Part shown: in pieces, positions 1-64,000 of the stretch | Layout: every line of letters starts with the position of its first letter | How positions within the stretch are numbered: the first letter of the stretch is position 1 | NCBI GenBank assembly: GCA_017484225.1 | Contig: JAFUTN010000034.1 | Span: 17,844 to 81,843 of the forward strand | Source of the DNA: Alphaproteobacteria bacterium | Lineage (GTDB): Bacteria; Pseudomonadota; Alphaproteobacteria; RF32; CAG-239 | Reading direction: 5' to 3' | Length of the DNA stretch: 64,000 nt | Notes under the pieces: model-generated | The model's database searches: none | Told to the model about the DNA's origin: nothing | The model's input: the letters and a program-made list of their open reading frames with translations, nothing else | Translations under genes and position numbers: made by a program

Positions 1-855
1 GGTAATTTGCTTGCACTTGTTACCATCATAATCCGCCACAAAAATGTAGTAAGGGAATCCGTCCTGATTAAAGTGAAATTCTTTGATTATGCGACCATTA
101 CCGTCACGTTCATACTTCACATGAAAATAGTCATTTAAATGTGCGGGGCTGTAATACATATATTCATCAGTATCATATATGTATTTTTCCTCTACACGGC
201 TGTTCATGTATTGTATAAAATCCGTTTTGTTCTGGAAAAACATTAAGCGCCCCGTGTTGTCAAACACATAGTTGTCATCACGTTCACGCTGCCATATTAC
301 TTTGTCTTTTTCGTCATAGCAAACCATCTGCTCCAAAACCGGATTATCTTCCGTGCCGCCCCAAATTTCTTTAAGTTCACCAACGCAAGCATATTGCGGA
401 CGATAGGAACCGAAAAATACTCCGTCATCAAAACATTCCGGACCGCAGGCAGAATTTACCCAACCTACACAATCGTATTGCAACTCATTCGCTTCGCTGT
501 TACGAATATTATAAATAGCGAACATACCGTCCGCATTGCACTTATTTTCTCTTATCTCAAAGCTTTTATTATAAAAACGAGTCTGGTCCTGCAACGGAAA
601 TAATGATTGCCCGAAAAAAGGATTAAACTTTCCGCCGGTATAAACCTTTGGCGGCAATTTTTTTACCTTAGACATTTTACCTAAATAAGGAGGCAATTTT
701 TTGCGAATACGTGCAAGTTCTGCTTCTGTCGTATCCGGTTTTGCAATATTATATTCACTAAGCTGATTTTTTTCTGCCGGAGCTTGCAAAATCTGGGCTT
801 TTGCAAAAGCAGATACAGACAACAACAAACCTAGAAATAAAAACGATTTTTGCAT
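1..855 (-). CDS. hypothetical secreted protein (first 285 codons; C-terminus lies beyond window start)
   Basis: Absent from the ORF track because there is no stop in the window. Manual minus-strand translation from the ATG at 853-855 (GGAG 6 nt upstream) gives MQKSFLFLGLLLSVSAFAKAQ..., which looks like a signal peptide, and I saw no stop down to position 1. It lies directly downstream of adk on the same strand. Confidence 0.55.
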   Translation of the reverse strand, partial: MQKSFLFLGLLLSVSAFAKAQILQAPAEKNQLSEYNIAKPDTTEAELARIRKKLPPYLGKMSKVKKLPPKVYTGGKFNPFFGQSLFPLQDQTRFYNKSFEIRENKCNADGMFAIYNIRNSEANELQYDCVGWVNSACGPECFDDGVFFGSYRPQYACVGELKEIWGGTEDNPVLEQMVCYDEKDKVIWQRERDDNYVFDNTGRLMFFQNKTDFIQYMNSRVEEKYIYDTDEYMYYSPAHLNDYFHVKYERDGNGRIIKEFHFNQDGFPYYIFVADYDGNKCKQIT

Positions 856-880
856 TTTGCACTCCTTTTGTTGAAGACGT

Positions 881-1555
881 TTATTCTATCCCGAGTATGC
901 TGTCAATTTTTTTGCTGACAGCCTCAATGGTTCCGGTTCCGTCAACAGTTTTCAGTAACCCTCTGCTTTCAAAAAACGGAATAGTCGGATATGTGAGCAA
1001 ACGATAATTTACCAGACGATTTTGCACTGTGGCGCGATTGTCATCTTTGCGACGAGAAAATTCGGTTCCGCCGCACTCATCACAAACTCCGTAAATTTTT
1101 GGTTTCTGAAACTTATCATGATATCCGGCACCGCATTTCATGCAAGAATAGCGCCCCAAAATACGTTCCATGATAATTTCATCCGGAACTTGAATTTCCA
1201 AAACACAATTCAGTTTAATATTTTTTTCGGCCAGCATACTTTCCAAAATTTCGGCTTGCGGCATAGTGCGCGGAAAACCGTCCAAAATGAATCCGCGTTT
1301 GCAGTCATCTTGCGAAATACGATTTTTCACCATTTCAATAATCATCTCATCAGTTGCAAATTCCCCGCGATCCAATGCTGCTTTCAGTTCGCGCCCCAGC
1401 GGCGTATCTTTGGCGGCATATTCACGAAGCATTTCACCGGTGGAAAGATGGCAGATATGAGTTTTTTCTTTTAAAATTCGGGCCTGCGTTCCCTTACCGC
1501 AGCCGGGAGCTCCGGTAAAAACAACAAACAGGCCGTTTTCATTTAACTTTACCAT
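881..1555 (-). CDS. adk: adenylate kinase
   Basis: P-loop GAPGCGKGT. The LID has a CxxC...CxxC zinc knuckle (CMKCG, CDECG). Length is 224 aa and the gene sits immediately downstream of secY. Confidence 0.95.
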   Translation of the reverse strand: MVKLNENGLFVVFTGAPGCGKGTQARILKEKTHICHLSTGEMLREYAAKDTPLGRELKAALDRGEFATDEMIIEMVKNRISQDDCKRGFILDGFPRTMPQAEILESMLAEKNIKLNCVLEIQVPDEIIMERILGRYSCMKCGAGYHDKFQKPKIYGVCDECGGTEFSRRKDDNRATVQNRLVNYRLLTYPTIPFFESRGLLKTVDGTGTIEAVSKKIDSILGIE

Positions 1556-1556
1556 T

Positions 1557-2900
1557 TTATTTCTTTTTGATTAATGCGGCTTTTTTGAGCAAACCTTCAT
1601 ATTGATAAGCAATCAGGTGAGACTGAATTTGTCCGACAAAGTCCATTGTCACCTGAACCACGATTAACAGAGTTGTTCCGCCCAATACAAACGGCACGCC
1701 GACTTTGCTGATTAATATTTCCGGCAAAATACATAAGCATACCAAGTAAACAGAGGCAACCAATGTTAAGCGAGTGATTACATAATCCAAATAATCTGCA
1801 GTATTTTTACCCGGGCGAATACCGGCAATAAATCCGCCGTGCTTTTTCAAATTATCAGCTGTTTCGGTAGGGTTAAACACAACTGAAGTATAGAAAAACG
1901 TGAAGAACACAATCAGCAAAGCATATAATGCCAAATACAAAGGCTGACCGTGTCCCAAAAGCTGACTCAATGTCTGAACCCAAGCCGGTCCCTTTTCGGC
2001 CGACAAATTTGCGATTGTTATCGGCAACAACAACAAAGAGCTGGCAAAAATCGGAGGAATTACACCGGTCGGGTTAATCTTAAGCGGTAAGTGAGAACTT
2101 TCGGCCGACATCATACGCATACCCATTTGACGCTTCGGATATTGAATAATGATTTTTCTTTGAGCTCTTTCAACAAACACAATAACATAAATCAAAGCCA
2201 AAGCCATAATGAGCAGCATTGCGATAGTAAATACCGACATTTGTCCGGCTCTGCCCAACTCAAAGGTCTGAGCCAAAGCATTAGGAATATTGGCAATAAT
2301 ACCCACGGTAATGATTAAAGAAGAACCGTTACCGACACCGCGTTCGGTAATCTGATCACCGAGCCAAACAATAAACATTGTGCCGCCGACAAGCGAAACA
2401 ATAGTGGCAAAACGGAAAGCAAAACTGTCTATCATCACGGCAGATGCACCGTTTGCACCGGAAACGCTCTCCAAGCCGACTGCAATACCGTAACCCTGAA
2501 TAATGGTGATGAATACGGTTAAAATTTTGGTATAGTGAACTATTTTTCTGTGACCGGCTTCACCTTCTTTTTTGAGTGCCATTAATGACGGAATAACCGA
2601 TTGTCCGAGCTGAATGATAATTGATGCCGAAATGTAAGGCATGATATTAAGGGCAAAGATAGTCATACGTTCCAACGCACCGCCCGAAAACATATTAAAC
2701 ATCCCCAAAATACCGCCTTGATTGCGGTTGAACATATCCGCCAAAACCTGAGGATTAATTCCCGGAAGCGGAATATATGTTCCCAAACGAAATACAATCA
2801 GTGCCAAGATTGTAAACCATAATCTTTTTTTGAGTTCTTCAGCTTTGCTAAAGGCCGACATATCCATATTTGCCGCCATTCTATCTGCCAATGATACCAT
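1557..2900 (-). CDS. secY: preprotein translocase subunit SecY
   Basis: 447-aa polytopic membrane protein with typical SecY blocks (GINPQV, GGALERMTIFALNIMPYISASII, FIVWLGDQITERGVGNGSSLII). Confidence 0.95.
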   Translation of the reverse strand: MVSLADRMAANMDMSAFSKAEELKKRLWFTILALIVFRLGTYIPLPGINPQVLADMFNRNQGGILGMFNMFSGGALERMTIFALNIMPYISASIIIQLGQSVIPSLMALKKEGEAGHRKIVHYTKILTVFITIIQGYGIAVGLESVSGANGASAVMIDSFAFRFATIVSLVGGTMFIVWLGDQITERGVGNGSSLIITVGIIANIPNALAQTFELGRAGQMSVFTIAMLLIMALALIYVIVFVERAQRKIIIQYPKRQMGMRMMSAESSHLPLKINPTGVIPPIFASSLLLLPITIANLSAEKGPAWVQTLSQLLGHGQPLYLALYALLIVFFTFFYTSVVFNPTETADNLKKHGGFIAGIRPGKNTADYLDYVITRLTLVASVYLVCLCILPEILISKVGVPFVLGGTTLLIVVQVTMDFVGQIQSHLIAYQYEGLLKKAALIKKK

Positions 2901-3031
2901 TTTTTATTTCCTTAAATTAAATTTCCATACAAACTAATCAGGCTATTTGCAGCCCGTTGATATACTTTATTACACAAATTTAATTTTTTATGCAACAAAA
3001 TTATACTTATCCGCAGGATTTATGCACATAT

Positions 3032-4261
3032 TTATAAGGAGGTTTTTGCCATATTTATCATTTCATCTCGGCTAAGCGAAAAATTGCTTTCCACCCACTT
3101 TCGTTCCAGCTTCGCCAAAATATTTCCTATTTTTTTGCTTTTCGGACTTACACCCAGTTCAACAATATCTCTTCCGCGCACCGGAAAAACCGGAATAACA
3201 GTGCTTTCTATTTCGGCCAGAATTTGCGGAAGATTAATCGGCTTTAATTTTTTTATTGCACAGCTGATTAAGATTTTATCAATACAAAACTGCTTTCCGT
3301 AGCGATATATGTATTTTTTGCGCTCGTCGGCAGTTACAATATTGTCAAAATTCATTTCTATTTTAGCCCAGCTGACAAAAGCCTCCTTTTGTTTTTTGGT
3401 GAAACGAAGATTGTCGGCAATATTTTCCGCCGTAGACACATTCGGCTGATACATTACGAACAAGCGGCGCAAAAAATTTCCGCGATAATTGATGTCACTT
3501 ATGATATCGGAAAGATTTTTCAGGGCGGCAAAATTTTTCGGTTTAGGTAAAAAATAATCCAAAATTTCGTTGTCAAACAACAATTTTACAACTCGTGCCG
3601 CATTGGGAACAACTAAAATTTTGAACAATTCATCACGAACTTGTTCTATAGGTTCGCTGCGAAGTCCGGATTTTAATTTAATACAAGCCTGCAATGATTT
3701 TGTATCGGCATCACCTTTTCCGAAAATGCCGTAAAAACGAAAAAAGCGCATAATACGCAAATAATCTTCTTTAATTCTGTCTTCCGGATTGCCGATGAAG
3801 CGGACAATTCCTTTTTCCAAATCGCTTATACCGTTGTAATAATCAAAAACATTTCCTTTTAAATCGGCATACACGGCATTGATGGTCAAGTCACGTCTGG
3901 AAGCATCCACACTCCAATCATCACTGAACATAACTTCTTTTTTACCGCTTTCATCAACCACATTTTTTCGTAAAGTTGCGATTTTTAAGATTTGATCGTT
4001 CAGCACAACACCTATTGTGTCCAGTTTTAATCCGAGCGGAGCGGTTTTTAAACCGCTTTCCTGACAAGCTTCCACCAGTTCGTCCGGAGACAAATCCGTT
4101 ACCAAGTCCGGCGTAGAACCGGATATTCCGGCCAGCGCATCTCTGACGGCACCGCCGACAAAGCGCAATGTTCCTCCATGGTCATCAACAGCACGAAAAA
4201 TCCACAAAATATGTTCATCTCTAACTATTTTTGACATATCCAAATATTCTGCGCGCATCAT
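3032..4261 (-). CDS. cca: CCA tRNA nucleotidyltransferase / poly(A) polymerase family protein
   Basis: N-terminal nucleotidyltransferase motifs (FVGGAVRDALAG, DLVTD, RRDLTINA) of the PcnB/CCA family. 409 aa. Confidence 0.75.
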   Translation of the reverse strand: MMRAEYLDMSKIVRDEHILWIFRAVDDHGGTLRFVGGAVRDALAGISGSTPDLVTDLSPDELVEACQESGLKTAPLGLKLDTIGVVLNDQILKIATLRKNVVDESGKKEVMFSDDWSVDASRRDLTINAVYADLKGNVFDYYNGISDLEKGIVRFIGNPEDRIKEDYLRIMRFFRFYGIFGKGDADTKSLQACIKLKSGLRSEPIEQVRDELFKILVVPNAARVVKLLFDNEILDYFLPKPKNFAALKNLSDIISDINYRGNFLRRLFVMYQPNVSTAENIADNLRFTKKQKEAFVSWAKIEMNFDNIVTADERKKYIYRYGKQFCIDKILISCAIKKLKPINLPQILAEIESTVIPVFPVRGRDIVELGVSPKSKKIGNILAKLERKWVESNFSLSRDEMINMAKTSL

Positions 4262-4322
4262 TTGTATGTATCCTTTAGTTAATTTTTACATTTTGTTAAC
4301 TGTTTATATATAATTTTTATGT

Positions 4323-4871
4323 ATGATAAGTCAAACGAAAATGCAAAAAGGTATAACAAAGATGAAAAAATATTTACTAATTCTTTTGAGCTTAACGATT
4401 TCATGCGTTGCAAATGCCGCCGAAACACCGAAAATGCTTGGTGAATACGGAGATTGGACGGCGTGGACTTTTAATGACCGCGGCAATACTATTTGTTATA
4501 TGTCATCAACTCCGAAAAAAGACGAGGGAAAATACACCAAACGCGGTGATATATACGTGAGTGTAACTCATCGTCCGGCCGAAAAATCGTATGATGAAGT
4601 CAGCTTTGAAATCGGATATCCGTTTAAAACTTCTGCTCCGTTTGTCATCAAAATAGGAAACCAAACTTTTGATAAAACCTTTACCGAAGGTGATAAGGCG
4701 TGGACTGTTAATGCTGATGAAGATAAAAAGCTTATTACGGCCATGAAGCGCGGTGACAGAATGATTGTTAACGGTGTGTCAAGCCGCGGTACCGGCACTA
4801 AAGATACATATTCTTTAAAAGGTTTCAGCAGTGCGTATCAGGCGATTTCGGCTAAGTGTAAGAAAAAATAG
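4323..4871 (+). CDS. invasion-associated locus B (IalB)-like periplasmic protein
   Basis: Signal peptide MKKYLLILLSLTISCVANA, so the true start is probably the ATG at 4362. The GDW..W / C...C pattern and size are typical of the alphaproteobacterial IalB family. Confidence 0.65.
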   Translation: MISQTKMQKGITKMKKYLLILLSLTISCVANAAETPKMLGEYGDWTAWTFNDRGNTICYMSSTPKKDEGKYTKRGDIYVSVTHRPAEKSYDEVSFEIGYPFKTSAPFVIKIGNQTFDKTFTEGDKAWTVNADEDKKLITAMKRGDRMIVNGVSSRGTGTKDTYSLKGFSSAYQAISAKCKKK

Positions 4872-4873
4872 TA

Positions 4874-5935
4874 ATGGTTAAAGAACTTGTCGGTTTAAGC
4901 AAAGAAGAACTGACGGCAGAAATTTCTGCCATCGGCGAAAAACCGTTTCGCGCCAAGCAACTTTGGCAGTGGATATATTTTCACGGCGAAACGGATTTTG
5001 AAAAAATGAGCAATTTTTCCAAAGACTTGCGAAAAAAATTAGCTGAAAATTTTACCATTACCCGTCCTAAAATTGTTGCCGAACAGTTATCTTCCGATAA
5101 AACTCGCAAATGGTTATTGGAATTTGCCGACGGACAAAGAGTTGAAATGGTGTATATTCCGGAAGAAGACCGCGGCGCAGTTTGTATATCAACTCAAGTA
5201 GGATGCGCCGTCGGGTGCAAATTTTGTCATACCGGAAGTCAGAAATTAACAAGAAATCTTACTGCCGGTGAAATTGTCAGTCAATTTATGGTTGCGCGTG
5301 ATACCTATGGAGAATGGCCGAGTCCGACCAATGAAACACGGTATTTATCAAATATTGTGGTTATGGGAATGGGGGAGCCTTTACATAATCCGGAAAACAC
5401 CATTAAAGCTCTTAATATTTTAACCGACGGTGACGGAATTGCAATTTCAAGACGCAGAATAACTATGTCTACTTCCGGTATTGTGCCGCAAATTGAACGT
5501 GTTTTAAAGGCAACAGGCGTTCGTTTGGCTGTTTCATTGCATGCTCCAAACAGTGAGTTGCGCTCCAAAATTATGCCGATTAATAATCGTTATCCGTTAG
5601 ATGAAGTTTTGAAAGCTTGTCAAAATTATCAATCTGAAGACGGCAGCCGATATATTACTTTTGAATATTTGTTACTCAAGGATGTTAACGACTCGGTGGA
5701 TTGCGCACATCAGCTGATTGCTCTGATGAAAAAATACAAATTACGAGCCACTTTTAACTTGATTCCTTTTAATCCGTGGCCGGGGTGTGTTTTTGAACCG
5801 AGTCCGAATGCTCAAGTAAAAAAATTTGCCAAAGAATTGGAAAATGCCGGATTTGCCGCACCGGTCAGAGTTCCGCGCGGACAAGATATTTTGGCGGCTT
5901 GCGGCCAGTTGAAATCCAAACACGAAGAGAAATAA
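4874..5935 (+). CDS. rlmN: 23S rRNA/tRNA (adenine-C2)-methyltransferase, radical SAM
   Basis: Radical-SAM cluster GCAVGCKFCHTG, a conserved N-terminal FRAKQLWQW motif, and a C-terminal ACGQL motif. Confidence 0.93.
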   Translation: MVKELVGLSKEELTAEISAIGEKPFRAKQLWQWIYFHGETDFEKMSNFSKDLRKKLAENFTITRPKIVAEQLSSDKTRKWLLEFADGQRVEMVYIPEEDRGAVCISTQVGCAVGCKFCHTGSQKLTRNLTAGEIVSQFMVARDTYGEWPSPTNETRYLSNIVVMGMGEPLHNPENTIKALNILTDGDGIAISRRRITMSTSGIVPQIERVLKATGVRLAVSLHAPNSELRSKIMPINNRYPLDEVLKACQNYQSEDGSRYITFEYLLLKDVNDSVDCAHQLIALMKKYKLRATFNLIPFNPWPGCVFEPSPNAQVKKFAKELENAGFAAPVRVPRGQDILAACGQLKSKHEEK

Positions 5936-5939
5936 ATTT

Positions 5940-6743
5940 ATGCTGAAAAATTTTTTTGCCGTCTGCCTGCTGATTGTTTTTACCGAAAGTTCTTTAGCCG
6001 CCGGAAACAATTTCAGTCAGTCGTTTTATGATGCGAAACGAATTTTGCAATACAATGTTTTTCATGATCACCGCAAAACTTTGTATTGTGATGCAAACTT
6101 TTCGGTGCATAAAGATATTGAGTTGCCACGTGGATTTTCACTTCCGGATTTAAAAAAGGTGAACTTTAAAGTTTACGACATAACGAAAGAGGAGCTGGCA
6201 CTTAAGGCACGGCGAATGGAATGGGAACACATTGTGCCGGCGCAAAATTTCGGAAAAACATTTCCGGAGTGGTATCAGGGAAGTCCGAAATGCGTATCAA
6301 AAAAAGGTAAACGCTTTAAAGGGCGAAGTTGCGCCGAACAGCAAAACGAAGAATTTCGCTATATGTTCACTGATATGTATAATCTTTATCCTTCAATTGG
6401 AGCCGTAAATTATTTGCGGGCAAATTTTAATTTTACGCAGTTCGGAAAAAAAGAAAATGTTCCCAGCTCTTTCGGCGGCTGCAATCTGAAAATATCGCGG
6501 AATTTGGTTGAACCGCGTGACGAAATCAAAGGACTGATTGCCCGCACTTATTTGTATATGGAAAAAACATATCCGCGTTTTTCCGTCAGCGCCAAAATGC
6601 GCCCGATAATTGAAACTTGGGATCGGCATTATCCGGTCAGTCGTTGGGAATGCAAACGTGCTTTTCGTATTGAACAAATTCAGGGCAATGAAAACATGGT
6701 GGTAAAAGAACCGTGTTTGGCAAAAAATTGGTATAAAGATTAA
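5940..6743 (+). CDS. secreted endonuclease I family DNase
   Basis: Signal peptide plus the YCDANF and EWEHIVPAQNFG blocks characteristic of the EndA/Vvn endonuclease I family. Confidence 0.8.
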   Translation: MLKNFFAVCLLIVFTESSLAAGNNFSQSFYDAKRILQYNVFHDHRKTLYCDANFSVHKDIELPRGFSLPDLKKVNFKVYDITKEELALKARRMEWEHIVPAQNFGKTFPEWYQGSPKCVSKKGKRFKGRSCAEQQNEEFRYMFTDMYNLYPSIGAVNYLRANFNFTQFGKKENVPSSFGGCNLKISRNLVEPRDEIKGLIARTYLYMEKTYPRFSVSAKMRPIIETWDRHYPVSRWECKRAFRIEQIQGNENMVVKEPCLAKNWYKD

Positions 6744-6755
6744 AGGAGAAAAAAA

Positions 6756-7277
6756 GTGTATGAAAACATAAAAAATCATATCCGCAACGTGCCGGATTTT
6801 CCCAAAAAAGGAATTTTGTTCAAGGATATTACACCGGCTCTTGAAAATGCCGAAATATTTGCCGAAATAATCAATGCCCTTTACGAGCTGTTAAAAGACA
6901 AAAAAATTGATAAAATAGCCTCTATTGATGCCAGAGGATATTTGTTTGGTGCTCCGCTGGCCTATAAACTCGGCTGCGGATTGGTTTTGGTGCGCAAAGC
7001 GGGAAAGTTGCCGGCAGAAACTTTGAGTGAAACTTATGATTTGGAATACGGAAAAGCAATTATAGAAGTTCATAAAGATGCCGTTAACAAAGGCGAAAAA
7101 GTTTTGATTGTTGACGATTTATTGGCAACCGGCGGAACAACGAAAGCAGCTTGCCGATTATTGCAAAAATTGGGCGCGGATATTGTTGCTAATGTATTTT
7201 TGATTGAACTGAGCGACTTGGGCGGACGAAAAGTTTTAGAAGAATTTGCCCCGACAATCTCGTTGCTGCAATATTAA
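6756..7277 (+). CDS. apt: adenine phosphoribosyltransferase
   Basis: PRPP-binding motif VLIVDDLLATGGT, an FPKKGILFKDITP N-terminus, 173 aa. Confidence 0.93.
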   Translation: MYENIKNHIRNVPDFPKKGILFKDITPALENAEIFAEIINALYELLKDKKIDKIASIDARGYLFGAPLAYKLGCGLVLVRKAGKLPAETLSETYDLEYGKAIIEVHKDAVNKGEKVLIVDDLLATGGTTKAACRLLQKLGADIVANVFLIELSDLGGRKVLEEFAPTISLLQY

Positions 7278-7411
7278 AATAACCTTAAAAAACCTGAACC
7301 GTGTTTGCGAAGAACACGGCTCAAGCGAAAGGAATTGAGTGCATGGGTACGATATGCACTCAAAGTATGACTTTATTGTTGTTTATTTTCCGGATTGGTT
7401 TCAACAACAAT

Positions 7412-7645
7412 AAAAAGAGACCGCTGACAGGCGGTCGGGAAAGTTCCAAAATCATACACAGTAATGACTCTTTCGGTCTTTAAGCAGAGCTCTGGACATA
7501 CACCGAAAGCTCCCCGACCATTAGTCAGAGATTTTCCGTCCGCATACAGACGGGGAGGAAGATGAATAACCATCTTTTCACTGTGTAAAGGCTTTGGAAA
7601 GCCCCAAGCTTTATCAGCTTTTAACATGAAATAAATTTCATGCCT
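7412..7645 (-). ncRNA. candidate structured small RNA of unknown family (about 230 nt)
   Basis: Minus-strand promoter-like TTGCAT (7674-7679), 16-nt spacer, TATATT (7652-7657). At least six hairpins follow, and a long-range pairing TACACAGT/ACTGTGTA nests around GTCGGGGA...TCCCGAC. The element ends in a strong intrinsic terminator, GACCGC-CTGTCA-GCGGTC followed by TCTTTTT (7412-7436). The overlapping 84-aa ORF has no SD and runs through the terminator. Confidence 0.4.
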
Positions 7646-7742
7646 GACGACAATATATCAGAAAAAAATTTAAATGCAATACTATTTTTAATGGTTTTTA
7701 TATTTTATGGAATAATTTTAATTGAAAAACGATTTTTCCCTC

Positions 7743-10448
7743 TCAATGTGCCTGCGCCCAGTTGTCTCCGAGTGCCGGTTCAGCCAGCATTTTGACAGCC
7801 AAATCGGCAACATTTTCCATTATATTTTTCATCAGTTCGCCGACAGCCTGTGCTTCTTCTGCTTTTGCCTCCACCACCAATTCATCATGCACTTGCAACA
7901 GCAAACGCGCACTCGGAAATTTATCTTTCAACGCAAAATAAACTCTTTGCATTGCCAGTTTAACCAAATCGGCAGCTCCACCCTGAATCGGGGCATTAAT
8001 TGCCGCACGCTCCGCCATGGCAACCAAAGATTTGTTTTGGTCGTTGATGCCGAAAACCGAGCATTTGCGTCCGAACGGAGTTGTAACAAACCCGTTTGCA
8101 TGAGCAAAAGCAATGGTTTTGTTCATAAATTCTTTTATTTCCGGCATAACGGCAAAATATGTATCAATATATTGCTTGGCTTCGGCACTGCCGATTCCAA
8201 GCTGCTTTGCCAATCCGTATTGTGAAATTCCGTAAACAATTCCGAAATTTATTGCTTTTGCCCGACTGCGATGTTCTTTGTCAACCTGCTCATAAGGCAA
8301 ACCGAAAACTCTTGCAGCCGTTGCCGCATGAATATCTACGCCGTTGGCAAATGCCTCTTGCAAAGCCCTGACTCCGGCAACTGCCGCCAGCAAACGCAAC
8401 TCCATCTGGCTGTAATCGGCATCAACGATTTTGTATCCTTTTTGTGCCACAAAACACTCACGAATTTTGTGTCCCGTTTCGCCATGGTTCGGAATATTTT
8501 GCAAATTTGGATTAGATGAAGCAAGTCTTCCCGTATTAACAACCGTTTGCGAAAACGTTGTATGGACACGGTTGTCGGCATCTTTTGCTTCCAATAATGC
8601 CGTAGTATAAGTTGATTTCAGTTTGGCATACCCGCGCCATTCCAAAATTTTTGCCGCCAACTCATTTTCATCAGCAAGTTTTTCCAAAACTTCGGCACTG
8701 GTGTTATAACTTCCGGAGGCATTTTTTTTACCCTTTAATCCCATTTTACCGAATAAAATTTTACCAATCTGCTTAGGAGATGCAATATTAAACTCTTCAC
8801 CGGCCAACGCATAAATTTGCTTTTCCGTAGCAGCTAAATCTTTGCTCAATGCCTCATCTAACCGGCGCAGAGCCTGCTCATCAACGGTAATACCGTTGTT
8901 TTCCATTTCATACAAAACCTGCACCAAGCGGCGTTCCACTGTTTCATATATATAATTTTTATGTTCCGAAAAAATACGTTGGCTCAGCACATTGTATATT
9001 TGCAACACAAAATCTGCTGCGGCAAAAACAAAATTTCCGGCGCTTTCACTTTCAAAATTTATTATTTTACTTTTGGAATCCGCTGTCGGTAGCGATAATG
9101 TTTCCCCAAGACAAATCTCTGCCAAATCGCTTAGCGAGTGCCCATGTTCCGAGCTGTCCAAAACATACGACATTACAGCTGTGTCATGATACGGAAATAA
9201 ATCAATATCACAGCCTGAAAAATTTTTCAGCCAATGCCATTGGGGCTTTAAATCAAGAGCAATTTTTACAATGTTTTTGTCACTTAAAACATTAAGCAAA
9301 AACTGTTTAACGGCAGCAATATCAAGTTCTGTTTTGGGCGCCGGAGAAAATAAATCTTCGGTTTGTGTATCTGTCAACACCGGCAGATAATATGCTTCAT
9401 TTTCCGCACAGCACAAACTGAAACCGACTGTTTTTGAGTTGTTATGCAAAACCTGAAATGCCAATTTTCCGCTAATCTTTATTTTTTGCAAAATTTCGGC
9501 CAGTTGTTTTTTGTTTTCTATTTTAGAATACTTTTTTTCGGTTTTTTTCTGAATTGCCGTCAATTCAATTCCGCCAAATTCGGCAGAGCGCTCCTCAACC
9601 CATTTTTCCAATTTCGGCCGAACACTCTTAAATCCGTATTTATCGGCAAATTGCAGAGCAACTTTCATATCCGGTGCCTGAGCGGCAAATTCTTCTATAT
9701 CAACTTTTACCGGAACATCTTTTTTCAAGGTCACCAATTTAAGCGAAATTTCCGCAGCTTCTTTGTTTTGCATAATCAATTCACGTTTACGCGCCTGCGG
9801 AATTTGCTCGGCATTCGCCAAAACCTGCTGCAAAGAACCGAACTGATTAACCAACTCCGCCGCCGTTTTCGGACCTATTCCCGGAACTCCCGGAATATTA
9901 TCTATTTTATCGCCTGACAGCGCTTGCACATCTACAACCTTATCCGGTGTAACTCCGAATTTTTCCACCACATCTTTATCGGTGAAAAACTTATCTTTCA
10001 TTCCGTCATAAAATTCAACGTCGTTTTTAATCAACTGCATTAAATCTTTATCGCCGGAGACAACAACGACTTTCCAATTTTTTTGCAAGGCTTGCTCGGT
10101 ATAGGTGGCAATCAAGTCGTCGGCTTCATATCCTTCCTGCATGGTCCATGGCAAATTAAGCGCTTCCACGGCATGGTGTATGATATCAAACTGCGGAATC
10201 AAAAGTTCCGGAGTTTCCCCGCGTGTAGCCTTGTATTGATTAAAAATTTCGTTACGAAAATTTTCGCGTTTTGCATCAAACACTACCACGCAATAATCGC
10301 ACTTGATTTTGTTTAAGAGGCGCATAAACATGGTCATTATTCCGTAAACGGCATTAACCGGAGTTCCATCCGGAGCAGTCATCGGCGGTAAAGCGTAAAA
10401 GGCACGGAAAATATATCCGGAACCGTCTATCAGGCAAATTTTGGTCAT
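7743..10448 (-). CDS. polA: DNA polymerase I
   Basis: 901 aa with an N-terminal 5'-3' exonuclease (LIDGSGYIFRAFYA) and C-terminal Pol A motifs (DYSQMELRLLA, RSRAKAINFGIVYG, QVHDELV). Confidence 0.96.
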   Translation of the reverse strand: MTKICLIDGSGYIFRAFYALPPMTAPDGTPVNAVYGIMTMFMRLLNKIKCDYCVVVFDAKRENFRNEIFNQYKATRGETPELLIPQFDIIHHAVEALNLPWTMQEGYEADDLIATYTEQALQKNWKVVVVSGDKDLMQLIKNDVEFYDGMKDKFFTDKDVVEKFGVTPDKVVDVQALSGDKIDNIPGVPGIGPKTAAELVNQFGSLQQVLANAEQIPQARKRELIMQNKEAAEISLKLVTLKKDVPVKVDIEEFAAQAPDMKVALQFADKYGFKSVRPKLEKWVEERSAEFGGIELTAIQKKTEKKYSKIENKKQLAEILQKIKISGKLAFQVLHNNSKTVGFSLCCAENEAYYLPVLTDTQTEDLFSPAPKTELDIAAVKQFLLNVLSDKNIVKIALDLKPQWHWLKNFSGCDIDLFPYHDTAVMSYVLDSSEHGHSLSDLAEICLGETLSLPTADSKSKIINFESESAGNFVFAAADFVLQIYNVLSQRIFSEHKNYIYETVERRLVQVLYEMENNGITVDEQALRRLDEALSKDLAATEKQIYALAGEEFNIASPKQIGKILFGKMGLKGKKNASGSYNTSAEVLEKLADENELAAKILEWRGYAKLKSTYTTALLEAKDADNRVHTTFSQTVVNTGRLASSNPNLQNIPNHGETGHKIRECFVAQKGYKIVDADYSQMELRLLAAVAGVRALQEAFANGVDIHAATAARVFGLPYEQVDKEHRSRAKAINFGIVYGISQYGLAKQLGIGSAEAKQYIDTYFAVMPEIKEFMNKTIAFAHANGFVTTPFGRKCSVFGINDQNKSLVAMAERAAINAPIQGGAADLVKLAMQRVYFALKDKFPSARLLLQVHDELVVEAKAEEAQAVGELMKNIMENVADLAVKMLAEPALGDNWAQAH

Positions 10449-10584
10449 AACATTCTTCCTTTTTGTTTTAATATATATATAAACTTTTTCCGTTCGCCAA
10501 GCTTTTTAAATTTGCTGATGTTTATAAAACCTTCATTAACTTATTGGAGAGTATAATCGCCACAGATTCTAGTATAAGGAAATA

Positions 10585-12612
10585 ATGATGGCTACCACGC
10601 AAAAAAAACAAACAGGAACAAAAAAAGAAACAAAAACCGTGTATTTGCAACAGCGCGCCAAAGCTGCACCGGCAAAAAGGAAAAAAGCTAAAAAAAGCGC
10701 TCGTTCAAAAAAAAGCGGCAAAAATTTTTCGTGGGTTCTGCTCTTAATTAAACTTGCGCTGATTGTTATTTTTGTGTTGGCCGGCTATGTTGCTTATTGT
10801 TGGTTTACGATGCCGGATATAGCCAAAGCCGTGGCGCAAACACGCCAGCCGTCAACCGTGATTATGGCGGAAAACGGCAATGATATTGCCAAATTCGGAC
10901 AAGTTTATGATAAAGTAATTTATCCGGATAAACTGCCGAAAAATCTTACCAATGCCATTATTGCCACCGAGGACAGACGTTTTTATCAGCATTTCGGGTT
11001 TGATATTATCGGATTTACGCGGGCAATGCTGACTAATGTTTTTCGCAAGCGCTATGCACAAGGTGCTTCTACCATTACGCAACAAGTGGCAAAAAATGTA
11101 TTTTTAACACCAAACAAAACCATTAAGCGCAAAGTGCAGGAACTCTTGCTCTCCTTTTGGCTTGAAAATAAATTCAGTAAAAATCAAATAATGGCACTTT
11201 ATCTGAATCGCGTATATTTCGGTTCCGGCAATTACGGTGCCGAGGCGGCAGCCCGTTGGTATTTTAACAAAAGTGTTTACGATTTAAATGTGCGGGAGGC
11301 GGCGATTTTAGCCGGTATGCTGAAAGCTCCGAACAGATATAATCCTATTTTGCAAAGAAAACGCGCACTTGAACGAGCCGACACCGTTTTGGCATTAATG
11401 AAAAAAAGTGATTTTCTTACGGAAAAACAATATGCCCAAGCCAAGAATCTGCCGGTAAACAATGGGCAAAATTATCGTGTGTCGGGTGGAAAGCACTTTG
11501 CTCAATATGTTTATGATGAGGTTAATAATTATATCGGCGAACGTGCAAGCGATATTGCGGTGATGACCACATTAAATCAAAAATTGCAAGAAAATGCCGA
11601 ACAGATATTGCGCAAACATATATTGGCCAACAAAGACAAAAATGTTCATGAAGGAGCTGTTGTTATTATGGATAAAACCGGAGCCGTAAAAGCCATGGTA
11701 GGGGGAATTGATTACAACAAAAGTCAATTTAATCGTGCCGTTCAGGCCAAACGTCAATCCGGTTCGGCATTCAAACCTTTTGTTTATTTAACGGCATTGC
11801 AATATGGTTTTACACCGGAAAGCAAAGTTAAGGATGCGCCGATTACAATCGGAAAATGGAAGCCGGAAAATTATACCAAAAAATATTACGGTGAGGTTAC
11901 TCTTGATTATGCTTTGGCAAATTCGCTCAATGTGGCAACCGTTGCTTTGTCAAGGGAATTGTATCTGAAAGATATTGCAAACAACGCAAAAAATATGGGT
12001 ATCAGCACCAAAATAGATACATCTCCCTCAATGGTTTTGGGAACAAATGCCGTAAAACTTATTGATATGGCAACGGCGTATGCGGTGATGGCAAACGGCG
12101 GAAAAAGCGTGGTTGCGCACACAATCAACGAAATTTCCACCACAGACGGACGACAGCTTTATTTGCGGCCGGAATTTGCGGAAAAACAAATTATTCAACC
12201 GCAAGCGGTGCGTGAAATCACATCTATGTTGGAACACGTAATTAATCGCGGAACCGGTCAAAAAGCAAAATTACCGATATTTGCCGCCGGAAAAACCGGA
12301 ACATCACAAAATTTTCGGGATGCGTGGTTTATCGGTTGGACAAACAAATATATTTGTGCCGTTTGGGTGGGCAATGACAACGAAAAACCGATGAATAAAG
12401 TCGGTGGAGGAAGTTTGCCGGCGCAAATTTGGCACGATATTATGGCAACAACCATCGGAGAGACTCCGCAATCATCCGGCAATACGGCAGCACCGGATGA
12501 TGAAATCGGAAATTTAATTGAAAATGAAACAGATGATGAAATAGGCGCACTTATTGATGAGCAATCGGCAGATGATACCGACGAAATCGGTGAATTGATA
12601 GGCAGGCAGTAA
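10585..12612 (+). CDS. mrcA: penicillin-binding protein 1A (bifunctional transglycosylase/transpeptidase)
   Basis: Lys-rich N-terminus followed by a TM anchor. GT51 motifs are EDRRFYQHFG and GASTITQQVAKN. Transpeptidase motifs are SGSAFKP and KTGTS. The acidic C-terminal tail carries three DDEIGxLI repeats. Confidence 0.9.
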   Translation: MMATTQKKQTGTKKETKTVYLQQRAKAAPAKRKKAKKSARSKKSGKNFSWVLLLIKLALIVIFVLAGYVAYCWFTMPDIAKAVAQTRQPSTVIMAENGNDIAKFGQVYDKVIYPDKLPKNLTNAIIATEDRRFYQHFGFDIIGFTRAMLTNVFRKRYAQGASTITQQVAKNVFLTPNKTIKRKVQELLLSFWLENKFSKNQIMALYLNRVYFGSGNYGAEAAARWYFNKSVYDLNVREAAILAGMLKAPNRYNPILQRKRALERADTVLALMKKSDFLTEKQYAQAKNLPVNNGQNYRVSGGKHFAQYVYDEVNNYIGERASDIAVMTTLNQKLQENAEQILRKHILANKDKNVHEGAVVIMDKTGAVKAMVGGIDYNKSQFNRAVQAKRQSGSAFKPFVYLTALQYGFTPESKVKDAPITIGKWKPENYTKKYYGEVTLDYALANSLNVATVALSRELYLKDIANNAKNMGISTKIDTSPSMVLGTNAVKLIDMATAYAVMANGGKSVVAHTINEISTTDGRQLYLRPEFAEKQIIQPQAVREITSMLEHVINRGTGQKAKLPIFAAGKTGTSQNFRDAWFIGWTNKYICAVWVGNDNEKPMNKVGGGSLPAQIWHDIMATTIGETPQSSGNTAAPDDEIGNLIENETDDEIGALIDEQSADDTDEIGELIGRQ

Positions 12613-12657
12613 AGAAAAAATTTTATCCTGAGCAATCTATATCTTCCGATATTTTTT

Positions 12658-12940
12658 TTGACAACAAATTTTTTGTATGCTACCATTACGGCAGAATGAT
12701 TTTATATCGTTCCAGAACCTGAAAAAACGGTTCGGGGCTGTCAGAGGCTCTTTGTTCAGTGATACCAAAACAGGTATCCTTTAGGGATGCTTTTTGGTTT
12801 TAAATCCCCGCATTGGTCGGGGAGATTATGACGTATGTTCAAGCTTAATTTTTTGAGCTAAAGGTCATAATAGTCATTCCACTGAACATGATTTCTGAAC
12901 TCCCCTGACCGCTTCAAAAAATTGAGGTGGTTTTTTTTGG
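12658..12940 (+). promoter_or_regulatory. promoter plus structured leader RNA, copy A (variant), ending in an intrinsic terminator
   Basis: TTGACA (12658-12663), 17 nt, TACCAT (12681-12686). Hairpin GAACC-TGAAAAAAC-GGTTC. Helices are TGTTCAGTG/CACTGAACA, GGTCGGGGAG/CTCCCC(T)GACC and ATTATGAC/GTCATAAT. Terminator CCGCTTCAA-AAAA-TTGAGGTGG plus T8 (12909-12938) lies just upstream of the RBS GGGAGA and the ATG at 12965. Confidence 0.65.
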
Positions 12941-12964
12941 TTTTAATTTTATGGGAGAAAGAAA

Positions 12965-13921
12965 ATGAAAAAATTTAGAAACACAGGAAACGTCATTGCG
13001 ATGAGGCGTTTTAACGCCGACGTGGCAATCTCCCTCATCAAGGAAAGTATGAATAAAGAATCCTTATTTACAAGAGCCGCTTGTTTTTGGAGATTGCTAC
13101 GCCTGCGGCTCGCAATGACATTTTCTACTCTTACGTTTGTTTTGAGCCTTGGCACGGTGAGCGAATCGTGGGCGGCGTGTGTTGGGGCAACCGCCACTAC
13201 TGCCGGCACCGATGAGGACGGCGATTACTGCGGCACATGGGATTGCGGCGCTACCGGCAGCAACGTTACCTGTACCCTTTCCAAAGGCACTCTTACCATT
13301 TCCGGAGAAGGCGAAATGAAAGATTATGGTGCTAGTTGGACAGGTTGTGGAACATGCTATCCTAAATCATTGAAAACAACGGCACCTTGGAGTGGAAAAA
13401 TGGCAACTAAAGCAGTTATTGAGGGAAATGTGACCAGAATCGGAAATTTTACATTTGCCGGTGAGAGTTATTTAACCGAAATCAGAGGGACTGAAAGCCT
13501 CATTTCCATTGGTAGCTCGGCATTCAATCGCGTGGGGCTAGTGAGTATAGATATTCCAAACGTATTAACCTTAGATAATGCAGCTTTTCATAGAGCTTCT
13601 GATTTACAATATATTAATATGCGTGACGATATAATTTTAACAAATAATGATTGGTTTGGATATATGAATGGTACATTTTTAAATGTTGATGTAGTAAAAA
13701 ACTCTTGCGTTAGCAATCCGGAAACCGGCATGAAAACTTGCGGGTCATGCGGGGATAAATTTGTTCAAGCAGGTGCAGGATGTGTGGATAATTGTTTTGA
13801 CGGGTATTATGCAACAAATTATGATTTGTGCGAAAAAATCAAACTTCGTTATACCTTACCGGAAGCAGATGCGGCAACATCTGACGACAATGAAAATACG
13901 ATTGAGTGGATTTTTGAGTAA
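12965..13921 (+). CDS. secreted BspA-type LRR / Cys-rich protein with conserved C-terminal tail (paralogue 1)
   Basis: RBS GGGAGAAAG. The hydrophobic signal-like segment sits unusually far in (AMTFSTLTFVLSLGTVSESWAA). Also present: the CTLSKGTLTISGEGEMKDY module, LRR_5-like repeats, a Cys-rich stalk and the tail RYTLPEADAATSDDNENTIEWIFE. Confidence 0.8.
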   Translation: MKKFRNTGNVIAMRRFNADVAISLIKESMNKESLFTRAACFWRLLRLRLAMTFSTLTFVLSLGTVSESWAACVGATATTAGTDEDGDYCGTWDCGATGSNVTCTLSKGTLTISGEGEMKDYGASWTGCGTCYPKSLKTTAPWSGKMATKAVIEGNVTRIGNFTFAGESYLTEIRGTESLISIGSSAFNRVGLVSIDIPNVLTLDNAAFHRASDLQYINMRDDIILTNNDWFGYMNGTFLNVDVVKNSCVSNPETGMKTCGSCGDKFVQAGAGCVDNCFDGYYATNYDLCEKIKLRYTLPEADAATSDDNENTIEWIFE

Positions 13922-14082
13922 TCAGCTTGGCGAAAATTTTTCCGCTTATTCCATATCATAGTTGGGAATCCGGTCAAATTTGTCACACAACGCCTGATAG
14001 GCGGCCGCAATATTTTTGAATTTTTCTTCCGCTTCCTTGTCATCTCGGTTGATATCGGGGTGATATTTTTTTGCCAACTTTT
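13799..14082. repeat. 284-bp segmental duplication, copy 1 (partner 15158-15441)
   Basis: Near-identical to 15158-15441 at a constant offset of 1359 bp, with a handful of substitutions. It covers the last ~40 codons of the paralogue gene, the intergenic spacer and the 3' end of the J-domain gene. Confidence 0.9.
13946..14082 (-). pseudogene. relic 3' fragment of the J-domain protein gene (duplicate of the 15305-15441 region)
   Basis: The minus strand reads ...[44 protein letters not shown], matching the last ~45 residues of CDS 15305-15886. Similarity stops abruptly at 14082 and there is no start codon or N-terminal part. Confidence 0.85.
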
Positions 14083-14143
14083 AGGTACTTTTTATACCTC
14101 TACTCCTCGTGAAGCTTATATGTTGTGAACTCGCACATTTTTT

Positions 14144-14360
14144 TTGACAACAAATTTTTTTATCTTTATACTCAAAACAGAACATAAAAAGTGTTCTGAG
14201 GTGTGGAAACCTCCTAGAATAATGAAGTGCTTTATGCGCTTTTCAGTTGTGTATGCATGACTGGAAGGCGGTGTAATAAGGCTATATTAATGGTTAAATA
14301 AACCGCACTAAATTCTAGTAGTTTCCAACTTCCAGTCGCTTTTTTAAAGCGATTTTTTGT
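14144..14360 (+). promoter_or_regulatory. promoter plus structured leader RNA, copy B, ending in an intrinsic terminator
   Basis: TTGACA (14144-14149), 17 nt, TATACT (14167-14172). Hairpin GAACA-TAAAAAG-TGTTC. Helices are TGGAAAC/GTTTCCA, CTAGAAT/ATTCTAG, CTGGAAG/CTTCCAG and GCGGT/ACCGC, the last with an ATAAGGCTAT loop. Terminator is CGCTTT-TTT-AAAGCG plus T6. Confidence 0.7.
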
Positions 14361-14392
14361 TTATCAAAATTAAATGGGAAAGGAAAACTAAG

Positions 14393-15280
14393 ATGAAAAA
14401 GATAATTTTTACAGTAATAATGCTTTGCTGTATAACAATAAAATCTATTGCAGATGATTCTGCACCGACATCCGGAACTTGCAATTCTTCCGGAACCTGC
14501 TTGTGGAATCTAAGCGAAGACGGAACCCTGACAATTTCCGCCAAACCGGGGGCGGAAGACGTTAAAACGGACAATTATCGCTGTGATGATGCCAGTGTAT
14601 CAATATGTCGTGAGAGAGGAACTCTTATTGAGAGGCCTTGGGAAGCGAATCTTGAACAAATTAAAAAGGTTGTTATCGGCGATAATATTTCATACATAGG
14701 TGATGATGCCTTTCAGCTGGCTTCAAATTTAAAATCGGTTACCGGCATGAATGATTTGCAATCTATAGGAAACTACGGAGTGTTTGCCTACACCGGTTTA
14801 ACAGAGTTTACTATGCCGGAAAACATTTCTACTGTCGGTAGTCGTGCTTTTGCCTATACTCCTTCATTGAAAAATTTAATTATTCCGGACCAAATTGAAA
14901 CCATAAGTGCAGATTTCTTTCAACATTTGTCTTCCGGTGCAAATATTACGTGCTTGGGAAATATTGCCTCCTGTAATGCAAAATTGGCAAAATTTTTTAA
15001 AAAAACAGATTGCCCTGAAGGTTTTACCTGTAATTGCACAAGTAACTGCATAAAAACAAGCCAAGTAAAACCGGCATCCGAGACTCAATGTATCGGAGTA
15101 AATTATTACTGGAACGGAGTAAGCTGCGATAATAAAAAAGACGGTATAAATTGTGCCGACGGGTATTATGCAACAAATTATGATTTGTGCGAAAAAATCA
15201 AACTTCGTTATACCTTACCGGAAGCAGATGCGGCAACATCTGACGATAATGAAAATATGATTGAGTGGATTTTTGAGTAA
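14393..15280 (+). CDS. secreted BspA-type LRR / Cys-rich protein with conserved C-terminal tail (paralogue 2)
   Basis: The track ORF starts at 14357 inside the leader terminator. The likely start is ATG 14393 (RBS GGGAAAGGAAAA), giving signal peptide MKKIIFTVIMLCCITIKSIA. Also present: the GTCNSSGTCLWNLSEDGTLTISA module, LRR_5-like repeats (IGDDAFQLASNLKSV, VGSRAFAYTPSLKNLIIP), CIGVNYYWNGVSC and the tail RYTLPEADAATSDDNENMIEWIFE. Confidence 0.85.
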   Translation: MKKIIFTVIMLCCITIKSIADDSAPTSGTCNSSGTCLWNLSEDGTLTISAKPGAEDVKTDNYRCDDASVSICRERGTLIERPWEANLEQIKKVVIGDNISYIGDDAFQLASNLKSVTGMNDLQSIGNYGVFAYTGLTEFTMPENISTVGSRAFAYTPSLKNLIIPDQIETISADFFQHLSSGANITCLGNIASCNAKLAKFFKKTDCPEGFTCNCTSNCIKTSQVKPASETQCIGVNYYWNGVSCDNKKDGINCADGYYATNYDLCEKIKLRYTLPEADAATSDDNENMIEWIFE

Positions 15281-15441
15281 TCAGATTGGCGAAAATTTTT
15301 CCGCTTATTCCATATCATAGTTGGGAATCCGGTCAAATTTGTCACACAACGCCTGATAGGCGGCCGAAATATTTTTGAATTTTTCTTCCGCCTCCTTGTC
15401 ATCTCGGTTGATATCGGGGTGATATTTTTTTGCCAACTTTT
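15158..15441. repeat. 284-bp segmental duplication, copy 2 (partner 13799-14082)
   Basis: See copy 1. In this copy the repeat runs into the intact J-domain gene. Confidence 0.9.
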
Positions 15442-15886
15442 TATACTGCTTTTTAAGCGAATCCGGATTGATATCTCTGATATCCATTTCCATTGTTTTA
15501 ATGTGTTTACGTTCTTCAAAAGTAAAATAAATACCGTCTCCGGAATATTCACCGTTGGAATCCGTATTATTTGCATAACCGCTCTCAAAAAATTCCGCTT
15601 CTTCCCATAAATCATATCCGAATTGATAGCGAACTTTAGATTTGAAACGGCGGTTAAAGTGCATCCGTTGCTGATTTTGTTCTTCTTCAGCTCCTTCTCC
15701 GTCATAATAATTCCACTTGGCGTTGTATTCCTGCACGTGCTTCAGGCAAAACCAATAATATTCTTTGAGTTTGCTGTCTTTAGGCGCACGATACTCACCT
15801 TTTTCGGTGCAGCCCTCATGGTCACACTTGTGGTCCACGTTGTCATTTTGCGGAGCATAATATTTTTTAGAACGTTTTTGCATCAA
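15305..15886 (-). CDS. J-domain-containing protein (C-terminal J domain)
   Basis: C-terminal [36 protein letters not shown] with the HPD tripeptide, and an N-terminal Cys/His-rich segment (HKCDHEGC...CLKH). Confidence 0.8.
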
Positions 15887-15991
15887 ATTTCTTTCCGTAT
15901 AACAAAGGCTGTTTTAATCCTGTTTATAAATAAATACAAGCCCTAGATAAAAATTTATTAAGATATATAATTTGTGCCATGGAGGTATGGT

Positions 15992-16825
15992 ATGCCGGAA
16001 TTACCCGAAGTTGAAACCATAAAAAATACGGTAAAACAAGTTTTGCAAAACGCCACACTTGTTGATGTTGTTGTGCGTCAACGCAAATTCAGAGAAGAAG
16101 TGCCGGTTGATTTTGCCGATAAAATCAAAGGTGCAAAAGTTGTCAATTTGCGGCGAATCGCAAAATATTTGCTGATTGATTTAAATAATGGCTACACGCT
16201 GATTTGGCATTTCGGGATGAGCGGAAAATTCAAGATTGCGGATGAAATTCCGAAGAATCCGGACAAACATGATCATATAATTTTAGTAACGGACCAAGGC
16301 GTTGTTACATACAACGATACAAGGCGTTTCGGTTTGGTTACTTACTGCGAATCCGCTAAGCTCGGTCAACATCATTTGTTGGCAAAACTCGGATTGGATC
16401 CGTGGGATGAAAAACTTACACCGGATTATCTTTTGCAGAAATTTAAAAAGAAAAAAACACCGATAAAATTGGCTTTATTAGACCAAGAAATTATCTGCGG
16501 AATCGGAAATATTTATGCTTCCGAAATTTTATATAAAGCGCGAATCCGTCCGGACAGACCAAGCGAATCCGTTACTTGTGCCGAAGCAACCGAAATTATT
16601 ACTTTTACCAGACAAATTTTGGAACAGTCAATCAAGGCCGGAGGTTCCACAATTCACGACTTTAAGCGTCCCGACGGGGATATCGGATATTTTCAAAACC
16701 AGCTGTGCGTATACGGAAAAGAAGGAAAACGCTGTCCTGACTGTGTTTGCGGCGGAAAAGAGCCGATAAAAAAATCCGTGATGGGCGGAAGGTCAACATT
16801 TTTCTGCACAACACTGCAAAAATAG
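15992..16825 (+). CDS. mutM: formamidopyrimidine-DNA glycosylase
   Basis: MPELPEVE N-terminus; the catalytic Pro2 requires the ATG at 15992, not the track start 15974 (RBS GGAGG). C-terminal zinc finger CPDCVCGG...FFC. Confidence 0.92.
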   Translation: MPELPEVETIKNTVKQVLQNATLVDVVVRQRKFREEVPVDFADKIKGAKVVNLRRIAKYLLIDLNNGYTLIWHFGMSGKFKIADEIPKNPDKHDHIILVTDQGVVTYNDTRRFGLVTYCESAKLGQHHLLAKLGLDPWDEKLTPDYLLQKFKKKKTPIKLALLDQEIICGIGNIYASEILYKARIRPDRPSESVTCAEATEIITFTRQILEQSIKAGGSTIHDFKRPDGDIGYFQNQLCVYGKEGKRCPDCVCGGKEPIKKSVMGGRSTFFCTTLQK

Positions 16826-16835
16826 GAGTCACACT

Positions 16836-17198
16836 TTGAAAAATTTGATTTTTACATTGTTTTTCTGTTTTATGTATTCATCCCTTTGCAATGCCGCCGA
16901 TTTTGTTGAAGGTATGGAAGATGTGCCTTTAATGAGCGGTTTAGCGCAAATAACTCAAGACGATATTTCGTTCGGCAACGAAGAAACAAGGTTGGTTGAA
17001 GCTTATCTGACATCTAAAAAAGCAAAATTTAATACCGTCGCCGATTTTTATAAAGATTCGCTTCCTTCATTGGGGTGGATTTATCAAGGAAACCGCGGAA
17101 ATGATTTGCTTTTTTATCGTGACGGAGAAATGCTGGAAGTCGTTAAAGAATCCGCAAATCCTTTAATTGTTCGGATAACGGTCAAAACGAAACCGTAA
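16836..17198 (+). CDS. hypothetical secreted protein
   Basis: TTG start, signal peptide MKNLIFTLFFCFMYSSLCNA, no recognisable motif. Confidence 0.5.
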   Translation: MKNLIFTLFFCFMYSSLCNAADFVEGMEDVPLMSGLAQITQDDISFGNEETRLVEAYLTSKKAKFNTVADFYKDSLPSLGWIYQGNRGNDLLFYRDGEMLEVVKESANPLIVRITVKTKP

Positions 17199-17302
17199 AA
17201 AATTAAAAAAATATAAAAAATTAGTTGACTTCCGGTGCTGCTTGCGTTTATAAAGTTACCCAGAATAAATTTTGTATTAACAGTTTTATAGGAAGAAAAG
17301 TT

Positions 17303-17563
17303 ATGGCCAATCATAAGTCGGCAAAAACAAGAATCGTAAGAAATAATAAGCGCAGCATGATTAACGGCGCAAGAAGAAGTCGTGTCAGAACTTTTGTTAA
17401 AAAAGTTGACGCATTAATCGCTTCTAATGAAAAAGAAGCAGCTGCTGCCGCTCTTAAAGTTGCAGAAAGTGAAATGATGAGAGCTGCTCAAAAAGGCGTA
17501 TTTAAAAAGAATATGGCTTCACGGACGATTTCTCGTTTGTCTCAAAAAATTAAAGCTCTTTAA
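17303..17563 (+). CDS. rpsT: 30S ribosomal protein S20
   Basis: MANHKSAKTRIVRNNKRS..., basic, 86 aa. The track ORF (17225) is extended at the N-terminus; the ATG at 17303 fits S20 length. Confidence 0.92.
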   Translation: MANHKSAKTRIVRNNKRSMINGARRSRVRTFVKKVDALIASNEKEAAAAALKVAESEMMRAAQKGVFKKNMASRTISRLSQKIKAL

Positions 17564-17590
17564 GTTTTAGTTTTACATTTGTTTTTTTTG

Positions 17591-17634
17591 AAATGCAGGT
17601 TACAAACCTAATGGTTGTAATTTGCATTTTTTTG
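17591..17634 (+). terminator. intrinsic terminator of rpsT
   Basis: Stem AAATGCAGGTTACAA / TTGTAATTTGCATTT (two G-U pairs) followed by a T-run. Confidence 0.75.
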
Positions 17635-17845
17635 TTAAAATCAATGAGTTAAGGCGCGACTCTGCATAAATTCTATGTCAAGCAATTTAATTGCAATGTT
17701 CTAAAAAAGTTCTATTGAAATTGTTTTTTTATGCGTTAACATTCTGTTTACGTTTTGCGATTTGCCACAAATCAAAAATAAAGAAATTGAGTAAATCGCC
17801 GTTCTAATTATACCGTTGTAACAAAAACAAGATAAAGAAAAGGAA

Positions 17846-19270
17846 ATGGTAACTATGGCTGAAGAAGCAATACAGAATGAAAATTTTTCAATCAACCAGG
17901 AATGGGAACAAATATGTAGTCAGCTGAAAATGGAATTTGGCGAAACAGCTTTTGAAAGCTGGCTTAAACCTCTCAGTGTCGGTGATTTTAATGATGGTAT
18001 TATGAATATATGCGTTCCGACAACTTTTATGAAAAATTGGGTTATTGCACACTATTCTGACAGAATCCATAAAATTTGGGAACACAAGAATCCGGACATA
18101 AAAAAAGTATGTTTTGTTGTGCAGAACAGTGCTTCCGGTAATGTTAAGGTTGATGTATCGTTGCTCAAAAAAATTAAATCAACCCCGACTCCTCAAAGTA
18201 TATACGGTTTAAATGATGTAACGGCTCCGTGCGGTAATGACCAGTATTTGTCATCTCAGTTAAATCCGTCTTATACTTTTGAAAACTTTGTTGTCGGCAA
18301 AACAAATGAGTTTGCTTATGCTGCCGCCAAAAAAATTGCCGAATCCCGCAATGTGGCTTTTAATCCGCTGTTTTTGTATTCCGGTGTCGGATTGGGAAAA
18401 ACCCACCTGATGCACGCTATTGCATGGCATATTAAGAAACAGGATCCGAGTCGCACCGTTGTTTACATTTCGGCCGAGCAATTTTTATATAAATTCGTAA
18501 AAGCAATGCGCTATAAAGATACGGCGGCTTTTAAAGAACAATTTCGTTCGGTTGATGTCTTGATGATTGATGATGTTCAATTTTTGGCAAACAAAGTTAA
18601 GACTCAGGAAGAATTTTTCTATACTTTTGATTCTTTAATGGAAGGCGGCCGACAAATTATATTATCGGCGGACAAATCTCCAAATGATTTGGACGGCATA
18701 GAAACACGTCTAAAGTCACGTTTGAACAGCGGTTTGGTTGCCGACATTATGCCGACCGACTTTGACTTGAGAATCGGTATTTTGAACAAAAAAGCAGAGC
18801 AAATGGGAGTTAAACTTCCGCAAAATGTTGCTGATTTTCTGGCTCAAAAAATATCATCAAACATTCGTGAACTTGATGGCTCATTGAAAAGAATCGTTGC
18901 ACATTCTCAGTTGTTGCCGAGTCATGAAATTACTTTAGATATGACGCAAGAAGTGTTAAAAGATATGCTTCGTTCTTTTGAGCGCAAAACGACTATTGAT
19001 GAAATTCAGAAAAAAGTTGCTGAGTTCTACAATATTTCAGTTCGCGAAATGCAGTCGTTGCGTCGCGCCCGCAATGTGGCTCGTCCTCGTCAAATCGCCA
19101 TGTATCTCGCCAAGCAGCTGACATCTCGCTCGTTGCCGGAAATCGGCCGCAAGTTTGATCGTGATCACACGACGGTTATGCACGCGGTCAGAAAGGTTGA
19201 AGAACTGATGGTGGAAGATGCTGCTTTAGCCGAAAATATTAATGCTTTGCAAAAGGCTTTGGAAGAATAA
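17846..19270 (+). CDS. dnaA: chromosomal replication initiator protein DnaA
   Basis: AAA+ Walker A GVGLGKTHL, box VII/sensor motifs, and a C-terminal DNA-binding helix DHTTVMHA. The ATG at 17855 has better SD spacing than 17846. Confidence 0.95.
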   Translation: MVTMAEEAIQNENFSINQEWEQICSQLKMEFGETAFESWLKPLSVGDFNDGIMNICVPTTFMKNWVIAHYSDRIHKIWEHKNPDIKKVCFVVQNSASGNVKVDVSLLKKIKSTPTPQSIYGLNDVTAPCGNDQYLSSQLNPSYTFENFVVGKTNEFAYAAAKKIAESRNVAFNPLFLYSGVGLGKTHLMHAIAWHIKKQDPSRTVVYISAEQFLYKFVKAMRYKDTAAFKEQFRSVDVLMIDDVQFLANKVKTQEEFFYTFDSLMEGGRQIILSADKSPNDLDGIETRLKSRLNSGLVADIMPTDFDLRIGILNKKAEQMGVKLPQNVADFLAQKISSNIRELDGSLKRIVAHSQLLPSHEITLDMTQEVLKDMLRSFERKTTIDEIQKKVAEFYNISVREMQSLRRARNVARPRQIAMYLAKQLTSRSLPEIGRKFDRDHTTVMHAVRKVEELMVEDAALAENINALQKALEE

Positions 19271-19359
19271 AAAAATTGTTGAAGACTCTGCATTTTATCT
19301 TCTTATTTGCGACGATATTTGTTAGAGTCCGAATAGTTTAATATTTGGATGGTAAAAAG

Positions 19360-20478
19360 ATGAAATTTACGATAGAAAAATCAGTATTGTTAAAAACACT
19401 CGGACACGTTCAGAATATTGTTGAAAAACGCAATACCGTTCCGGTGCTTTCCAATGTCAGAATTGAAGCCGGCAACGACGGTATCAGTTTCAAAGCAACA
19501 GATATGGATACCGAAATCACGGAAATTGTGGATGCCGGAATTTTAGAAAACGGAGCAATTACGGCTCCGGCTCACATGCTGTATGATATTGTGCGCAAAT
19601 TGTCTGACGGTTCGGAAGTTGAACTTGTGTATCCGGATGAAAAAGAACAATTATCAATTTCTTCCGGCAGATCTAAATTTTCGTTGCCGACAATCGGTGT
19701 TGAAGATTTTCCGGTTATTTCGGCTGATGCGCTTCCAACATCATTCAGCGTAAAACGTGAAGATTTGAAAGATGTTATTGATCGCACACAATTTGCGGCA
19801 TCTACCGAAGAAACAAGATATTACTTAAACGGCTTATATATTCATCCGAAAACCGAAGGCGAAACAAAAGTGCTGCGTGTGGTTGCAACTGACGGTCACC
19901 GTTTAGCCTGTGTGGAGACTCCGCTTCCGCAGGGTGCGGAAAAAATGCAAGGAGTTATTCTGCCGCGTAAAACCGTTGCCGAAATTCGCAAGTTGCTGGA
20001 CGATTCTTCAGCGGAAGAAATCAATATTTCTTTATCAGACAGCAAAGTTCGTTTTGTGTTGGAAGACATTACTCTGGCATCAAAATTGATTGACGGAACA
20101 TATCCGGACTACGAACGCGTTAGTCCGACGGATAATGACAAGATTTTGGAACTTAATGTCAAAAATCTTTCCACTGCCGTTGATCGTGTTTCGGTAGTTG
20201 CCGAAAGAACTCGTGCCATTAAAATGATTGTTAACACCAACCATATTGTGGTTACAACATCAAGTCCGGATTTAGGAAGTGCCGTTGAAGAAATGGAGGC
20301 AAGTTACGACAGCGAATCTTTGGAAATCGGATATAATTTCCGCTATTTGTTGGATATTCTGTCCGAAATTAAAGGAGATAATGCAAAATTCAGTTTCAAA
20401 GACAGTTCTTCACCTTCAATCATTCATGATACTTCGGATTCCAGCGCAATTTATGTATTGATGCCGATGAGAGTGTAA
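19360..20478 (+). CDS. dnaN: DNA polymerase III beta sliding clamp
   Basis: MKFTIEKSVLLKTLGHVQNIVEKRNTVPVLSNV..., ending in MPMRV. The track ORF begins at TTG 19345; ATG 19360 fits the family N-terminus. Confidence 0.94.
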   Translation: MKFTIEKSVLLKTLGHVQNIVEKRNTVPVLSNVRIEAGNDGISFKATDMDTEITEIVDAGILENGAITAPAHMLYDIVRKLSDGSEVELVYPDEKEQLSISSGRSKFSLPTIGVEDFPVISADALPTSFSVKREDLKDVIDRTQFAASTEETRYYLNGLYIHPKTEGETKVLRVVATDGHRLACVETPLPQGAEKMQGVILPRKTVAEIRKLLDDSSAEEINISLSDSKVRFVLEDITLASKLIDGTYPDYERVSPTDNDKILELNVKNLSTAVDRVSVVAERTRAIKMIVNTNHIVVTTSSPDLGSAVEEMEASYDSESLEIGYNFRYLLDILSEIKGDNAKFSFKDSSSPSIIHDTSDSSAIYVLMPMRV

Positions 20479-20479
20479 G

Positions 20480-21676
20480 TTGAGTGATTTAAACGAAAGA
20501 ATAAAACAAATTACAGTCAAAAAGTCAGGTGTTACTCGCCTGACTTTATCTGACTTCAGAAATTATCAAAACTTACGAATTGAATGTGAGATGTCGCCGC
20601 TGGTTATTACCGGAGACAACGGCAGCGGAAAAACAAATATTTTGGAGGCTCTTTCTTTTCTTACTCCCGGAAGAGGTTTACGCAGCGCTAAATTGTCAGA
20701 TATTAAATGCCTGAACTCAAAATCAGAAAACGGCGGATGGTCGGTGGCTGCCGAAATTTTGAAAAATGATGAGGAATACCTTATCGGAACCGGATTGCAA
20801 AACGCAGCGGAAGAATCTGCGGAAACGGGTGAGCAAAAAATTTATAGTCGCCGTATCATAAAAATCAATCAGCAAAAAATTTCACAACAAGCGGAGTTAG
20901 GTAAATACATTTCGGCAATTTGGGTAACTCCGCAAATGGACAGATTATTTCAGGGCGGACCGCAACCACGGCGCAGTTTTTTAGACAGGCTTGTTTATGC
21001 TTTTGATTTGGAACACGCAAAGCGCACGGCAAATTTTGAACATTTGTATCGGCAATGGTTTCAACTTTTGAAATCGGGCTGCAGAGATACTAAGTGGTTG
21101 GAATCCATTGAAACGGATATGTCTTCTTTAGCGGTTGCCATCGCTGCTGCCAGACGGGAATTAATTGCTCGCTTAAACACCTTTATTCTAAATGAGCCGG
21201 ATGACATTTTTCCGGATGTTCGTTTGGAACTTGACGGACCGGCAGAAAAAATGCTGGATACGGAACCGGCAATCAAGGTTGAGGATTTTTACTTGTCTCA
21301 TTTAAAAAAGCAAAGAAACAATGTTTTATATAATGAAAGTCCTGATGGGATAAACCGCACCGACTTCAGAGTTTTTTTCCGCAAAAAAAATATGCCGGCT
21401 GATTTATGCTCTACCGGAGAGCAAAAGGCTTTGCTTATCAGCATTATTTTGGCACAAACAAAATGCCAAATTTTGGACAGAGGATTTGCTCCGATTTTGT
21501 TGCTTGACGAGGTAACCACTCATTTGGATAATCAAAAAAGAGATGCCTTACTTCAAAAAATTTCCGATTTGAGCATTCAGGCATGGATAACCTCTACCGA
21601 ACCGCAAAATTTCGGGATTTTGAAAAATAAGGCGCAATTTTTTGCTGTTCGTAATAACTCAATTTTCAGTCTTTAG
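20480..21676 (+). CDS. recF: DNA replication and repair protein RecF
   Basis: Walker A GDNGSGKTNILEA, the signature STGEQKALLISIIL, a Walker B-like LLLDEV, and the dnaA-dnaN-recF order. Confidence 0.92.
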   Translation: MSDLNERIKQITVKKSGVTRLTLSDFRNYQNLRIECEMSPLVITGDNGSGKTNILEALSFLTPGRGLRSAKLSDIKCLNSKSENGGWSVAAEILKNDEEYLIGTGLQNAAEESAETGEQKIYSRRIIKINQQKISQQAELGKYISAIWVTPQMDRLFQGGPQPRRSFLDRLVYAFDLEHAKRTANFEHLYRQWFQLLKSGCRDTKWLESIETDMSSLAVAIAAARRELIARLNTFILNEPDDIFPDVRLELDGPAEKMLDTEPAIKVEDFYLSHLKKQRNNVLYNESPDGINRTDFRVFFRKKNMPADLCSTGEQKALLISIILAQTKCQILDRGFAPILLLDEVTTHLDNQKRDALLQKISDLSIQAWITSTEPQNFGILKNKAQFFAVRNNSIFSL

Positions 21677-22382
21677 GGTCTTTAATCAATCCGGCATTGC
21701 GGAAACTGAAAACACTGTTTCTGGTAACGATTATATGATCAAAAACTTCAATATCCATTGCCTCGGCAACCATTGCAATTTCATCTGTTAAAGCATAATC
21801 AGTTTTAGAAGGTTTGCTTTCACCGGACGGATGGTTGTGAGCTAATACTATTTTTGTTGCTTTGTATTCTATTGCCGCTCTGATAATTTCTCGCGGATGA
21901 ACATAAGCTTTATTAATTGTGCCGGTATTCATCAATTTTCCTCTCTTGAACTGTAATTTGTCATCAAAAAAGAAAACACGAAATTCCTCAACTTCTTTAT
22001 AAGCCATTAATTGGCGGCAATAGTCAATAAAATCACCCCAGAAAACAATTATAGGTCCTTCATTATCACTGAAACTTTCGCCTGCCGCACGCAAACCGCA
22101 GGCAGAAACAAGTTTAATCATTGTTGCAGTGTTTTCGCTGATACCGTTAATTTCCAGCAATTTTGATACCGGAGCGTTAATCACCCCGCCGATATCCTTA
22201 AATTTAATAATCAATTCTTTAGCCAACGGTTTCACATCTCGGCGCGGAATAGACATTGTCAGCAACAATTCCAGCAGCTCGTAATCAGGCATACTTTCTC
22301 CGTTATCTGCCATAAATCTGCTCCGTAGTCTGGCGCGGTGGCCCAAATAAAGCGGTTGTGTCTGATTTTTATCGTCTGTCAT
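21666..22382 (-). CDS. radC: RadC-family JAB-domain protein
   Basis: Helix-hairpin-helix N-terminal region plus the JAMM motif LAHNHPSGESKPS. Confidence 0.88.
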   Translation of the reverse strand: MTDDKNQTQPLYLGHRARLRSRFMADNGESMPDYELLELLLTMSIPRRDVKPLAKELIIKFKDIGGVINAPVSKLLEINGISENTATMIKLVSACGLRAAGESFSDNEGPIIVFWGDFIDYCRQLMAYKEVEEFRVFFFDDKLQFKRGKLMNTGTINKAYVHPREIIRAAIEYKATKIVLAHNHPSGESKPSKTDYALTDEIAMVAEAMDIEVFDHIIVTRNSVFSFRNAGLIKDPKD

Positions 22383-22400
22383 GAAGGTAGTCCTGAAAAT

Positions 22401-23213
22401 TTATTTATACGGAGGTTTATCCAAACCTTTCGGAGAATACGTAAACACTTCATATCCGTCTTTTGTTACTCCGAGAGAATGTTCAAATTGTGCAGACCAT
22501 TGGTGGTCACAAGTAACGGCGGTCCAACCGTTAGAAAGAATTACTCCGTCTTTTTTACCCATATTTATCATCGGTTCAATGGTAAAAATCATTCCTTCTT
22601 CCATAATCGGCCCCGAACCCTTGCGTCCGCAATGCATAACATTCGGTTCGTCATGAAAAACTTTTCCTACACCATGACCGCAAAACATATCAACCACGGA
22701 ATATCCGTATTTGTGAGCATATTCTTCTATTACTGCACCGATATCACCAAAATGCGCCCCCGGTTTCACCACATCAATACCACGCATCAAACATTCATAC
22801 GTAACTTCACACAAGCGTTTTCCCTTAACTTTAGGTTTTCCGGCAAAATACATTCGGCTGGTATCTCCGAAATATCCGTCTACAATGGTGGTAACATCAA
22901 TATTCAAAATATCTCCGTCTGCCAGTTTACGCTCATAATCCGGAATACCGTGGCAAATTACCTGATTGATAGATATACATACCGATTTAGGATATCCGTG
23001 ATATCCCAAACAAGCCGGAATTGCACCATGATCTTCCATATATTTGCGGCACAAATCATCAAGTTCGCCGGTAGTTATCCCGACCTGAACAAAATCGGTA
23101 ATATAATCCAAACACTCTGCAGCAATTTTACCGGCCTTACGCATACCGGCAAAATCTTCTTCACCGTAAATTTTAATTCCGTTTTTATTCGTTTTCACGC
23201 CTATAAACTCCAT
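22401..23213 (-). CDS. map: type I methionine aminopeptidase
   Basis: Metal-ligand blocks (DILNIDVT, CGHGVG, FTIEPM, QFEHS). The start is at ATG 23213 (MEFIGVKTNK); the track start at 23273 adds an implausible hydrophobic extension. Confidence 0.93.
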   Translation of the reverse strand: MEFIGVKTNKNGIKIYGEEDFAGMRKAGKIAAECLDYITDFVQVGITTGELDDLCRKYMEDHGAIPACLGYHGYPKSVCISINQVICHGIPDYERKLADGDILNIDVTTIVDGYFGDTSRMYFAGKPKVKGKRLCEVTYECLMRGIDVVKPGAHFGDIGAVIEEYAHKYGYSVVDMFCGHGVGKVFHDEPNVMHCGRKGSGPIMEEGMIFTIEPMINMGKKDGVILSNGWTAVTCDHQWSAQFEHSLGVTKDGYEVFTYSPKGLDKPPYK

Positions 23214-23310
23214 TAACCTGTTTAATAGAAGAAATACAACAATCAAATATAAAATACAAGAGCAAAAATACACCGGAAAAATTTTTTATTCTTCACGCCT
23301 GATTAGCATC

Positions 23311-23551
23311 TTTACAATTAAGCAAAGTTTTGCTAGAATCAGCGGCAGAGCATGAAAAAAGCATGCTTCAGGGCGTAAGAACTCTAAACAAAGATTAGTC
23401 GCGTGTATGCGATTTACAGGTTTTTACCGATATTTCGTTCTTTGTATGGACGGATGTCGGTGCGATAAGGCTATAGGCACGAAAACGCCGAGCCGTCTTT
23501 AATCTTTGTACGGTTTCTTAACATCCGCCCACCGATTTAGGTGGCTTTTTT
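23311..23551 (+). promoter_or_regulatory. promoter plus structured leader RNA, copy C, ending in an intrinsic terminator
   Basis: TTTACA (23311-23316), 17 nt, TAGAAT (23334-23339). Hairpin GCATG-AAAAAAG-CATGC is followed by TTCAGGGCG. Helices are TAAGAA/TTCTTA, ACAAAGATTA/TAATCTTTGT, GGATGT/ACATCC and CGGTG/CGCCG, the last with an ATAAGGCTAT loop. Terminator is CCACC-GATTTA-GGTGG plus CTTTTTT. Confidence 0.75.
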
Positions 23552-23586
23552 ATTAACTTTTTTGATTTAATGAAAGGATGTTTGAG

Positions 23587-24480
23587 ATGAAACATTTAAG
23601 ATTTTTGAGTTTGGTTTTGTTAACGTGCGCAAATTCTGCTACGGCAGCCGAATTGCCCTTAAGCGGCAGCTGCGGAAACGGTTGTTTATATGAAATCACC
23701 ACCAATGCAAACGGCAAAAAAGATTTGCGGGTTTATAACGCCCCGACTTATGAAGGCAAGGCATATATAGCTAATGCAGCGTTTGCAAACAGCGGTGTAA
23801 ATGTTGCCAACAATTATGAAGAATACCATGAAAATGCCGTATTTGATAAAATAACGATTGACGGAGATTTTGATATAATAGGAGGTTCCGCTTTTGAACG
23901 TAACAGAGCAACGGAAGTTGTTTTCAACGGAAAGGTTAGGGAAATAGGATATGGAGCTTTTGAACAAAACAATCTTACCTCCATTGATTTACCGGAGTCT
24001 CTTGAAAAAATCGGCGGAGAGGCTTTTCATGCAAATCCGTTAACAACTTTGGTTATTCCGGATTCGGTAACAAGTTTTGGAAGTTTTGGTAGCTCTACAT
24101 TAGTAAATGTAACAATAACAGATACGCTGGAAAGTTTGGGAACTACTTATCCGTTTGGAGGCAACAGTAATTTATCTATTGTGTGCAAAGGAGATATTGA
24201 AAAGTGCAGAAGTTTGGTCAAAAAATATCGCCCAGATAATATTTCTACTGAAATAGACCTTTCCGGAAATGTTATTGCCGCAACTTATGAGCAATGTGAC
24301 GGGCAATATTTTTGGAACGGTATAGGCTGCGTAAAAGAGCCGGATATATCAAAACGTGCCTGCTGTCCGGTGTGTGCTGATTTAGACGGCTACTGCAGCC
24401 GTATTCGTTATACCTTGCCGGAGGCTGACAAAGCAACATCTGACGATAACGAAAATATGATTGAATGGATTTTTGAGTAA
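23587..24480 (+). CDS. secreted BspA-type LRR / Cys-rich protein with conserved C-terminal tail (paralogue 3)
   Basis: Signal peptide MKHLRFLSLVLLTCANSATA; the second ATG has the better SD spacing (AAAGGA). LRR_5-like repeats (IGGSAFERNRATEVVF, IGYGAFEQNNLTSIDLPESLEKIGGEAFHANPLTTLVIPDSV), CDGQYFWNGIGC...CCPVC, and the tail RYTLPEADKATSDDNENMIEWIFE. Confidence 0.85.
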   Translation: MKHLRFLSLVLLTCANSATAAELPLSGSCGNGCLYEITTNANGKKDLRVYNAPTYEGKAYIANAAFANSGVNVANNYEEYHENAVFDKITIDGDFDIIGGSAFERNRATEVVFNGKVREIGYGAFEQNNLTSIDLPESLEKIGGEAFHANPLTTLVIPDSVTSFGSFGSSTLVNVTITDTLESLGTTYPFGGNSNLSIVCKGDIEKCRSLVKKYRPDNISTEIDLSGNVIAATYEQCDGQYFWNGIGCVKEPDISKRACCPVCADLDGYCSRIRYTLPEADKATSDDNENMIEWIFE

Positions 24481-24676
24481 AGTATTATCCTTTGTCATTT
24501 TTGGGCAAATTATCAGATTTGAACCGAAGATTTTGGCTGAATCTTTAATTCGCGTCCGACAATGAATTTTTTATGTCATAATCGGTAATAAAATGTGATT
24601 GATAAGTGCTAAAAAAGGCTTACATTTTATGTCGGTTTTTATTATGATTCCGGTGAATTTACAGGAGAAAAAAATT

Positions 24677-27280
24677 ATGGATAACAATAATATTGAAGAA
24701 AAACAAGAACAAGAATATATTAACGGCTTGATTTCCAAAGTGAGCAAGGCTCAGAAAAAATTTGCCACTTATACGCAGGAACAAGTTGATGAAATTTTTC
24801 GCCGTGTGGCTTTGAAAGCAAGCTCACTCAGAATTCCGCTCGCCAAAATGGCTGTTGAAGAAACCGGAATGGGAATTGCCGAAGATAAGGTGATTAAAAA
24901 CCATTTTGCTTCGGAGTATATTTACAATAAATACAAAAATACCAAAACTTGCGGTGTGATTGAGGAAGATAATGCGAACGGTTTAATTAAATTTGCCGAA
25001 CCGATTGGTGTTATTGCCGGAGTTGTGCCGACAACGAATCCGACTTCAACGGTTATTTTTAAGACTTTGATTTCACTTAAGACACGCAACGGAATTATTT
25101 TTTCACCACATCCGCGTGCAAAAAAATGCACCAATGAAACTGCTCGTATTTTGTTGGAAGAAGCCGTTAAAGCCGGTGCTCCTGAAGATATTATCGCATG
25201 GATTGATGAGCCGAGTATTTTGCGCACACAATATTTGATGCAGCAGGCTGATTTGATTTTGGCTACCGGCGGTCCGGGGATGGTGAAGTCCGCATATTCT
25301 TCCGGAACTCCGGCTATAGGCGTAGGCCCTGGAAATACTCCGGCGGTGATAGATGAAACAGCCGATATTCAGATGGCGGTAAGTTCAATTTTAATGTCAA
25401 AAACTTTTGATAACGGTATGATTTGTGCTTCCGAGCAATCTGTTGTGATTGTTGAAAGTGTGTATGAGGCTGTTAAGGCTGAATTTTTGAAGCGCGGAGC
25501 TTATATTTTGAATGCTGCCGAAGCTAAAAAAGTTGGTGCTACCGTTATTCAAGACGGCAAGGTAAATGCTGCCATTGTGGGGCAACCGGCCGCAAAAATT
25601 GCCGAAATTTCCGGTGTTAAAGTTGATGCAAACGTAAAAGTTTTAATCGGTGAAGTTAGTAAGATAGGTGCAGAAGAACCGTTCTCTTATGAAAAACTTT
25701 CTCCTGTTTTGGGTATGTATAAAGCAAAAGATTTTGATGATGCCGTTCAAAAAGCCAAGGCTTTGATTGAATTTGCCGGCTGCGGTCATACTTCTGTGCT
25801 TTACACAAACCAGCGTAATGATGAACGCATTAAGTTTTATGGTGACACAATGCCGACCGGACGTGTTATGATTAACTGTCCGTCGTCACAAGGAGCAATC
25901 GGCGATATTTATAACTTCAGACTGGATCCGTCACTGACATTGGGTTGCGGTTCATGGGGAAGAAACTCGGTTAGTGAAAATGTGGGGGTAAAACATCTTA
26001 TGAATATTAAAAATGTGGCAAAACGTGCCGAAAATATGTTGTGGTTCAGAGTTCCGCCAAAAGTTTATTTTAAACCAGGTTGTTTGTCCTTTGCTTTGAA
26101 GGAACTGCAAGGAAAGAAAAAAGCATTTATTGTTACGGATAAACCGCTGTTTGATTTGGGCTATACCAAAAAAATTACCGATATTTTGGAACCTCTCGGT
26201 ATTTCTTACAAAATTTTCAGTGATGTTAAACCGGATCCGGATTTGACCACCATTAATAAAGCTCGTGATATGGTTAACAGCTTTGAACCTGATGTTTTGA
26301 TTGCTTTGGGCGGTGGTTCGCCGATTGATGCCACTAAAATTTTGTGGATTATGTATGAGCATCCGGAACTCAAGTTTGAGGATTTGGCCCGTCGTTTCAT
26401 GGATATCAGAAAGCGTATTTTTGAATTTCCGGAAATGGGTGTTAAAGCACAAATGGTGGCTATTCCGACAACATCCGGAACAGGTTCCGAAGTTACGCCT
26501 TTTGCCATTATTACAGATGATGCTACCGGTGTAAAATATGCCGTTGCCGATTACACATTGACTCCGTCTATGGCCATTGTTGATACCGATTTGGTTATGA
26601 CAATGCCGCGCGGATTGTGTGCCGCCTCCGGTATTGATGTTATGACACATGCCTTAGAATCTTATGTTTCCAATATGGCAACAGACTACACCAGAGGTCT
26701 GTCGGTTGAAGCCGGTCGTTTGATTTATGAAAACCTGATTAAATCGTATGAAACCGGTGATGCAGAGGCAAGAGAGAAAGTTCATCATGCCGCCACAATT
26801 GCCGGTATGGCATTTGCTAATGCATTTTTGGGCGTTTGTCACTCTATGGCTCACAAGCTCGGTGCTGCATTTCATATTCCGCACGGATTTGCCAATGCTT
26901 TGTTGATTAATCAGGTGATTCGTTATAATTCAAACGACTGTCCGGTTAAACAGGCTGCATTTCCGCAATATCGCTATCCGAATACAAAAGCTGCTTATGC
27001 GGCATTTGCCAGAGGAATCGGTTTGAGCGGAAAAACAGATGATGAGGCCGTAAATAACTTGATTGCCGCTATTGAGAATATGAAGAAAAAACTGAGTATT
27101 CCTGCTTCAATCAAAGAGTGGGGAATTGCCGAAAAAGATTGGGAAAATGCGATGAAAACTTTGCCGGAGTTGGCATTTGATGACCAATGCACCGGTGCCA
27201 ATCCGCGTTATCCTTTATTTAAGGAAATTGAGCAGATGTATCGTTATGCTTACGAAGGCAAAACAGATTTTAAGCTTTAA
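24677..27280 (+). CDS. adhE: bifunctional acetaldehyde-CoA / alcohol dehydrogenase
   Basis: 867 aa with an N-terminal aldehyde dehydrogenase half (catalytic MICASEQS) and a C-terminal iron-type ADH half (GGGSPIDATK, HSMAHKLG). RBS AGGAGA precedes ATG 24677; the track start at 24599 is extended. Confidence 0.94.
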   Translation: MDNNNIEEKQEQEYINGLISKVSKAQKKFATYTQEQVDEIFRRVALKASSLRIPLAKMAVEETGMGIAEDKVIKNHFASEYIYNKYKNTKTCGVIEEDNANGLIKFAEPIGVIAGVVPTTNPTSTVIFKTLISLKTRNGIIFSPHPRAKKCTNETARILLEEAVKAGAPEDIIAWIDEPSILRTQYLMQQADLILATGGPGMVKSAYSSGTPAIGVGPGNTPAVIDETADIQMAVSSILMSKTFDNGMICASEQSVVIVESVYEAVKAEFLKRGAYILNAAEAKKVGATVIQDGKVNAAIVGQPAAKIAEISGVKVDANVKVLIGEVSKIGAEEPFSYEKLSPVLGMYKAKDFDDAVQKAKALIEFAGCGHTSVLYTNQRNDERIKFYGDTMPTGRVMINCPSSQGAIGDIYNFRLDPSLTLGCGSWGRNSVSENVGVKHLMNIKNVAKRAENMLWFRVPPKVYFKPGCLSFALKELQGKKKAFIVTDKPLFDLGYTKKITDILEPLGISYKIFSDVKPDPDLTTINKARDMVNSFEPDVLIALGGGSPIDATKILWIMYEHPELKFEDLARRFMDIRKRIFEFPEMGVKAQMVAIPTTSGTGSEVTPFAIITDDATGVKYAVADYTLTPSMAIVDTDLVMTMPRGLCAASGIDVMTHALESYVSNMATDYTRGLSVEAGRLIYENLIKSYETGDAEAREKVHHAATIAGMAFANAFLGVCHSMAHKLGAAFHIPHGFANALLINQVIRYNSNDCPVKQAAFPQYRYPNTKAAYAAFARGIGLSGKTDDEAVNNLIAAIENMKKKLSIPASIKEWGIAEKDWENAMKTLPELAFDDQCTGANPRYPLFKEIEQMYRYAYEGKTDFKL

Positions 27281-27295
27281 TTCTTATACAAGATA

Positions 27296-27340
27296 AAAAA
27301 AGATACCGCCGATCGGGATAATAAACCGTCGGCGGTTTGT
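27296..27340. terminator. bidirectional intrinsic terminator between convergent adhE and ftsK
   Basis: Stem ACCGCCGA / TCGGCGGT. It is flanked by an A-run on the plus side (a T7 run for the minus-strand ftsK transcript) and TTGTT on the plus-strand 3' side. Confidence 0.7.
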
Positions 27341-27380
27341 TCATAACAAAAGAGGAAAAAGGAGTGCGTAAACCGATTTA

Positions 27381-30095
27381 TTAATCGGCTCCGATAACTT
27401 CACGGCGTCCCACACGGTCCGGAGGAGTAACAATACCTTCGTCTTCCATGCGTTCAATCAAAATTGCGGCACGGTTATATCCCAGACGTAATTTGCGTTG
27501 AATATAGCTGGTGGATGCTTTTTTATCGGCTCGCACAATGGCAACGGCTTGGTTATACAGGTCGTCATCATCATTTGCACCGCCCATTTCTCCTTTATCA
27601 AATACAGGTGTGTCTTTGGTGTTGAGTTCACCTTCGGTTACGTCGGAAACATATTGCGGTTCGCCTTGAGACTTAATATATTCCACAACTTTTTCCACTT
27701 CGGCATCAGTGACGAAGCAACCGTGAACTCTGATAGGACGCAAGCCCGATGGCATATAGAGCATATCACCCATTCCCAAAAGCTGCTCGGCACCTTGTTC
27801 ACCTAAAATTGTGCGGCTGTCAATTTTTGTAGTAACGTGAAAACTTATACGACTCGGAAAATTAGCTTTAATTGTTCCGGTAATAACATCAACAGACGGA
27901 CGTTGAGTAGACATAATCAAGTGAATACCGGCAGCACGCGCCATTTGTGCCAAACGCTGAATGGCTGCTTCAACTTCTTTGCCGGCAACCAACATCAAGT
28001 CTGCCATTTCGTCTACCACAATTACGATATACGGTAAAGGTTTTGTATCCACAATTTGCTCTTCGTATATCGGGCGGCCGGTTTCTTTATCAAAACCAAC
28101 CTGAATTGTTTTCTTAATTTCTTTGCCGGATTTACTCATATCGGCAACTTTTTGGTTGTATCCGGCAATGTTGCGCACATTTAACAGAGCCATGGCACGA
28201 TAACGGTCTTCCATTTCGCGCACTGCCCATTTAAGGCCCACAACGGCTTTTGCCGGATCGGTAATAACCGGCGTTAAAAGGTGAGGAATACCGTTATACA
28301 TAGAAAATTCAAGTTGTTTCGGGTCAATCATAATTAATTTGCACTCTTCCGGTGACATTCTGAACAGCAGTGACAAAATCATGGAGTTTACACCTACGGA
28401 TTTACCGGAACCGGTAGTTCCGGCAACCAATAAGTGCGGCATTTTTGATAAGTCGGCATAAACATGCTGTCCGCCGATATCTTTACCTAAAGTTACATTT
28501 AAGATGTTTTTACTGGTCGTAAATTCGGTATCCTCTAAAAGTTCGCGCAACCACACTGTTTCTCTTTTTTCATTCGGAATTTCTATACCTATGGTATTGT
28601 GTCCGCTGACAACCGCCATACGCACGGAAGCAACAGCCATAGAACGAGCAATATCATCAGAAAGGCCGATTACCCGTGCGGTGCGAATTCCCGGAGCCGG
28701 TTCAAGTTCATAAAGTGTTACAACCGGACCGGGGCGAACTTTGACGATTTTACCGTGAATACCGAAATCTTGCAAAACATTTTCCAGCTTTTCGGCAACA
28801 CTTTTTAATTGGTTTTCGTCATACACCGTTGTGTTATTGTTTTGCGGCACGGAAAGCAGGTTAATATCAGGCAGGTGATACATATCGGAAGCTTCCGGTT
28901 GTGTGGGAGTATTAGCAATATTTTGTGTATATTTTTTTGCTTTTACCTCATTTGCCGGAACTTGTTGCTGCAACTCGGTTCCTTCTATTTTTTGCGGATT
29001 AACGGTCAATAAATCCTGCTGCAAAGTTTCACTTTCTTCCTTATTCTGCTTTTTTCTCAAGCCGGATAATTTAGGGAAAAAGCTGCGGATTCCTTCACTT
29101 TGATAAATATCTTCCGGAGTTATTTTTTTGCTGACTTTCTTGTTATTTTGATTTGCGGCATCACTTTCTTTTACAAAATCAAAGGTAGGGTTAAAAGATT
29201 GCTGTAAATTAACGGCAGTGGCCGGTTGCGGTATATCTATTACTTTTTGAGAAGACACGGGTGCTTCTATTTGAATTTGCGGTGCCGGCGATTTTGTTGT
29301 TTCTACCATCGGTTCGCGGCGCTCAAAGGACGGTTCCGTGCGGCGGGAATTTTCTTTTTGTTTTAAGGTGTTTGCCAAATATTCCGGATTCAGCTCTTTA
29401 AATTCGTTAAATTTGCGGATATTCACCAATTTTTTGCCGAGGTTTACAAAAAACATGATTATTTTAGCAAAAATTGAACATATTTTTTTGAATAGCTTTG
29501 CCCATTTGCGTAAAGTGATTCCGGCGGAAAAGTTAAAGGACAGAATGCTTATAAACAGCAGTATTCCGACAATAATCATGGTGTTGTATGTGAAATTAAG
29601 CATATTGATATAAGTATTAATCGGGCGGCTTATGATGCGGCTCCAACTGCCGGTCAAATTGTTGGGCAGATTAAAACGCCCGAGATATTCGCTGAATGTT
29701 ATATCCAAAAAGCAGGCAAAGCACAACAGGCCGACGAACCATGCAAAAATGCGAATCTTGTATTCGGCAAAAGCATTGAAACGGAGCAAATTTATCCCCC
29801 AGATTACGGGAATCGCCAAAAATATGATTAAAGCCAGTCCGAAAGTAGCTAAAATGGCATCAGCGCTGTATGCTCCGAATGTTCCCATAAAATTATGCAC
29901 TTCAGCGGTAGCCGTTTTGTTAAAAGACGGGTCGGAAGAATTGTATCCCATCAGACTCAGCCACAGCAGAATCGGAAAGATAATAAATGCGCTGCCGATT
30001 ATTTTGCACAGCAATATTTGCCACCAACTTTTTTTATGCTCTTCTATTTTTTTCTTAGCCATTTTCTTACTCTTTTTTTCATTTTTCGGAATCAA
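27381..30095 (-). CDS. ftsK: DNA translocase FtsK
   Basis: N-terminal multi-TM domain, a Pro/Gln-rich linker, a motor domain with Walker A AGTTGSGKS and VVDEMADL, and a C-terminal gamma winged helix (SYIQRKLRLGYNRAA). The start may be the downstream Met (MAKKKIEE). Confidence 0.94.
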   Translation of the reverse strand: MIPKNEKKSKKMAKKKIEEHKKSWWQILLCKIIGSAFIIFPILLWLSLMGYNSSDPSFNKTATAEVHNFMGTFGAYSADAILATFGLALIIFLAIPVIWGINLLRFNAFAEYKIRIFAWFVGLLCFACFLDITFSEYLGRFNLPNNLTGSWSRIISRPINTYINMLNFTYNTMIIVGILLFISILSFNFSAGITLRKWAKLFKKICSIFAKIIMFFVNLGKKLVNIRKFNEFKELNPEYLANTLKQKENSRRTEPSFERREPMVETTKSPAPQIQIEAPVSSQKVIDIPQPATAVNLQQSFNPTFDFVKESDAANQNNKKVSKKITPEDIYQSEGIRSFFPKLSGLRKKQNKEESETLQQDLLTVNPQKIEGTELQQQVPANEVKAKKYTQNIANTPTQPEASDMYHLPDINLLSVPQNNNTTVYDENQLKSVAEKLENVLQDFGIHGKIVKVRPGPVVTLYELEPAPGIRTARVIGLSDDIARSMAVASVRMAVVSGHNTIGIEIPNEKRETVWLRELLEDTEFTTSKNILNVTLGKDIGGQHVYADLSKMPHLLVAGTTGSGKSVGVNSMILSLLFRMSPEECKLIMIDPKQLEFSMYNGIPHLLTPVITDPAKAVVGLKWAVREMEDRYRAMALLNVRNIAGYNQKVADMSKSGKEIKKTIQVGFDKETGRPIYEEQIVDTKPLPYIVIVVDEMADLMLVAGKEVEAAIQRLAQMARAAGIHLIMSTQRPSVDVITGTIKANFPSRISFHVTTKIDSRTILGEQGAEQLLGMGDMLYMPSGLRPIRVHGCFVTDAEVEKVVEYIKSQGEPQYVSDVTEGELNTKDTPVFDKGEMGGANDDDDLYNQAVAIVRADKKASTSYIQRKLRLGYNRAAILIERMEDEGIVTPPDRVGRREVIGAD

Positions 30096-30244
30096 CGGAA
30101 TTATAAAGTATAAAATTCAACAAAAGATTAATAAAAGATAAATATCTGCCGATTTTCGGCTTGTTAATAAACATTTATGTTCGGCTTGACTTTTGGAATT
30201 ATGTGACTAAACTCCCGATTAAAATAATTTGGAGATTTATGTAA

Positions 30245-31189
30245 ATGAAATACGCTTTTGTTTTTCCCGGACAGGGTTCTCAGTTTGTGGGGATGGGGAA
30301 AGAACTTGCCGATAATTTTGCTTCGGCAAAAGAAGTTTTTCAGGAAGTTAATGATGCTTTAGAGCAAGATTTGTTTAAGTTAATGACAAACGGTCCGGAT
30401 ACGGAACTGACAATGACGGCAAATGCTCAGCCGGCGTTGATGGCTTTTTCCATGGCGGTTGTAAGAGTTTTGGAAAAGGAGTTTGGAATTAATTTGCGGG
30501 AAAAAGCAAGTTTTGTGGCCGGACATTCGCTCGGAGAATATTCTGCTGCTTGCGCCGCCGGTGTTTTCAGTCTTACGGATACGGCAAAATTGCTGCGTAT
30601 TCGCGGTGAAGCAATGCAGAATGCCGTGCCTTTCGGCGTTGGCGGAATGGCTGCCGTTTTGGGACTTTCTTATCATGATGTCGGAGCATTGGCAGAAGCT
30701 TGTGCCGGCGATAAGGATATTTGTGTGGCTGCTAATGATAATTCGGAAGGTCAGGTTGTTCTTTCCGGAACTATGGGGGCAATTAATCGGGCTGTGGAGA
30801 TTGCTTCGGAATTTGGTGCCCGCAAATGTGTTAAATTAGCGGTAAGCGCTCCGTTTCACAGTCCGATGATGAAACCGGCGGCAGAGGTTATGGCTCGTGC
30901 TTTTATGGAAGTAGAGGCAAAAAATGCACAAATACCTTTGGTTGCCAATGTTTTGGCTGCGCCTATTTGTGAACACAAAGAAATTATTAAAAATTTGATT
31001 GAGCAAGTTACGGCAACAGTCCGTTGGCGCGAAACAATGCAGTTTTTTCAAAATGAAAATGTTACTGATATTGCCGAACTCGGAGCCGGAAAGGTTTTAT
31101 CCGGAATTGCCAAACGCTCACTAAAAGAAATTAATTCATTTTCTGTCGGTTCGGTGGCGGAAATTGAAGAACTCGCAAACAATTTATAA
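30245..31189 (+). CDS. fabD: malonyl-CoA:ACP transacylase
   Basis: FVFPGQGSQ and the active-site GHSLGEYSA. Confidence 0.93.
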   Translation: MKYAFVFPGQGSQFVGMGKELADNFASAKEVFQEVNDALEQDLFKLMTNGPDTELTMTANAQPALMAFSMAVVRVLEKEFGINLREKASFVAGHSLGEYSAACAAGVFSLTDTAKLLRIRGEAMQNAVPFGVGGMAAVLGLSYHDVGALAEACAGDKDICVAANDNSEGQVVLSGTMGAINRAVEIASEFGARKCVKLAVSAPFHSPMMKPAAEVMARAFMEVEAKNAQIPLVANVLAAPICEHKEIIKNLIEQVTATVRWRETMQFFQNENVTDIAELGAGKVLSGIAKRSLKEINSFSVGSVAEIEELANNL

Positions 31190-31211
31190 CTGACAAGAGG
31201 AGGAAATAATA

Positions 31212-31949
31212 ATGTTCAGATTAGATGGAAAAATTGCCCTTATTACCGGTGCTGCCGGTGGTTTGGGACACAAAATTGCCCATACATTGCATGAACAAGG
31301 TGCAATTTTGGCTTTGACCGATATGAATGCCGAAAGATTGGAGGCATTGAAAAATGAATTAGGCTCAAATGCCGAAACTTTTGTTGCCAATTTGACAGAT
31401 GCCGAGGCCGTAAAAAATTTGGTGGCTGATGTTGAAGAAAAAATGGGACGCATAGATATTTTGGTCAACAATGCCGGTTTAACCAGAGATAATTTGTTTA
31501 TTCGCATGAGTGATGAAGATTGGCAGCTTGTTTTGGATGTAAATCTTTCTGCCGGATTTAAGTTGGCAAAAGCTGCGGTTCGCGGCATGATGAAACGTCG
31601 TTTCGGTCGTATTATCGGTATTGCTTCAGTGGTTGGTGTTATGGGTAATGCCGGTCAGGCAAACTATTCTGCTTCCAAAGCAGGAATGATTGCCATGAAT
31701 AAATGTTTGGCTCAGGAAGTAGGCTCAAGAGGTATTACCGTAAATTCCATTGCTCCGGGATTTATTCGCACTCCGATGACTGATGTTTTGCCGGATGATG
31801 TTAAGGCCGCATTACTTGCCAAAATTCCGGAAGCAAAGCTTGGCGAAGCACAAGATATTGCCAATGTTGTTGCCTTTTTGGCCTCTGATGAAGCTCAATA
31901 CATTACCGGACAAACAATCCATGTTAACGGTGGTATGGCAATGATTTAG
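31212..31949 (+). CDS. fabG: 3-oxoacyl-ACP reductase
   Basis: SDR motifs TGAAGGLG, NNAG and YSASKAG. 245 aa, directly after fabD. Confidence 0.92.
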   Translation: MFRLDGKIALITGAAGGLGHKIAHTLHEQGAILALTDMNAERLEALKNELGSNAETFVANLTDAEAVKNLVADVEEKMGRIDILVNNAGLTRDNLFIRMSDEDWQLVLDVNLSAGFKLAKAAVRGMMKRRFGRIIGIASVVGVMGNAGQANYSASKAGMIAMNKCLAQEVGSRGITVNSIAPGFIRTPMTDVLPDDVKAALLAKIPEAKLGEAQDIANVVAFLASDEAQYITGQTIHVNGGMAMI

Positions 31950-31972
31950 CCTGTTTGGCAAATGATTGAAAA

Positions 31973-32006
31973 GTCCTCGTGTCTGATGATGCGGGGATTT
32001 TTTTTT
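31973..32006 (+). terminator. intrinsic terminator after fabG
   Basis: Stem TCCTCG / CGGGGA followed by T9. Confidence 0.7.
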
Positions 32007-32075
32007 ATTTTTTCGTTGATTTTGTCAAAAATGTATGGTAACATACAAATATAAGTAACAATCGGGAGAACTCTG

Positions 32076-32831
32076 ATGAGTGCTAAAGATATAATAGAGA
32101 GCTTGAAGTTTAAAAATTTGCCGCAAGAGTTGAAGCAGTGCGTGGTTGTTTTGGCAGCAGCTTTAGTTTGTCAAAATATGAGCGGTCAAACGGTGTCAGG
32201 GGAATTGCATATTGGTAATGGCGGCACTGTGACATATAGATCATACCAAGCGAATAATAATCAAGGCGGCGGAAATTCCGGCGCAAGAACTTTTCGTGTC
32301 GGAGCGCAAAACAATCAGAGCCGACAATATGCTCAAGGAACGGGGCAGCGTCGTTCGGCAGGCAGAATTACCGGTGCGGTTTACAGAGTTTATAATGACG
32401 GGCAAATGGATAATTCGGCAATTATTCAGTGTGACGGCGGTGGTTATTTGCTGATTGAAAATCCCGGAAATGGCATAAGATGGAAGAATAATGCACGGGT
32501 GAGTGTTGATTTTGGAAGAGGAAATTCTATGACGGTTACTCAGAGTAGTGTTGCAGACAGGTATGATACTCCGCACAGTTATGGTCATAAAGTTTATGAC
32601 AGAGTAAAAAACATATATGTTCGCGGCCGTCAGATTTATAATAATCCGGACAGGATATTCCGTGATGCTGAAGGTATTGAAAGTTCTATTGATGCAAGCA
32701 GGCCGGTTACAAACAGAATTTATGCAGCCGCTTTTATGGGACATAGAGAAGACGGTCATTTTGTGAAAGATTATCAGGTTAACGGTAATCAAAATATGAA
32801 CCAATACAGTAACGGTGGATATACCCAATAA
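32076..32831 (+). CDS. hypothetical secreted Gln/Asn/Gly-rich protein
   Basis: RBS GGGAGA. An internal hydrophobic segment (CVVVLAAALVCQN) is followed by low-complexity N/Q/G-rich sequence. A plus-strand terminator lies 25 nt after the stop. I recognise no motif. Confidence 0.55.
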   Translation: MSAKDIIESLKFKNLPQELKQCVVVLAAALVCQNMSGQTVSGELHIGNGGTVTYRSYQANNNQGGGNSGARTFRVGAQNNQSRQYAQGTGQRRSAGRITGAVYRVYNDGQMDNSAIIQCDGGGYLLIENPGNGIRWKNNARVSVDFGRGNSMTVTQSSVADRYDTPHSYGHKVYDRVKNIYVRGRQIYNNPDRIFRDAEGIESSIDASRPVTNRIYAAAFMGHREDGHFVKDYQVNGNQNMNQYSNGGYTQ

Positions 32832-32855
32832 CTTAAGTTTGAAAAAATAGCAAAA

Positions 32856-32883
32856 AGCCGAGAACGTTTTCTCGGTTTTTTTT
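32856..32883 (+). terminator. intrinsic terminator
   Basis: GCCGAGAA-CGTT-TTCTCGGT followed by T8. Confidence 0.85.
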
Positions 32884-32973
32884 GTAACCTAAAAAATTTT
32901 TTGCGTGATTGAAATTTAGAATGTTTATGTTATTATAGGCAGAAAGTTTTGTGTTGTGTAAGGATTTATCGTT

Positions 32974-35900
32974 ATGTTGAAAAGTAAATTTATTTTCTCT
33001 GCCATGCTTTTAATGCTTTACGGAACGGCAAAGGCGCAAGAATTGGATATGGTTCCGGCTCCGAAGGTTCAGCAATCTCAAAAACAAGAAGAAGTGCCGC
33101 AAAATTCAAAGGTTGACGGAATAGCATTTATTGCTCCGACCAACAGCGTTAATATGGGAAAATCAGCATCAGAAGTTGTGATTACCCCGAAAGAAAAATT
33201 GGAATTTAAACAAAACGGTGAAGTTGAGGAAGCGCTTTTAAAAGAAGACGGGACTCCTTTTTCCGGTGCAACCGTTGTTACGGATGAAGAAGGTAGAGAC
33301 ATTACTTATTTTTATCGCAACGGCCGCAGAAGCGGTGTGGCGCTTTCCCATTTTGAAGATGGAAAGGTGGAGCTGGAAATTACTTACAGTAAAGGATATA
33401 AAAGCGGCGAAGAAATATTGTTCTATGAAAACGGTTATCCTAAATACAAAAAAACATACAGAAAAAATGTTTTGAACGGCGAAGAAATATTGTTCTACGA
33501 AAACGGTAAACCGGAACGCCGAAATATGTATGTTAACGGATTACTTGACGGTGAAATCAGTTATTTTGACCGCAACGGCAATTTGGTGAAAATAGAAAAT
33601 TACAAGTCCGGAAAAAAAGACGGAATTGAGCGTATAATAGAAAATAATCAGTTGTTGGAGGAAAATAATTATGTTGCCGGAGAACTGAACGGAATTACCA
33701 AAAAATATAACCGTGAACGCATGCTGGAAGAAATTGAATATAAAAACGGTAAAAGAAACGGAATAACAAAACGCTATTTGGATGATGGCGGCTGGGATGA
33801 GATTCCGTATAAAGACAATATGATAGAGGGTGTTGCAAAAAATTATTACCCGACCAAGCGTTTGGCAAGCATGACGCAATATGCCGTGAATATGAAAAAC
33901 GGACCAAGCGAAAAATATTATCAGAGCGGCAGTTTACAGCAGGCAGATAACTATAAAAACAATGTTCAAGAAGGTATCAGCCGAATGTTTGATGAAAGCG
34001 GAAATTTGCTGAGTGTCAGCTATTATGCCGGTGGTATTGAATTGGCAAAAGAAGATTTGCTTAATGATGCGGAAATCAAAAAAATTTATGATGCCGTGAA
34101 GGCAGATAAGCTTAATACCGTTTTGAATAACAAACAGTTATGGTATCCGGTTTTATGGCTCGGAATTTCTACCAACAGTCTGAAAATTTTGGATGAACTT
34201 GATAAAAGAATGAAAATGTATGCCACAAATATTGAAGATATTTCGGCGTATCAATCTAATTTGGTAAGGTTTTCCGAACAGAATCGCCGTTTGTTTTTCG
34301 GGCTTACACCGTTGAGTTATGCCGTAAATATGGCGTCTCCGGTGGAAATTTTACAGCGTTTTGCTTCCGGTCAGGATAGTGTGGAAATGAAAAACCCGCG
34401 CGGCGGATATGCAATTATTGAAGCGGTTCGTTTGAATAATTATGATTTAGTGCAATATTTGCTTTCTCATCATGCAGATGTCAAAAAAGTATATGATGAC
34501 GGTAACACCATTCTTTTGTATGCCGTAAAAGAAAAGGTTCGCAACGATATTATTGCAGCTTTGATTAAGGCCGGCGCAGACGTAAATGCGACAGATTCGT
34601 CGGGATACAGTTTATTAATGCTTGCCGTTCGTGACAACAATTTAGAGTTGTTGAAAGTGTTGCTGGATAATTATGCTGATTTTTCCGGCAAAACTCCCGA
34701 TGGCAAGAATATTCTCTCGTTTGCACTGGAAAATAATGCCTCAAAGGAAGTTTTGGAACAGTTGTTGATAAAGGGAGCTGATGTTAATGCAACAGATGAA
34801 GACGGAAGCGTTTTGATATTACGTGCTTTGGCGGCGGGCAAAGAAGATGTTGCAAAGTTGTTTATGCAATACGGTGCGGATATTAATGCCGAAAATGCCA
34901 ATCACGATACGGTCTTGACGTATGTGTTGGAAAACAAAACCGGAGATGATTTTGTTGCCGATATTTTTACACACAGTCTGGATGTTAAAAACAATTTGCC
35001 GAAATACAATAAACCTTTGTGGAAAATTTTGGCGGAACAAAACAAAATTGACTTGTTGAAAATTGTTTTGCAAAACATGGGTGGCGGTGCGGTTGCTGAT
35101 GCCAACGGTGAAATTCCGGTGGTGTATGCAATGGATAATTCCGAAAACCAAAAATTGAAAGAGGTTATTTTTGCGGCTCTGAATGAGGCGGTATTGAAGT
35201 CTCATCCCGAATTTTTGTGGAAAGCCGTGAAGGATAAAAAGTTTGATTTGTATAAGGAATTGCTGCAAAAGAAAAGTTCCGTCAATGTTACGGATGAAAA
35301 CGGTGACAGCCTGCTGCTTTATTTGATTAAAAACGAATATCCGTTTGAATATATTACGGAACTGGAAAATTATGCCGAGCTTGATTATATGGCAAAAGAT
35401 GCAACGGGCAAAACTGCACTGCAAATTGCCATAGAGGCGGATAATACCGCTTTGGTTGAAAATTTGCTGGCACACGGGGTTAGTCCCAATTCGGTTAATA
35501 ACGAAGGTAAATCTTTTATTGAAACACTTGACGGCAATCAGGAAAAAATTACCGAATTGTTATGGAATGCCGGCAGTAAAGATATGGTAACACCGGACAA
35601 TATTAACCTCTTGTTGCGTATCGCCGTTACAAATTTGAATGTTAAGTGGTTAGAGTTTTTGTTAAATGAGAATCCGGATGTGGCATACAAAGACGAAAAC
35701 GGAGAATATGCGCAAATGTATTTGGCTGATGCGCTGGAAAAGCATTCTGAATTACCTCAGGCCGAGATTTTAAACAAACTTGAAACCTGTTTCACCTTGC
35801 TGAAAGAGAAGGGGGCAGACATAAATTGGCAGAATAACAATGGAGAAACTTTGTTGATTAAGCTCTCCAAAGCAAAGAGTCAATACTACCCGTTGATTGC

Positions 35901-35997
35901 CGATTTGTTTGTGCGCTTAGGTGCTGATGCCGCCAAAAAAGACCAATATAACAAAACGGCGAAAGACTATGCTGTGGAATATTTGCCGGATATTTAG
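32974..35997 (+). CDS. secreted MORN(YwqK-type)-repeat and ankyrin-repeat protein
   Basis: Signal peptide MLKSKFIFSAMLLMLYGTAKA. About 10 YwqK/MORN-like repeats (YENGxxxxxxxYxNGxxxG) occupy residues ~100-350. Multiple ankyrin repeats follow (GYSLLMLAVRDNNLELLKVLLDNYAD, DGSVLILRALAAGKEDVAKLFMQYGADINA, and others) through to the C-terminus. Confidence 0.85.
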   Translation: MLKSKFIFSAMLLMLYGTAKAQELDMVPAPKVQQSQKQEEVPQNSKVDGIAFIAPTNSVNMGKSASEVVITPKEKLEFKQNGEVEEALLKEDGTPFSGATVVTDEEGRDITYFYRNGRRSGVALSHFEDGKVELEITYSKGYKSGEEILFYENGYPKYKKTYRKNVLNGEEILFYENGKPERRNMYVNGLLDGEISYFDRNGNLVKIENYKSGKKDGIERIIENNQLLEENNYVAGELNGITKKYNRERMLEEIEYKNGKRNGITKRYLDDGGWDEIPYKDNMIEGVAKNYYPTKRLASMTQYAVNMKNGPSEKYYQSGSLQQADNYKNNVQEGISRMFDESGNLLSVSYYAGGIELAKEDLLNDAEIKKIYDAVKADKLNTVLNNKQLWYPVLWLGISTNSLKILDELDKRMKMYATNIEDISAYQSNLVRFSEQNRRLFFGLTPLSYAVNMASPVEILQRFASGQDSVEMKNPRGGYAIIEAVRLNNYDLVQYLLSHHADVKKVYDDGNTILLYAVKEKVRNDIIAALIKAGADVNATDSSGYSLLMLAVRDNNLELLKVLLDNYADFSGKTPDGKNILSFALENNASKEVLEQLLIKGADVNATDEDGSVLILRALAAGKEDVAKLFMQYGADINAENANHDTVLTYVLENKTGDDFVADIFTHSLDVKNNLPKYNKPLWKILAEQNKIDLLKIVLQNMGGGAVADANGEIPVVYAMDNSENQKLKEVIFAALNEAVLKSHPEFLWKAVKDKKFDLYKELLQKKSSVNVTDENGDSLLLYLIKNEYPFEYITELENYAELDYMAKDATGKTALQIAIEADNTALVENLLAHGVSPNSVNNEGKSFIETLDGNQEKITELLWNAGSKDMVTPDNINLLLRIAVTNLNVKWLEFLLNENPDVAYKDENGEYAQMYLADALEKHSELPQAEILNKLETCFTLLKEKGADINWQNNNGETLLIKLSKAKSQYYPLIADLFVRLGADAAKKDQYNKTAKDYAVEYLPDI

Positions 35998-36086
35998 TTT
36001 ACCTGTTTATTTTTTGCGTATAAGTCTTGCGAATAAGGATAAAACAAACTAAATAACAGTTATTGTTGAACTTTAGAGAAGAAAAA

Positions 36087-37223
36087 ATGGCTGATACAGA
36101 ATACTATGATTTGCTGGAAGTTGCGCAAGATGCAAGTCAGGACGAGATAAAAAAAGCGTTTCGTAAGCAAGCAATGAAATATCATCCGGACAGAAATCCG
36201 GGAGATAAAGAAGCCGAGCAAAAATTTAAGGCAATAAATGAGGCTTATGAGGTTTTGAAAGACGAACAAAAACGTGCCGCTTATGACCGTTACGGAAAAG
36301 GAGCTTTTAGCGGCGGAGCCGGAATGGGCGGAGGTGATCCGTTTGGCGGCGGTTTTGATTTCGGCGGCGGTTTTGCAGATGTTTTTAATGATATTTTTTC
36401 CGATTTTATGGGAGGCGGCGGAGCGCAGTCATATACCAAACGCGGCAGTGATTTGCGTTACAATCTGAATATCACGCTGGAAAAGGCCTTTAACGGAACG
36501 GAAGAAGAAATTGTTGTTCCGACTACCAAAACTTGCGAAACATGTCACGGACACGGCACAAAGGACGGTAAAGAGCCGCCTGTTTGTCCGAGCTGTCAGG
36601 GAAAGGGCAAAATCCGCACGGCACAAGGCGGTGGCTTTTTTGTGTTTGAAACAACTTGTCCGCATTGCAAGGGAACGGGGCATGCCGTGAAAGACGCTTG
36701 TCCGGATTGCCGCGGTGTCGGTCAGGTTAAAATTAATAAAAAACTGAAAATCAAAATCAAACCCGGTGTTGAATCAAATATGCGTATCAGAGTTGCCGGA
36801 GAAGGAATGGCCGGAGTTCACGGCGGAGAAAACGGTGACTTGTATGTCGGTATTTATGTTGAACCGCACAAACTTTATGAACGTAACGGCGACGATTTGT
36901 ATACTTCTGTTCCGGTTTCGGTCAGCAGTGCCGTTTTGGGCGGAAAGGTTGAAATTCCCGGAATTGACGGCAGAAAAATAGAAGTTGAAATTCCGGCCGG
37001 AACGCAAAATGATACGTTGCTGAAAATCAAAGGCGAAGGAATGAGGTTGTATGATTCCGAACGTCGCGGAGATTTGTTTGTAAATACCAAAGTCATTATT
37101 CCGACAAAACTGACGGCAAAACAACGTCAGTTAATGGAGGAATTCAGAGCAGATGCAAAAGACGAACAAAATCAACCGGAAATGAAGGGGTTTTTTGATA
37201 AAATAAAAGATTTATTTCAATAG
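36087..37223 (+). CDS. dnaJ: molecular chaperone DnaJ
   Basis: J domain (YYDLLEV...YHPDRNPGD), a G/F-rich region and four CxxCxGxG zinc-finger repeats. The ATG at 36087 fits; the track start is a TTG at 36063. Confidence 0.94.
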   Translation: MADTEYYDLLEVAQDASQDEIKKAFRKQAMKYHPDRNPGDKEAEQKFKAINEAYEVLKDEQKRAAYDRYGKGAFSGGAGMGGGDPFGGGFDFGGGFADVFNDIFSDFMGGGGAQSYTKRGSDLRYNLNITLEKAFNGTEEEIVVPTTKTCETCHGHGTKDGKEPPVCPSCQGKGKIRTAQGGGFFVFETTCPHCKGTGHAVKDACPDCRGVGQVKINKKLKIKIKPGVESNMRIRVAGEGMAGVHGGENGDLYVGIYVEPHKLYERNGDDLYTSVPVSVSSAVLGGKVEIPGIDGRKIEVEIPAGTQNDTLLKIKGEGMRLYDSERRGDLFVNTKVIIPTKLTAKQRQLMEEFRADAKDEQNQPEMKGFFDKIKDLFQ

Positions 37224-37302
37224 GAAAAACTTTAACAAAACTGTTGAAATAGCAAAAAAAAGTGTTAACATCACAGGCAGATTTTAAGTTAAGGAGATAA
37301 AA

Positions 37303-37779
37303 ATGTTTAGATCTGATTATAATTCCAACTTGGTGTATATGGTGATTACGGCCTTGTTTGCAGCTGCAGCCAGTTCATTAATTACATATAAAGCAACTTC
37401 AAGTGACAAACAATTTGCGGTTGTTGATTTGAACGTTGTATTAAATTCTTCAAGAGATTTGGCAGCGCTCAAAAATGAACGTGATACACAAATCGCCGAT
37501 TTGAAAAAAATGGCTGATTCGGCAAATGAAAAAATTAAGGCTGTCAGCAAAGAAGAAGACAAGAAAAAATTAACACAGGAATATTTGGAAGAAATTAATG
37601 CCAAAAAGGCCGATTATGATAAAATATACGCCTCGGCATTACAAGCATCAGACCAAAAACTTACGGCCATTATTAATTCCGTTGCCGAAAAAGAGGGGGT
37701 TTCCACTGTTGTAAACAAGGCTTATGTTATCTCCGGCGGTATTGATATAACGGAATCTGTCGTAGATATGGTAAAGTAA
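37303..37779 (+). CDS. OmpH/Skp-family periplasmic chaperone-like protein
   Basis: N-terminal hydrophobic anchor, then FAVVDLNVVLNSS and a long charged coiled-coil region. Size (158 aa) is typical of the OmpH family. Confidence 0.7.
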   Translation: MFRSDYNSNLVYMVITALFAAAASSLITYKATSSDKQFAVVDLNVVLNSSRDLAALKNERDTQIADLKKMADSANEKIKAVSKEEDKKKLTQEYLEEINAKKADYDKIYASALQASDQKLTAIINSVAEKEGVSTVVNKAYVISGGIDITESVVDMVK

Positions 37780-37798
37780 AATTTTTTTCGGCAGAATA

Positions 37799-37836
37799 AA
37801 AACTCCGTAGTTGTTATAAATGACGGAGTTTTTTTG
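37799..37836 (+). terminator. intrinsic terminator
   Basis: AACTCCGT...ACGGAGTT followed by T7. Confidence 0.85.
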
Positions 37837-37884
37837 TTTGCAAAATCGGTTGTTGTAGGGTAAAAAAAATAAGGAGGTGCTGCT

Positions 37885-38682
37885 ATGAAAAAGATTTACG
37901 GAATATTTATCGGGATTGCATCTGTGATGATTGTGTATGCAATCGGATTGTTTTTGCTGCAAGAAAAATTTATATATCATCCGGATGACTACTATACATC
38001 TCCTAAAGAGGCCGGATTGAATGAATTTGCAGAAAATCCGTTACAAATGTCGGACGGTCAAACGATAATGACTTGGTTGGCAAAAGGAGAGGCGGATAAA
38101 CCGGTTATTTTGTTTTTTCATGGAAATTGCGCCCAAATTGCGGAATTTGCACCGCACCTGATTTCGTTAATAAAACAAGGGTATCCGGTATTAATGGCGG
38201 AATATCGCGGCTTTGGCGGCACAAAAGGAAAACTCTCTCAAGCTTCCATGTATGCCGATGCACTGAGAGTCTACGATTGGCTGAAAGAAAACGGCCATGA
38301 TAAAGTGATTGTGTTCGGCTATTCTCTCGGAACGGCAGCGGCTTCCGTTGTGGCAGCCGAGCGCAAACCTGACGGTGTTATTTTGTTGTCACCGTTTTAT
38401 TCCATGCGCTCTCTGGTTGCCGAAAAACCGATACCGTTTGCTAAGTGGGTATTGAAAGACAGCTATGATTCTGCTTTAAAATTGAAAAATGCGGATGTTC
38501 CGCTTCTGATTATTCACGGCGCAATGGACCCTCTTATTCCATATCATCACTCATTGCAACTTATGGAAAATGCCGGCTCAAAAAATAAAACACTCAGGTT
38601 GCTGCCGTTTGATACGCATCAATCTGTTTTTTATGATGAGCACAGTATTCCGTTTATACTTGAATGGCTGAAGAATTTTTAA
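37885..38682 (+). CDS. alpha/beta hydrolase
   Basis: N-terminal TM segment, HG oxyanion motif (LFFHGN), nucleophile elbow GYSLGT, and a downstream D (HGAMDP) and H (DTHQS). Confidence 0.8.
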   Translation: MKKIYGIFIGIASVMIVYAIGLFLLQEKFIYHPDDYYTSPKEAGLNEFAENPLQMSDGQTIMTWLAKGEADKPVILFFHGNCAQIAEFAPHLISLIKQGYPVLMAEYRGFGGTKGKLSQASMYADALRVYDWLKENGHDKVIVFGYSLGTAAASVVAAERKPDGVILLSPFYSMRSLVAEKPIPFAKWVLKDSYDSALKLKNADVPLLIIHGAMDPLIPYHHSLQLMENAGSKNKTLRLLPFDTHQSVFYDEHSIPFILEWLKNF

Positions 38683-38705
38683 TACAAGCATTACGGAAAA
38701 GAGTT

Positions 38706-39569
38706 TTATTCAAAAATCCATTCAATCATATTTTCATTGTCGTCAGATGTTGCCGCATCCGCTTCCGGCAGGGTGTAACGTTTGCGTAAACATTCGTTAT
38801 ATATGTCGTCATAAGCATAACCGGCTCCACAGCCTGTTCCTTCTCTGATGCAGGTATTATCTTTCAGCACATAGCCCGTTCCGCAGCCTTCCGTATCGTT
38901 TATACATTTCATTTCTTTGCCTAAATAACCGCTTCCGCAGTCAGAAACACATTCAGCTGATTTTACAAAACCGTCACATTTTTTAACGGTTTTTCCGCAA
39001 AGAGAAGTTCCTTGAAAATTTGTGCCGACAAAAATATTATTTGCCGGCAGATTGTTGCCACTAGCACAATTTATCGGTGCTGTTCCTTGATATAAAATCA
39101 CGGCACCGGACGGAACGGAAGTGAAAGCTCCTGTGCCGATAATTTCAACATTCGGCATCTCAACGGACTGTAAGGCAGTGCAATAAAAAAAAGAATCATA
39201 AGGTATTTCCTTAACATCTTTCATTCCCGATACGGTTTTTACGTTTGAGGCATTTTGAAATGCATTTTTGCCTATTTTGGAAATATTGTCTTTAATTACA
39301 ATGTTTTGAATTTGTTTTATATAGTCTTCCCAAGGGCGATTGCCGGCAAGAGCCGAGCAAGTTGAAGCACCTTCGCAAACATAATCATCCATAGACACAT
39401 TTTCAGTTCCTTCAGCGGCGGAAACGGTTAGCGTTCCGGAGGAATCTATTTCCCATAAGCAGGTTCCGCTTGAATTACAAGTGCCGGATACATTTGCATA
39501 AGTGTTTACGGAATACATCATTGATAAAAAAGTAAAATTAAGCAATTTAAAATGTTTCATATCAAACAT
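38706..39569 (-). CDS. secreted BspA-type LRR / Cys-rich protein with conserved C-terminal tail (paralogue 4)
   Basis: Signal peptide MKHFKLLNFTFLSMMYSVNTYA, the SGTCNSSGTCLWEIDSSGTLTVSA module, LRR_5-like repeats (IGKNAFQNASNVKTVSGM), four CxxGY Cys-rich modules, and the tail RYTLPEADAATSDDNENMIEWIFE. Confidence 0.85.
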   Translation of the reverse strand: MFDMKHFKLLNFTFLSMMYSVNTYANVSGTCNSSGTCLWEIDSSGTLTVSAAEGTENVSMDDYVCEGASTCSALAGNRPWEDYIKQIQNIVIKDNISKIGKNAFQNASNVKTVSGMKDVKEIPYDSFFYCTALQSVEMPNVEIIGTGAFTSVPSGAVILYQGTAPINCASGNNLPANNIFVGTNFQGTSLCGKTVKKCDGFVKSAECVSDCGSGYLGKEMKCINDTEGCGTGYVLKDNTCIREGTGCGAGYAYDDIYNECLRKRYTLPEADAATSDDNENMIEWIFE

Positions 39570-39593
39570 CCTTTCATTAAGTTAAAAAGTTAA

Positions 39594-39825
39594 CAAAAAA
39601 GCCACCTGAAATGGTGGGCGGATGTTGAGAAACCGTACTAAACTAAACGGCTCGGCGTTTTCGCGCTCATAGCCTTATCAAGCCGACATCCGCTCAAATT
39701 TGAACGAATCATCGGAAAAATATTTAATGCCGTGTTGCGGCAAGTTTAGTAAAGGGTTCTCACGCCCTGAAGTGCGTTTTTTCGCACTCTGAAATCAGGT
39801 TATCAAAATATCGCCGTAATGTAAA
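39594..39825 (-). promoter_or_regulatory. promoter plus structured leader RNA, copy D, ending in an intrinsic terminator
   Basis: On the minus strand: TTTACA (39820-39825), 17 nt, TAACCT (39797-39802). Hairpin AGTGCG-AAAAAA-CGCACT is followed by TCAGGGCG. Helices are TGAGAA/TTCTCA, TACTAAAC/GTTTAGTA, GGATGT/ACATCC and CGGC/GCCG, the last with an ATAAGGCTAT loop. Terminator is CCACC-ATTTCA-GGTGG plus CTTTTTT. Confidence 0.75.
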
Positions 39826-39943
39826 GAAATAAAAAACTTAAAGGAAGTATTTTTGTATATAGGATGCGCTTTTTGCTTGAGATTTTGCATAAATATAGTA
39901 AAATTCACCGCATGTTATTTGTTTCGTGAGGAGAATTTCTGAA

Positions 39944-41644
39944 ATGTCTAAAATTTTGATTACATCTGCATTACCGTATATTAACGGTGTTCCGCACTTA
40001 GGACACATGGTTGGTTGCTTGCTTCCGTCTGACGTTTATGCACGCTATATGCGTATGATGGGTAACGAAGTTTTGTATATTTGCGGAAATGATGAACACG
40101 GAACCGCATCAGAAGTCGGAGCTTTGAAAGAAGGTATTTCCGTTAAAGAATACTGTGATAAATATCACGCTCGCCATGCTCAGACTTATAGGGATTTTAA
40201 TCTGTCGTTTGATTATTTCGGCCGCACTTCAAGTGAGCAGAATAAAGAAATTACGTATCATATTTTTTCGCAGTTGGATAAAAACGGTTACATTGCCGAA
40301 AAAACAATGAAGCAAATTTATTCGGTAGATGATAAAATGTTTTTGGCCGATCGCTATATCACCGGAACTTGTCCGTATTGCGGATACGAAAAAGCACGCG
40401 GCGATCAATGCGAAAATTGCACTAAGGTTTTGGAGCCGACAGATTTGATTAATGCAAAAAGCACAATTTCCGGCAGCACTAATTTAGAAGTTCGGGAAAC
40501 AAAGCATTTGTTTTTGAATTTGCCGAAAATAGAACCTCAGTTGGTGGAATGGCTGAAAACAAAAGAAGCATTTTGGCCTGATGTTGCTTTTTCCATTGCG
40601 AAAAAATGGGTGAAAGAGGGGCTGCAGCCGCGTTGTATTACCCGTGATTTGAAATGGGGATTTACGGTTAATAAAGAAGGTTATGAAGACAAGGTTTTTT
40701 ATGTTTGGTTTGATGCCCCGATAGGCTATATCGGTATCACGAAACAATGGTCTGATGAAAAACCGGATGAACGTAATTGGAAAGAATGGTGGCTTGATGC
40801 TAAGGATGTTCGTTATGTTGAATTTATGGGAAAAGACAATGTTCCATATCATTCCATAACCTTTCCGGCAACAATGCTCGGAACCGGAGAAAATTGGACT
40901 AAGGTTGACTACCTGAAGGGTTTCAGCTATCTGACTTTTGAAGGTGGAAAGTTCTCTAAGTCCGAACATCGCGGAGTGTTTGCCGAAGATGCAATCAAAG
41001 AATTTCCGGCCGATTATTGGCGCTATTGGTTAATGGCCAATGCTCCGGAAGGATCGGATTCTTCTTTCACGTTTGAAAGTTTTGTGAATACCGTGAATAA
41101 GGATTTGAACGGCGTTTTAGGAAATTTTGCGCAACGCGTGATGAAAATGACAGCTTCAAAAATAGGTTCATTCGTTCCGACCGGTGCTGAACTTGAAGCC
41201 GTGGACAGGGAAATGATTAAAACAATTCAATCAAGAGCAGACTCTTATTTCAAATTTATGGACGATTTGGAATTCAGAAAAGCGATAGCTGAATTGAGAG
41301 CTATTTGGGTTGAGGGAAACAATTATATTTCCGCAACCGAGCCGTGGGTTGTGATTAAGGAAAATCAGACAAGAGCCGAAACAATTTTGCGTTTATGTCT
41401 GAATTTAGTTCGTATTATGGCTATTCTGACCGCTCCTTTGATGCCGCAAACGGCCGAAAAAATGCTGGCAAAGTTTGGATTAAGTGTAAAAGATATGCCT
41501 TCACTTAAGGGTTTTGATGTGGAAAAAGAAATTATGTTTCTGCCGGCAGGTCATACATTTGAAACCGGAGATGCATTGTTTGAGCGTATAACAGAAGAAA
41601 AAATGACAGAGTTGCAACAAAAATACGGAGGTGCAAATGGCTAA
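39944..41644 (+). CDS. metG: methionyl-tRNA synthetase
   Basis: HIGH-type motif PHLGH, KMSKS-type motif KFSKS, and a zinc knuckle CPYCG...CENC. RBS GAGGAG precedes ATG 39944. Confidence 0.95.
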   Translation: MSKILITSALPYINGVPHLGHMVGCLLPSDVYARYMRMMGNEVLYICGNDEHGTASEVGALKEGISVKEYCDKYHARHAQTYRDFNLSFDYFGRTSSEQNKEITYHIFSQLDKNGYIAEKTMKQIYSVDDKMFLADRYITGTCPYCGYEKARGDQCENCTKVLEPTDLINAKSTISGSTNLEVRETKHLFLNLPKIEPQLVEWLKTKEAFWPDVAFSIAKKWVKEGLQPRCITRDLKWGFTVNKEGYEDKVFYVWFDAPIGYIGITKQWSDEKPDERNWKEWWLDAKDVRYVEFMGKDNVPYHSITFPATMLGTGENWTKVDYLKGFSYLTFEGGKFSKSEHRGVFAEDAIKEFPADYWRYWLMANAPEGSDSSFTFESFVNTVNKDLNGVLGNFAQRVMKMTASKIGSFVPTGAELEAVDREMIKTIQSRADSYFKFMDDLEFRKAIAELRAIWVEGNNYISATEPWVVIKENQTRAETILRLCLNLVRIMAILTAPLMPQTAEKMLAKFGLSVKDMPSLKGFDVEKEIMFLPAGHTFETGDALFERITEEKMTELQQKYGGANG

Positions 41645-42632
41645 AACCGGAAGCGAATGGAATGAAATGAAGTTGCACGGATGGCAAAAGTTTGTGTATC
41701 AAATTTTGTTGATTTTGACATTTCCGTTTCGCCGTTGGTGGGTAACACTCGGCGTGTTGGCAACGGTGCTTTTGGTTTTGATTATTATTCCGAGTATGGA
41801 TGGTGTGGCTAAAGAAGACATTATTGATTGGTATAAAAACAAGCTTCATCTTTCGCAAGTCAATGAAATTAAAAACGAGAGTGTTAAGTTGATTAATGAC
41901 AAAGTTGGTGAACTGAGAAAAAATGTTAATGAAATTATGCCGGAAATTGCTGTGATGAAAAATAAACAAGCTAAGCCGACCACGGAAGAAAAACAAGATG
42001 TGAAATTTGTGGCTTGGAATGTTGCGGAGTTTAAAAAAGGTAAATATGAGCCTAAAACTTCTCGTAAATCTGATGAAAAAATTAATGGAAAATCGGCAGC
42101 GAAAGTCAGTGAGCAAAAATTACCAACATTTAAGAACAAAAAAAATTCGGCAGAACAGCCTTCTAATCAAAGCAGAGATGAAGAGAAAAAAGTTGCCGAT
42201 AAAATTATTGCAAAGCAAGAAGATGTTGTTAAAACCGTTGCCGATAATTCTTCTGAAGCCGGTATTCAAAAACGCGGTGCAATTAATTTGAGCGATTATT
42301 ACACCAAAGATGAAACTCTGAACCTGATTTATATTGAAGAACCTGAGAAATATGCGGGAGAGGCGAATGTGTCCGGTCCGAACAGCTTGTTTGTAGATAA
42401 TAAATTTGTTTTTCTATACGGGATATACAGCGATTATATTAAATATGATGTTAATCTTGTGCAGCAATATTTGCAGAATATGGTGCAAGACCAAACAACA
42501 GAGTGTTATGTTGTTGCCTACGGCGAACAAAATAATGCCGCAACCGCATTATGCTTTGTGAACGGTGTTAATATAAATCGTGAATTGGTATTGGAAAGCA
42601 TGGCTGACAATATTGCCTTGCGTATAGAATAA
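41637..42632 (+). CDS. hypothetical membrane protein with Lys/Glu-rich linker
   Basis: Two predicted TM helices (ILLILTFPF..., VTLGVLATVLLVLIII), a charged low-complexity middle and a globular C-terminal ~110 aa. The start overlaps the metG stop (GGAG 6 nt upstream of ATG 41637). Confidence 0.6.
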   Translation: MAKTGSEWNEMKLHGWQKFVYQILLILTFPFRRWWVTLGVLATVLLVLIIIPSMDGVAKEDIIDWYKNKLHLSQVNEIKNESVKLINDKVGELRKNVNEIMPEIAVMKNKQAKPTTEEKQDVKFVAWNVAEFKKGKYEPKTSRKSDEKINGKSAAKVSEQKLPTFKNKKNSAEQPSNQSRDEEKKVADKIIAKQEDVVKTVADNSSEAGIQKRGAINLSDYYTKDETLNLIYIEEPEKYAGEANVSGPNSLFVDNKFVFLYGIYSDYIKYDVNLVQQYLQNMVQDQTTECYVVAYGEQNNAATALCFVNGVNINRELVLESMADNIALRIE

Positions 42633-42647
42633 ATCGGCGGTGGAAAA

Positions 42648-44084
42648 ATGTGGCAACCGGTTTTAATGATAAGCGGTTATATTTTGGGTATATTGGGATT
42701 GATGATGCTCATTCCTGCCGGTATGGATTTTGTTGCAGATTCCGGTCTGTGGTCGCCGTTTGTTTCGGCAAGTATTACAACAATATTTGTCGGTTTTTCG
42801 TTGTTTTTGGCAAATCATCAAAAAATAGACCATATAAGCTACAAGCAGGGGTATTTGATAACAATTACCAGTTGGTTTTTGAGTATAGTTTTTTCCGGTT
42901 TGCCGTTCATTTTATATAATAGTGTTCCCTCGGTTACGGATGCTTTTTTTGAGGCCACCTCGGGAATTACGGGAACCGGTGCAACAATTATGACGGATGT
43001 GGAAAGTTTACCTCCATCCGTTTTATTATGGCGTTCTATGTTAAACGCTGTCGGCGGGTTGGGAATTGTGATTTTTGCCGTAGCTTTGTTGCCTTTTTTG
43101 GGAATTGGCGGTATGCAGATGTTTCAACGCGAAAATTCTGATTCAAATGATAAATTTATGCCCAAATTCAGCTATATAGCAAAGCGAATAATTGCCGTGT
43201 ATTTGATTTTGATTGCGCTTGCCACGGGTGCTTTGTTTGTGTGCGGAATGGGATGGTTTGATGCGGTTAATCATGCAATGTCGGCAATCGGAACCGGCGG
43301 ATTTTCCACTAAAAACGAATCTGTTAAATTTTATGACAGTGCGCTTATAGATTTTGTTATTATGCTGTTTATGCTGGCCGGTTCTTTGCCTATGACGTTT
43401 TATATATTGCTGTTTCGGAGAGGTAATCCCAATAAGTATAATCAAGTGTTTGTCTTTTTGAAATTTGTGCTTATCAGCGGGTGTATGTTGAGTGCATATT
43501 TGTTTTGGCAATCGGAATATTCTATTGCAGATGCTTTCCGCTACGGATTTTTCAGTATTATTGCCACCATAACGACAACCGGTTTGTCTGTTGTGGACTA
43601 TACTCAATGGGGGGTGTGGATAACGGCGGTGATTTTATTGTTTTCACTCTGCGGAGGATGCACAGGTTCTACTTGCGGTTCAATCAAAATTTTTCGTTGG
43701 CAGACAGTATATGCTTTTTTACACCGCTATTTGCTCTCGGCAACGGAACCTCACAGAGTTATTCCCTTAAAAATCGGCAATATTAATGCAAGTGAAAAAA
43801 TTACGACTTCGGTGTTTGTTTATTTGTTTGCATTTATGCTGAGTCTGATATCTTTGAGTGTGTTAATAAGTTTGTGCGGGGTTGATTTTGCAACATCCAT
43901 ATCTGCAGTAACGGCATGTATTACTAATGTCGGAGTAGGGGCAATAAACGTTATCGGACCAAGCGGGAATTATGCGTTTTTTTCTGATAATATAAAATTG
44001 ATTTTGTGCTTTGCCATGTTTTTGGGGCGTCTTGAAGTGATTACCGTTTTTGTGGTATTAAGCCGTTCATTCTGGCGGAATTAA
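42648..44084 (+). CDS. trkH: Trk-type potassium uptake protein TrkH
   Basis: 478-aa polytopic protein with repeated selectivity-filter-like GxTGTG / GTGGFS / TTTGLS motifs typical of TrkH. Confidence 0.9.
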   Translation: MWQPVLMISGYILGILGLMMLIPAGMDFVADSGLWSPFVSASITTIFVGFSLFLANHQKIDHISYKQGYLITITSWFLSIVFSGLPFILYNSVPSVTDAFFEATSGITGTGATIMTDVESLPPSVLLWRSMLNAVGGLGIVIFAVALLPFLGIGGMQMFQRENSDSNDKFMPKFSYIAKRIIAVYLILIALATGALFVCGMGWFDAVNHAMSAIGTGGFSTKNESVKFYDSALIDFVIMLFMLAGSLPMTFYILLFRRGNPNKYNQVFVFLKFVLISGCMLSAYLFWQSEYSIADAFRYGFFSIIATITTTGLSVVDYTQWGVWITAVILLFSLCGGCTGSTCGSIKIFRWQTVYAFLHRYLLSATEPHRVIPLKIGNINASEKITTSVFVYLFAFMLSLISLSVLISLCGVDFATSISAVTACITNVGVGAINVIGPSGNYAFFSDNIKLILCFAMFLGRLEVITVFVVLSRSFWRN

Positions 44085-44291
44085 TTTGTTTTTATAGTAT
44101 TGCAAAACATACAGACGAATCGCACTGGATAGGTTTTGGGTGCTGCGTTTGCCGTCTATCGCCGTAATCAGTTTATTCAAACTGATGTTTTGTTCATTTG
44201 CAATATTTTGCAGTTCAGCAAAAAATTCTTCTTCCAAAGAAATGCTTGTGGCGTGCTGACCGGCAATGAGAACAGATTTTTTCAGCATCAT
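44067..44291 (-). CDS. ribbon-helix-helix domain protein
   Basis: The pattern KSVLIAGQHATSISLEEEFFAELQNIA...SLNKLITAID...NLSSAIRLYVLQYY matches the small RHH proteins common in alphaproteobacteria. Confidence 0.65.
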   Translation of the reverse strand: MMLKKSVLIAGQHATSISLEEEFFAELQNIANEQNISLNKLITAIDGKRSTQNLSSAIRLYVLQYYKNKLIPPE

Positions 44292-44740
44292 TTTTTACGA
44301 AAACTGTCAATGGAAATTACTTCGGCATTGTGATTTGTCGGGGCTTCGGGAGCCGCTGTTTCAATTTGATCTTCGTCATCAATCGGAGTAAAACTTAAAC
44401 CGAACTTTGCATACGGATCCGCAAAATATGTTATGGCATCAAAAGGGATGGTGAGTGTTTGCGGAATGCCTCCAAAACTCAAGTCTACGGAAAAATTGTT
44501 ATGGCGAACCACCAAATTTTCAAATTGATTTTGCAAAACTATCGTCATTGTTTCCGGATATTGTGTCTTCAAATTTTTTGACACAACCGTTCCCGGAAAG
44601 TTTGTCTTAAATGTAATGTAAAAATGGTTTTCCCCCGGAAGACCTTGATCTTCAACGATTTTTAAGGCATAGTAAACAACATTACGGAGAGACTTTTCTA
44701 TCAGCTCGTCATAATTTATGCTATCAATAAATTTAACCAT
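44288..44740 (-). CDS. sspB: ClpXP adaptor SspB (alpha-type)
   Basis: The LPGENHFYITFKT...YPETMTIVLQNQFENL...LSFGG core is followed by an acidic linker and a C-terminal ClpX-binding-like ISIDSFRKK, as in alphaproteobacterial SspB. Confidence 0.8.
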   Translation of the reverse strand: MVKFIDSINYDELIEKSLRNVVYYALKIVEDQGLPGENHFYITFKTNFPGTVVSKNLKTQYPETMTIVLQNQFENLVVRHNNFSVDLSFGGIPQTLTIPFDAITYFADPYAKFGLSFTPIDDEDQIETAAPEAPTNHNAEVISIDSFRKK

Positions 44741-44769
44741 TTTGTGTCCTTTTAACCATAAAGTTTAAG

Positions 44770-53165: not shown

Positions 53166-54260
53166 TTATTCGGTTATTTGATTGTTGCTTTGAAATTCTT
53201 TCATGCGAATATTTGCCAAAGAATTCATGATGAGACCGTTAGCAGCTTTTTCAAAAACGATATAGTCTTCAACCTGTTTTATCCATTCGGCCAAAACAAC
53301 CGAGTGCAACTGCATATATTTAGGTGAGGTTGCAATCAGTTTTAAGGCTTGAGATAAGTTACCTTCGTTTACGGAATCATAAACTTCATCAGGTGCGGCA
53401 TCAAATTTGAGTGCCGGAGTATCTGTTTTGCGGAAGGTTACCAAGTTTTTAAGCTTGCGCAACACGGTATCATACCATTTTTCGTCCGCCGGAATGGTTT
53501 CTTCAACTTTTTGTTCGGAAATTTCATTTCCGAGATAAGCATAAAAGGAATTAAATGATTTTATAAGCATAGATTTTCCGCTGATGCCGGATGAAGCATA
53601 TTTTTTTATGTCGGCAACGTATTCTTCGGCAATCTGATTGCCTTGTGCCAATATTTGCAAAACTTCGGTTTCATACACAAAACTTTCGCCGTTTTCTGCC
53701 AATCCGCGAACGGTTAATGCACCGGAGGCAAGCATAATTTCGTTCATAAAACGAAGTTCTGCAGATGAGGTGCTTTCTTGAGTATGCAGAGCTTCTATTG
53801 TTTTTTCCAAAGCCGCGATTTTGTTGCTGTTTATTTTAATTAGTTCACTGTCTTCGGCAGAAATTCCGGCAACCGGCAAATTTTCTTTCAACTGTTCAAT
53901 TTGGGTATTGATATAACTCTCAACATTACTGCTGTCGTGAAAATTGTCGGTTTTCATTTTATTTATTTCGCGTTGAAGCAAACTGACTTCTGCAGTAAGA
54001 GAATCTATTTTTGCCGCATAATCGGCACGCATTTGCGGTAAAATTTCATTATTGATGACCTTTGTTTGGTGTAATTCAACACTCAGACAGGCTAAAAAAG
54101 CCAACAGAACAATCAGACAGGCAAAAGCAGAAAATTTGGCAAAAATATGCTTATTTTCAGGATGCGGCTGTGGGTGCGGGTGAGGATGTTCCGGTTTCGG
54201 CGGTTCGGGTTTTTTGATTTCGTTTATATTTTCTTTTCCTTCTTGAATATTTTTAGCCAT
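53166..54260 (-). CDS. membrane-anchored coiled-coil protein, candidate alphaproteobacterial Mic60/mitofilin homologue
   Basis: His/Pro-rich N-terminus (PEHPHPHPQPHPENKH), one TM helix (FSAFACLIVLLAFLACLSV) and long coiled-coil segments. The C-terminal NEGNLSQALKLIATSP...LAEWIKQVEDYIVFEKAANGL resembles the mitofilin C-terminal domain pattern (G-L..A...L......W). Confidence 0.4.
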   Translation of the reverse strand: MAKNIQEGKENINEIKKPEPPKPEHPHPHPQPHPENKHIFAKFSAFACLIVLLAFLACLSVELHQTKVINNEILPQMRADYAAKIDSLTAEVSLLQREINKMKTDNFHDSSNVESYINTQIEQLKENLPVAGISAEDSELIKINSNKIAALEKTIEALHTQESTSSAELRFMNEIMLASGALTVRGLAENGESFVYETEVLQILAQGNQIAEEYVADIKKYASSGISGKSMLIKSFNSFYAYLGNEISEQKVEETIPADEKWYDTVLRKLKNLVTFRKTDTPALKFDAAPDEVYDSVNEGNLSQALKLIATSPKYMQLHSVVLAEWIKQVEDYIVFEKAANGLIMNSLANIRMKEFQSNNQITE

Positions 54261-54361
54261 GCTCGTTTATCCTTTTTCTTGACAATTACAACTCATCATA
54301 TACATATAGTTATAACAGAAAATATTTTAAGGCAAGAATTAAAAAAAAATTGGATGCAAAG

Positions 54362-55438
54362 ATGATTGTTTTAGGGATAGAAAGCAGTTGTGACGATACC
54401 GGAGCCGCGGTGGTTAACGAAAAAAAAGAAATTTTGGGCGAGGCTTTGGAATCTCAGGAGGAACACAAACAATACGGCGGAGTTGTGCCGGAAATTGCCG
54501 CGCGTGCGCATTTGGAACATGTTGATGAAATAGTTGAGTTGTGTCTGAAGCGCGCAAAATTGAATATTAATGATATTGATGCCGTTGCCGCATCTGCAGG
54601 TCCGGGGCTTATCGGGGGGGTGGTTGTCGGTGTTATGACGGCAAAATCTTTGGCTCTGGCTTTAAATAAGCCGTTTATTGCGCTTAACCACTTGGAGGGG
54701 CATGCGTTGTGTGCTCGTATTGCTCATGATGTGGAATTTCCGTATTTGTTATTACTTGTTTCCGGCGGACATTGCCAAATTTTGGTGGTTAAAAATGTCG
54801 GTGAATACGAGCGTTTGGGAACAACTATTGATGATGCCGCCGGAGAAGCCTTTGATAAGGTGGCAAAAATGTTGGGATTGGGATATCCGGGTGGCCCGAT
54901 GATAGAAAAATTAGCGGCAATGGGTGATGATTCTCGTTTTTCTTTACCGCATCCGCTGGCAAATTCCGGTGACTGCAATCTTTCGTTTTCAGGCTTAAAA
55001 ACTGCAGTGCGAAAAGTGATAGAATCGTATGCCGAAGACGGTGATGTGGCTCACGCAATTTTGCCGAAGCAGGATGTTAATGATATTTGTGCATGTTTTC
55101 AGAAAACCGCAACCGAGTGTCTGACGGCAAAATTAGAGCGTGCGATTAAGTATTTTAAACAAAAATATCCGCAAGGAAAACATGTGGTTGTTTCCGGAGG
55201 TGTGGCTTCAAACACGTATTTGCGCGGAAAATTGCACGACTTGAGTTTGCGGCACGGGCTTGAATTTGCAGCTCCTCCGATTAAGTTTTGCACCGATAAC
55301 GGCGTTATGGTTGCTTGGGCCGGATTGGAACGTTTTCGGTTGGGGCTTGTCAGTGAATTAGATTTTAAACCGCGTCCGCGTTGGCCCTTAGACGAAAATG
55401 CTCCGAAAGCGGCAGGTGCCGGAGGAGTGAAAGCCTGA
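54362..55438 (+). CDS. tsaD: tRNA N6-adenosine threonylcarbamoyltransferase TsaD
   Basis: ILGIESSCDDTGAAVV, the HLEGH metal motif and SGGVASN. The track ORF starts at TTG 54350; ATG 54362 fits the family N-terminus. Confidence 0.92.
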   Translation: MIVLGIESSCDDTGAAVVNEKKEILGEALESQEEHKQYGGVVPEIAARAHLEHVDEIVELCLKRAKLNINDIDAVAASAGPGLIGGVVVGVMTAKSLALALNKPFIALNHLEGHALCARIAHDVEFPYLLLLVSGGHCQILVVKNVGEYERLGTTIDDAAGEAFDKVAKMLGLGYPGGPMIEKLAAMGDDSRFSLPHPLANSGDCNLSFSGLKTAVRKVIESYAEDGDVAHAILPKQDVNDICACFQKTATECLTAKLERAIKYFKQKYPQGKHVVVSGGVASNTYLRGKLHDLSLRHGLEFAAPPIKFCTDNGVMVAWAGLERFRLGLVSELDFKPRPRWPLDENAPKAAGAGGVKA

Positions 55439-56073
55439 TGCGTAAAAAGGCGGAAATCTTGGAAATTATGAAAATTTTTGCGGCGGAAAATCCGAATCCG
55501 CAAAGTGAATTGAATTTTCATAATCCTTATACATTGCTGGTAGCGGTGGTTCTTTCGGCTCAAAGCACAGATAAGGGAGTAAACAAGGCAACGGAAAAAC
55601 TTTTTGAAATTGCCGATACTCCGCAAAAAATGCTTGATTTGGGATTGGAAAACTTAAAGCAATACATCAAAACAATCGGGCTTTTTAATAACAAAGCCAA
55701 AAATATTATAGAGTTGAGTCGGCAGCTGGTGGAAAATTTTAACGGTTGTGTTCCGGCAGACCGAGATGCTTTAGTCGGACTTGCCGGCGTGGGCAGAAAA
55801 ACGGCTAATGTGGTAATGAATGTGTGGTATAATCAGCCGACATTGGCGGTTGACACTCATGTTATGCGTATTGCTCACCGTTTGGATTTCAGCAAAGGAA
55901 AAACTCCGTTGGAAGTTGAAAATGATTTGATGAAAGTCTTGCCTGCGGAGATGGTTGTGCATACAAATCATTGGTTGGTGTTGTTCGGGAGATATATTTG
56001 TAAGGCACAAAAGCCTTTGTGCGAAAAATGCCCGATTTCCGGCTATTGCACAAGCAAAGATAAACGGCTGTAA
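55438..56073 (+). CDS. nth: endonuclease III
   Basis: HhH-GPD motif LVGLAGVGRKTANVV, a catalytic K and D, and a C-terminal 4Fe-4S cluster CxxxxxxCxxCxxxxxC (CKAQKPLCEKCPISGYC). ATG 55438 overlaps the tsaD stop (TGATG). Confidence 0.93.
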   Translation: MRKKAEILEIMKIFAAENPNPQSELNFHNPYTLLVAVVLSAQSTDKGVNKATEKLFEIADTPQKMLDLGLENLKQYIKTIGLFNNKAKNIIELSRQLVENFNGCVPADRDALVGLAGVGRKTANVVMNVWYNQPTLAVDTHVMRIAHRLDFSKGKTPLEVENDLMKVLPAEMVVHTNHWLVLFGRYICKAQKPLCEKCPISGYCTSKDKRL

Positions 56074-56603
56074 ATTTCATCGGCAGACAGCCTGTTTAAC
56101 TCATCTGCCGAAACCTTTATTTGCTCCATTAAATGGACAACGTTATCAATATTCGGGACGGGAATTTTTTGTGTCGTGAAATTTTCAGCCAACATTTCTG
56201 TTGTATTTTCGGCGTTGCATAAACACATTTCACCGCAACCCAAATCAGGAAGACCGATTTTCTCAATGACCGGAAGGTGGGTGACAAAAAGATAGGCACA
56301 CTTGTTTCCTTCGGTATTGAGCAAAATTCCGGTGATGAATTTTTGTATTCCGAAAGTCGGTTCATTTTCAGATAGCTGCGGTGCTTCTATGAGGTGCGAA
56401 CAATTCATTCCCAAGGCCAAAAAATTTGCCGTTTGCACTGCCCGAGGAATAGGGGAATGATAAACGGTTTCACAATCGGAAAAAATGTTTTTCAGCAATT
56501 TTCCTTGTAAAAACGCCTCCAGCATACTTTGTCTGTCTATAAAAGTATCCGAACCGTAGCGTCCGTGGCGGGCAAAACATAATGAGGCCTGTTTATTTGC
56601 CAA
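56043..56603 (-). CDS. histidine phosphatase superfamily protein (SixA/PGAM-like)
   Basis: N-terminal RHG motif (LCFARHGRY), a downstream SPIPRAVQTA, and H in FVTHLP. Confidence 0.7.
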   Translation of the reverse strand: MANKQASLCFARHGRYGSDTFIDRQSMLEAFLQGKLLKNIFSDCETVYHSPIPRAVQTANFLALGMNCSHLIEAPQLSENEPTFGIQKFITGILLNTEGNKCAYLFVTHLPVIEKIGLPDLGCGEMCLCNAENTTEMLAENFTTQKIPVPNIDNVVHLMEQIKVSADELNRLSADEIYSRLSLLVQ

Positions 56604-57578
56604 TGCTTGGTGTTCCTTTGTCTTTAGTTTGTTCGCCTTTAATTAATGAAACGATAATACCTCCGGCCAAAAGTCCGACCGTAACGGCCAATGACTGCCA
56701 CTCCTGAACATGAATTCCGAAATGAGGCATAAATATTTTCAGACCGATAAATACCAAAATAATGGAAATTGCCGGTTTGAGATATGCAAATTTGCTGATA
56801 ATTGCTGCCAATAAAAAGTATAAGGCACGCAAACCTAAAATGGCAAAAATATTACTGGTGTATATCACATAAACATCAGTGGTTACCAGAAAAATTGCCG
56901 GAATACTGTCAAGCGCAAAAACCACGTCCATTGTTTCAATAATCAGTAAGGCGAAAAACAACGGGGTAATATAGTGCTTGCCATTCTCTTTTACGAAAAA
57001 ATGTTCTCCTCTGATTTCCGGTGTAACATGAAAATAGCGGGCAATAATCTGATATATTTTGCTGTCGTGCAGGTTTACCTGTTCATCTTTTTTTGCCACA
57101 AACATTTTGATTCCGGTATAAATAAGGAAAACAGAAAACAAATACAGAATCCAGTGAAATTTGAGAACCAAAACGTCGCCGATACCGATTAAAATATCAC
57201 GCATTACAAGCGCTCCCAAAATACCCCAAAAAAGCACGCGATGCTGATACATTTTCGGCACGCCGAGTGCGGCAAAAATCATGGACATCACAAAAATATT
57301 GTCCATGGACAAGCTTTTTTCCAACAGATATCCGGTGAAATAATCCATTCCTTTTTCCACTCCGTCTTCATACAGAACGAATACACCGAACAACAATGCC
57401 ACGGCAACATAAGCCACGCAAATCCAAAGTGTGTGCCAAAAATGAGGTTCCTCGTTTTGCGATTGAACCAAAATAAATCGGCAGCCAATAACAAAACAAC
57501 GACAATGCCGAAAATTGTCCACAGCCAGAACGGCGACATTAAAGCATGTTCGGAAAAAAGTGTACTAAAGTTTCCCAT
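56593..57578 (-). pseudogene. TerC-family integral membrane protein gene interrupted by a frameshift
   Basis: The N-terminal 50 residues (MGNF...MSPFWLWTIFGIVVVLLLAADLFWFNRK) are in ORF 57288-57578. The rest of a typical TerC protein (EEPHFWHTLWICVAYVAVALLFG...GYLLEKSLSMDNIFV...) is in ORF 56593-57522, in another frame. The frames switch at an A4 run (minus strand; plus-strand TTTT at 57455-57458), and one extra A would give ...FNRKNEEPHFW... Confidence 0.7.
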
Positions 57579-58554
57579 TATTTTTTAACTCCATATTCCA
57601 TACGGTTTTAATGATATCATCTATGTTTGTATATTCAGGTTTCCAACCCAAAACGGTTTCGGCAGATTTGCTTGAAGCGGTTAAAACAGCCGGATCTCCG
57701 GCACGGCGCGGGGCAATTTCGTAATTCACCTTTTTACCGGTTACTCTTTCTACCGATTGAATTATTTCCAAAACGGATGTTCCTTTTCCGGTTCCGAGAT
57801 TGAAAATATGCGACGAATGATTTTTCATCAAGTGTTTTACGGAAAGAACATGAGCGGAAGCTAAATCCTCAACATGAATATAATCTCGCAAACAAGTCCC
57901 GTCCGGTGTTTCGTAATCGTTACCGAAAACAAAAATTTTTTCGCGTTTGCCGGTAATGTTTTCCATCACAATAGGCTGCAGATTCTGCGGATTTTTTTCC
58001 ATACCGCAGACAGAACCGTCGGCGGCATATCCGACGGCATTAAAATACCGCAAGGCAATGTAGTTAAAGTTTTTTAACTCGGAATACCAGTTCATGACTT
58101 TTTCTATTTCCAACTTGGTGAAGCCGTAAAAATTAATCGGATTTGTCGGGTGTTGTTCGTCAACCGGAATATATTGCGGAGTTCCGTAAACGGCGGCAGA
58201 CGACGAAAAAACAATATTTTGGACACCGTTCTTCAACATCGCGTTGAAAATATTGATTGAGCCGATTAAATTATTTTTTGCGTAAAAATCCGGCTTTTCC
58301 ATTGATTCTCCAACGGCCTTTTTGGCTGCCAGATGAATTACGGCATCAAAGCCTTCGGACATGGTTTGTTCTAGCTTTGCCGAATCAAGTATATCTCCCT
58401 TAACAAGTTTGTTATCCGGAAAAAGATTACATTCCTGACCGGTTGAAAAATTGTCATATACCGTAACGGCAAAAAGGCTTTCATTCAAAGCCTTTACCAC
58501 GTGACTTCCGATATATCCGGCACCTCCGATTACCAGTATTTTGCCTTCAGACAT
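57565..58554 (-). CDS. galE: UDP-glucose 4-epimerase
   Basis: Rossmann motif VIGGAGYIGSH, the SSSAAVYG and YGFTK (YxxxK) catalytic motifs. RBS GGAGG precedes ATG 58554; the track start is extended. Confidence 0.92.
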   Translation of the reverse strand: MSEGKILVIGGAGYIGSHVVKALNESLFAVTVYDNFSTGQECNLFPDNKLVKGDILDSAKLEQTMSEGFDAVIHLAAKKAVGESMEKPDFYAKNNLIGSINIFNAMLKNGVQNIVFSSSAAVYGTPQYIPVDEQHPTNPINFYGFTKLEIEKVMNWYSELKNFNYIALRYFNAVGYAADGSVCGMEKNPQNLQPIVMENITGKREKIFVFGNDYETPDGTCLRDYIHVEDLASAHVLSVKHLMKNHSSHIFNLGTGKGTSVLEIIQSVERVTGKKVNYEIAPRRAGDPAVLTASSKSAETVLGWKPEYTNIDDIIKTVWNMELKNNGKL

Positions 58555-58681
58555 ATATCCTCCGATTATGTTATGCACATTATACACAAGCAAAAAAATA
58601 TTTTGCTGATTTTTTTGATTGTTTTTACTTATAACTTAAGCAAATAAAAATTACAACGCAAAAAAAAGGATATTAAGAAAA

Positions 58682-60154
58682 ATGGAAGCCTTAGATGCGG
58701 CAAAATTGCCGAAAAATATTGAAGCAGAACAAGCTTTGCTCGGTGCATTGTTAGCTAATAACAGAGGATTTGAAAAAGTGTCTGAGTTTTTGAAACCGGT
58801 GCATTTTGCCGATTCTACTCACCAAAAAATTTTTGAAGTTATTGCGAAAATGATTAATCGCAATCGCACTGCCGACGTAATTACACTGCGTGATTATTTT
58901 GAACAGGAAGGAACTCTTGATAAGGTTGGCGGTTTTTCTTATTTGGTAAAGTTGGCCGACAGTGCTTCTCCGCTGACAAATGTGGAATATTATGCGCAAT
59001 TCATTTATGACAAATATTTGCGCCGCGAATTGATTAATGCCGGTTATGAAATTGTGAATGCGGCAATGGAAGAAAATATTGATGTGACGGCAACCGACCA
59101 GATTGAAATGGCGGAAAAGGCTCTGTATACAATATCGGATCAGGGTGATGCTCAAGGCGGTTTTTTGGATTTTTCGCAGGCATTGGATTCTTCGTTAAAG
59201 GTAATAGAAAAGGCTTATCAAAAGGAAGGAAGAATTTCCGGTGTGCCGACAGGATTGAATAAATTGGACTACCGAATCGGCGGATTAAATGATTCCGACT
59301 TAATAATTTTAGCCGGTCGTCCGGCAATGGGAAAAACGGCACTGGCAACCAATATTGCCTACAATGTTGCCGAGTTTTTCAGTCATGACAAAGATACTCA
59401 TCCGGAAAACAGAGGGGTGGCCTTTTTTTCGCTGGAAATGTCGGCCGATCAGCTGGCATCCCGCATATTGTCTACGGTGACGCAAACACCGGGGCAAAAA
59501 ATGCGTAACGGCGAGATTGATGAGGCCGAGTTTACGCGTATTACGGCCGCGGTGCGTGAATTAAATAAAATTCCGCTGTATATTGACGATACGCCGGGGG
59601 TAAGTATTAATGCCATCCGCACTCGCGCCCGAAGATTAAAACGTTCTAAAGGATTGGGATTGATTGTGATTGACTATATCCAACTTATCAGCGGAACCGG
59701 AAGTAAACGAGGTGAGGGTAATCGTGTGCAAGAGCTGTCAGAAATTTCACGCGGCCTAAAGATATTGGCAAAAGAGTTGAAAGTTCCGGTAATTGCTTTA
59801 TCTCAACTTAACCGCGGTGTGGAAGCTCGTGATGACAAACGTCCGGTAATGTCTGATTTGCGCGAATCCGGATCTATTGAGCAAGATGCCGATATTGTGA
59901 TGTTTGTGTTCCGTGAAAATTATTACATTCATAATGCCGAACCAAAGCAACAAGAGGGAGATTCTCCGGAAAAGTTTGCAAAAAAACATGAAGATTGGGT
60001 AAAACGCGACCGCGAAACCGCAAATTTGGCCGAAGTTATTGTCGGCAAACAACGTCACGGACCGACAGGAACGGTTAAACTCTTTTGGAACGGTGAATTT
60101 GCACAATTCGGTAATTTGGCGGAAGCGGATAAGCTGCCGGAGCAGAGGGGCTGA
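58682..60154 (+). CDS. dnaB: replicative DNA helicase DnaB
   Basis: The N-terminal domain begins PKNIEAEQALLGALL. Walker A GRPAMGKTA, Walker B LIVIDYIQL, and the RecA-like C-terminal SQLNR...SGSIEQDAD. Confidence 0.95.
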   Translation: MEALDAAKLPKNIEAEQALLGALLANNRGFEKVSEFLKPVHFADSTHQKIFEVIAKMINRNRTADVITLRDYFEQEGTLDKVGGFSYLVKLADSASPLTNVEYYAQFIYDKYLRRELINAGYEIVNAAMEENIDVTATDQIEMAEKALYTISDQGDAQGGFLDFSQALDSSLKVIEKAYQKEGRISGVPTGLNKLDYRIGGLNDSDLIILAGRPAMGKTALATNIAYNVAEFFSHDKDTHPENRGVAFFSLEMSADQLASRILSTVTQTPGQKMRNGEIDEAEFTRITAAVRELNKIPLYIDDTPGVSINAIRTRARRLKRSKGLGLIVIDYIQLISGTGSKRGEGNRVQELSEISRGLKILAKELKVPVIALSQLNRGVEARDDKRPVMSDLRESGSIEQDADIVMFVFRENYYIHNAEPKQQEGDSPEKFAKKHEDWVKRDRETANLAEVIVGKQRHGPTGTVKLFWNGEFAQFGNLAEADKLPEQRG

Positions 60155-60156
60155 TT

Positions 60157-60528
60157 ATGAAATCAATCTCTCGTGAGGAATGGGAAAAAATTTGCGATAA
60201 CTGCGGAAAATGTTGTTTGTTGAAACTGCAGGATGAAAACAGTGATGAAATTTTTTATACCAACGTGATTTGCCGATATTATGATTTGGATAAATGCCGA
60301 TGTTCGGTATACGAAAAGCGCTGTGAGTTGGTTCCGGAGTGTGTGCGCTTAGATGAAAATAATGTCAGTAAAATAGAGTGGATGCCTAAAACATGTGCTT
60401 ATCGCCGGCTTTTTGATGCAAATTTTGTCGCAAAACCGCAAAAAAAATTAAAAGGGCGGGTTGTTTCGCAAAAAAATGTGCAAGAATCCGAATTGGAAGA
60501 CTATATTATTGATGAGGATGACTTATGA
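60157..60528 (+). CDS. YcgN-like (UPF0260) cysteine-cluster protein, paralogue 1
   Basis: EWEKICDNCGKCCLLKL...YTNVICRYYDLDKCRCSVYEKRCELVPECVRL...WMPKTCAYRRL matches the YcgN pattern. The C-terminal part is diverged and shorter. Confidence 0.75.
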   Translation: MKSISREEWEKICDNCGKCCLLKLQDENSDEIFYTNVICRYYDLDKCRCSVYEKRCELVPECVRLDENNVSKIEWMPKTCAYRRLFDANFVAKPQKKLKGRVVSQKNVQESELEDYIIDEDDL

Positions 60529-61025
60529 GTAAGGATGAACTCACAGAAGAATATAATCCGCAAAAAAGAGTTGATGAGTTTGCAAAACTTGAACCGGAAT
60601 TTTGGAAGCATAAAAAGCTTGAAGATTTGAATAAGGATGAGTGGGAGGCTTTGTGCGACGGTTGCGGTAAGTGTTGTTTGAACAAAATTGAAATCGGAGG
60701 AAAAGTAAAGTTTACGAACACATATTGTCGTTTTTTGGATTGCAAAAGCTGTTTATGCAAAATATATGAACACCGATTTGAGGTTGTGCCGGATTGTCGG
60801 GACATAACTCTTGAGGCAGTTCGCGAAAAGCCGCGGTGGATGCCTAAAACTTGTGCTTATTGGCTGTTGGATAACGGATATGATTTGCCGGAATGGCATC
60901 CGCTGATTACCAAGAGAGCCGCAAGTGTTACGGAAGCAAACATGAGTTTGGTCGGCAGAAATCTTGTTAACGAAACAGAGGTAAAAGATTATGAAAATCA
61001 CATTGTTGACTGGCAAGACCTTTGA
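60525..61025 (+). CDS. ycgN: YcgN-like (UPF0260) cysteine-cluster protein, paralogue 2
   Basis: FWKHKKLEDLNKDEWEALCDGCGKCCLNK...FTNTYCRFLD...CKIYEHRFEVVPDC...WMPKTCAYWLL...LPEWHPLIT...DWQD is collinear with E. coli YcgN as I remember it. Confidence 0.8.
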   Translation: MSKDELTEEYNPQKRVDEFAKLEPEFWKHKKLEDLNKDEWEALCDGCGKCCLNKIEIGGKVKFTNTYCRFLDCKSCLCKIYEHRFEVVPDCRDITLEAVREKPRWMPKTCAYWLLDNGYDLPEWHPLITKRAASVTEANMSLVGRNLVNETEVKDYENHIVDWQDL

Positions 61026-61701
61026 TATTAAAGAAGAATTGGGCATAGATATAAAGGTTGTGCCGTCGCGTTCGCTGCATAAATTGGTTTTGAAAATTGA
61101 TAATAAGGAACGTATTCCGGTTCTGAGTGTGCCTAAGTTTTGTTCACGTCGGCGTGCAGTCAGTTTTGTGAACGAAAATATGGGGTGGATTATGACGACA
61201 ATGGCAAAATTACCGCCGATAAAAGAATTTGAAAACGGTGAGAAAATATCTCTGTTCGGTGAAAATGTGGTGATTGCTCACAGTCCGGATGCACGCTGCG
61301 GAGTGCGTAAAGAAAATGATTTGCTGATTGTTTCCGGAGGAGCCGAATTTTTGCACCGTCGTGTTCGTGATTTTATTAAAAAACAGGCAAAAACCGTATT
61401 GCTGAGCGAATCTGTTTCCATGGCGCAAAAAATCGGTTGCAAAGTAAATGATGTAACCATAAAAGATACAAAATCACGTTGGGGAAGTTGTTCCGGATTG
61501 GGAAATATAAATTACAGCTGGCGAATTGCGTTGGCTCCGAGTTATGTCATAAAATATTTGGTTGCGCATGAGGTTTCGCATTTGTTGCACCAAGACCACT
61601 CCTCTGATTTTTGGAAATGTGTTGAAGAGCTGTATCCGGAATGGAAAAACGGACATGATTGGCTCAAAAAATACGGCAAAACTCTTTATAAATATAAGTA
61701 A
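60991..61701 (+). CDS. YgjP-like (DUF45) zinc metallopeptidase
   Basis: C-terminal WGSCS...I.YSWRIALAP..VIKYLVAHEVSHLLHQDHSSDFW with the HExxH motif, typical of the YgjP/M48-like family. Confidence 0.8.
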   Translation: MKITLLTGKTFDIKEELGIDIKVVPSRSLHKLVLKIDNKERIPVLSVPKFCSRRRAVSFVNENMGWIMTTMAKLPPIKEFENGEKISLFGENVVIAHSPDARCGVRKENDLLIVSGGAEFLHRRVRDFIKKQAKTVLLSESVSMAQKIGCKVNDVTIKDTKSRWGSCSGLGNINYSWRIALAPSYVIKYLVAHEVSHLLHQDHSSDFWKCVEELYPEWKNGHDWLKKYGKTLYKYK

Positions 61702-61706
61702 AAATC

Positions 61707-61930
61707 TTTACAATCAAACATTGTTCTGCTATTGTTCATTCAGGACGTGGAAAAAACACGTTTCAGGGCGTAGTAACCCTTATACATGAATTTAGCGATA
61801 TTTAATCGTGCTGATGTTCGCATATTTTGTGAGCGGATGTCAGCCGAATAAGGCTATGCCAAATAGGCTGAGCCGTTTTCATGTATACGGTTTACTAACA
61901 TCCGCCCGCCATTTCGGTGGGATTTTTTTT
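61707..61930 (+). promoter_or_regulatory. promoter plus structured leader RNA, copy E, ending in an intrinsic terminator
   Basis: TTTACA (61707-61712), 17 nt, TATTGT (61730-61735). Hairpin ACGTG-GAAAAAA-CACGT is followed by TTCAGGGCG. Helices are TAGTAA/TTACTA, TATACATGAA/TTCATGTATA, GGATGT/ACATCC and CAGCC/GGCTG, the last with an ATAAGGCTAT loop. Terminator is CCCGCC-ATTTC-GGTGGG plus AT8. Confidence 0.75.
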
Positions 61931-61964
61931 GTTAACTTTTTACTTTAAGAAAAGGATGTATGAA

Positions 61965-62837
61965 ATGAGATATTGCATTTTGGGGATTTTAAGTTTGTTT
62001 TTTACGATTGGGCAGGCAAATGCCGAGGTTATAAGCTGCAATAACGGCAAATATGCGGACGGGACGGATTGTGTGTCCTGCGGAGCGGATTGTAACTGGA
62101 GTGTGGACTTGACAAGCGGAAAGCTTACGGTCAGCGGAAGCGGAAATATGAATAATTACCGTTTTTATACGGAAGATGACATAAATTATTCGTCCGCGCC
62201 GTGGGGAGGCTATAAAGACCGGATTACAGCAGTAGAGGTATCCGGAATGAACAGTATAGGTTCGTGTGCATTCTGCCATTTAGCTGTCAACAGCATACAA
62301 ATGGATGATTCCGTTAAAAAAATAAATGACAGCGCTTTCGCATGGAATGGTCGCGGTGCATCATCTGTTACTATGTCCGACGCATTAACGGATTTAGGCC
62401 ATATTGCTTTCAGAGGAAACAGCAGACTTAATACCCTTATCGTGCCGGCAACGTTAACGAATATCGGTTTAGGAGCGTTGGGTGGCAATAAAAACTTAAT
62501 CAAAGATATGAACATAGTATGTATGGGCGGCAAGCAAGAATGTGCATTGTTGCAAGAACGTTTACAAAACTATCAATTTTACGGTCTTGATTATTCAAGG
62601 GAGGTTTTGGACTTGTCCGCCAACGTAAGACTTGCCGGTGCCGAGGAATGTTTTTCAACAAATTATTATTGGAACGGGGCCGAATGTTTGAAAGAACCGG
62701 TATTGGCAAATCGTTTGTGTTGTCCGGAGTGTAAGATGATTGACGGAGAGTGTTACCGTGTTCGTTATACTTTGCCGGAAGCGGATGAGGTGACGTCCAA
62801 TGATAATGAGAATCTGATTGAATGGATATTTAATTAA
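61965..62837 (+). CDS. secreted BspA-type LRR / Cys-rich protein with conserved C-terminal tail (paralogue 5)
   Basis: The track start at 61917 lies inside the leader terminator. The likely start is ATG 61965 or 61956 (AAAAGGA), giving signal peptide MRYCILGILSLFFTIGQANA. Also present: the CGADCNWSVDLTSGKLTVSGSGNMNNY module, LRR_5-like repeats, CFSTNYYWNGAEC...CCPEC and the tail RYTLPEADEVTSNDNENLIEWIFN. Confidence 0.85.
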   Translation: MRYCILGILSLFFTIGQANAEVISCNNGKYADGTDCVSCGADCNWSVDLTSGKLTVSGSGNMNNYRFYTEDDINYSSAPWGGYKDRITAVEVSGMNSIGSCAFCHLAVNSIQMDDSVKKINDSAFAWNGRGASSVTMSDALTDLGHIAFRGNSRLNTLIVPATLTNIGLGALGGNKNLIKDMNIVCMGGKQECALLQERLQNYQFYGLDYSREVLDLSANVRLAGAEECFSTNYYWNGAECLKEPVLANRLCCPECKMIDGECYRVRYTLPEADEVTSNDNENLIEWIFN

Positions 62838-62930
62838 AAGCCTTGACTCATTGCTTGTAACAAACTAAAGTGTCACTGTAAATTATACAGAAGTATAGTT
62901 GTTGTTCAACAAGTATAAAAGGAATTAAAT

Positions 62931-63554
62931 ATGAAAAAGTTTTTATTGTTGGCCGGTGTGGCTTGCTTGTTTGCCGCTAATGCTCAAGCAGAAGTTAGTC
63001 AATATGTTTCCGGCAAAGCATCATTGGATTTCAATAAAGTAAAAATTAAAGATGCTGATTTTGAAAGCAATGACATTTATCGTTGGAAATCTGATAAAAA
63101 TTTACCGGCTTCTCACCTTGCTTACGGTGCTAAATTCGGTTTTGTTCGCGGTGAAGTTGAATTGAACAATGCCGTTAACATGAAGCGTAATACTTTGGTT
63201 GATAACAGAAGAGAACCGAATGCCGTAATTGACAAATTTGAATTGTATAAGCATTCCTTAATGGCCAATGTTTACTTTGACTATTTGACATGCACACCTT
63301 GGACACCTTATGTTGGTGCCGGTCTCGGAACTTCTTATTTGAAAATGAAGTTTAATGACTCCTCTAAGTCTGCAATCAACTTGGCATGGCAAGTTATGGG
63401 TGGTATTACATACGATTTGAATGCGGAATGGACACTTGATCTCGGCTATCGTTATGCCGATTTGGGACGTGTTCGCAAAAATTACGGTTCTTCGGTTGTT
63501 AAGACTACTGTTCGTGACCACGAAATTTTGTTTGGTGCAAGATACTCATTCTAA
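62931..63554 (+). CDS. small outer-membrane beta-barrel protein (Omp25/OmpA-beta-barrel-like), paralogue 1
   Basis: Signal peptide MKKFLLLAGVACLFAANAQA, alternating amphipathic strands, and the C-terminal ...FGARYSF ending in an aromatic residue, as in beta-barrel OMPs. Confidence 0.75.
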   Translation: MKKFLLLAGVACLFAANAQAEVSQYVSGKASLDFNKVKIKDADFESNDIYRWKSDKNLPASHLAYGAKFGFVRGEVELNNAVNMKRNTLVDNRREPNAVIDKFELYKHSLMANVYFDYLTCTPWTPYVGAGLGTSYLKMKFNDSSKSAINLAWQVMGGITYDLNAEWTLDLGYRYADLGRVRKNYGSSVVKTTVRDHEILFGARYSF

Positions 63555-63575
63555 TCGCCGAACTTTAGATTATTA

Positions 63576-63608
63576 AGGCAGTGCATCTTTTTTGCATTGC
63601 CTTTTTTT
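63576..63608 (+). terminator. intrinsic terminator
   Basis: AAGGCAGTGCA / TGCATTGCCTT (one G-U pair) followed by T7. Confidence 0.8.
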
Positions 63609-63730
63609 GTAAGCCCCGTTAACCGTTCATTAATAAAAAATTCCTTGACTAATCTAAAATATAGGCATAGAGTAAGGACGTTATTATACGAAAGTATAGT
63701 TGTTGTTCAACAAGTATAAAGGAATTAAAT

Positions 63731-64000
63731 ATGAAAAAGTTTTTATTGTTGGCCGGTGTTGCTTGCTTGTTTGCAGCTAATGCTCAGGCTGAAGTTAATC
63801 AATATGTTTCAGCAAAAGTTTCTTATGATTTCAACAAAGTTAACATTAAAAATGCAGATTTTGAAGAAAATCAAATGGAACGTTGGAAAGCTAACAAGAA
63901 TTTGTTCGGTACTCACGTTGCATACGGTGTTCAAGCCGGTTATGTTCGTGGCGAAGTTGAATTGAACAATTCTCGTGACATTAAACGTAATCACTTGGAA
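63731..64000 (+). CDS. small outer-membrane beta-barrel protein, paralogue 2 (5' part; runs off window end)
   Basis: Not in the ORF track (no stop in the window). The ATG at 63731 gives MKKFLLLAGVACLFAANAQAEVNQYVSAKVSYDFNKV...GYVRGEVELNN, collinear with 62931-63554. About 45 nt upstream of the ATG is also duplicated. Confidence 0.75.
   Translation, partial: MKKFLLLAGVACLFAANAQAEVNQYVSAKVSYDFNKVNIKNADFEENQMERWKANKNLFGTHVAYGVQAGYVRGEVELNNSRDIKRNHLE

Follow-up and report, generated by a model that had tools for sequence, protein, structure and literature searches.

What does a short, nearly invariant C-terminal peptide do when it is fixed to the ends of proteins that otherwise diverge from one another? 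The question is raised by five genes in the 64-kb stretch of DNA analysed here (all 64,000 nucleotides of it, hereafter the window). The first-pass annotation had described them as a family of secreted, Cys-rich leucine-rich-repeat (LRR) proteins with a common 24-residue acidic tail, and had proposed that the tail is a dedicated sorting or export tag. The five coding sequences and the shared tail were confirmed by an ORF check and a six-frame scan. Each of the five ORFs closes with RYTLPEAD..TS.DNEN.IEWIF(E/N)-stop, the tail motif occurs exactly five times in the window and in no other frame, and a degenerate DNA pattern for DxENxIEWIF gave five matches in the window vs none in 100 shuffles. 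The genes and their tails, all of the type that we call E-type, are as follows.

Gene A, 12965..13921, forward strand: LRR_5 ectodomain, Cys stalk, E-type tail
Tail of A, 13847..13918, forward strand: RYTLPEADAATSDDNENTIEWIFE
Gene B, 14393..15280, forward strand: signal peptide, LRR_5, Cys stalk with YYWNG, E-type tail
Tail of B, 15206..15277, forward strand: RYTLPEADAATSDDNENMIEWIFE
Gene C, 23587..24480, forward strand: signal peptide, LRR_5, YFWNG/CCPVC stalk, E-type tail
Tail of C, 24406..24477, forward strand: RYTLPEADKATSDDNENMIEWIFE
Gene D, 38706..39569, reverse strand: signal peptide, LRR_5, CxxGY stalk modules, E-type tail
Tail of D, 38709..38780, reverse strand: RYTLPEADAATSDDNENMIEWIFE
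Gene E, 61965..62837, forward strand: signal peptide, LRR_5, YYWNG/CCPEC stalk, E-type variant ending IEWIFN
Tail of E, 62763..62834, forward strand: RYTLPEADEVTSNDNENLIEWIFN

Although all of the originally proposed limits correspond to existing ORFs, the starts of A and D probably lie further downstream. The product of gene A is identical to NCBI MBR1399566.1. A palindromic element of ~140 nt (12985-13126) overlaps the 5' part of this ORF, and because codons 1-50 (12965-13114) read through it, the ATG at 13115 is probably where translation really begins, with the product MTFSTLTFVLSLGTVSESWA. For gene D, the start is probably the ATG at 39560, which is the database start call and yields a protein of 284 aa. 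The domain layout described in the first-pass annotation was borne out: LRR_5 (PF13306) was found in all five proteins at 44-64 bits (curated Pfam gathering cut-off, 27.7), and the GTLT(I/V)S sequence of the N-terminal Cys module and the YYWNG/YFWNG and CCP.C or C.DGYY modules of the Cys-rich stalk were located in proteins A-E. The ectodomains belong to the BspA-type LRR proteins, an assignment which applies to the ectodomain only and excludes the tail.

Conservation of the 3' end could reflect constraint on the peptide or on the DNA that encodes it. Among the window copies, DNA conservation sets in sharply at the Arg codon and ends at the stop codon. Within the tail, pS is 0.41-0.88 and pN 0-0.12, vs 0.64-0.75 and 0.43-0.59, respectively, in the remainder of the genes, so that synonymous sites in the tail are nearly as diverged as those elsewhere while pN is about ten-fold lower. 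This combination of high pS and low pN indicates that selection acts on the peptide and not on the DNA, and it upholds the earlier contrast between a tail conserved at the peptide level and a divergent remainder. It is also the main evidence against a reading that likens the locus to systems of antigenic variation, in which the conserved 3' end would mainly be a DNA homology block for gene conversion or cassette exchange among paralogues and the peptide would be functionless. Allele P0010 fits such a reading, as it matches B in its first ~50 and last ~65 residues, whereas identity drops to just 20-40% over portions of the LRR and stalk; so does a 293-nt repeat, 97% identical between ORFs A and B, which spans the end of the coding sequence with the tail and the 3' flank (and which means that the tails of A and B are not independent samples). 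However, synonymous sites in the tail are near-saturated among A/B, C, D and E, 72 nt bearing so many mismatches would be a poor recombination substrate, and the K-type tails described below retain the peptide pattern with quite different codons. On the synonymous and non-synonymous counts, this alternative is largely refuted and neither conservation of the DNA nor gene conversion is accepted as the principal cause; we regard such a reading as extremely unlikely.

The tail is not restricted to these five genes. An exhaustive HMM search with the tail profile returned 352 cluster representatives (50% identity) at E<=1e-3, and more than 110 clusters at 90% identity bear the tail; in all 150 of the matches listed from these representatives, the match extends to the final residue or to the one before it. 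All named members come from 'Alphaproteobacteria bacterium' MAGs, and the sampled contigs are from ruminant-gut metagenomes. There are five copies in the 64-kb window and at least five in three loci of GCA_045602545.1, an assembly with tails of the K-type. In a genome collection without this lineage, the tail DNA pattern gave six uninspected matches (an archaeon, Aquimarina, SAR86 and others), which are presumed to be due to chance. In JGI metagenomes, a search with the E-type alignment gave 164 pattern-matching stretches, none of them confirmed by tblastn, and two DNA-pattern matches there, DPENIIEWIF and DPENPIEWIF, lie inside unrelated proteins and were dismissed as chance. Full-text literature searches found nothing relevant on the tail sequence or on the lineage together with LRR proteins.

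The proteins that carry the tail have the appearance of exported proteins. A hydrophobic signal-like N-terminus, defined heuristically as a hydrophobic 11-mer in the first 45 residues and not by SignalP, is present in 151 of 161 E-type proteins, the exceptions being mostly ORFs extended upstream. The median number of Cys per family protein is 11-13, with the last Cys located 5-12 residues before the tail and none within it. As had been noted for the window, the tail has no hydrophobic helix: in 254 family proteins, the longest hydrophobic stretch that the final 30 residues contain is of 2-5 residues. Lipoprotein anchoring was considered and rejected, as a lipobox-like motif occurs in just 19 of these 254. 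The carriers include LRR proteins, proteins with Cys-rich repeats only, a YD-like protein and mini-proteins made of a signal peptide and the tail, and once the tails are removed, B and C show no significant similarity to P0128, P0125, P0297 or P0358 (BLASTP, E>=0.09).

Two types of tail were found, the acidic E-type of this window and a non-acidic K-type, R(Y/W)TPAEA..L.D.N.N.V.ITFKK. In 146 E-type tails, 14 of the 24 positions are invariant and R-Y-T and E-A-D are invariant or nearly so, with T, E and A retained in the K-type. E-type tails end in F-E or F-N, and K-type tails in K-K. The acidity emphasized in the first-pass annotation holds for the E-type tails of this lineage (net charge, -7 to -4) but not in general; given that the net charge of the K-type is -4 to +1, acidity is not the conserved feature. 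What is conserved is a core with an aromatic residue and Thr, followed by a helix, the turn D-x-N-x-N and a beta-strand whose last residue is Phe. Inspected by eye, D-D-N-E-N-M-I-E-W-I-F-E was not accepted as an EF-hand, since one E-type tail in three has N at position 1 and K-type tails have K at position 12. In the sampled loci, E and K tails never occur together in one assembly. Over approximately residues 20-130, identity between B (E-type) and P0013 (K-type) is mostly 60-80%, but their tails differ. Tail type tracks the genome, not the ectodomain.

Structural models had been suggested as a check on the family. The AlphaFold model of B has a mean pLDDT of 86.7, and in two independent models the LRR and most of the stalk reach ~90 or above, the K-type stalk being lower; the best Foldseek matches of the B model were 4h09 (E=5e-7) and TpLRR 6mlx. 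The tail was placed outside the fold as a helix and coil not docked on the stalk, but with low confidence (pLDDT 62-77), and this low pLDDT is weak evidence because the near-invariant columns of the E-type tail offer AlphaFold no covariation.

All of these observations lead us to favor, with a probability of about one half, the view that the tail is a new recognition tag, devoid of a membrane-spanning segment, for a shared sorting or anchoring partner. The last 24-27 residues would form an autonomous recognition module. Its bearers would be the many paralogues of one lineage of uncultured gut Alphaproteobacteria, namely variable, disulfide-rich proteins that are exported by Sec and are of a surface or adhesin-like kind. 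The signal peptide, to which the hydrophobic N-terminus seen in the sequences corresponds, would direct the protein across the inner membrane; the Cys-rich ectodomain would then fold in the periplasm and leave the tail exposed past the last disulfide module, and its low-confidence placement by AlphaFold is consistent with this. A partner could there meet, in order, a basic residue, an aromatic residue and Thr, a predicted N-capped helix, the D-x-N-x-N turn, an amphipathic beta-strand, Phe and one or two charged residues. We infer that one lineage-specific partner would bind the tail, most simply by beta-strand augmentation, and that this partner would reside in the outer membrane or the periplasm and sort or anchor the family, so that all members are routed or tethered to the surface. 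In the sampled loci, a genome uses either E or K tails irrespective of the ectodomain, as would be expected if one receptor had many tails co-evolving with it. The idea of a dedicated tag is partly supported. It gains from the modularity of the tail and from its genomic attributes (six of the eight discussed below), and neither of the two outcomes that the first-pass annotation had named as refuting it and that can be looked for by computation, a match to a described sorting-domain model and restriction to the five genes, was observed. On the other side, no machinery was found, and the tail is devoid of the transmembrane helix and Arg cluster that all enzyme-processed C-terminal sorting signals described to date possess. 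As originally reported, no cognate machinery is visible in the window, where Pfam searches of the unannotated ORFs, including a 2103-aa M48-domain protein, gave nothing linkable to the tail. The neighbors of family loci are housekeeping genes that vary from locus to locus, with no partner gene among them, and no candidate for a processing enzyme was found at the loci examined.

The same features could be read in other ways. The tail may be a module for self-association or capping that assembles surface proteins into dimers or arrays and is not a sorting signal, with a beta-alpha-beta-like unit (RIRYT strand, helix, VTITF/IEWIF strand) that pairs with others of its kind or folds onto the last Cys module. 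The conserved hydrophobic pattern suggests that the helix packs on the strand, since a bulky V/W-L helix goes with an I-T-F strand in the K-type and a small A-T helix with W-I-F in the E-type; modules of this size seldom fold by themselves, in keeping with the low pLDDT of the monomer models, and a uniform tail type per genome is also to be expected if tails recognize each other. Nevertheless, the tail is found on unrelated ectodomains and on near-bare mini-proteins and is thus not a cap for one particular fold, pairing alone leaves its constant extreme C-terminal position unexplained, and AlphaFold did not dock it on the stalk. We consider self-association rather unlikely. The PDZ domains of proteins such as DegS and Prc bind extreme C-terminal beta-strands with aromatic or hydrophobic residues near the carboxylate, a preference that the tail would suit, and it is conceivable that the tail marks each family member for degradation or processing, and so sets its accumulation, by addressing a periplasmic PDZ-type system for proteolysis or quality control (DegP/DegQ/CtpA-like). 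The conserved basic residues just before the tail (K.KLR or RIR preceding Y, AKKR preceding W) could be a cleavage site, and a DegQ-like Trypsin_2+PDZ gene is present in the lineage. We judge this very unlikely, as PDZ ligands need 3-5 terminal residues but 24 are conserved here, the terminal residues themselves vary (E/N vs KK), and DegQ-like genes are general housekeeping genes without specific linkage to the family.

There is likewise only a very small chance, in our estimation, that the tail is directed at a host, as a short linear motif or effector handle which, once secreted, binds not a bacterial partner but a protein of a eukaryotic host or of a protist in the rumen. Repeat proteins of eukaryote-like type are indeed encoded in the genome (Sel1 proteins and an ankyrin-repeat protein of 1007 aa), and the ectodomains are made of BspA-type LRRs and Cys-rich repeat modules, domains that are typical of host-interaction proteins. 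However, two tails as dissimilar as the E-type and K-type, with their different ranges of charge, would have to share one host target, and no observation in this analysis bears on host interaction.

Expression of the family also seems to be under common control, through a conserved structured 5' leader and its intrinsic terminator. Such a riboswitch-like leader and terminator, supported by covariation, lie upstream of nearly every family gene. In the window, the leaders and two promoter-like sites are as follows.

Leader of A, 12811..12938, forward strand: subtype 2, GGGGAG...CTCCCC; model R1 38.6 bits, E=4e-8
Leader of B, 14254..14361, forward strand: subtype 1; R1 88.6 bits; covariation
Promoter-like site of the C leader, 23311-23339, forward strand: TTTACA-17-TAGAAT
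Leader of C, 23443..23554, forward strand: R1 87.3 bits; covariation
Leader of D, 39592..39700, reverse strand: R1 91.4 bits; covariation
Promoter-like site of the E leader, 61707-61735, forward strand: TTTACA-17-TATTGT
Leader of E, 61826..61930, forward strand: R1 85.6 bits; covariation

At the Rfam gathering score, the whole window yielded tmRNA and 6S RNA only, with the leader unmatched, and sensitive Rfam scans of three leader copies gave only sub-threshold, mutually inconsistent matches. Among these, sRNA-Xcc1 (RF02221) was rejected, as it scored 27 bits against a gathering score of 53 in one copy and was absent from the two others. The leader is a candidate for a new riboswitch or attenuator of surface-protein expression. 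The fullest version of our proposal, a new pathway for surface-protein sorting or anchoring in which a helix-turn-strand tag of 24-27 residues, in co-evolving E and K 'dialects', marks maybe dozens of variable LRR or Cys-rich adhesins per genome and the whole regulon is switched by a new class of riboswitch-like leader, is possible but somewhat doubtful, and we offer it tentatively.

LPXTG, PEP-CTERM, GlyGly-CTERM, MYXO-CTERM and the larger C-terminal domain (CTD) of T9SS each led to the discovery of a dedicated envelope machine. To our knowledge, all small C-terminal tags so far described have a transmembrane helix and a basic cluster, and a tail that satisfies the genomic criteria without either would point to a different mechanism of recognition. 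Such a tag would lie in a diderm outside Bacteroidota and would give access to the surface biology of a rumen and gut lineage of Alphaproteobacteria that is abundant but uncultured. It delimits a clean regulon of variable, mosaic, adhesin-like proteins, to whose control the leader before almost every member would be a second entry point, and the tail HMMs and the leader covariance model are ready for annotation pipelines now.

The earlier view that the tail resembles none of the known sorting domains agrees with our searches, in which it had no match in Pfam or NCBIfam even at E<=10 and only insignificant matches among PDB sequences (E>=0.47). Eight attributes have been described for C-terminal sorting domains of the tripartite type that undergo sortase-like processing (Haft, bioRxiv 10.1101/2023.06.07.544157), and the tail displays six of them (attributes 1, 2, 3, 6, 7 and 8) but not attributes 4 or 5. 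It occupies the C-terminus (attribute 1), occurs in multiple copies per genome (attribute 2), has signature residues in R-Y-T and E-A-D (attribute 3), accompanies a signal peptide in most members (attribute 6, by the heuristic) and is shared by pairs of proteins alike in nothing but the signal (attribute 7). Homologues elsewhere have another signal or none (attribute 8): in other phyla, LRR_5 homologues bear Por_Secre_tail PF18962 (P0236) or dockerin PF00404 (P0240, P0248, P0265) in the same slot, and further ones a TM segment and basic tail in that C-terminal position. Absent are a hydrophobic segment of transmembrane-helix length (attribute 4), the longest run being 2-5, and a terminal basic, mostly Arg, cluster (attribute 5), E-type tails ending in F-E/F-N and the K-type having K-K only. 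The tail therefore resembles the domains of LPXTG/sortase, PEP-CTERM/exosortase, GlyGly-CTERM/rhombosortase and MYXO-CTERM/myxosortase in its extreme C-terminal position, many paralogues, invariant signature residues, signal peptides and unrelated carriers, and in that homologues in other lineages bear a different C-terminal signal; it differs from them in having no transmembrane segment, Arg cluster or HMM match.

Other comparisons are instructive in part. Type I secretion substrates, which carry a C-terminal signal but have no Sec signal peptide, are set apart from this family by its N-terminal signal-like sequences and its median of 11-13 Cys. With the beta-signal of outer-membrane proteins (BamA/BamD), the DegS-activating YxF motif and the pilus-subunit C-termini bound by PapD-type chaperones, the tail has in common an amphipathic beta-strand at the terminus, in which hydrophobic residues alternate and an aromatic one lies beside the carboxyl end. 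However, its Phe is not last, since one or two charged residues come after it. Upstream there is neither a beta-barrel nor a pilin fold, and a conserved helix and turn precede the strand. The dockerins (PF00404) of cellulosomal Clostridia are also small C-terminal modules on diverse proteins, LRR_5 homologues among them, with lineage-specific types that co-evolve with one scaffold partner, the cohesin, and both have an Asp/Asn-rich loop (D-x-N-x-N in the tail, D-x-N-x-D-G in dockerin). In contrast to the duplicated ~22-residue calcium-binding loop-helix of dockerin (~70 residues in all), the tail is a single helix-turn-strand with one D-x-N-x-N turn, the cell envelope is Gram-negative and PF00404 does not match the tail, so that it is not a type I dockerin. 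Finally, the T9SS CTD of Bacteroidota (Por_Secre_tail, PF18962/TIGR04183) is a beta-sandwich of 70-100 residues, whereas the tail has 24-30 residues, predicted to form a helix and a short strand or coil, belongs to an alphaproteobacterium, has no sequence similarity to that domain or match to either model, and contains no beta-sandwich in the AlphaFold model. Like the putative tag, however, the T9SS CTD lacks a membrane-spanning segment and serves as a C-terminal signal on proteins that a diderm exports by Sec, and it sits on variable adhesins and enzymes, including the LRR_5 protein P0236; by analogy, it appears to be the most similar known case in its presumed mode of working.

The five ORFs lie where the first-pass annotation had placed them, and each ends in the tail claimed for it, RYTLPEAD(A/K/E)(A/V)TS(D/N)DNEN(M/T/L)IEWIF(E/N)-stop. 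In a six-frame scan of the window, tail motifs occurred at five places only, all in these genes, and the degenerate DNA pattern for D.EN.IEWIF gave 5 matches versus 0 in 100 shuffles. The BspA-type leucine-rich repeats (LRRs) score above the curated threshold for Pfam LRR_5 in 5/5 proteins, and the GTLT(I/V)S N-terminal module and Cys-rich stalk modules described earlier are visible in the alignment.

Family genes of the window, with the structured 5' RNA (leader) upstream of each, and the repeat joining A and B
12965-13921 (+), gene A; leader copy 12811-12938 (+)
14393-15280 (+), gene B; leader copy 14254-14361 (+)
23587-24480 (+), gene C; leader copy 23443-23554 (+)
38706-39569 (-), gene D; leader copy 39592-39700 (-)
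61965-62837 (+), gene E; leader copy 61826-61930 (+)
13790-14082 and 15149-15441 (+), 293-nt direct repeat: last ~130 nt of A/B and ~160 nt of 3' flank

Codons 1-50 of the gene A ORF run through a palindromic, MITE-like element of ~140 nt (12985-13126, +; GTCATTGCGA...TCGCAATGAC), an insertion that separates the signal peptide from an ATG farther upstream. The frame stays open across this element, which thus adds 50 spurious residues to the N-terminus; translation probably begins at the ATG at 13115, the first codon of a normal signal peptide. Similar read-through extensions occur in many database family members (e.g., ...NEKNKSAVILNPERSEWVSRSHV... and ...CDKFSKSVSYETLVGG...). For gene D, database calls use the ATG at 39560. 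The 293-nt block, 97% identical between A and B and spanning the CDS end and 3' flank, indicates that in this tandem pair the 3' ends were recently duplicated or underwent gene conversion; the two genes therefore represent one recent event rather than two independent samples of the tail.

DNA similarity among the tails sets in sharply at the Arg codon and does not extend past the stop codon. By Nei-Gojobori counts among the window copies (A-B pair left out for the tail), pS is 0.41-0.88 and pN 0-0.12 in the tail, as against 0.64-0.75 and 0.43-0.59 in the rest of the genes, such that amino-acid change in the tail is suppressed about ten-fold while synonymous divergence has proceeded almost as far as elsewhere. 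Conservation is thus at the peptide level, as had been claimed, and since synonymous sites have diverged where amino acids were kept, an overlapping DNA/RNA element or gene conversion is ruled out as its main cause.

The window proteins correspond to NCBI MBR1399566/568/578/605, encoded on a 129-kb contig of a MAG whose sole designation is 'Alphaproteobacteria bacterium'; metagenomes of the ruminant gastrointestinal tract are the source of the tail-carrying contigs. With ORF B as query, a word-indexed search gave ~110 clusters (90% identity) with the same tail, and every source name given for these tail-bearing matches was that same MAG label. In this version (E-type), 14/24 positions are invariant across 146 tails; a sister version found in a few relatives (K-type) differs from it yet can be aligned, and reads R(Y/W)TPAEA(A/N).(V/W)L.D(D/G)N.N.V.(I/L)TFKK. 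When a tail HMM was built, as the first-pass annotation had advised (32 positions, both types), an exhaustive search of 1.84 billion representatives extended the family well beyond five genes, to 352 proteins at E<=1e-3 (102 at E<=1e-10), and the match ended at the last or second-to-last residue in 150/150 listed matches. The earlier description of the tail as acidic holds for the E-type of the window lineage (net charge of the last 24 residues -4 to -7) and fails as a general feature; the K-type ranges from -4 to +1, which places acidity outside the conserved core. This core reads [basic]-[Y/W]-T-x-x-E-A-(helix)-D-x-N-x-N-x-[I/V]-x-[W/I/L]-[I/T]-F-[charged].

The tail also ends proteins of Cys-rich repeats only (P0128, P0297, P0358), a YD-like, Cys-rich protein (P0125), proteins without a Pfam match, of which P0120 and P0127 are weakly LRR-like, and mini-proteins in which only a short linker separates signal peptide and tail. 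Once the tails are removed, neither B nor C is significantly similar to P0128, P0125, P0297 or P0358. Conversely, B and the K-type protein P0013 are mostly 60-80% identical over ~residues 20-130 and differ in their tails. Among sampled loci, E- and K-type never share an assembly, and the two subtypes of the K-type are both found in GCA_045602545.1; tail type thus tracks the genome, not the ectodomain. In P0010, the allele of a different sample, the first ~50 and last ~65 residues match B at 100% identity, but in parts of the LRR and stalk region identity falls to 20-40%. Ectodomains would therefore be exchanged or diversified between constant ends, and this mosaic allele suggests cassette-like replacement between strains. 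A signal-like hydrophobic N-terminus is present in 151/161 E-type members, most exceptions being ORFs extended upstream through repeat elements, and a lipobox-like motif in only 19/254 members. The tail, whose start is 5-12 residues beyond the last Cys, is itself Cys-free and has no hydrophobic run longer than 5 residues, in agreement with the absence of a hydrophobic helix noted before.

Full-length AlphaFold2 models, also proposed in the first-pass annotation, were made for ORF B (99-sequence alignment) and P0013 (91-sequence alignment), with mean pLDDT of 86.7 and 83.1, respectively. The LRR solenoid is confident in both; the stalk matches it in B (pLDDT >90) and is less confident in P0013. 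In the tail, modelled at pLDDT 62-77, a 9-11-residue helix (PEADAATS / PAEANQWLKDD) gives way to coil. Foldseek matched the ectodomain to the BspA-type LRR structures 4h09 and TpLRR 6mlx, and the tail profile had no significant match among PDB sequences. Nor did the tail match any model in Pfam or NCBIfam (June 2026), the latter being where curated models of C-terminal sorting domains would most likely be found, even at E<=10, which bears out its claimed dissimilarity to described sorting domains.

Family genes are dispersed, single or paired, amid housekeeping genes (polA, PBP1A, dnaA-dnaN-recF, metG, dnaB, a ribosomal-protein operon), with no recurrent protein-coding neighbour across the loci examined. 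Pfam annotation of unannotated ORFs likewise yielded no candidate for cognate machinery in the window, as reported earlier. Other features of the window are as follows.

17846-21676 (+), dnaA-dnaN-recF cluster, with three family genes within 6 kb
32974-35997 (+), 1007-aa ankyrin-repeat protein (eukaryote-like repeats)
44765-45102 (-), permuted two-piece alphaproteobacterial tmRNA (220 bits)
45127-51438 (-), 2103-aa ORF with an N-terminal M48 peptidase segment (residues 77-141), its other ~1950 residues without a Pfam match
51531-51687 (-), 6S RNA (66 bits), flanking the giant M48 ORF together with tmRNA
62931-63554 (+), OMP beta-barrel gene

From the dnaA-dnaN-recF cluster, the window probably adjoins the chromosomal replication origin. 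The ankyrin-repeat protein suggests that the bacterium may interact with a host or protist. Two tandem OMP genes (~207 aa; OMP_b-brl / Surface_Ag_2 / Opacity), with the coordinates 62931-63554 in the window and 11767-12393 in L008, lie directly downstream of gene E; no evidence linking them to the tail was found.

Upstream of the family genes, alignment revealed a conserved leader of ~100 nt and, after it, a stem and T-run terminator, ~35 nt before the RBS. A covariance model built from nine copies found 20 in ~209 kb of window and related loci (among the latter L014, L017, L018, L019 and L020). Seventeen lie directly upstream of tail-family genes, including 5/5 in the window and both E- and K-type genomes; two stand in tandem ahead of an 80-aa non-family ORF, and the family gene P0034 (L021) has none. 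The remaining copy, an orphan at 7410-7523 (-) (subtype 2, 40 bits, own terminator), has no ORF downstream before the convergent hpt gene and may be either an independent small RNA or a relic; public gene calls put an 84-aa ORF over it. Two subtypes were distinguished, GGAAG...AATAAG...CGAATA...CAACTTCC and GGGGAG...CGTATGT...AAAGG...CAACTCCCC. In 13 subtype-1 copies, a three-stem model with P1 enclosing P2 and P3 paired 90.7% of cells, as against 29-46% with the partners slid. Compensatory changes affect 4/9 P1 pairs (e.g., CGGATG/CATCCG versus TGGAAG/CTTCCA) and 5/5 P2 pairs, in support of these two stems; P3 variants seen by eye are CCGT/ACGG, CTAT/ATAG and TCAT/ATGA, the formal count being blurred by a one-column register shift. 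Promoter-like sites (TTTACA-17-TAGAAT in C, TTTACA-17-TATTGT in E) lie ~100 nt upstream of P1, and none occurs between terminator and start codon of these genes. Such a predicted arrangement is organized as in a transcription attenuator or riboswitch, and the leader, which matches no Rfam 15 family, is a candidate for a new one. With this shared leader, the family looks like a co-regulated regulon, whose gene plan appears to be promoter, structured leader with terminator, signal peptide, variable ectodomain, Cys stalk and constant tail.

The tail is real, lies outside every curated model and reaches hundreds of proteins; a sorting or anchoring role for it is putative and well motivated. At a probability of roughly one half, we favor a recognition tag that lacks a membrane-spanning segment, by which one shared, lineage-specific candidate partner would sort or anchor the Sec-exported family proteins, likely contacting the terminal amphipathic strand of the tail. 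One tail type per genome would then reflect many tails co-evolving with one receptor. That the tail instead serves as a self-association or capping module is rather unlikely, though it is the foremost of the alternatives. Recognition by a PDZ protease, or use as a processing tag, is improbable, and a host-directed linear motif marginally more so. Least probable is that the conserved 3' end acts as a recombination handle, an idea which the pS/pN counts for the tail largely exclude.

Such a recognition tag can be compared with the small C-terminal sorting domains, for which Haft set out eight attributes (bioRxiv 10.1101/2023.06.07.544157). The tail resembles these in its C-terminal position, multiplicity per genome and invariant signature residues, in the signal peptides of its members and its unrelated carrier proteins, and in having homologues elsewhere that bear other signals: in the tail's slot, LRR_5 homologues carry a T9SS Por_Secre_tail, a dockerin, or a TM segment with a basic tail. 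A T9SS C-terminal domain or dockerin was rejected as the identity of the tail itself. It differs, however, in lacking a transmembrane helix and an Arg cluster, and therefore falls outside the sortase/exosortase/rhombosortase/myxosortase substrate class. It is this breach of the tripartite rule, together with two co-evolving tail dialects and an associated candidate regulatory RNA, that sets the system apart.

Follow-up and report, generated by a model that had tools for sequence, protein, structure and literature searches.

The copy B leader and its gene

Copy B is a structured block that lies upstream of a gene encoding a 295-aa BspA-type LRR protein with a signal peptide (Pfam LRR_5, E = 2e-17), in a 64-kb window that comprises the whole stretch of DNA analysed (64,000 nucleotides). 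The window is part of a metagenomic scaffold (116.7 kb) from a ruminant gut sample (ENA ERZ28655160). When it is scanned with Rfam at gathering thresholds an alpha-type permuted tmRNA and a 6S RNA are detected, which mark it as alphaproteobacterial. Similar blocks lie upstream of four more BspA-type LRR genes in the window (copies A, C, D, and E), and together with an orphan copy of an A-like type there are six leader copies within the 64 kb (Table 1). The orphan copy, which had gone unnoticed before the covariance-model search, has its own promoter and terminator and is without a downstream gene on its strand; an 84-aa ORF that lies over it is probably a mis-annotated “gene” that is really RNA.

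A consensus scan of the copy B region returned the sigma-70-type sequence at 14144-14172 as its sole strong promoter, together with the intrinsic terminator at 14334-14354 and the T-run behind it, and most members of the B family contain TTGACA or TTTACA and a −10-like box at the same position. The leader proper begins with the 5′ hairpin P0, which is followed by the overlapping strands a, b, and a* and by strand c. The small variable hairpin i, the strands anti-d and d, hairpin e, and hairpin k come next, and the 3′ part consists of strands g and h and an intrinsic terminator. Hairpin i takes a different and larger form in most relatives (CGTCT/AGACG). The internal loop of e is conserved, with (A)AUAAG on its 5′ side and AAUA on its 3′ side, and one exact word of this hairpin, ATAAGGCTAT, is common to copies B, C, D, and E. 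Equivalents of k can be recognized in copy C (AGCCGT/ACGGTT) and copy A (AGTCAT/ATGATT).

The minimum free energy (MFE) of leader B is −62.2 kcal/mol, compared with −39.1 ± 3.8 kcal/mol in dinucleotide shuffles (z = −6.1; 0/200 as good), and the MFE structure includes b-g, c-f, e, and the terminator, plus GAGGT/ACTTC. A preliminary description of copy B had listed P0, b-g, c-f, d-h, e, and the terminator between 14144 and 14360, and all of these elements are found where it placed them. That first list did not include hairpin k with f in its loop, strand anti-d, or the local pairing a:a*. The same description found the GGGCG/CGCCC pairing of the C-type copies not evident in B; a counterpart does exist, as GAGGT (14198-14202) with ACTTC (14328-14332), which forms in the MFE structure and belongs to a helix with 98% pairing in the B family.

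Table 1. Elements of the copy B leader and the other leader copies detected in the window. R1 and R2 are the covariance models described in the text.
Feature	Position	Strand	Remarks
Promoter of leader B, sigma-70-type: TTGACA, 17 nt spacer, TATACT	14144..14172	+	11/12 consensus matches
P0, 5′ hairpin AGAACA/TGTTCT, A-rich loop	14179..14197	+	6/6 pairs covary across family
P0 core arms GAACA/TGTTC	14180-14184/14192-14196	+	
a, b, a*, overlapping elements	14198..14213	+	
a, GAGGT	14198-14202		Partner either ACTTC (14328-14332) or local a* CCTC (14210-14213)
b, TGGAAAC	14204-14210	+	In loop between a and a*; pairs with g
c, CTAGAAT	14214..14220	+	Partner f, 14312-14318
i, small variable hairpin AAGTGC/GCGCTT	14225..14241	+	
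anti-d, CTTTTCAGT	14239..14247	+	Alternative partner of d; forms in MFE and centroid structures
d, GACTGGAAGG	14259..14268	+	SD-like word; partner anti-d or h
d (GA)CTGGAAG with h CTTCCAG(TC)	14259-14267/14329-14337		
e hairpin, GCGGT (14268-14272)/ACCGC (14302-14306)	14268..14306	+	
ATAAGGCTAT	14276-14285	+	Inside e hairpin
k hairpin, ACTA/TAGT	14307..14322	+	f in its loop
f, ATTCTAG	14312-14318	+	Pairs with c
g then h	14321..14337	+	g, GTTTCCA, 14321-14327, pairs with b
h, AACTTCCAGTC			Partner of d, putative anti-SD word; last 2 nt are base of terminator stem
Intrinsic terminator TCGCTTT/AAAGCGA, then T6 run	14334..14358	+	Stem 14334-14354; 7/7 stem pairs covary
RBS region GGGAAAGGAAAA and putatively regulated gene	14376..15280	+	Start codon 14393
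Copy A (A subtype)	12655..12964	+	Upstream of LRR gene 12965-13921; R2 19.1 bits, E = 0.004, full model length
Copy C (C subtype)	23310..23586	+	R1 15.4 bits, E = 0.02; R2 81.6 bits
Copy D (C subtype)	39561..39825	-	R1 30 bits, E = 1e-6
Copy E (C subtype)	61703..61964	+	R1 46.7 bits, E = 2e-11; likely gene start codon 61965
Orphan sixth copy (A-like type)	7410..7690	-	R1 16.8 bits, E = 0.008 (7430-7607); R2 20.5 bits, E = 0.0015

Relatives of copy B and the genes that follow them

Locus searches guided by LRR protein alignments gave no related loci in genome and metagenome contig collections. Homologues of the LRR protein are present in many “MAG: Alphaproteobacteria bacterium” records, and the contigs that encode them, obtained by exact-protein look-up, carry three leader subtypes of one architecture, namely A (like copy A), C (like copies C, D, and E), and B (like copy B). 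Sister strains have B leaders that are near-identical, and diverged ones are found in GCA_045602545.1. A pattern built from three B-type copies and scanned over species-representative genomes matched at least 119 stretches, almost all of them in MAGs of uncultured gut Alphaproteobacteria (ruminants, rabbit, human). The words GGAAGG, AATAAG, CACTA, and AACTTCC were fixed by this search pattern, so that their invariance within the B set is partly imposed; ATAAGG is invariant in the C type also.

A covariance model (R1) was constructed from 60 B-type cores, none of which came from the window or its near-identical relatives, and used to search the window with filters off. Copy B was matched at 14196-14340 with 94 bits (E = 5.9e-25) over model positions 1-146 of 146. 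The matches to copies E, D, C, and A and to the orphan copy likewise span the entire model, that to copy A being not significant at 7.3 bits. All nine other C-type copies tested in related contigs were found by R1 (12-51 bits), and a second model (R2), which was trained on the B and C types with copy C outside its training set, adds copy A and the orphan copy. Copy B truly belongs to a large family of ~190-base leaders located ahead of surface-protein genes. It is no aberrant copy, since the B pattern is matched by so many stretches elsewhere, and its subtype is widespread, occurring at well over a hundred places in other genomes.

Structure-aware alignment, which had been set beforehand as the test of the claim that copy B keeps the architecture of copies C, D, and E, places B with them, and the B-only covariance model matches C-type copies over their full length, the E-values being significant. 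The claim survives, and on these alignments B belongs to the same superfamily as C, D, and E. The accompanying description of the helix sequences of B as almost entirely different was overstated, although roughly half of the positions within helices are changed: the identity of B to D and E in the structure-guided alignment is 47% (47-55% in paired columns), compared with 59% between D and E.

No family in Rfam 15 reaches threshold on the leaders, the tmRNA and 6S RNA being the only matches in the window at gathering thresholds. No Rfam model of a known riboswitch class (c-di-GMP-I and -II among them) or of another curated cis-regulatory RNA matches in the window, and E-value scans of 14000-14500 (copy B) and of copy A returned chance-level matches only. 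No description of the leader family was found in the literature searched. The family is new relative to Rfam 15 and belongs to the known class of attenuator or riboswitch-like leaders, within which its predicted design, combining a double loop-strand pseudoknot with a subtype-matched triad of SD, anti-SD, and SD mimic, is unusual.

The downstream gene set comprises 86 complete ORFs located after B-type elements, 85 from other genomes and the B gene of the window. It includes OMP beta-barrels (12 ORFs), type IV pilin-like proteins with PilS or Bundlin N-termini (11), Opacity-type porins (nine), LRR_5 proteins (seven), Surface_Ag_2 proteins (six), and several glycosyltransferases; these predicted products point to the cell surface or envelope as the common theme. 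In 102 of the 122 listed B-type matches an ORF of 100 aa or more on the same strand begins within 260 nt (mostly 23-80 nt) of the end of h, and many of the remaining 20 lie at the end of a locus. Within the window, five of the six copies are followed by a same-strand gene. The gap between terminator and start codon is 30-40 nt, which is too small for a second promoter. A tandem riboswitch was considered for L012:4456-4929 and ruled out, since promoter, leader, and the gene's first 17 codons have been duplicated in tandem in this segment.

Covariation, alternative pairings, and the Shine-Dalgarno word

Pairing across the family was assessed in two alignments, a MAFFT alignment of 117 distinct B-type elements (A4) and an alignment of 119 distinct elements of the B and C types that was guided by a covariance model (A9). 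The nested structure (P0, a-h′, b-g, c-f, i, anti-d:d, e, and terminator) is 84.9% paired in A4, compared with 72.2% in column shuffles, a control that ignores phylogeny (0/500 as good), and 36-45% with slid partners. In A9, which leans towards the structure used in its fitting, the corresponding figures are 94.0, 68.6 (0/500 as good), and 36-47%, with a covariation score of 0.69 as opposed to 0.22 after shuffling. A mixed B and C alignment is 91.9% paired, compared with 64.9% when shuffled.

Considered helix by helix, b:g is ~98% paired with double changes at six pairs; c:f is 95-98% paired and all four Watson-Crick pair types are seen at every position; e is 96.7% paired, with all pairs except one covarying; and every pair of P0 and of the terminator covaries in A4. 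Three helices to which A9 was not fitted are also strongly paired, namely d:h (98.5-99.7%, 4-5 covarying pairs), k (98.9% in A9, with double changes in the C-type rows), and a:a* (97.8-97.9%, with double changes). The anti-d:d helix is 84-91% paired with 3-5 covarying pairs, and i is 89% paired in the covariance-model alignment (A9). The particular i hairpin of copy B was rejected as a conserved element, being 33% paired as aligned in A4. Also rejected was an ops/RfaH-like element, GGCGGTA, a word of copy B that resembles ops; this word forms one strand of helix e, and its positions show free covariation.

G-U pairs are frequent, for example in 111 of 117 elements at one position, which assigns the structure to the sense RNA strand and not to the DNA. 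Such pairs are C-A mismatches on the other strand, and together with the strong covariation they uphold the view, put forward in the preliminary description, that selection acts on RNA structure; both the pairing of the proposed helices and the folding are better than in shuffled controls.

Three features of the pairing scheme bear on how the leader might operate. First, c-f is a loop-strand pseudoknot relative to k, since k carries f in its loop. Second, strand a is mutated in L050, L084, L085, and L109, and in these elements a* changes along with it while the invariant h′ does not. The a:h′ pairing is without compensatory change and competes with the covarying a:a*, so that the local a:a* hairpin appears better supported than the long-range a-h′ pairing. 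Third, the d columns covary with two mutually exclusive partners, anti-d and h, and the last two columns of h (332-333 of A4) covary with d as well as with the 3′ terminator arm, giving a chain of overlapping alternatives that runs from anti-d:d through d:h to h/T5′:T3′. Median energies are −8.3 kcal/mol for anti-d:d and −6.7 kcal/mol for the full terminator, as against −13.4 kcal/mol for d:h and −2.1 kcal/mol for the terminator minus its two bottom bp, so the two states sum to about the same energy.

The sequence of h is also related to the region of translation initiation. In the B type h is AACTTCC, and at 63 of 117 loci GGAAG precedes the start codon by 5-9 nt (background 8%, p = 2e-27), extending to GGAAGT in 47 of these 63 loci and to GGAAGTT in 32. 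The C-type h is AACATCC, and GGATGT is present in 11 of 12 loci (background 1%, p = 2e-18), whereas the A-type h is AACTCCCC and GGAG or GGGAG is found downstream. In the B and C types the SD word is the complement of that subtype's h, and because the two correspond subtype by subtype, d would appear to be an SD mimic and h an anti-SD. Complementarity between h and the SD of copy B itself is weak, at ~4 nt (GGAA). It had been suggested that the switching mechanism may differ between subtypes, and this is not borne out: the pairing thought to be missing from B has its equivalent there, and the switch elements (anti-d:d as against d:h, the 2-nt overlap of h and terminator, and an h complementary to the SD) are common to both subtypes.

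A candidate switch, its rivals, and the resemblance to sRNA-Xcc1

Taken together, the sequence comparisons suggest that copy B is probably a cis-acting 5′ leader of ~190 nt that precedes a surface-protein gene and acts by switching conformation. Along the leader P0 is the first hairpin and a:a* the next; the loop of a:a* contains b, which pairs with the far-downstream g, and c pairs with f in the k loop. In the proposed mechanism leader B would be transcribed from its own promoter. In the OFF state anti-d:d and the full terminator would form and transcription would stop; in any transcripts that read through, h would be free and its anti-SD word could mask the SD. In the ON state d would capture h, whereby the bottom two bp of the short terminator stem would be lost and h would be kept off the SD. 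The three-way junction of d:h, e, and k, locked by the long-range b:g and c:f pairings, would be the likely sensor, and the best guess as to the trigger is a diffusible signal, as for a riboswitch, an RNA-binding protein being the alternative.

Several points tell against this mechanism. The overlap between the d:h helix and the terminator stem amounts to no more than 2 bp, the match of h to the SD in copy B is short, and a:h′ lacks compensatory change and competes with a:a*. As judged by sequence alone, b:g and c:f could coexist with d:h and k as a double pseudoknot or could alternate with them. The orphan copy and the experimentally detected 88-nt sRNA-Xcc1 imply that such RNAs can be free transcripts, and conserved words that are specific to subtypes are unusual for an aptamer that recognizes a single ligand.

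In general likeness the leaders fall with riboswitch and attenuator platforms, having a structured, putative sensor domain joined to an intrinsic terminator, conserved mutually exclusive helices, and predicted SD masking. One form of the switch, which is possible although we consider it less than an even prospect, is a small-molecule riboswitch in which the d:h/e/k junction and the pseudoknots act as an aptamer whose ligand, a metabolite or second messenger, would coordinate the surface proteome. The core has a complex, pseudoknotted structure and is highly conserved; its conserved unpaired nucleotides (AUAAG and AAUA in the internal loop of e, and AAC before h) are of the kind expected in this reading, as is the joining of mutually exclusive helices to a conserved structured domain with a terminator and SD platform attached. 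c-di-GMP riboswitches occur upstream of pilin and adhesin genes, and their regulons resemble the set of surface genes found here; the leaders are likewise multi-copy per genome and located ahead of surface and adhesion genes, including those for pilins, OMPs, adhesin-like LRR proteins, and glycosyltransferases. On the other hand, the leaders match no Rfam riboswitch class in sequence or structure, the three subtypes differ in most of the conserved words even within one genome, the region adjoining anti-d is highly variable, and the gene context is without biosynthesis or transport genes and hence offers no candidate ligand.

Protein- or sRNA-dependent antitermination, in which a trans factor decides between anti-d:d and d:h, is rather unlikely. 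Such a factor would bind P0 or the internal loop of e, or would be an sRNA that pairs with anti-d. The conserved P0 hairpin directly at the transcript start would suit this role, the subtype-specific conserved sequences could match paralogous binding factors, and a regulon of surface genes is also a property of RfaH/UpxY-type systems. Against a trans factor, the loop sequence of P0 is not conserved, protein-binding antiterminator targets are typically much smaller than the structure conserved here, and the loci inspected have no candidate protein gene linked to the leaders.

The closest known RNA to the 3′ part of the leaders is sRNA-Xcc1 (RF02221), an 88-nt transcript of integron cassettes that is often found ahead of symE and is without an established mechanism (PMC2996969, PMC12444791). 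It occurs in Xanthomonas and other beta- and gammaproteobacteria and is described as trans-acting; nothing relevant on Xcc1 as a cis element or riboswitch was found in the literature searched. Like the leaders, sRNA-Xcc1 has a three-way junction, in which the closing helix corresponds to d:h, the first hairpin, with its A-rich internal loop and inner stem, to e, and the second hairpin to k, and in both RNAs a short joining strand and then a U-run follow. The three leader helices concerned are 96.7-98.9% paired in A9, and in the cmscan alignments of sub-threshold matches they map onto the three Xcc1 helices. These matches score 27.4 bits for copy C, 30.1 for L011, 25.2 for L008, and 39.7 for the B-like element L039:1289-1369, the best related element; all of them are below the RF02221 gathering score of 53 bits. 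Copies B and A had no Xcc1 match in the E-value scans (E ≤ 10 for the B region).

A true Xcc1 with 72.6 bits was found on a Pseudomonas plasmid (L135), 38 nt upstream of a gene. It contains GGTTTCTTAACTCCCGAC, which is close to the g and h strands of C and A. Complementary words resembling b and c lie ~90 nt upstream of it, and its k-loop is complementary to the SD region that follows. R1 has no real match to this locus (8.8 bits). In comparison with sRNA-Xcc1, the leaders are twice as long, having a 5′ domain that consists of P0, a, b, c, i, and anti-d, and they differ in host clade and gene context. An integron or mobile-cassette context was not found: the window is chromosomal alphaproteobacterial DNA that carries tmRNA, 6S, and dnaA, and the leader elements precede core surface genes. 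Because B and A have no Xcc1 match and R1 misses the true Xcc1, the relationship is best described as a resemblance, possibly reflecting distant homology of the 3′ domain, and not as membership of the family.

This resemblance bears on a further explanation, that each copy is, like sRNA-Xcc1, a stand-alone trans-acting sRNA gene with promoter, RNA, and terminator, and lies upstream of other genes by chance. The orphan copy, with a promoter and terminator and no downstream gene, would fit such an arrangement, as would the detection of sRNA-Xcc1 as a transcript of its own (PMC2996969) and the 25-40 bits with which C-type elements and one B-like element resemble RF02221. The explanation is nevertheless improbable, given that a same-strand gene follows five of the six window copies and most of the 122 listed B-type matches, that there is no space for a separate promoter before the gene, and that the subtype-specific match of h and d to the downstream SD is a cis feature.

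Two remaining explanations are effectively excluded. A DNA-level repeat, in which the upstream block and the invariant 3′ end of the LRR genes serve as a recombination handle for surface-protein cassettes and the hairpins are incidental, would account for the movement of LRR cassettes between leaders in related strains and for the invariant C-terminal 24 aa that the paralogs have in common; it is very hard to reconcile with hundreds of compensatory double changes, frequent strand-specific G-U pairs, identity of only ~47% between subtypes, and the presence of the element ahead of unrelated families (pilins, OMPs, glycosyltransferases). Attenuation of the trp type by a short ORF in the leader is barely credible, for although copy C has ATG AAA AAA GCA TGC TTC AGG GCG TAA across P0, and the overlapping, individually covarying pairings anti-d:d, d:h, and h+T5′:T3′ recall the 1:2/2:3/3:4 scheme of the trp attenuator, copy D and L006 have lost either the frame or the start codon, the commonest ATG-ORF start column is used by only 25 of 117 B-type elements, and, because there is no conserved leader peptide, the decision would not be made by a translating ribosome.

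The Brt RNAs of Bartonella, which are also alphaproteobacterial, are multi-copy structured RNAs of ~200 nt with terminators, located directly upstream of genes; they are linked to the control of surface adhesins, and their downstream genes encode DNA-binding proteins. The leaders can be likened to this family in these general traits, and differ from it in sequence, downstream genes, and host clade.

To return to the switch, it is conceivable, if on balance doubtful, that A, B, and C represent sub-classes of a new riboswitch-like sensor that gates termination and translation for the surface proteome and has a core homologous to sRNA-Xcc1; one possibility for the signal is a second messenger. 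If this were true, sRNA-Xcc1 would call for reinterpretation, as a sensor domain belonging to a cis-acting switch and not as a purely trans-acting sRNA, and the many copies per genome would coordinate type IV pilins, OMPs, LRR adhesins, and glycosyltransferases in uncultured gut Alphaproteobacteria. The alignments and the two alternative folds provide directly testable mutants, and the leader family flags probable mis-annotated “genes” that are RNA. The gut and rumen Alphaproteobacteria concerned are known only from MAGs. With one architecture, strong covariation, at least 119 stretches in other genomes, six copies in 64 kb, and surface genes downstream, the leader is for these reasons a strong candidate for a global regulatory element in these bacteria and offers a defined target in the search for a ligand or partner.

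Possible additional pairings in B-type leaders

In most B-type members of the leader family, a CGTCT/AGACG hairpin located between strand c and anti-d (the alternative partner of strand d) carries the loop GTGTA, which is complementary to the word TGCAC found immediately upstream of anti-d. Among B-type relatives, changes in the loop are matched by changes in this word (ATGTA/TGCAT and GTATA/TATAC), which suggests that most of these leaders form an additional pseudoknot between the two. In copy B, this putative pseudoknot is reduced to a simple GTGC/GCGC hairpin. The opposite strand of its 5′ hairpin, P0 (14178-14198, minus), scores as an intrinsic terminator; this is probably incidental, since no minus-strand gene ends there.

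Possible gene shuffling, a shared tail and an orphan leader

The LRR protein encoded downstream of copy B (14393-15280) is 92% identical to a protein of a sister strain (L002:10001-10897) that lies behind an A-type leader, suggesting that cassettes encoding surface proteins move from one leader to another. At another locus (L012:4380-5040), a tandem duplication takes in the promoter, a B-type leader and 17 codons from the start of the gene that follows, which leaves two leaders spaced 200 nt apart. All five LRR paralogs of the window close with the near-invariant tail RYTLPEADAATSDDNENMIEWIFE, and a related tail, YTPAEA...DN.N...ITFKK, ends leader-linked proteins from other genomes. This shared C-terminal tail looks like a putative, undescribed sorting or secretion tag.

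A sixth leader copy, past the polA stop codon, has its own promoter (TTGCAT...TATATT) and a terminator stem (GACCGC/GCGGTC) followed by a T-run; it has no same-strand gene downstream. Related contigs carry a gene call for the 84-aa ORF at 7373-7627 (minus), but this ORF probably represents the orphan leader RNA. Given the presence of a dnaA-dnaN-recF cluster, the window probably spans the replication origin region.

Leader features and other landmarks (window positions unless a locus is named)
Feature	Coordinates	Strand
Orphan sixth leader copy, A-like type	7410-7690	minus
C-terminal codons of LRR genes	13850-13921, 15209-15280, 24409-24480, 62766-62837	
C-terminal codons of LRR gene	38706-38777	minus
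dnaA-dnaN-recF cluster	17846-21676	
Permuted (two-piece) alpha-type tmRNA	44765-45102	minus
6S RNA	51531-51687	minus
c-to-anti-d region, examples in B-type relatives	L032:1965-2112, L037:4888-5041	

sRNA-Xcc1 on a Pseudomonas plasmid

A bona fide sRNA-Xcc1 (72.6 bits) is located on the P. aeruginosa plasmid NZ_CP093017 (L135:1086-1320), 38 nt from a downstream BRO-family gene. Approximately 90 nt upstream of this RNA are words that could pair with its g strand and with its k-loop, CTCTGCTTG. The k-loop has a second complement in CAAGCAGAG, a word overlapping the BRO-family gene's SD. Together, the upstream words, the complementarity between k-loop and SD and the proximity of the downstream gene indicate that Xcc1 may act in cis.

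Follow-up and report, generated by a model that had tools for sequence, protein, structure and literature searches.

What does a highly structured RNA do when it ends in a transcription terminator just ahead of the gene that it precedes? The question is raised by five genes for paralogous BspA-type LRR_5 proteins, with a C-terminal tail in common, that lie within a 64,000-nt stretch of alphaproteobacterial DNA, analysed here at its full length and referred to as the window. All five leader copies (A to E) were found, on reading the sequence, at the coordinates and on the strands that an earlier note had given, with every helix string that it had listed for b-g, c-f, d-h and e and with the 5' hairpins (Table 1). 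The loop sequence ATAAGGCTAT, attributed there to copies B to E, is present in all four sequences. The sigma-70-like promoters (TTGACA or TTTACA, 17 nt, TAnnnT) and the terminators were returned by consensus scans for copies A, B, and C, and are visible in the sequence of D and E. MFE z-scores range from -4.1 to -8.0 (A, -8.0; B, -6.3; C, -4.1; D, -5.4; E, -6.3), and 0 of 200 shuffles folded as well. A covariance model gave 125.7, 135.5, and 121.1 bits for copies C, D, and E, respectively; copy B reached 31.5 bits (E 6e-7) with a model built without B, and copy A 15.8 bits, the top match with filters off.

Table 1. Leader copies in the window and the parts of copy C, with positions counted from the first nucleotide of the window
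Feature	Coordinates	Strand	Remarks
Sixth copy	~7405-7679	-	subtype-A-like, gene-less; own promoter-like site and terminator
Copy A	12658..12942	+	subtype A: GGGGCUGUCAGA ... GGUCGGGGAG ... CUCCCCUGACC; gene A at 12965-13921
Copy B	14144..14362	+	subtype B: GAGGUGU ... CUGGAAGG ... ACUUCCAG; gene B at 14393-15280
Copy C, promoter	23311..23339	+	TTTACA, 17 nt, TAGAAT with TG extension; consensus scan
Copy C, leader RNA	23346..23552	+	subtype I; predicted transcription start to terminator U-tract
P1, 5'-terminal hairpin	23348..23368	+	GAGCAUG-AAAAAAG-CAUGCUU
Segment a, GGGCGU	23371..23376	+	invariant; possible partners h (ACAUCC), terminator-base CGCCC or local CCCU (a-a')
Segment b, UAAGAA	23376..23381	+	partner g
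Segment c, ACAAAGAUUA	23388..23397	+	partner f
Hairpin x, UCGC-GUGUAU-GCGA	23399..23412	+	all 6 pairs covary
Hairpin y	23426..23461	+	5' arm ACCGAUAUUUCGUUC with GGACGGAUGUCGGU; sequesters d and the 5' arm of e
Segment d, GGAUGU	23452..23457	+	invariant; partner of h in the alternative fold
Hairpin e, CGGUG ... CGCCG	23458..23490	+	loop contains AUAAGGCUAU (23465-23474)
Hairpin i, AGCCGU ... ACGGUU	23491..23515	+	loop is f (UAAUCUUUGU, 23500-23509)
g, h and CGCCC in series	23515..23530	+	g, UUCUUA; h, ACAUCC (23521-23526); CGCCC (23526-23530)
Intrinsic terminator	23527..23551	+	GCC(C)ACC-GAUUUA-GGUGGC, then U6
RBS and LRR_5 gene C	23574..24480	+	RBS AAGGAUGUU; start codon ATG at 23587
Copy D	39593..39825	-	subtype I: promoter, leader and terminator; gene D at 38706-39560 (-)
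Copy E	61707..61932	+	subtype I; gene E at 61965-62837

The copies in the window have chromosomal housekeeping genes as neighbours, dnaA, dnaN, polA, and adhE among them. A sixth copy lies between polA and a convergent phosphoribosyltransferase gene (MFE z-score -6.0; 15.1 bits with the covariance model). The conservation of this gene-less copy extends to L002 and L003, with compensatory changes in c-f there, and suggests that the RNA has a role of its own as well. The earlier proposal that the element fronts all five LRR genes thus stands as far as those five are concerned, but not as a rule for the element, given the sixth copy and the many non-LRR genes that it precedes elsewhere.

Relatives were collected by an RNA pattern scan, which placed the leader at more than 106 loci in gut and rumen alphaproteobacterial MAGs and on more than 120 contigs from metagenomes; one genome has 10 copies or more, and subtype B has about 10 relatives. 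The covariation and layout statistics below refer to 148 non-redundant relatives from other genomes. GTDB genomes were also scanned at the protein level for the five LRR paralogues, with a pattern taken from the C-terminal tail only, and gave no match. The genes behind the leader encode LRR adhesin-like proteins, pilins, outer-membrane beta-barrels, lipoproteins, glycosyltransferases, and a DNA methylase; the leader is not LRR-specific and fronts a broad range of cell-surface genes. To our knowledge, the gut and rumen Alphaproteobacteria that bear it are uncultured and essentially unstudied. The main text of the human-microbiome structured-RNA survey of Fremin & Bhatt contains no mention of Alphaproteobacteria, Proteobacteria, Azospirillum or pilins.

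The order of promoter, 5' hairpin, core, intrinsic terminator, and RBS is the same in 148 of 148 copies, which bears out the earlier description of a structured, promoter-proximal leader with an intrinsic terminator just ahead of the RBS. The -10 box ends 5-9 nt ahead of P1 in 108 of the 148, and P1 itself (mean 8.6 bp, -8.8 kcal/mol) ends 1 nt ahead of GGGCGU. A terminator hairpin is found in every copy (148/148; mean 7.8 bp, -11.6 kcal/mol), its stem beginning at the G directly after ACAUCC in 138/148, and is followed by at least 6 U within 9 nt in 145/148. The RBS lies about 20 nt beyond the terminator, and a same-strand ORF with a Shine-Dalgarno sequence is present downstream in 139 of the 148 copies. 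The start codon follows the end of h at a median of 53 nt, too short a gap for a second promoter to fit. Inspection of the leader by eye revealed no conserved reading frame of the kind used in leader-peptide attenuation.

Compensatory changes had been claimed for b-g, c-f, and hairpin e from the copies of the window, and this claim gains strong support from the 148 relatives, where the covariation of all three holds once homologues are added. The three variable pairs of b-g are paired in 100% of the 148 copies, with 59, 69, and 83 double changes, and the c-f duplex reaches -13.3 kcal/mol with its own partner vs -5.8 kcal/mol with other partners. Hairpin y covaries at alignment columns 144/194 (CG 113, UA 20, UG 15), 142/199, 162/185, and 163/184. 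The rod that these helices build was recovered by RNAalifold without an input structure. Hairpin e covaries at pairs 194/233, 199/231, and 200/230, and hairpin i at 239/267 (GC 125, AU 22), while the closing pair of the small a-a' hairpin is canonical in 143/148 copies vs 124.9 +/- 1.6 in shuffles. Covariation thus supports two incompatible helix sets, the rod (b-g, c-f, y) and a local set (e, i, a-a'), and columns 194 and 199 each covary with two partners, one in y and one in e. A smaller hairpin inside e (columns 222-224 with 230-232) was dropped, being paired in only 62%. In most relatives, the loop of x (GCAUA) might form a pseudoknot with a UAUGC further 3', which is about 90% paired and shows modest covariation. 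Hairpin i is hard to fit into any single model.

For d-h, the compensatory changes claimed earlier are seen across subtypes A, B, and I, but not inside subtype I, in which d-h, a-h, and GGGCG/CGCCC are invariant and give no covariation. The crossing of d-h with the other helices had been read as either a pseudoknot or two exclusive folds. A two-state switch fits better than a static pseudoknot, because each of columns 194 and 199 covaries with more than one partner and because the mutually exclusive helices y, i, and a-a' exist. As read from the sequences, the last three pairs of d-h in subtype B reach into the first 2-3 nt of the terminator arm, and these pairs show covariation (GAC/GUC, AGC/GCU, GGC/GCC, GGU/ACC). 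The corresponding extension into the terminator is imperfect in subtype I, where C186-G283 is always paired and the two outer positions are paired in 48% and 81%.

The GGGCG/CGCCC pairing, also proposed before, was predicted by RNAalifold unprompted; it overlaps the 5' arm of the terminator, and its competition with the terminator is closely balanced, within about 3 kcal/mol. Before the 3' arm of the terminator exists, GGGCG/CGCCC beats GGGCGU/ACAUCC by 3.9 kcal/mol (141/141 copies); once that arm is present, it is 2.7 kcal/mol worse. The predicted stability of the rod exceeds that of the full alternative fold by 16-18 kcal/mol in 147/148 copies, so that the alternative would need a strong stabiliser or a kinetic route. 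In folds constrained to d-h, the terminator still forms at equilibrium in 97/148. On these two counts, the reading of the full alternative fold as a simple equilibrium antiterminator finds no support.

The following sequence of events can be proposed. Transcription would start from the sigma-70-type promoter at the base of P1, and the leader of about 190 nt would take one of two mutually exclusive folds. In the rod, its predicted ground state, a-h, b-g, and c-f would close a junction holding hairpins x and y, with y hiding d and a hiding h; the terminator, which starts right after h, could then form fully and stop transcription about 20 nt before the RBS. In the alternative fold, y would open and e, i, and the small a-a' hairpin would form, and d-h would extend into the first 2-3 nt of the 5' arm of the terminator, that is, into the stem-base pairs beside the U-tract, so that RNA polymerase could read through into the gene. 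From these pairings, d-h would be the antiterminator, y with a-h the anti-antiterminator, and the 3' hairpin the terminator. In subtype I, GGGCG might also slide onto the CGCCC of the terminator base, bringing the read-through decision within about 3 kcal/mol. A presumed fold-selecting factor would recognise the invariant nucleotides common to all copies (AGGGCGU, CGGAUGUC, AUAAGG, GAGCC, AACAUCCGCCC); since recognition would rest on these, the possibilities include a protein, a small ligand, and a second RNA. Such a common factor would co-regulate at least 10 surface-related genes per genome. The leader probably decides whether transcription runs on into the gene. The layout, the covarying helices of both folds, and the overlap with the terminator are observed; which fold is the 'on' state, that read-through is regulated, the nature of the signal, and a regulatory function as such are what we infer.

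Leaders with a terminator, an antiterminator, and an anti-antiterminator include transcriptional riboswitches, T-box leaders, and protein-dependent attenuators (BglG/SacY-RAT, PyrR, and TRAP, for example), and are likewise promoter-proximal with a terminator just before the RBS. The leader resembles them in the overlap of d-h with the 5' arm of the terminator, in the sequestering of the antiterminator by y and a-h, and in its multi-copy regulon. The terminator before the RBS, an overlapping alternative helix, and mutually exclusive structures each under selection are among the features by which an attenuator is recognised, and these three were found. The leader differs from the classical attenuators in matching no curated family, in preceding surface components rather than a metabolic pathway, in its long closing helices that vary by locus like 'barcodes', and, in subtype I, in the additional GGGCG register shift between ACAUCC and CGCCC. 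An Rfam 15 scan of the window returned only tmRNA and 6S RNA at the gathering threshold and none for the leaders, and a scan of 17 other leader-bearing loci only rRNA and tRNA; the earlier opinion that no known riboswitch or leader family fits is thereby upheld. On balance we lean, with the chances somewhat better than even, toward a cis-acting transcription-attenuation element of a new family (terminator, antiterminator, anti-antiterminator) that serves a cell-surface regulon.

A further reading is more tentative, and we would put it at clearly less than even: the leader would be the sensor of a new regulatory system, either a new class of riboswitch that responds to a signalling molecule or the RNA to which a dedicated antiterminator protein binds. 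Its invariant core and 'barcode' helices would then serve to switch the whole surface repertoire on or off from at least 10 loci per genome. Of the earlier phrase 'riboswitch-like or attenuator element', the attenuator layout is borne out, but the gene set indicates no single metabolite; at best, the predicted functions downstream would fit a signalling molecule. In Clostridioides difficile, multi-copy c-di-GMP riboswitches lie ahead of pilin, adhesin, and other surface genes and act through terminator-based control. The leader is also repeated before many surface genes with a terminator, but it has no match to Rfam GEMM-I or GEMM-II, its size and architecture differ, and a ligand is hypothetical here. 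The motif ACGGAUGU presumably resembles the CsrA/RsmE consensus; a search for CsrA, Hfq, and RfaH in the 1.8 Mb of collected sequence yielded one NusG and nothing further, which says little either way.

Rather unlikely is a reading in which the element acts mainly as an independent small RNA or serves two functions: an abundant trans-acting molecule of about 190 nt (base-pairing regulator or protein sponge) whose gene would be expressed only by leaky read-through, as has been put forward for the Brt RNAs of Bartonella. Each copy is a full transcription unit with its own promoter and a strong terminator, and the gene-less copy persists in three related genomes and shows compensatory changes in c-f; the 3' domain also shares the architecture of the trans-acting sRNA-Xcc1 and C4 RNAs (27-31 bits). 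The same layout is found in the Brt family of another alphaproteobacterium, Bartonella, which comprises nine highly structured RNAs of 194-203 nt (-56 to -86 kcal/mol), each ahead of a trp gene and equipped with a promoter of its own and, on the 3' side, a terminator-like structure (PMC5387305). They have been proposed to act both as sRNA and as riboswitch-like attenuators with an unknown ligand, are reported only from the genus Bartonella, and are 74-100% identical among copies (PMC5387305). By the published description, Brt and the leader are both alphaproteobacterial, multi-copy, about 200 nt long, equipped with promoter and terminator, and in tandem with a gene. The genes behind the Brt RNAs encode helix-turn-helix regulators, whereas those behind the leader encode surface proteins, and no HTH regulator was found among the 25 most frequent of the 33 Pfam families of the downstream genes. 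The leader family is also far more diverse, with covariation support, than the 74-100% identical Brt copies. Against a mainly trans-acting RNA stand the 139/148 copies directly ahead of a same-strand gene, with the RBS about 20 nt past the terminator, and the variable segments b, c, f, and g, which pair within their own molecule and are not complementary to the downstream mRNA. A small RNA would in any case not exclude cis regulation.

Less probable still is a constitutive structured 5' UTR, either an mRNA stabiliser or a polymerase-modifying antiterminator, with the terminator as an insulator or checkpoint. The put RNA of phage HK022 and the EAR RNA of Bacillus, for example, make the transcribing polymerase termination-resistant, and pilin, outer-membrane, and polysaccharide genes are of kinds that use long stabilising leaders or processive antitermination (RfaH, UpxY, LoaP, EAR). 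The leader precedes genes of these kinds (pilin, outer-membrane, and polysaccharide-enzyme genes) and has a 5'-terminal hairpin right at the predicted transcription start; moreover, the terminator is not clearly lost at equilibrium in either fold. Selection on two incompatible helix sets would however be unexpected in a constitutive UTR, as would columns 194 and 199 with two partners each and the choice between a-a' and a-h. The overlap of d-h with the terminator base, which covaries in subtype B, and the lack of an Rfam family at threshold also speak against a constitutive UTR.

C4 and Xcc1 are elements of phages and integrons, and the P1 c4-icd-ant system is the model for an antisense RNA that lies in the leader of the very gene it targets. 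That the leader is such an antisense RNA, with a released 3' domain whose loops pair with the downstream RBS region, appears very unlikely. Matches to sRNA-Xcc1 (RF02221) were obtained for copies C (27.4 bits, 3' domain 23448-23538), D (30.5), and E (31.2), all far below the gathering cut-off of 53, and none for A and B; C4 antisense RNA (RF01695) matched copy E only, with 25.7 bits against a cut-off of 45. The likeness, which is a resemblance only, consists of the same outer stem enclosing two hairpins (d, e, i, h), a first loop starting with AUA, a second hairpin CCGU...ACGG, and a C-rich tail. Segment h (AACAUCC) is complementary to the RBS motif GG(N0-2)GUU in 65% of leader genes vs 11% of controls, but this similarity may simply be inherited between paralogues. 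The domain sits here inside a leader twice its size, outside a phage or integron context, and its loops show no targeting of the RBS that follows. For loop f and segment c, pairing with the next 95 nt gave -7.3 kcal/mol for the own partner and -6.9 kcal/mol for other partners, and the P1-c4-like model was dropped on that account. No match to the leader was found in 2.9 million viral contigs, which speaks against the antisense reading as well as against a phage or integron origin.

A DNA-level element, in which the imperfect 25-30 bp inverted repeats (a, b, c vs f, g, h) around a segment of about 130 bp would be sites of inversion or surface-gene shuffling, might be suspected from the many copies ahead of gene kinds that are often phase-variable, but it is next to negligible, as the pairing depends on the strand (in 146/148 copies the forward strand gains 11 kcal/mol over its reverse complement on folding, with about 10% of pairs G-U), many short local hairpins covary too, the promoter lies outside the repeats, and the inner segment is inverted in no copy among about 240 loci.

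If the leader is the attenuation element favoured here, each gene that it precedes would be a member of, and one step would deliver, a probable surface or host-interaction regulon. As a sensor, it would govern, in uncultured Alphaproteobacteria of the gut and rumen, a surface repertoire to which adhesin-like LRR proteins, pilins, porins, and glycan-modifying enzymes belong. The 190-nt RNA would be open to mutational testing, every helix having a defined competitor, and a large, covariation-supported family would join the short list of 'orphan' leaders; finding the ligands or proteins of such leaders has repeatedly uncovered new signalling chemistry. The invariant core with locus-specific, covarying closing helices would also provide an unusually clean natural case of many paralogous switches that coexist in one cell without cross-pairing. 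The database labels of this bacterial group read 'Azospirillum sp. UMGS63' or 'Acetobacter sp. CAG:977'.

The five LRR_5 genes A-E of the window are each preceded by the strings, and by the order of elements, on which the earlier note had based its claim of a pseudoknotted leader RNA with a terminator, as was confirmed by re-reading the sequence. A promoter (TTGACA or TTTACA, 17 nt, TAnnnT) comes first; next are a 5' hairpin whose loop is A-rich and a core of ~150 nt, and a GC-rich hairpin with a T-run precedes the RBS and ATG. The promoters and terminators of copies A, B, and C were also recovered by an independent consensus scan. Folding z-scores of the five leaders range from -4.1 to -8.0, with 0/200 shuffles equally stable. 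The genes encode BspA-type LRR_5 paralogues whose last 24 residues form an almost identical tail. The window corresponds to ENA metagenome contig ERZ27256838 k141_390166, and its permuted tmRNA identifies it as alphaproteobacterial.

Coordinates of genes, RNAs and other features in the window
Feature	Position	Strand	Description
Gene A	12965-13921		LRR_5 paralogue
Gene B	14393-15280		LRR_5 paralogue
Gene C	23587-24480		LRR_5 paralogue
Gene D	38706-39560	-	LRR_5 paralogue
Gene E	61965-62837		LRR_5 paralogue
Sixth leader copy	about 7405-7679	-	subtype-A-like, gene-less; found with a profile built from five copies
Hairpin + T-run	14038-14075 and 15397-15434	+	identical 28-nt hairpin, TGTCATCTCGGTTGATATCGGGGTGATA TTTTTTTGCC
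RBS region	23574-23589		here and in equivalents at other loci often ACAAGGAUGUU or ACGGAGUU
tmRNA	44765-45102	-	two-piece permuted, alphaproteobacterial; RF01849, 220.5 bits; tag peptide ANDNFAPVAVAA
2103-aa ORF	45127-51438	-
6S RNA	51531-51687	-	RF00013, 66.2 bits; directly 3' of the 2103-aa ORF
DUF805b RNA match	30064-30099	-	sub-threshold, 19.8 bits (cut-off 35.6), E 0.53

A profile made from all five copies was run on related contigs and the window; it placed the element before every LRR paralogue on those contigs and matched the sixth copy at about 7421-7609 (-). The exact subtype-I pattern, GGATGTC-N6-ATAAGG-N35-65-AACATCCGCC, matches over 106 loci of GTDB species representatives and over 120 metagenome contigs, both counted among the matches listed, with 0 matches in 2.9 million viral contigs. 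Nearly all GTDB matches listed are gut or rumen 'Alphaproteobacteria bacterium' MAGs, the hosts being human, cattle, sheep, deer, horse, and mouse. Among these MAGs are 'Azospirillum sp. UMGS63' and 'Acetobacter sp. CAG:977'; CAVGVF01 carries the element on at least 10 contigs. The association with LRR genes holds for all five copies, but the element belongs to a large family found elsewhere, before other surface genes too. Three subtypes have a common architecture and little sequence in common. Copies C, D, and E belong to subtype I, copy B with about 10 relatives to subtype B, and copy A to subtype A, together with the gene-less copy and a few relatives. A covariance model trained on subtype I alone scored C, D, and E at 121-136 bits and gave copy B, outside the training set, 31.5 bits (E 6e-7). 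With filtering disabled, copy A and the gene-less copy led all matches in their 6-kb region, at 15.8 and 15.1 bits. Two contigs of the window's sample, L006 (ERZ27256838 k141_360641) and L009 (k141_390164), hold more leader-plus-LRR-gene pairs, one of them directly 3' of a ribosomal protein operon. If these contigs and the window are from one genome, it has at least 10 leader copies.

Removal of near-duplicates from the listed matches left 148 distinct subtype-I leaders. A spacer of 17 nt is found in the best promoter match of 110/148, and the -10 box ends 5-9 nt upstream of the first paired base of the 5'-terminal hairpin P1 in 108/148. P1 has a mean length of 8.6 bp, and 1 nt separates its end from the invariant GGGCGU (segment a). 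A terminator hairpin is present in 148/148 (mean 7.8 bp, -11.6 kcal/mol), at least 6 U lie in the 9 nt after it in 145, and the first base of its stem is the G directly after ACAUCC (segment h) in 138. A same-strand ORF with an SD follows in 139/148, its start codon at a median of 53 nt past h and roughly 20 nt past the U-tract. Given this promoter-terminator-RBS layout, transcription can reach the gene only by terminator read-through.

Pair counts were taken from a MAFFT alignment (A3) made without structural input. In a long-range rod fold (a-h, b-g, c-f, and hairpins x and y), every one of the 148 leaders pairs at the three variable positions of b-g, where double-sided changes number 59, 69, and 83, and all six pairs of x covary. 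Hairpin y, whose upstream strand pairs with segment d and the 5' arm of hairpin e, covaries at 142/199, 162/185, 163/184, and 144/194, the last being CG in 113, UA in 20, UG in 15, and unpaired in none. The sequence of c-f differs at almost every locus. In an alignment-free test each c scored -13.3 kcal/mol with its own f versus -5.8 with other f, and its own f took or tied for first rank in 75/148 and was among the best five in 125/148. RNAalifold, given no structure, also arrived at the rod and showed 33-65 double changes for each c-f pair. In the alternative, mostly local fold (e, i, a-a', and d-h), pair 194/233 of e is GC in 111, AU in 20, GU in 17, and unpaired in none, with further covariation at 199/231 and 200/230, and pair 239/267 of hairpin i is GC in 125 and AU in 22. 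The closing pair of the small hairpin a-a' (N-GGG ... CCC-N) is canonical in 143/148, where shuffles give 124.9 +/- 1.6, and shows 11 double changes. The folds are mutually exclusive, since columns 194 and 199 each covary with one partner in y and one in e, hairpin i carries f in its loop and has bases in common with the b-g extension, and the G's of a-a' are otherwise paired with h.

Both incompatible helix sets are under selection, which favors the second part of the earlier proposal of a pseudoknot or two exclusive folds. The covariation claimed for b-g, c-f, and e is borne out in the 148 relatives. For d-h the claim stands between subtypes, where both strands change in step: GGAUGU/ACAUCC in subtype I, CUGGAAG/CUUCCAG or CCGGAAG/CUUCCGG in B, and GGUCGGGGAG/CUCCCCUGACC or GGAUGGGGAG/CUCCCCGCCC in A; within subtype I both are invariant and therefore do not covary. 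The proposed GGGCG/CGCCC pairing is picked by RNAalifold, but its invariance leaves covariation uninformative. G-U makes up about 10% of predicted pairs, and in 146/148 the forward strand folds with an advantage of 11 kcal/mol over its reverse complement. Selection is at the RNA, not the DNA level, and a DNA-level repeat was rejected on these two observations.

We regard it as somewhat probable that the leader is a terminator/antiterminator/anti-antiterminator element. In the rod, y would mask d and a would mask h, letting the terminator form and keeping the gene off; in the alternative state d-h, backed by e, i, and a-a', would take the terminator base and allow read-through. A common factor would recognise the invariant core and choose between the folds. 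Anatomy and covariation are demonstrated; regulation itself, this polarity, and a signal are what we infer. In intrinsic termination, the completed stem base releases the transcript. The d-h helix of subtype B has 9 bp, the last three taking the first 2-3 nt of the terminator 5' arm; these positions covary (GAC/GUC, AGC/GCU, GGC/GCC, GGU/ACC) and are also needed for terminator stem pairing beside the U-tract. In subtype I, C186-G283 is always paired and the next two positions in 48% and 81%. Before the terminator 3' arm is made, GGGCG/CGCCC beats the slipped GGGCGU/ACAUCC by 3.9 +/- 0.5 kcal/mol (141/141); with the arm present, the terminator plus slipped register is ahead by merely 2.7 +/- 2.0 kcal/mol, a small gap that would therefore leave the termination decision finely balanced. 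Computed energies argue against a simple picture, as in 147/148 the rod is favored over the full alternative fold by 16-18 kcal/mol and the terminator persists in most constrained equilibrium folds. A hybrid keeping b-g and c-f, with outer y replaced by e, costs about 8 kcal/mol, a figure that leaves out a possible 5-bp pseudoknot of the x loop with UAUGC.

The leader may instead be a dual-function or mostly trans-acting sRNA, for which the Bartonella Brt RNAs are a precedent (PMC5387305) and the conservation of the gene-less copy also speaks. This copy sits between polA and a convergently oriented phosphoribosyltransferase gene, has its own promoter-like site (TTGCAT, 16 nt, TATATT) and terminator, folds with z = -6.0, and is kept at two related loci, L002 and L003, with compensatory changes in c-f; in L002 the region is annotated as an 84-aa ORF, probably spurious. 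A constitutive stabilising or processive-antitermination leader is a further rival. The Rfam comparison proposed in the earlier note left the leader without a match at gathering thresholds: tmRNA and 6S RNA alone passed in the window, and rRNA and tRNA alone at 17 other element-bearing loci. In a permissive cmscan the 3' halves of copies C, D, and E matched sRNA-Xcc1 at 27-31 bits (cut-off 53) and copy E matched C4 antisense RNA at 25.7 bits (cut-off 45). This likeness is architectural, an outer stem around two hairpins, and membership of either family, including a C4-like antisense role, fails on score, genomic context, and a target test. A regulatory leader containing a terminator is a well-known kind of element; in Rfam 15 and the literature searched, this family is absent, and its three-way pairing logic, locus-specific 'barcode' helices round an invariant core, and link to a surface-gene regulon of uncultured gut Alphaproteobacteria are undescribed.

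Pfam scans of 132 proteins downstream of leaders found LRR_5 in 12, together with outer-membrane beta-barrel, Opacity, and OmpA domains, PilS and Bundlin pilins, PEGA, several glycosyltransferase families, Stealth, acyltransferase, sulfatase, and an EcoRI-type methylase. A prepilin-like GRSMIEML motif occurs in 30 proteins and a lipobox-like motif in 14. Judged by these domains, the leader-linked genes appear to be a cell-surface/host-interface repertoire, not a metabolic pathway. The motif GG(N0-2)GUU, complementary to h, lies at the RBS of 65% of leader genes versus 11% among 1,266 control genes taken from these loci, and may reflect a second, translational control layer or mere shared ancestry. 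The frequent RBS sequences and segment d (ACGGAUGU) resemble the CsrA/RsmE binding consensus, which is A(N)GGA, or RUACARGGAUGU by SELEX; as no CsrA gene was seen in 1.8 Mb sampled, this is at most a lead. The tail of the five LRR_5 paralogues (RYTLPEADAATSDDNENMIEWIFE), preceded by Cys-rich segments, is covered by no Pfam or NCBIfam model and may be a sorting or secretion tag; a C-terminal ...EWIF also occurs in 9/132 leader-associated proteins elsewhere. The identical hairpin lies ~117 nt past the stop codon of gene A and likewise of gene B, and the duplicated A/B unit thus spans leader, 3' flank, and terminator.

Follow-up and report, generated by a model that had tools for sequence, protein, structure and literature searches.

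Locus 4 encodes a leucine-rich-repeat (LRR) protein of an uncultured gut or rumen alphaproteobacterium (genome 1.48 Mb). Its 24-residue C-terminal tail recurs on about 90 exported LRR proteins of the genome, and the codon data strongly support that selection acting on the peptide, rather than copying of DNA, has held it. Judged from sequence profiles, the tail looks related to the last helix and beta-strand of the type IVb pilins of the lineage. Pilins that stop short of this element are encoded beside tail genes. With a little better than an even chance, the tail completes such a truncated pilin by strand complementation in the manner of PilC/PilY1 and PilK, and a type IVb pilus would thereby display LRR heads that can be exchanged for one another. 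The alignment of the tail with the pilin C-terminus and the truncated pilins beside tail genes appear to be new here.

Locus 4 and its product

The window, i.e. the whole analysed stretch of 64,000 nucleotides, contains five tail genes. Copies 1 (12965-13921), 2 (14357-15280), 3 (23578-24480) and 5 (61917-62837) lie on the plus strand, copy 4 or locus 4 (38706-39569) on the minus strand. Its description as the sole minus-strand copy holds within the window, but genome-wide both strands are used. The tail motif, with up to three mismatches allowed, matched four times in the window and never in 100 shuffles. The genome total is 92 tails, and the repertoire of about 90 candidate donors represents roughly 5% of the 1.5-Mb genome. 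A related-locus search of the genome contigs gave no match.

The ORF list contained the locus 4 reading frame at 38706..39569 (minus strand). Translation starts more likely at the ATG at 39560 than at 39569, the start of the initially annotated frame 9 nt further upstream. The ATG at 39560 is preceded at a distance of 9 nt by a ribosome binding site (GAAAGG, 39570-39575), and the orthologue P0001 begins with MKHFK at the same start. The coding sequence (38706..39560, minus strand) comprises 284 amino acids and a stop codon (38706-38708). A Sec-type signal peptide without lipobox, MKHFKLLNFTFLSMMYSVNTYA (39495..39560), is predicted because the N-terminus is basic and a hydrophobic core as well as a small-x-small cleavage site can be recognised. 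It is followed on the minus strand by an N-terminal cap with a BspA-type LRR head (39003..39494), a Cys-rich stalk of four Cys-bounded modules (38790..39002) and the invariant tail RYTLPEADAATSDDNENMIEWIFE (38709..38780), the latter defined by the 92 genome copies, their dN/dS and the pilin profile match.

The head is a BspA-type LRR protein by Pfam score and solenoid fold. It reached 44.7 bits with LRR_5 (PF13306, cut-off 27.7), the only family found in a Pfam scan of locus 4, and all five window copies passed this cut-off. The AlphaFold model has a pLDDT of 80-98 over residues 30-150, and Foldseek matched it to 4h09 (E = 2.6e-5), 6mlx (TpLRR), 4gt6 and 4fs7.

The four Cys-bounded CxxGY modules noted in the initial annotation were recovered from the 284-aa sequence (all on the minus strand): CDGFVKSAEC (residues 195-204, 38949-38978), CGSGYLGKEMKC (residues 208-219, 38904-38939), CGTGYVLKDNTC (residues 226-237, 38850-38885) and CGAGYAYDDIYNEC (residues 244-257, 38790-38831). 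As had been stated, they are unlike the CCPxC stalk of copies 3 and 5. Comparison with the orthologue showed every stalk cysteine of locus 4 to be kept. Within the genome, multi-CGxGY stalks are in the minority, yet they form the class that relatives in other genomes share. A proposed resemblance to EGF-like or furin-like repeats was not supported by Pfam, the best matches (E = 0.26-0.57) all falling short of the cut-offs and ephrin-receptor-like repeats being likewise unmatched. Ephrin_rec_like/TNFR repeats (E = 1.7e-8) are present in a tail-bearing relative from another species and absent from locus 4. Structure prediction of the stalk, suggested earlier as a check, yielded beta-hairpins, but with a pLDDT of only about 50. 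At this value the AlphaFold stalk and tail are unreliable, so a fold search of the stalk is meaningless. For the tail, the model shows with low confidence a helix (267-274 in the numbering of 287 aa) and otherwise coil, which would be expected for a peptide folding on binding and proves nothing.

Upstream region

A structured leader RNA with 5' hairpins and a c4/sRNA-Xcc1-like core occupies 39576..39791 (minus strand), from its first helix to just before the ribosome binding site. The genome contains 58 full-length and 28 partial copies, and the leader is also found upstream of the pilin gene at C37:39772. Pairing is canonical in 96.8% for the 33 predicted pairs, 14 of which show double changes; slid controls gave 33-44%. 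The leader regions of locus 4 and the orthologous locus differ by two substitutions in 340 nt. A terminator scan identified an intrinsic terminator of the leader (CCACC-ATTTCA-GGTGG followed by T6; 39595-39617, minus strand) about 20 nt before the ribosome binding site. The T-run is kept in at least 95% of copies. A promoter-like site (39797..39825, minus strand) consists of the conserved -35 TTTACA, a 17-nt spacer and a -10 TAACCT, the family consensus being TTTACA-N17-TAAAAT. A full promoter-leader-terminator cassette had been claimed for locus 4. Leader, terminator and -35 are in place, but the -10 is weaker than the TAAAAT of the family, and a consensus promoter scan did not call the site.

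The 3' core of the leader is laid out like the phage P1/P7 c4 antisense RNA and sRNA-Xcc1: a helix closes the element, two hairpins lie inside, and CACC forms the tail. Assignment to either family was rejected, as the scores of 21.4 bits for C4 antisense RNA (RF01695, gathering score 45) and 30.5 bits for sRNA-Xcc1 (RF02221, gathering score 53) are below the thresholds. Unlike these RNAs, the leader is a cis element; it ends in a terminator and precedes about 60-85 genes.

Selection on the tail

The tail codons given earlier for copies 3 and 4 were exact. Change between the two copies is mostly silent, with eight synonymous codon differences, one replacement (AAA/GCG, K/A) and an identical stop codon. 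The dN/dS estimate recommended at that time was obtained from all pairs of the 92 tails in the genome and amounted to 0.057 (pS 0.656, pN 0.084). On the narrow question, the tail is a textbook case, with a dN/dS of 0.06 over 24 codons and saturated silent sites.

Concerted evolution would produce a uniform tail through gene conversion that homogenises the DNA of the 3' ends of paralogues, the peptide itself being under no particular constraint. Mosaic, near-identical tracts in some paralogue pairs are in line with it, as is a silent diversity of the tail of only 72% of the codon-usage expectation. The last nine codons in particular are less free and below this expectation: ATT, TTT and GAA hardly vary, and GAG is used in excess. 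The mosaic tracts, named in the initial annotation as an observation that would speak against selection, do occur in the family, but in gene bodies and not in tails. Tail DNA was identical in none of 4005 pairs, and the tail pS remained at 0.57-0.67 irrespective of stalk identity. The invariant serine is encoded by TCN in 52 and by AGY in 40 tails. The locus 4 tail is at most 94% identical to that of any paralogue, and BLASTN similarity of locus 4 to paralogues stops at the stop codon. For the 40 closest paralogue pairs, pS and pN were 0.47 and 0.19 in the body and 0.55 and 0.04 in the tail. Gene conversion is excluded because the tails of these closest pairs have diverged like the bodies at silent sites and about five times less at replacement sites. 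The conservation thus goes beyond recent gene conversion, as had been argued, on the evidence of near-saturated silent sites, switching between serine codon families, the lack of shared tail DNA and a tail pS no lower than the body pS. Concerted evolution as cause of the uniformity is refuted, with next to no probability left to it. In the comparison of locus 4 with its orthologue, 8 replacement and 4 silent changes were counted, and the head may be under diversifying or simply under relaxed selection.

Profile similarity of the tail to type IVb pilins

The tail is the same throughout one genome and different between genomes. All variants finish as an amphipathic strand that has Phe, Tyr or Trp at or near its end. 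None of the tail variants matched a family of Pfam or NCBIfam, and the comparison with PDB sequences gave one chance match (E = 7.8). A homologue search with the basic tail variant retrieved eight proteins, all of them LRR proteins from the same kind of MAG. In a representative-wide search, the profile kept the LRR columns (284 positions) and led to giant LRR proteins, a result uninformative on the tail. Known C-terminal signals were rejected. The tail is not a signal of the LPXTG/PEP-CTERM type because it has neither a transmembrane segment nor a basic cluster. It lacks the hydrophobic stretch of tripartite sorting signals (LPXTG/sortase, PEP-CTERM/exosortase, GlyGly-CTERM/rhombosortase), is strongly negative and matched no sorting domain of NCBIfam or Pfam. 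The T9SS C-terminal domain is a beta-sandwich of about 70-100 residues; the conserved part here spans 24-28 residues, and Por_Secre_tail/TIGR04183 was not matched.

An hhalign comparison aligned the tail profile end to end with the pilin C-terminal profile (probability 94.5%, score 28.3, 28 columns). The score was 27.2 after removal of two hand-picked sequences, at most 12.5 in 200 column shuffles and 5.8 with the reversed profile. Outside the family, the tail HMM has its top genome match in a pilin C-terminus (E = 0.03). The likeness is visible between profiles only, and matches of HMM to sequence are weak. An extension of the homology into the last CxxGY loop (pilin CSSGTGYAYCLKK and CGAGYAYDDIYNECLRK), attractive by eye, was rejected: the automatically built wider comparison including this loop resulted in a probability of 23% and a noisy, unstable null. 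The initial annotation contained no mention of a relation to pilins.

The pilins of the lineage match Pfam PilS/Bundlin. A full-length paralogue was modelled by AlphaFold with a pLDDT of 81 and ends in a hairpin, a helix and a final strand. Its Foldseek matches were TcpA (8uhf, TM 0.62), CofA and PilS.

By eye, the tail also shares Y-x(1,2)-PEA, 12 residues and EW[VI][LF], in the same spacing, with the 27-residue foldon of phage T4 fibritin, and it could trimerise the LRR proteins as a self-association module. However, the hhalign probability is 0.1%, and no PDB sequence match was obtained despite hundreds of foldon fusions in the PDB. PEA and W are absent from the variants of other genomes, and self-association needs no identity among paralogues. 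Foldon identity was rejected, and self-association is highly improbable.

Truncated pilins and pilus machinery

The host genome encodes a cysteine-free type IVb pilin of 154 aa (C13:6694-7158) that ends just before the tail-like element. The sequence of this proposed partner, reading GRSMIEMLGVLAIIGVLS, shows a class III signal (Gly -1, Glu +5) and a long N-terminal helix. Scores of 33.6 bits for Bundlin (cut-off 22.3) and 29.8 bits for PilS (cut-off 22) place it among the type IVb pilins. It is not an artefact, because the identical protein is present on 10 contigs from at least five samples. The gene is 46 nt from a tail gene, the only one beside it; most tail genes of the genome are scattered. 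Among the matches listed, truncated pilins of 141-170 aa, without cysteine and with a stop ahead of the hairpin-helix-strand element, adjoin genes for signal peptide, passenger and tail in at least six genomes from four genera. Two such pairs were found in genome G043, three in G103, for instance a 142-aa pilin with a 102-aa tail protein, and others in G042, G287, G241 and G295, the passenger in G295 being an LRR protein. G103 has a second tail type on LRR proteins that do not adjoin a pilin. Cys118 and Cys181, near-invariant in pilins, are missing from both truncated pilins and tails. The tail gives about 24-28 residues and the truncated pilins are short by about 45-50, so the fit of tail and pilin is not one to one. 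This, the scatter of most tail genes and the second tail type of G103 count against strand complementation. TcpQ, secretin, PilO, T2SSE and T2SSF are encoded in a single pilus cluster (C24:34480-43130).

A sorting or anchoring tag for non-pilus machinery, i.e. an outer-membrane anchor, a receptor for BAM-like beta-signals or an unknown processing enzyme, would agree with the amphipathic, aromatic-ended strand of all variants and with a tail uniform per genome and differing across genomes. Outer-membrane beta-signals, like the tail variants, are amphipathic strands ending in an aromatic residue. The pilin likeness would then be convergent. Such a tag is improbable, as it leaves unexplained both the end-to-end profile alignment covering helix and strand and the repeated adjacency of truncated pilins; the missing transmembrane segment and basic cluster and the empty Pfam and NCBIfam searches also count against it.

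The pilin-related tail, in a genome with one type IVb machine and secretin, could alternatively be a recognition peptide for pilus-dependent secretion, with transient pilin binding; the pilus would push the LRR protein out through the secretin for release, instead of keeping it stably in the fibre. Type IVb pili are known to secrete Sec-exported colonisation factors, TcpF and CofJ, by means of a short linear peptide that binds a minor pilin at the pilus tip (PMC6048534, PMC9565799, PMC10120004). Their signal, however, is N-terminal and unrelated to pilin sequences. Secretion would not account for truncated pilins without a tail-like element beside tail genes in four genera, nor for the paired loss of two cysteines. 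It is regarded as unlikely, at roughly one chance in five.

Proposed mechanism and implications

In the preferred reading, that of strand complementation, the locus 4 product would be exported by Sec as an LRR head with the 24-residue tail, joined by a stalk rich in disulfides that consists of four hairpin modules of the CxxGY kind. The tail would act as in-trans counterpart of the final helix and beta-strand of the type IVb (PilS/bundlin/TcpA-like) pilins of the lineage. In the periplasm, the tail of any of the about 90 paralogues may complete the truncated pilin by beta-strand complementation. Pilin and LRR passenger would be built into, or onto the tip of, a type IVb pilus, assembled by the products of the only TcpQ-secretin-PilO-ATPase-platform cluster, where the heads may serve in adhesion. 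Silent sites, heads and stalks would diverge and recombine, and the tail peptide would stay frozen because about 90 different heads must fit one acceptor. Each gene has its own promoter and terminator-containing leader, and the choice of heads is therefore presumably regulated.

A wider proposal, held more tentatively and somewhat below an even chance, is that the type IVb pilin is split in two. Each genome would have one truncated pilin, and this would receive its C-terminal helix and strand from any of about 90 separately transcribed, leader-gated LRR adhesins, and pilus binding or antigen would be varied without DNA rearrangement. In sister lineages, this arrangement would be replaced by an expansion of pilin genes (up to 95 copies).

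The 2026 reports of beta-strand complementation between adhesin and pilin are limited to PilC/PilY1 with PilK, and to type IVa, T2SS and Tad systems (PMC12918778, PMC13711793). If the proposed mechanism is true, such complementation extends to type IVb pili, and about 90 donors can share a single acceptor. There would also be a testable reason for a peptide-level conservation that is among the most extreme within a paralogous family, and the tail would be a compact, transferable peptide with which cargo could be coupled to pilins. The annotation of 'hypothetical LRR proteins' and of many pilin-like genes in abundant uncultured gut and rumen Alphaproteobacteria would be affected.

Comparison with known systems

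The C-terminal peptides of PilC/PilY1 strand-complement PilK minor pilins, and GspK has the strand in cis (Ellison et al., 2026, PMC12918778; Yount et al., 2026, PMC13711793). Locus 4 likewise appears to encode a Sec-exported adhesin in which conservation is highest in a short C-terminal peptide and the remainder varies. The putative partner is, as in PilC/PilY1-PilK, a pilin without the strand that related pilins carry in cis. In contrast, the pilins here are of type IVb (PilS/bundlin/TcpA-like), not GspK/PilK. The candidate donated element has about 24-28 residues (helix and strand) instead of about 10, and about 90 alternative donors face one acceptor. Locus 4 does not have the C-terminal beta-propeller of PilC/PilY1: in its 284 aa, Pfam found LRR_5 alone, and the model consists of LRR head and stalk.

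TcpF of V. cholerae and CofJ of ETEC bind the minor pilins TcpB and CofB, respectively (PMC6048534, PMC9565799, PMC10120004). Common to TcpF/CofJ and the tail proteins are a type IVb system and a soluble Sec-exported protein with a short linear terminal peptide, which in the tail proteins, too, would be recognised by a pilin. Unlike the tail, the peptide of TcpF/CofJ is N-terminal and not pilin-like, and it binds a minor pilin of full length at a lectin-type domain, with one substrate per system against a 90-gene family here.

The head of locus 4 belongs to the BspA-type LRR surface proteins (PF13306; 4h09, 4gt6, 4fs7; TpLRR of T. pallidum, 6mlx). To our knowledge, the known members are anchored otherwise or unanchored, and none has been described with the stalk, the tail or the pilin partner of locus 4.

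The thin pilus of R64, also of type IVb, is made by a PilN-type secretin, PilO, the PilQ ATPase, the PilR platform and the PilS pilin. A DNA inversion system, the shufflon, exchanges the C-terminal segments of a single minor pilin, the adhesin PilV. The machine found here has the same composition, and both systems would offer many alternative binding specificities on one pilus. In contrast to PilV, the constant part is C-terminal here, and variation comes from about 90 genes with their own promoter and leader.

In chaperone-usher pili, the incomplete fold of a subunit is completed by a strand from the next pilus subunit. The proposed mechanism would share with this donor-strand complementation that a strand from another polypeptide completes the fold of a subunit. 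The Ig-like fold and the machinery are unrelated, and the donor there is the next subunit, not a passenger adhesin.

Locus 4 and its gene family

Locus 4, an open reading frame 287 codons long (38706-39569, -), is, as the initial annotation stated, the sole minus-strand member among the five tail-bearing copies in the window. Translation likely begins with the ATG at 39560, favoured by the ribosome-binding site GAAAGG 9 nt ahead and by the orthologous protein P0001 (97% identical), which begins there. The product, 284 aa long, is built of four parts. A Sec-type signal peptide is followed by an N-terminal cap and a head of BspA-type leucine-rich repeats (LRR), recognized by Pfam (LRR_5, 44.7 bits, cut-off 27.7), AlphaFold (pLDDT 80-98 for cap and head) and Foldseek (4h09, TpLRR 6mlx, 4gt6, 4fs7). 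A Cys-rich stalk with the Cys-bounded modules CDGFVKSAEC, CGSGYLGKEMKC, CGTGYVLKDNTC and CGAGYAYDDIYNEC precedes the C-terminal tail, RYTLPEADAATSDDNENMIEWIFE.

The four modules had been described as reminiscent of EGF-like or furin-like repeats and unlike the CCPxC stalk of copies 3 (23578-24480, +) and 5 (61917-62837, +). The modules and the separate class of copies 3 and 5 were recovered. No Pfam family matched the locus 4 stalk (best E = 0.26) and AlphaFold modelled small hairpins at low confidence, so the likeness to EGF or furin repeats is visual only. Stalks with multiple CGxGY motifs are a minority class of about 6-9 of the 90 copies in the genome, most of which have other Cys patterns, CCPxC among them; they are the class common to tail-bearing proteins of other genomes.

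The genome (1.48 Mb, 39% G+C, 57 contigs) contains 92 open reading frames with the tail, 90 full-length and two fragments, and the family thus occupies about 5% of it. Among 40 relatives searched, 24 of them from the same genus, one has the tail family; a later search across the order located the complete module in four genomes of this genus. Of the leader RNA there are 58 full-length copies and 28 partial ones, almost all ahead of family genes. Its 33 predicted pairs are 96.8% canonical across the 58 copies (slid controls 33-44%), with double changes at 14 pairs, and its terminator lies about 20 nt ahead of the ribosome-binding site. The 3' core is laid out like sRNA-Xcc1/c4 RNAs, but its scores do not reach the gathering thresholds.

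Copies 1 (12965-13921, +) and 2 (14357-15280, +) share more than 115 nearly identical nucleotides 3' of their stop codons (13922-14050 and 15281-15400), which indicates a tandem duplication including the flank; within the window, no shared sequence was found downstream of copies 3, 4 and 5. Copy 1 carries an unusual N-terminal extension of about 50 residues, MKKFRNTGNVIAMRRFNADVAISLIKE..., ahead of the hydrophobic signal segment, and its leader is limited to the 3' portion (nhmmer positions 178-248). Elsewhere in the window are a 1007-aa ankyrin-repeat protein (32974-35997, +; Pfam families taken from the orthologous locus), an ORF of 2103 aa (45127-51438, -), an ordinary alpha-type, alphaproteobacterial two-piece tmRNA (44765-45102, -; 220 bits) and an ordinary 6S RNA (51531-51687, -; 66 bits), both RNAs being of use in placing the organism.

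Selection on the tail

The tail is kept by selection on the peptide. This had been proposed, against recent gene conversion, from the tail codons of copies 3 and 4, which proved exact on rechecking: eight codons differ synonymously, one by replacement (K/A), and the stop codon is identical. Extended to all copies in the genome, the codon analysis gave silent divergence far above replacement (pS = 0.656, pN = 0.084, dN/dS = 0.057; Nei-Gojobori, all 4186 pairs, 24 codons), one of five lines that agree. Codons at invariant residues are mixed (Tyr TAC 47, TAT 45; Asp 46/46), and for the invariant Ser, 52 copies use TCN and 40 use AGY, codon families that no single silent step connects. The 90 tails compared are all distinct at the DNA level (0 of 4005 pairs identical), and tail pS stays at 0.57-0.67 independently of the identity of the adjoining stalk. 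For the 40 closest paralogue pairs, pS, pN and omega were 0.47, 0.19 and 0.30 in the gene body and 0.55, 0.04 and 0.04 in the tail; silent divergence of the tail is not below that of the body, the opposite of what tail conversion would produce. A DNA-level cause of the uniformity is excluded by the tail codon analysis. BLASTN similarity of locus 4 to the genome is limited to leader and signal peptide (70-83%) and tail (78-94%), ending at the stop codon.

Mosaic conversion tracts in the tails were named at the outset as a possible objection. Some paralogues do share near-identical mosaic tracts over heads and stalks, even joining different leader types; the tails are not homogenised. Among such pairs (C34:16703-17536 with C47:20246-21070, C7:73283-74287 with C36:33507-34424; contigs of the same genome), mature coding parts are 98-100% identical, while leaders and signal peptides are unrelated (30-58% identity). 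Recombination thus moves heads and stalks between expression cassettes. Silent heterozygosity of the tails is 72% of the codon-usage prediction for the genome. The last nine codons (38709-38735 in locus 4, and in all 92 copies) are less free at silent sites, with ATT at 91-93%, TTT at 100% and GAA at 97% at one Glu; GAG reaches 59-78% at two other tail Glu positions vs 18% genome-wide. A constraint on the nucleotides themselves or the context of the stop codon could account for the reduced freedom at the 3' end.

The P0001 locus is found in GCA_017528285.1 and an ENA assembly at the same position, between metG and an alpha/beta hydrolase gene. Locus 4 differs from it by eight replacement and four silent changes (omega 0.55), compared with 11 and 44 in four pooled flanking genes (Fisher p = 0.003). 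The replacements fall on the LRR face, one loop and one stalk linker, leaving every Cys and the tail unchanged. The 340 nt 5' of locus 4 differ from the orthologous locus by two substitutions and one indel.

Relation of the tail to type IVb pilins

Tail variants in the same bacterial family are RIQYTPAEAAKVLTDDNNNSVTITFKK (same genus), RVIYTIDEANKVAGKTNSVKIRYR (basic, another genus) and KTKYSVSEAEAASTDGSTNSVSWTFE (third genus), with passengers of LRR, Cys-repeat or low-complexity type; searches of Pfam and NCBIfam gave no match to any variant. Where a genome encodes few tail proteins, their genes directly follow pilin-like genes (N-terminus QSGRSM[IV]EMLGVLAIIGVLS). By three tests, the encoded proteins are type IVb pilins: Pfam (PilS, Bundlin), AlphaFold (pLDDT 81 for a full-length paralogue) and Foldseek (TcpA in the TCP filament, 8uhf, TM 0.62; CofA; S. 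Typhi PilS).

At the C-terminus of full-length pilins, a Cys-loop hairpin is followed by a helix and the last strand (...PMxVxxAxxxC...NxVxWK[FY]Y). Against a profile of 29 pilin C-termini, one built from 20 tails aligned end to end in hhalign (28 columns, probability 94.5%, score 28.3; 27.2 after removal of two sequences chosen for likeness). Controls reached at most 12.5 in 200 column shuffles and 5.8 with the reversed profile. HMM scores against single sequences were weak, and a wider automatic tail-pilin comparison gave only 23%. The likeness can be striking within one genome, as in G043 (tail ...STDGSTNSVSWTFE, pilin ...NGSGSTNSVAWKYY), and one pilin in the genome of locus 4 has the tail-like ending ...DENSIMWVFN.

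A subset of pilins (141-170 aa, no cysteine) is truncated before the hairpin-helix-strand element. The near-invariant pilin cysteines C118 and C181 are absent from these and from the tails. Their genes immediately adjoin genes for signal peptide, passenger and tail in six genomes of four genera: G043 (two pairs), G042, G103 (three pairs), G287, G241 and G295, with an LRR protein of 524 aa as passenger. In the genome of locus 4, a truncated pilin gene (C13:6694-7158) is separated by 46 nt from a tail gene; the 154-aa protein it encodes occurs unchanged on 10 contigs, drawn from at least five samples. Another pilin gene (C37:39772) is preceded by the same leader RNA as the tail genes. Among the matches listed in a genus survey, clearly truncated pilins were present in G000, G246, G010 and G241, all four with tail proteins.

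One type IVb machine is encoded in the genome of locus 4 (TcpQ, secretin, PilO, ATPase and platform, C24:34480-43130). Directly after the platform gene, where R64-type clusters have pilS, C24:42591-43130 encodes a 179-aa membrane protein without a Pfam match and with the tail-like ending ...RYTSRDVCAIKENTLMWTFQ. Sister genomes have 95 (G043), 90 (G243), 43 (G020) and 40 (G256) type IVb pilin-like genes; here, about six pilins accompany about 90 LRR-tail genes. Both expansions look like alternative ways to diversify the same pilus. In G103, small proteins beside truncated pilins end in ...NSVTINF and LRR proteins with no adjoining pilin in ...NNNTITFSW (loci L110 and L021 against L054, L108 and L109). 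Further pilins of this genome stop immediately past the helix and Cys (L037), and one cell may contain two acceptor-donor systems.

Proposed role and comparison with known systems

We somewhat favour a model in which the tail would supply in trans the C-terminal helix-strand absent from the truncated pilin. Through this element the LRR head would be attached to the pilin and presented on the type IVb pilus; interaction, pilus position and binding function are all proposed. That the tail is instead a transient secretion signal, as in TcpF/CofJ, appears unlikely, and a sorting tag independent of the pilus is a quite improbable reading. The favoured model would explain one frozen peptide in about 90 diverging, recombining genes. 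It would likewise explain the difference of the tail peptide between genomes, the need for Sec export and disulfides, and the disorder of the tail in the single-chain model.

The proposed complementation mirrors a 2026 report on PilC/PilY1 and PilK, in which an adhesin C-terminal peptide of about 10 residues strand-complements a minor pilin; in GspK of the T2SS, the same strand is carried in cis (PMC12918778, PMC13711793). A literature search found no description of this tail or of an LRR-pilin pairing. An adhesin tail completing a pilin is already known from type IVa, T2SS and Tad systems; new here are a type IVb setting, an element that is longer and derived from a pilin, and a donor repertoire of 90 genes.
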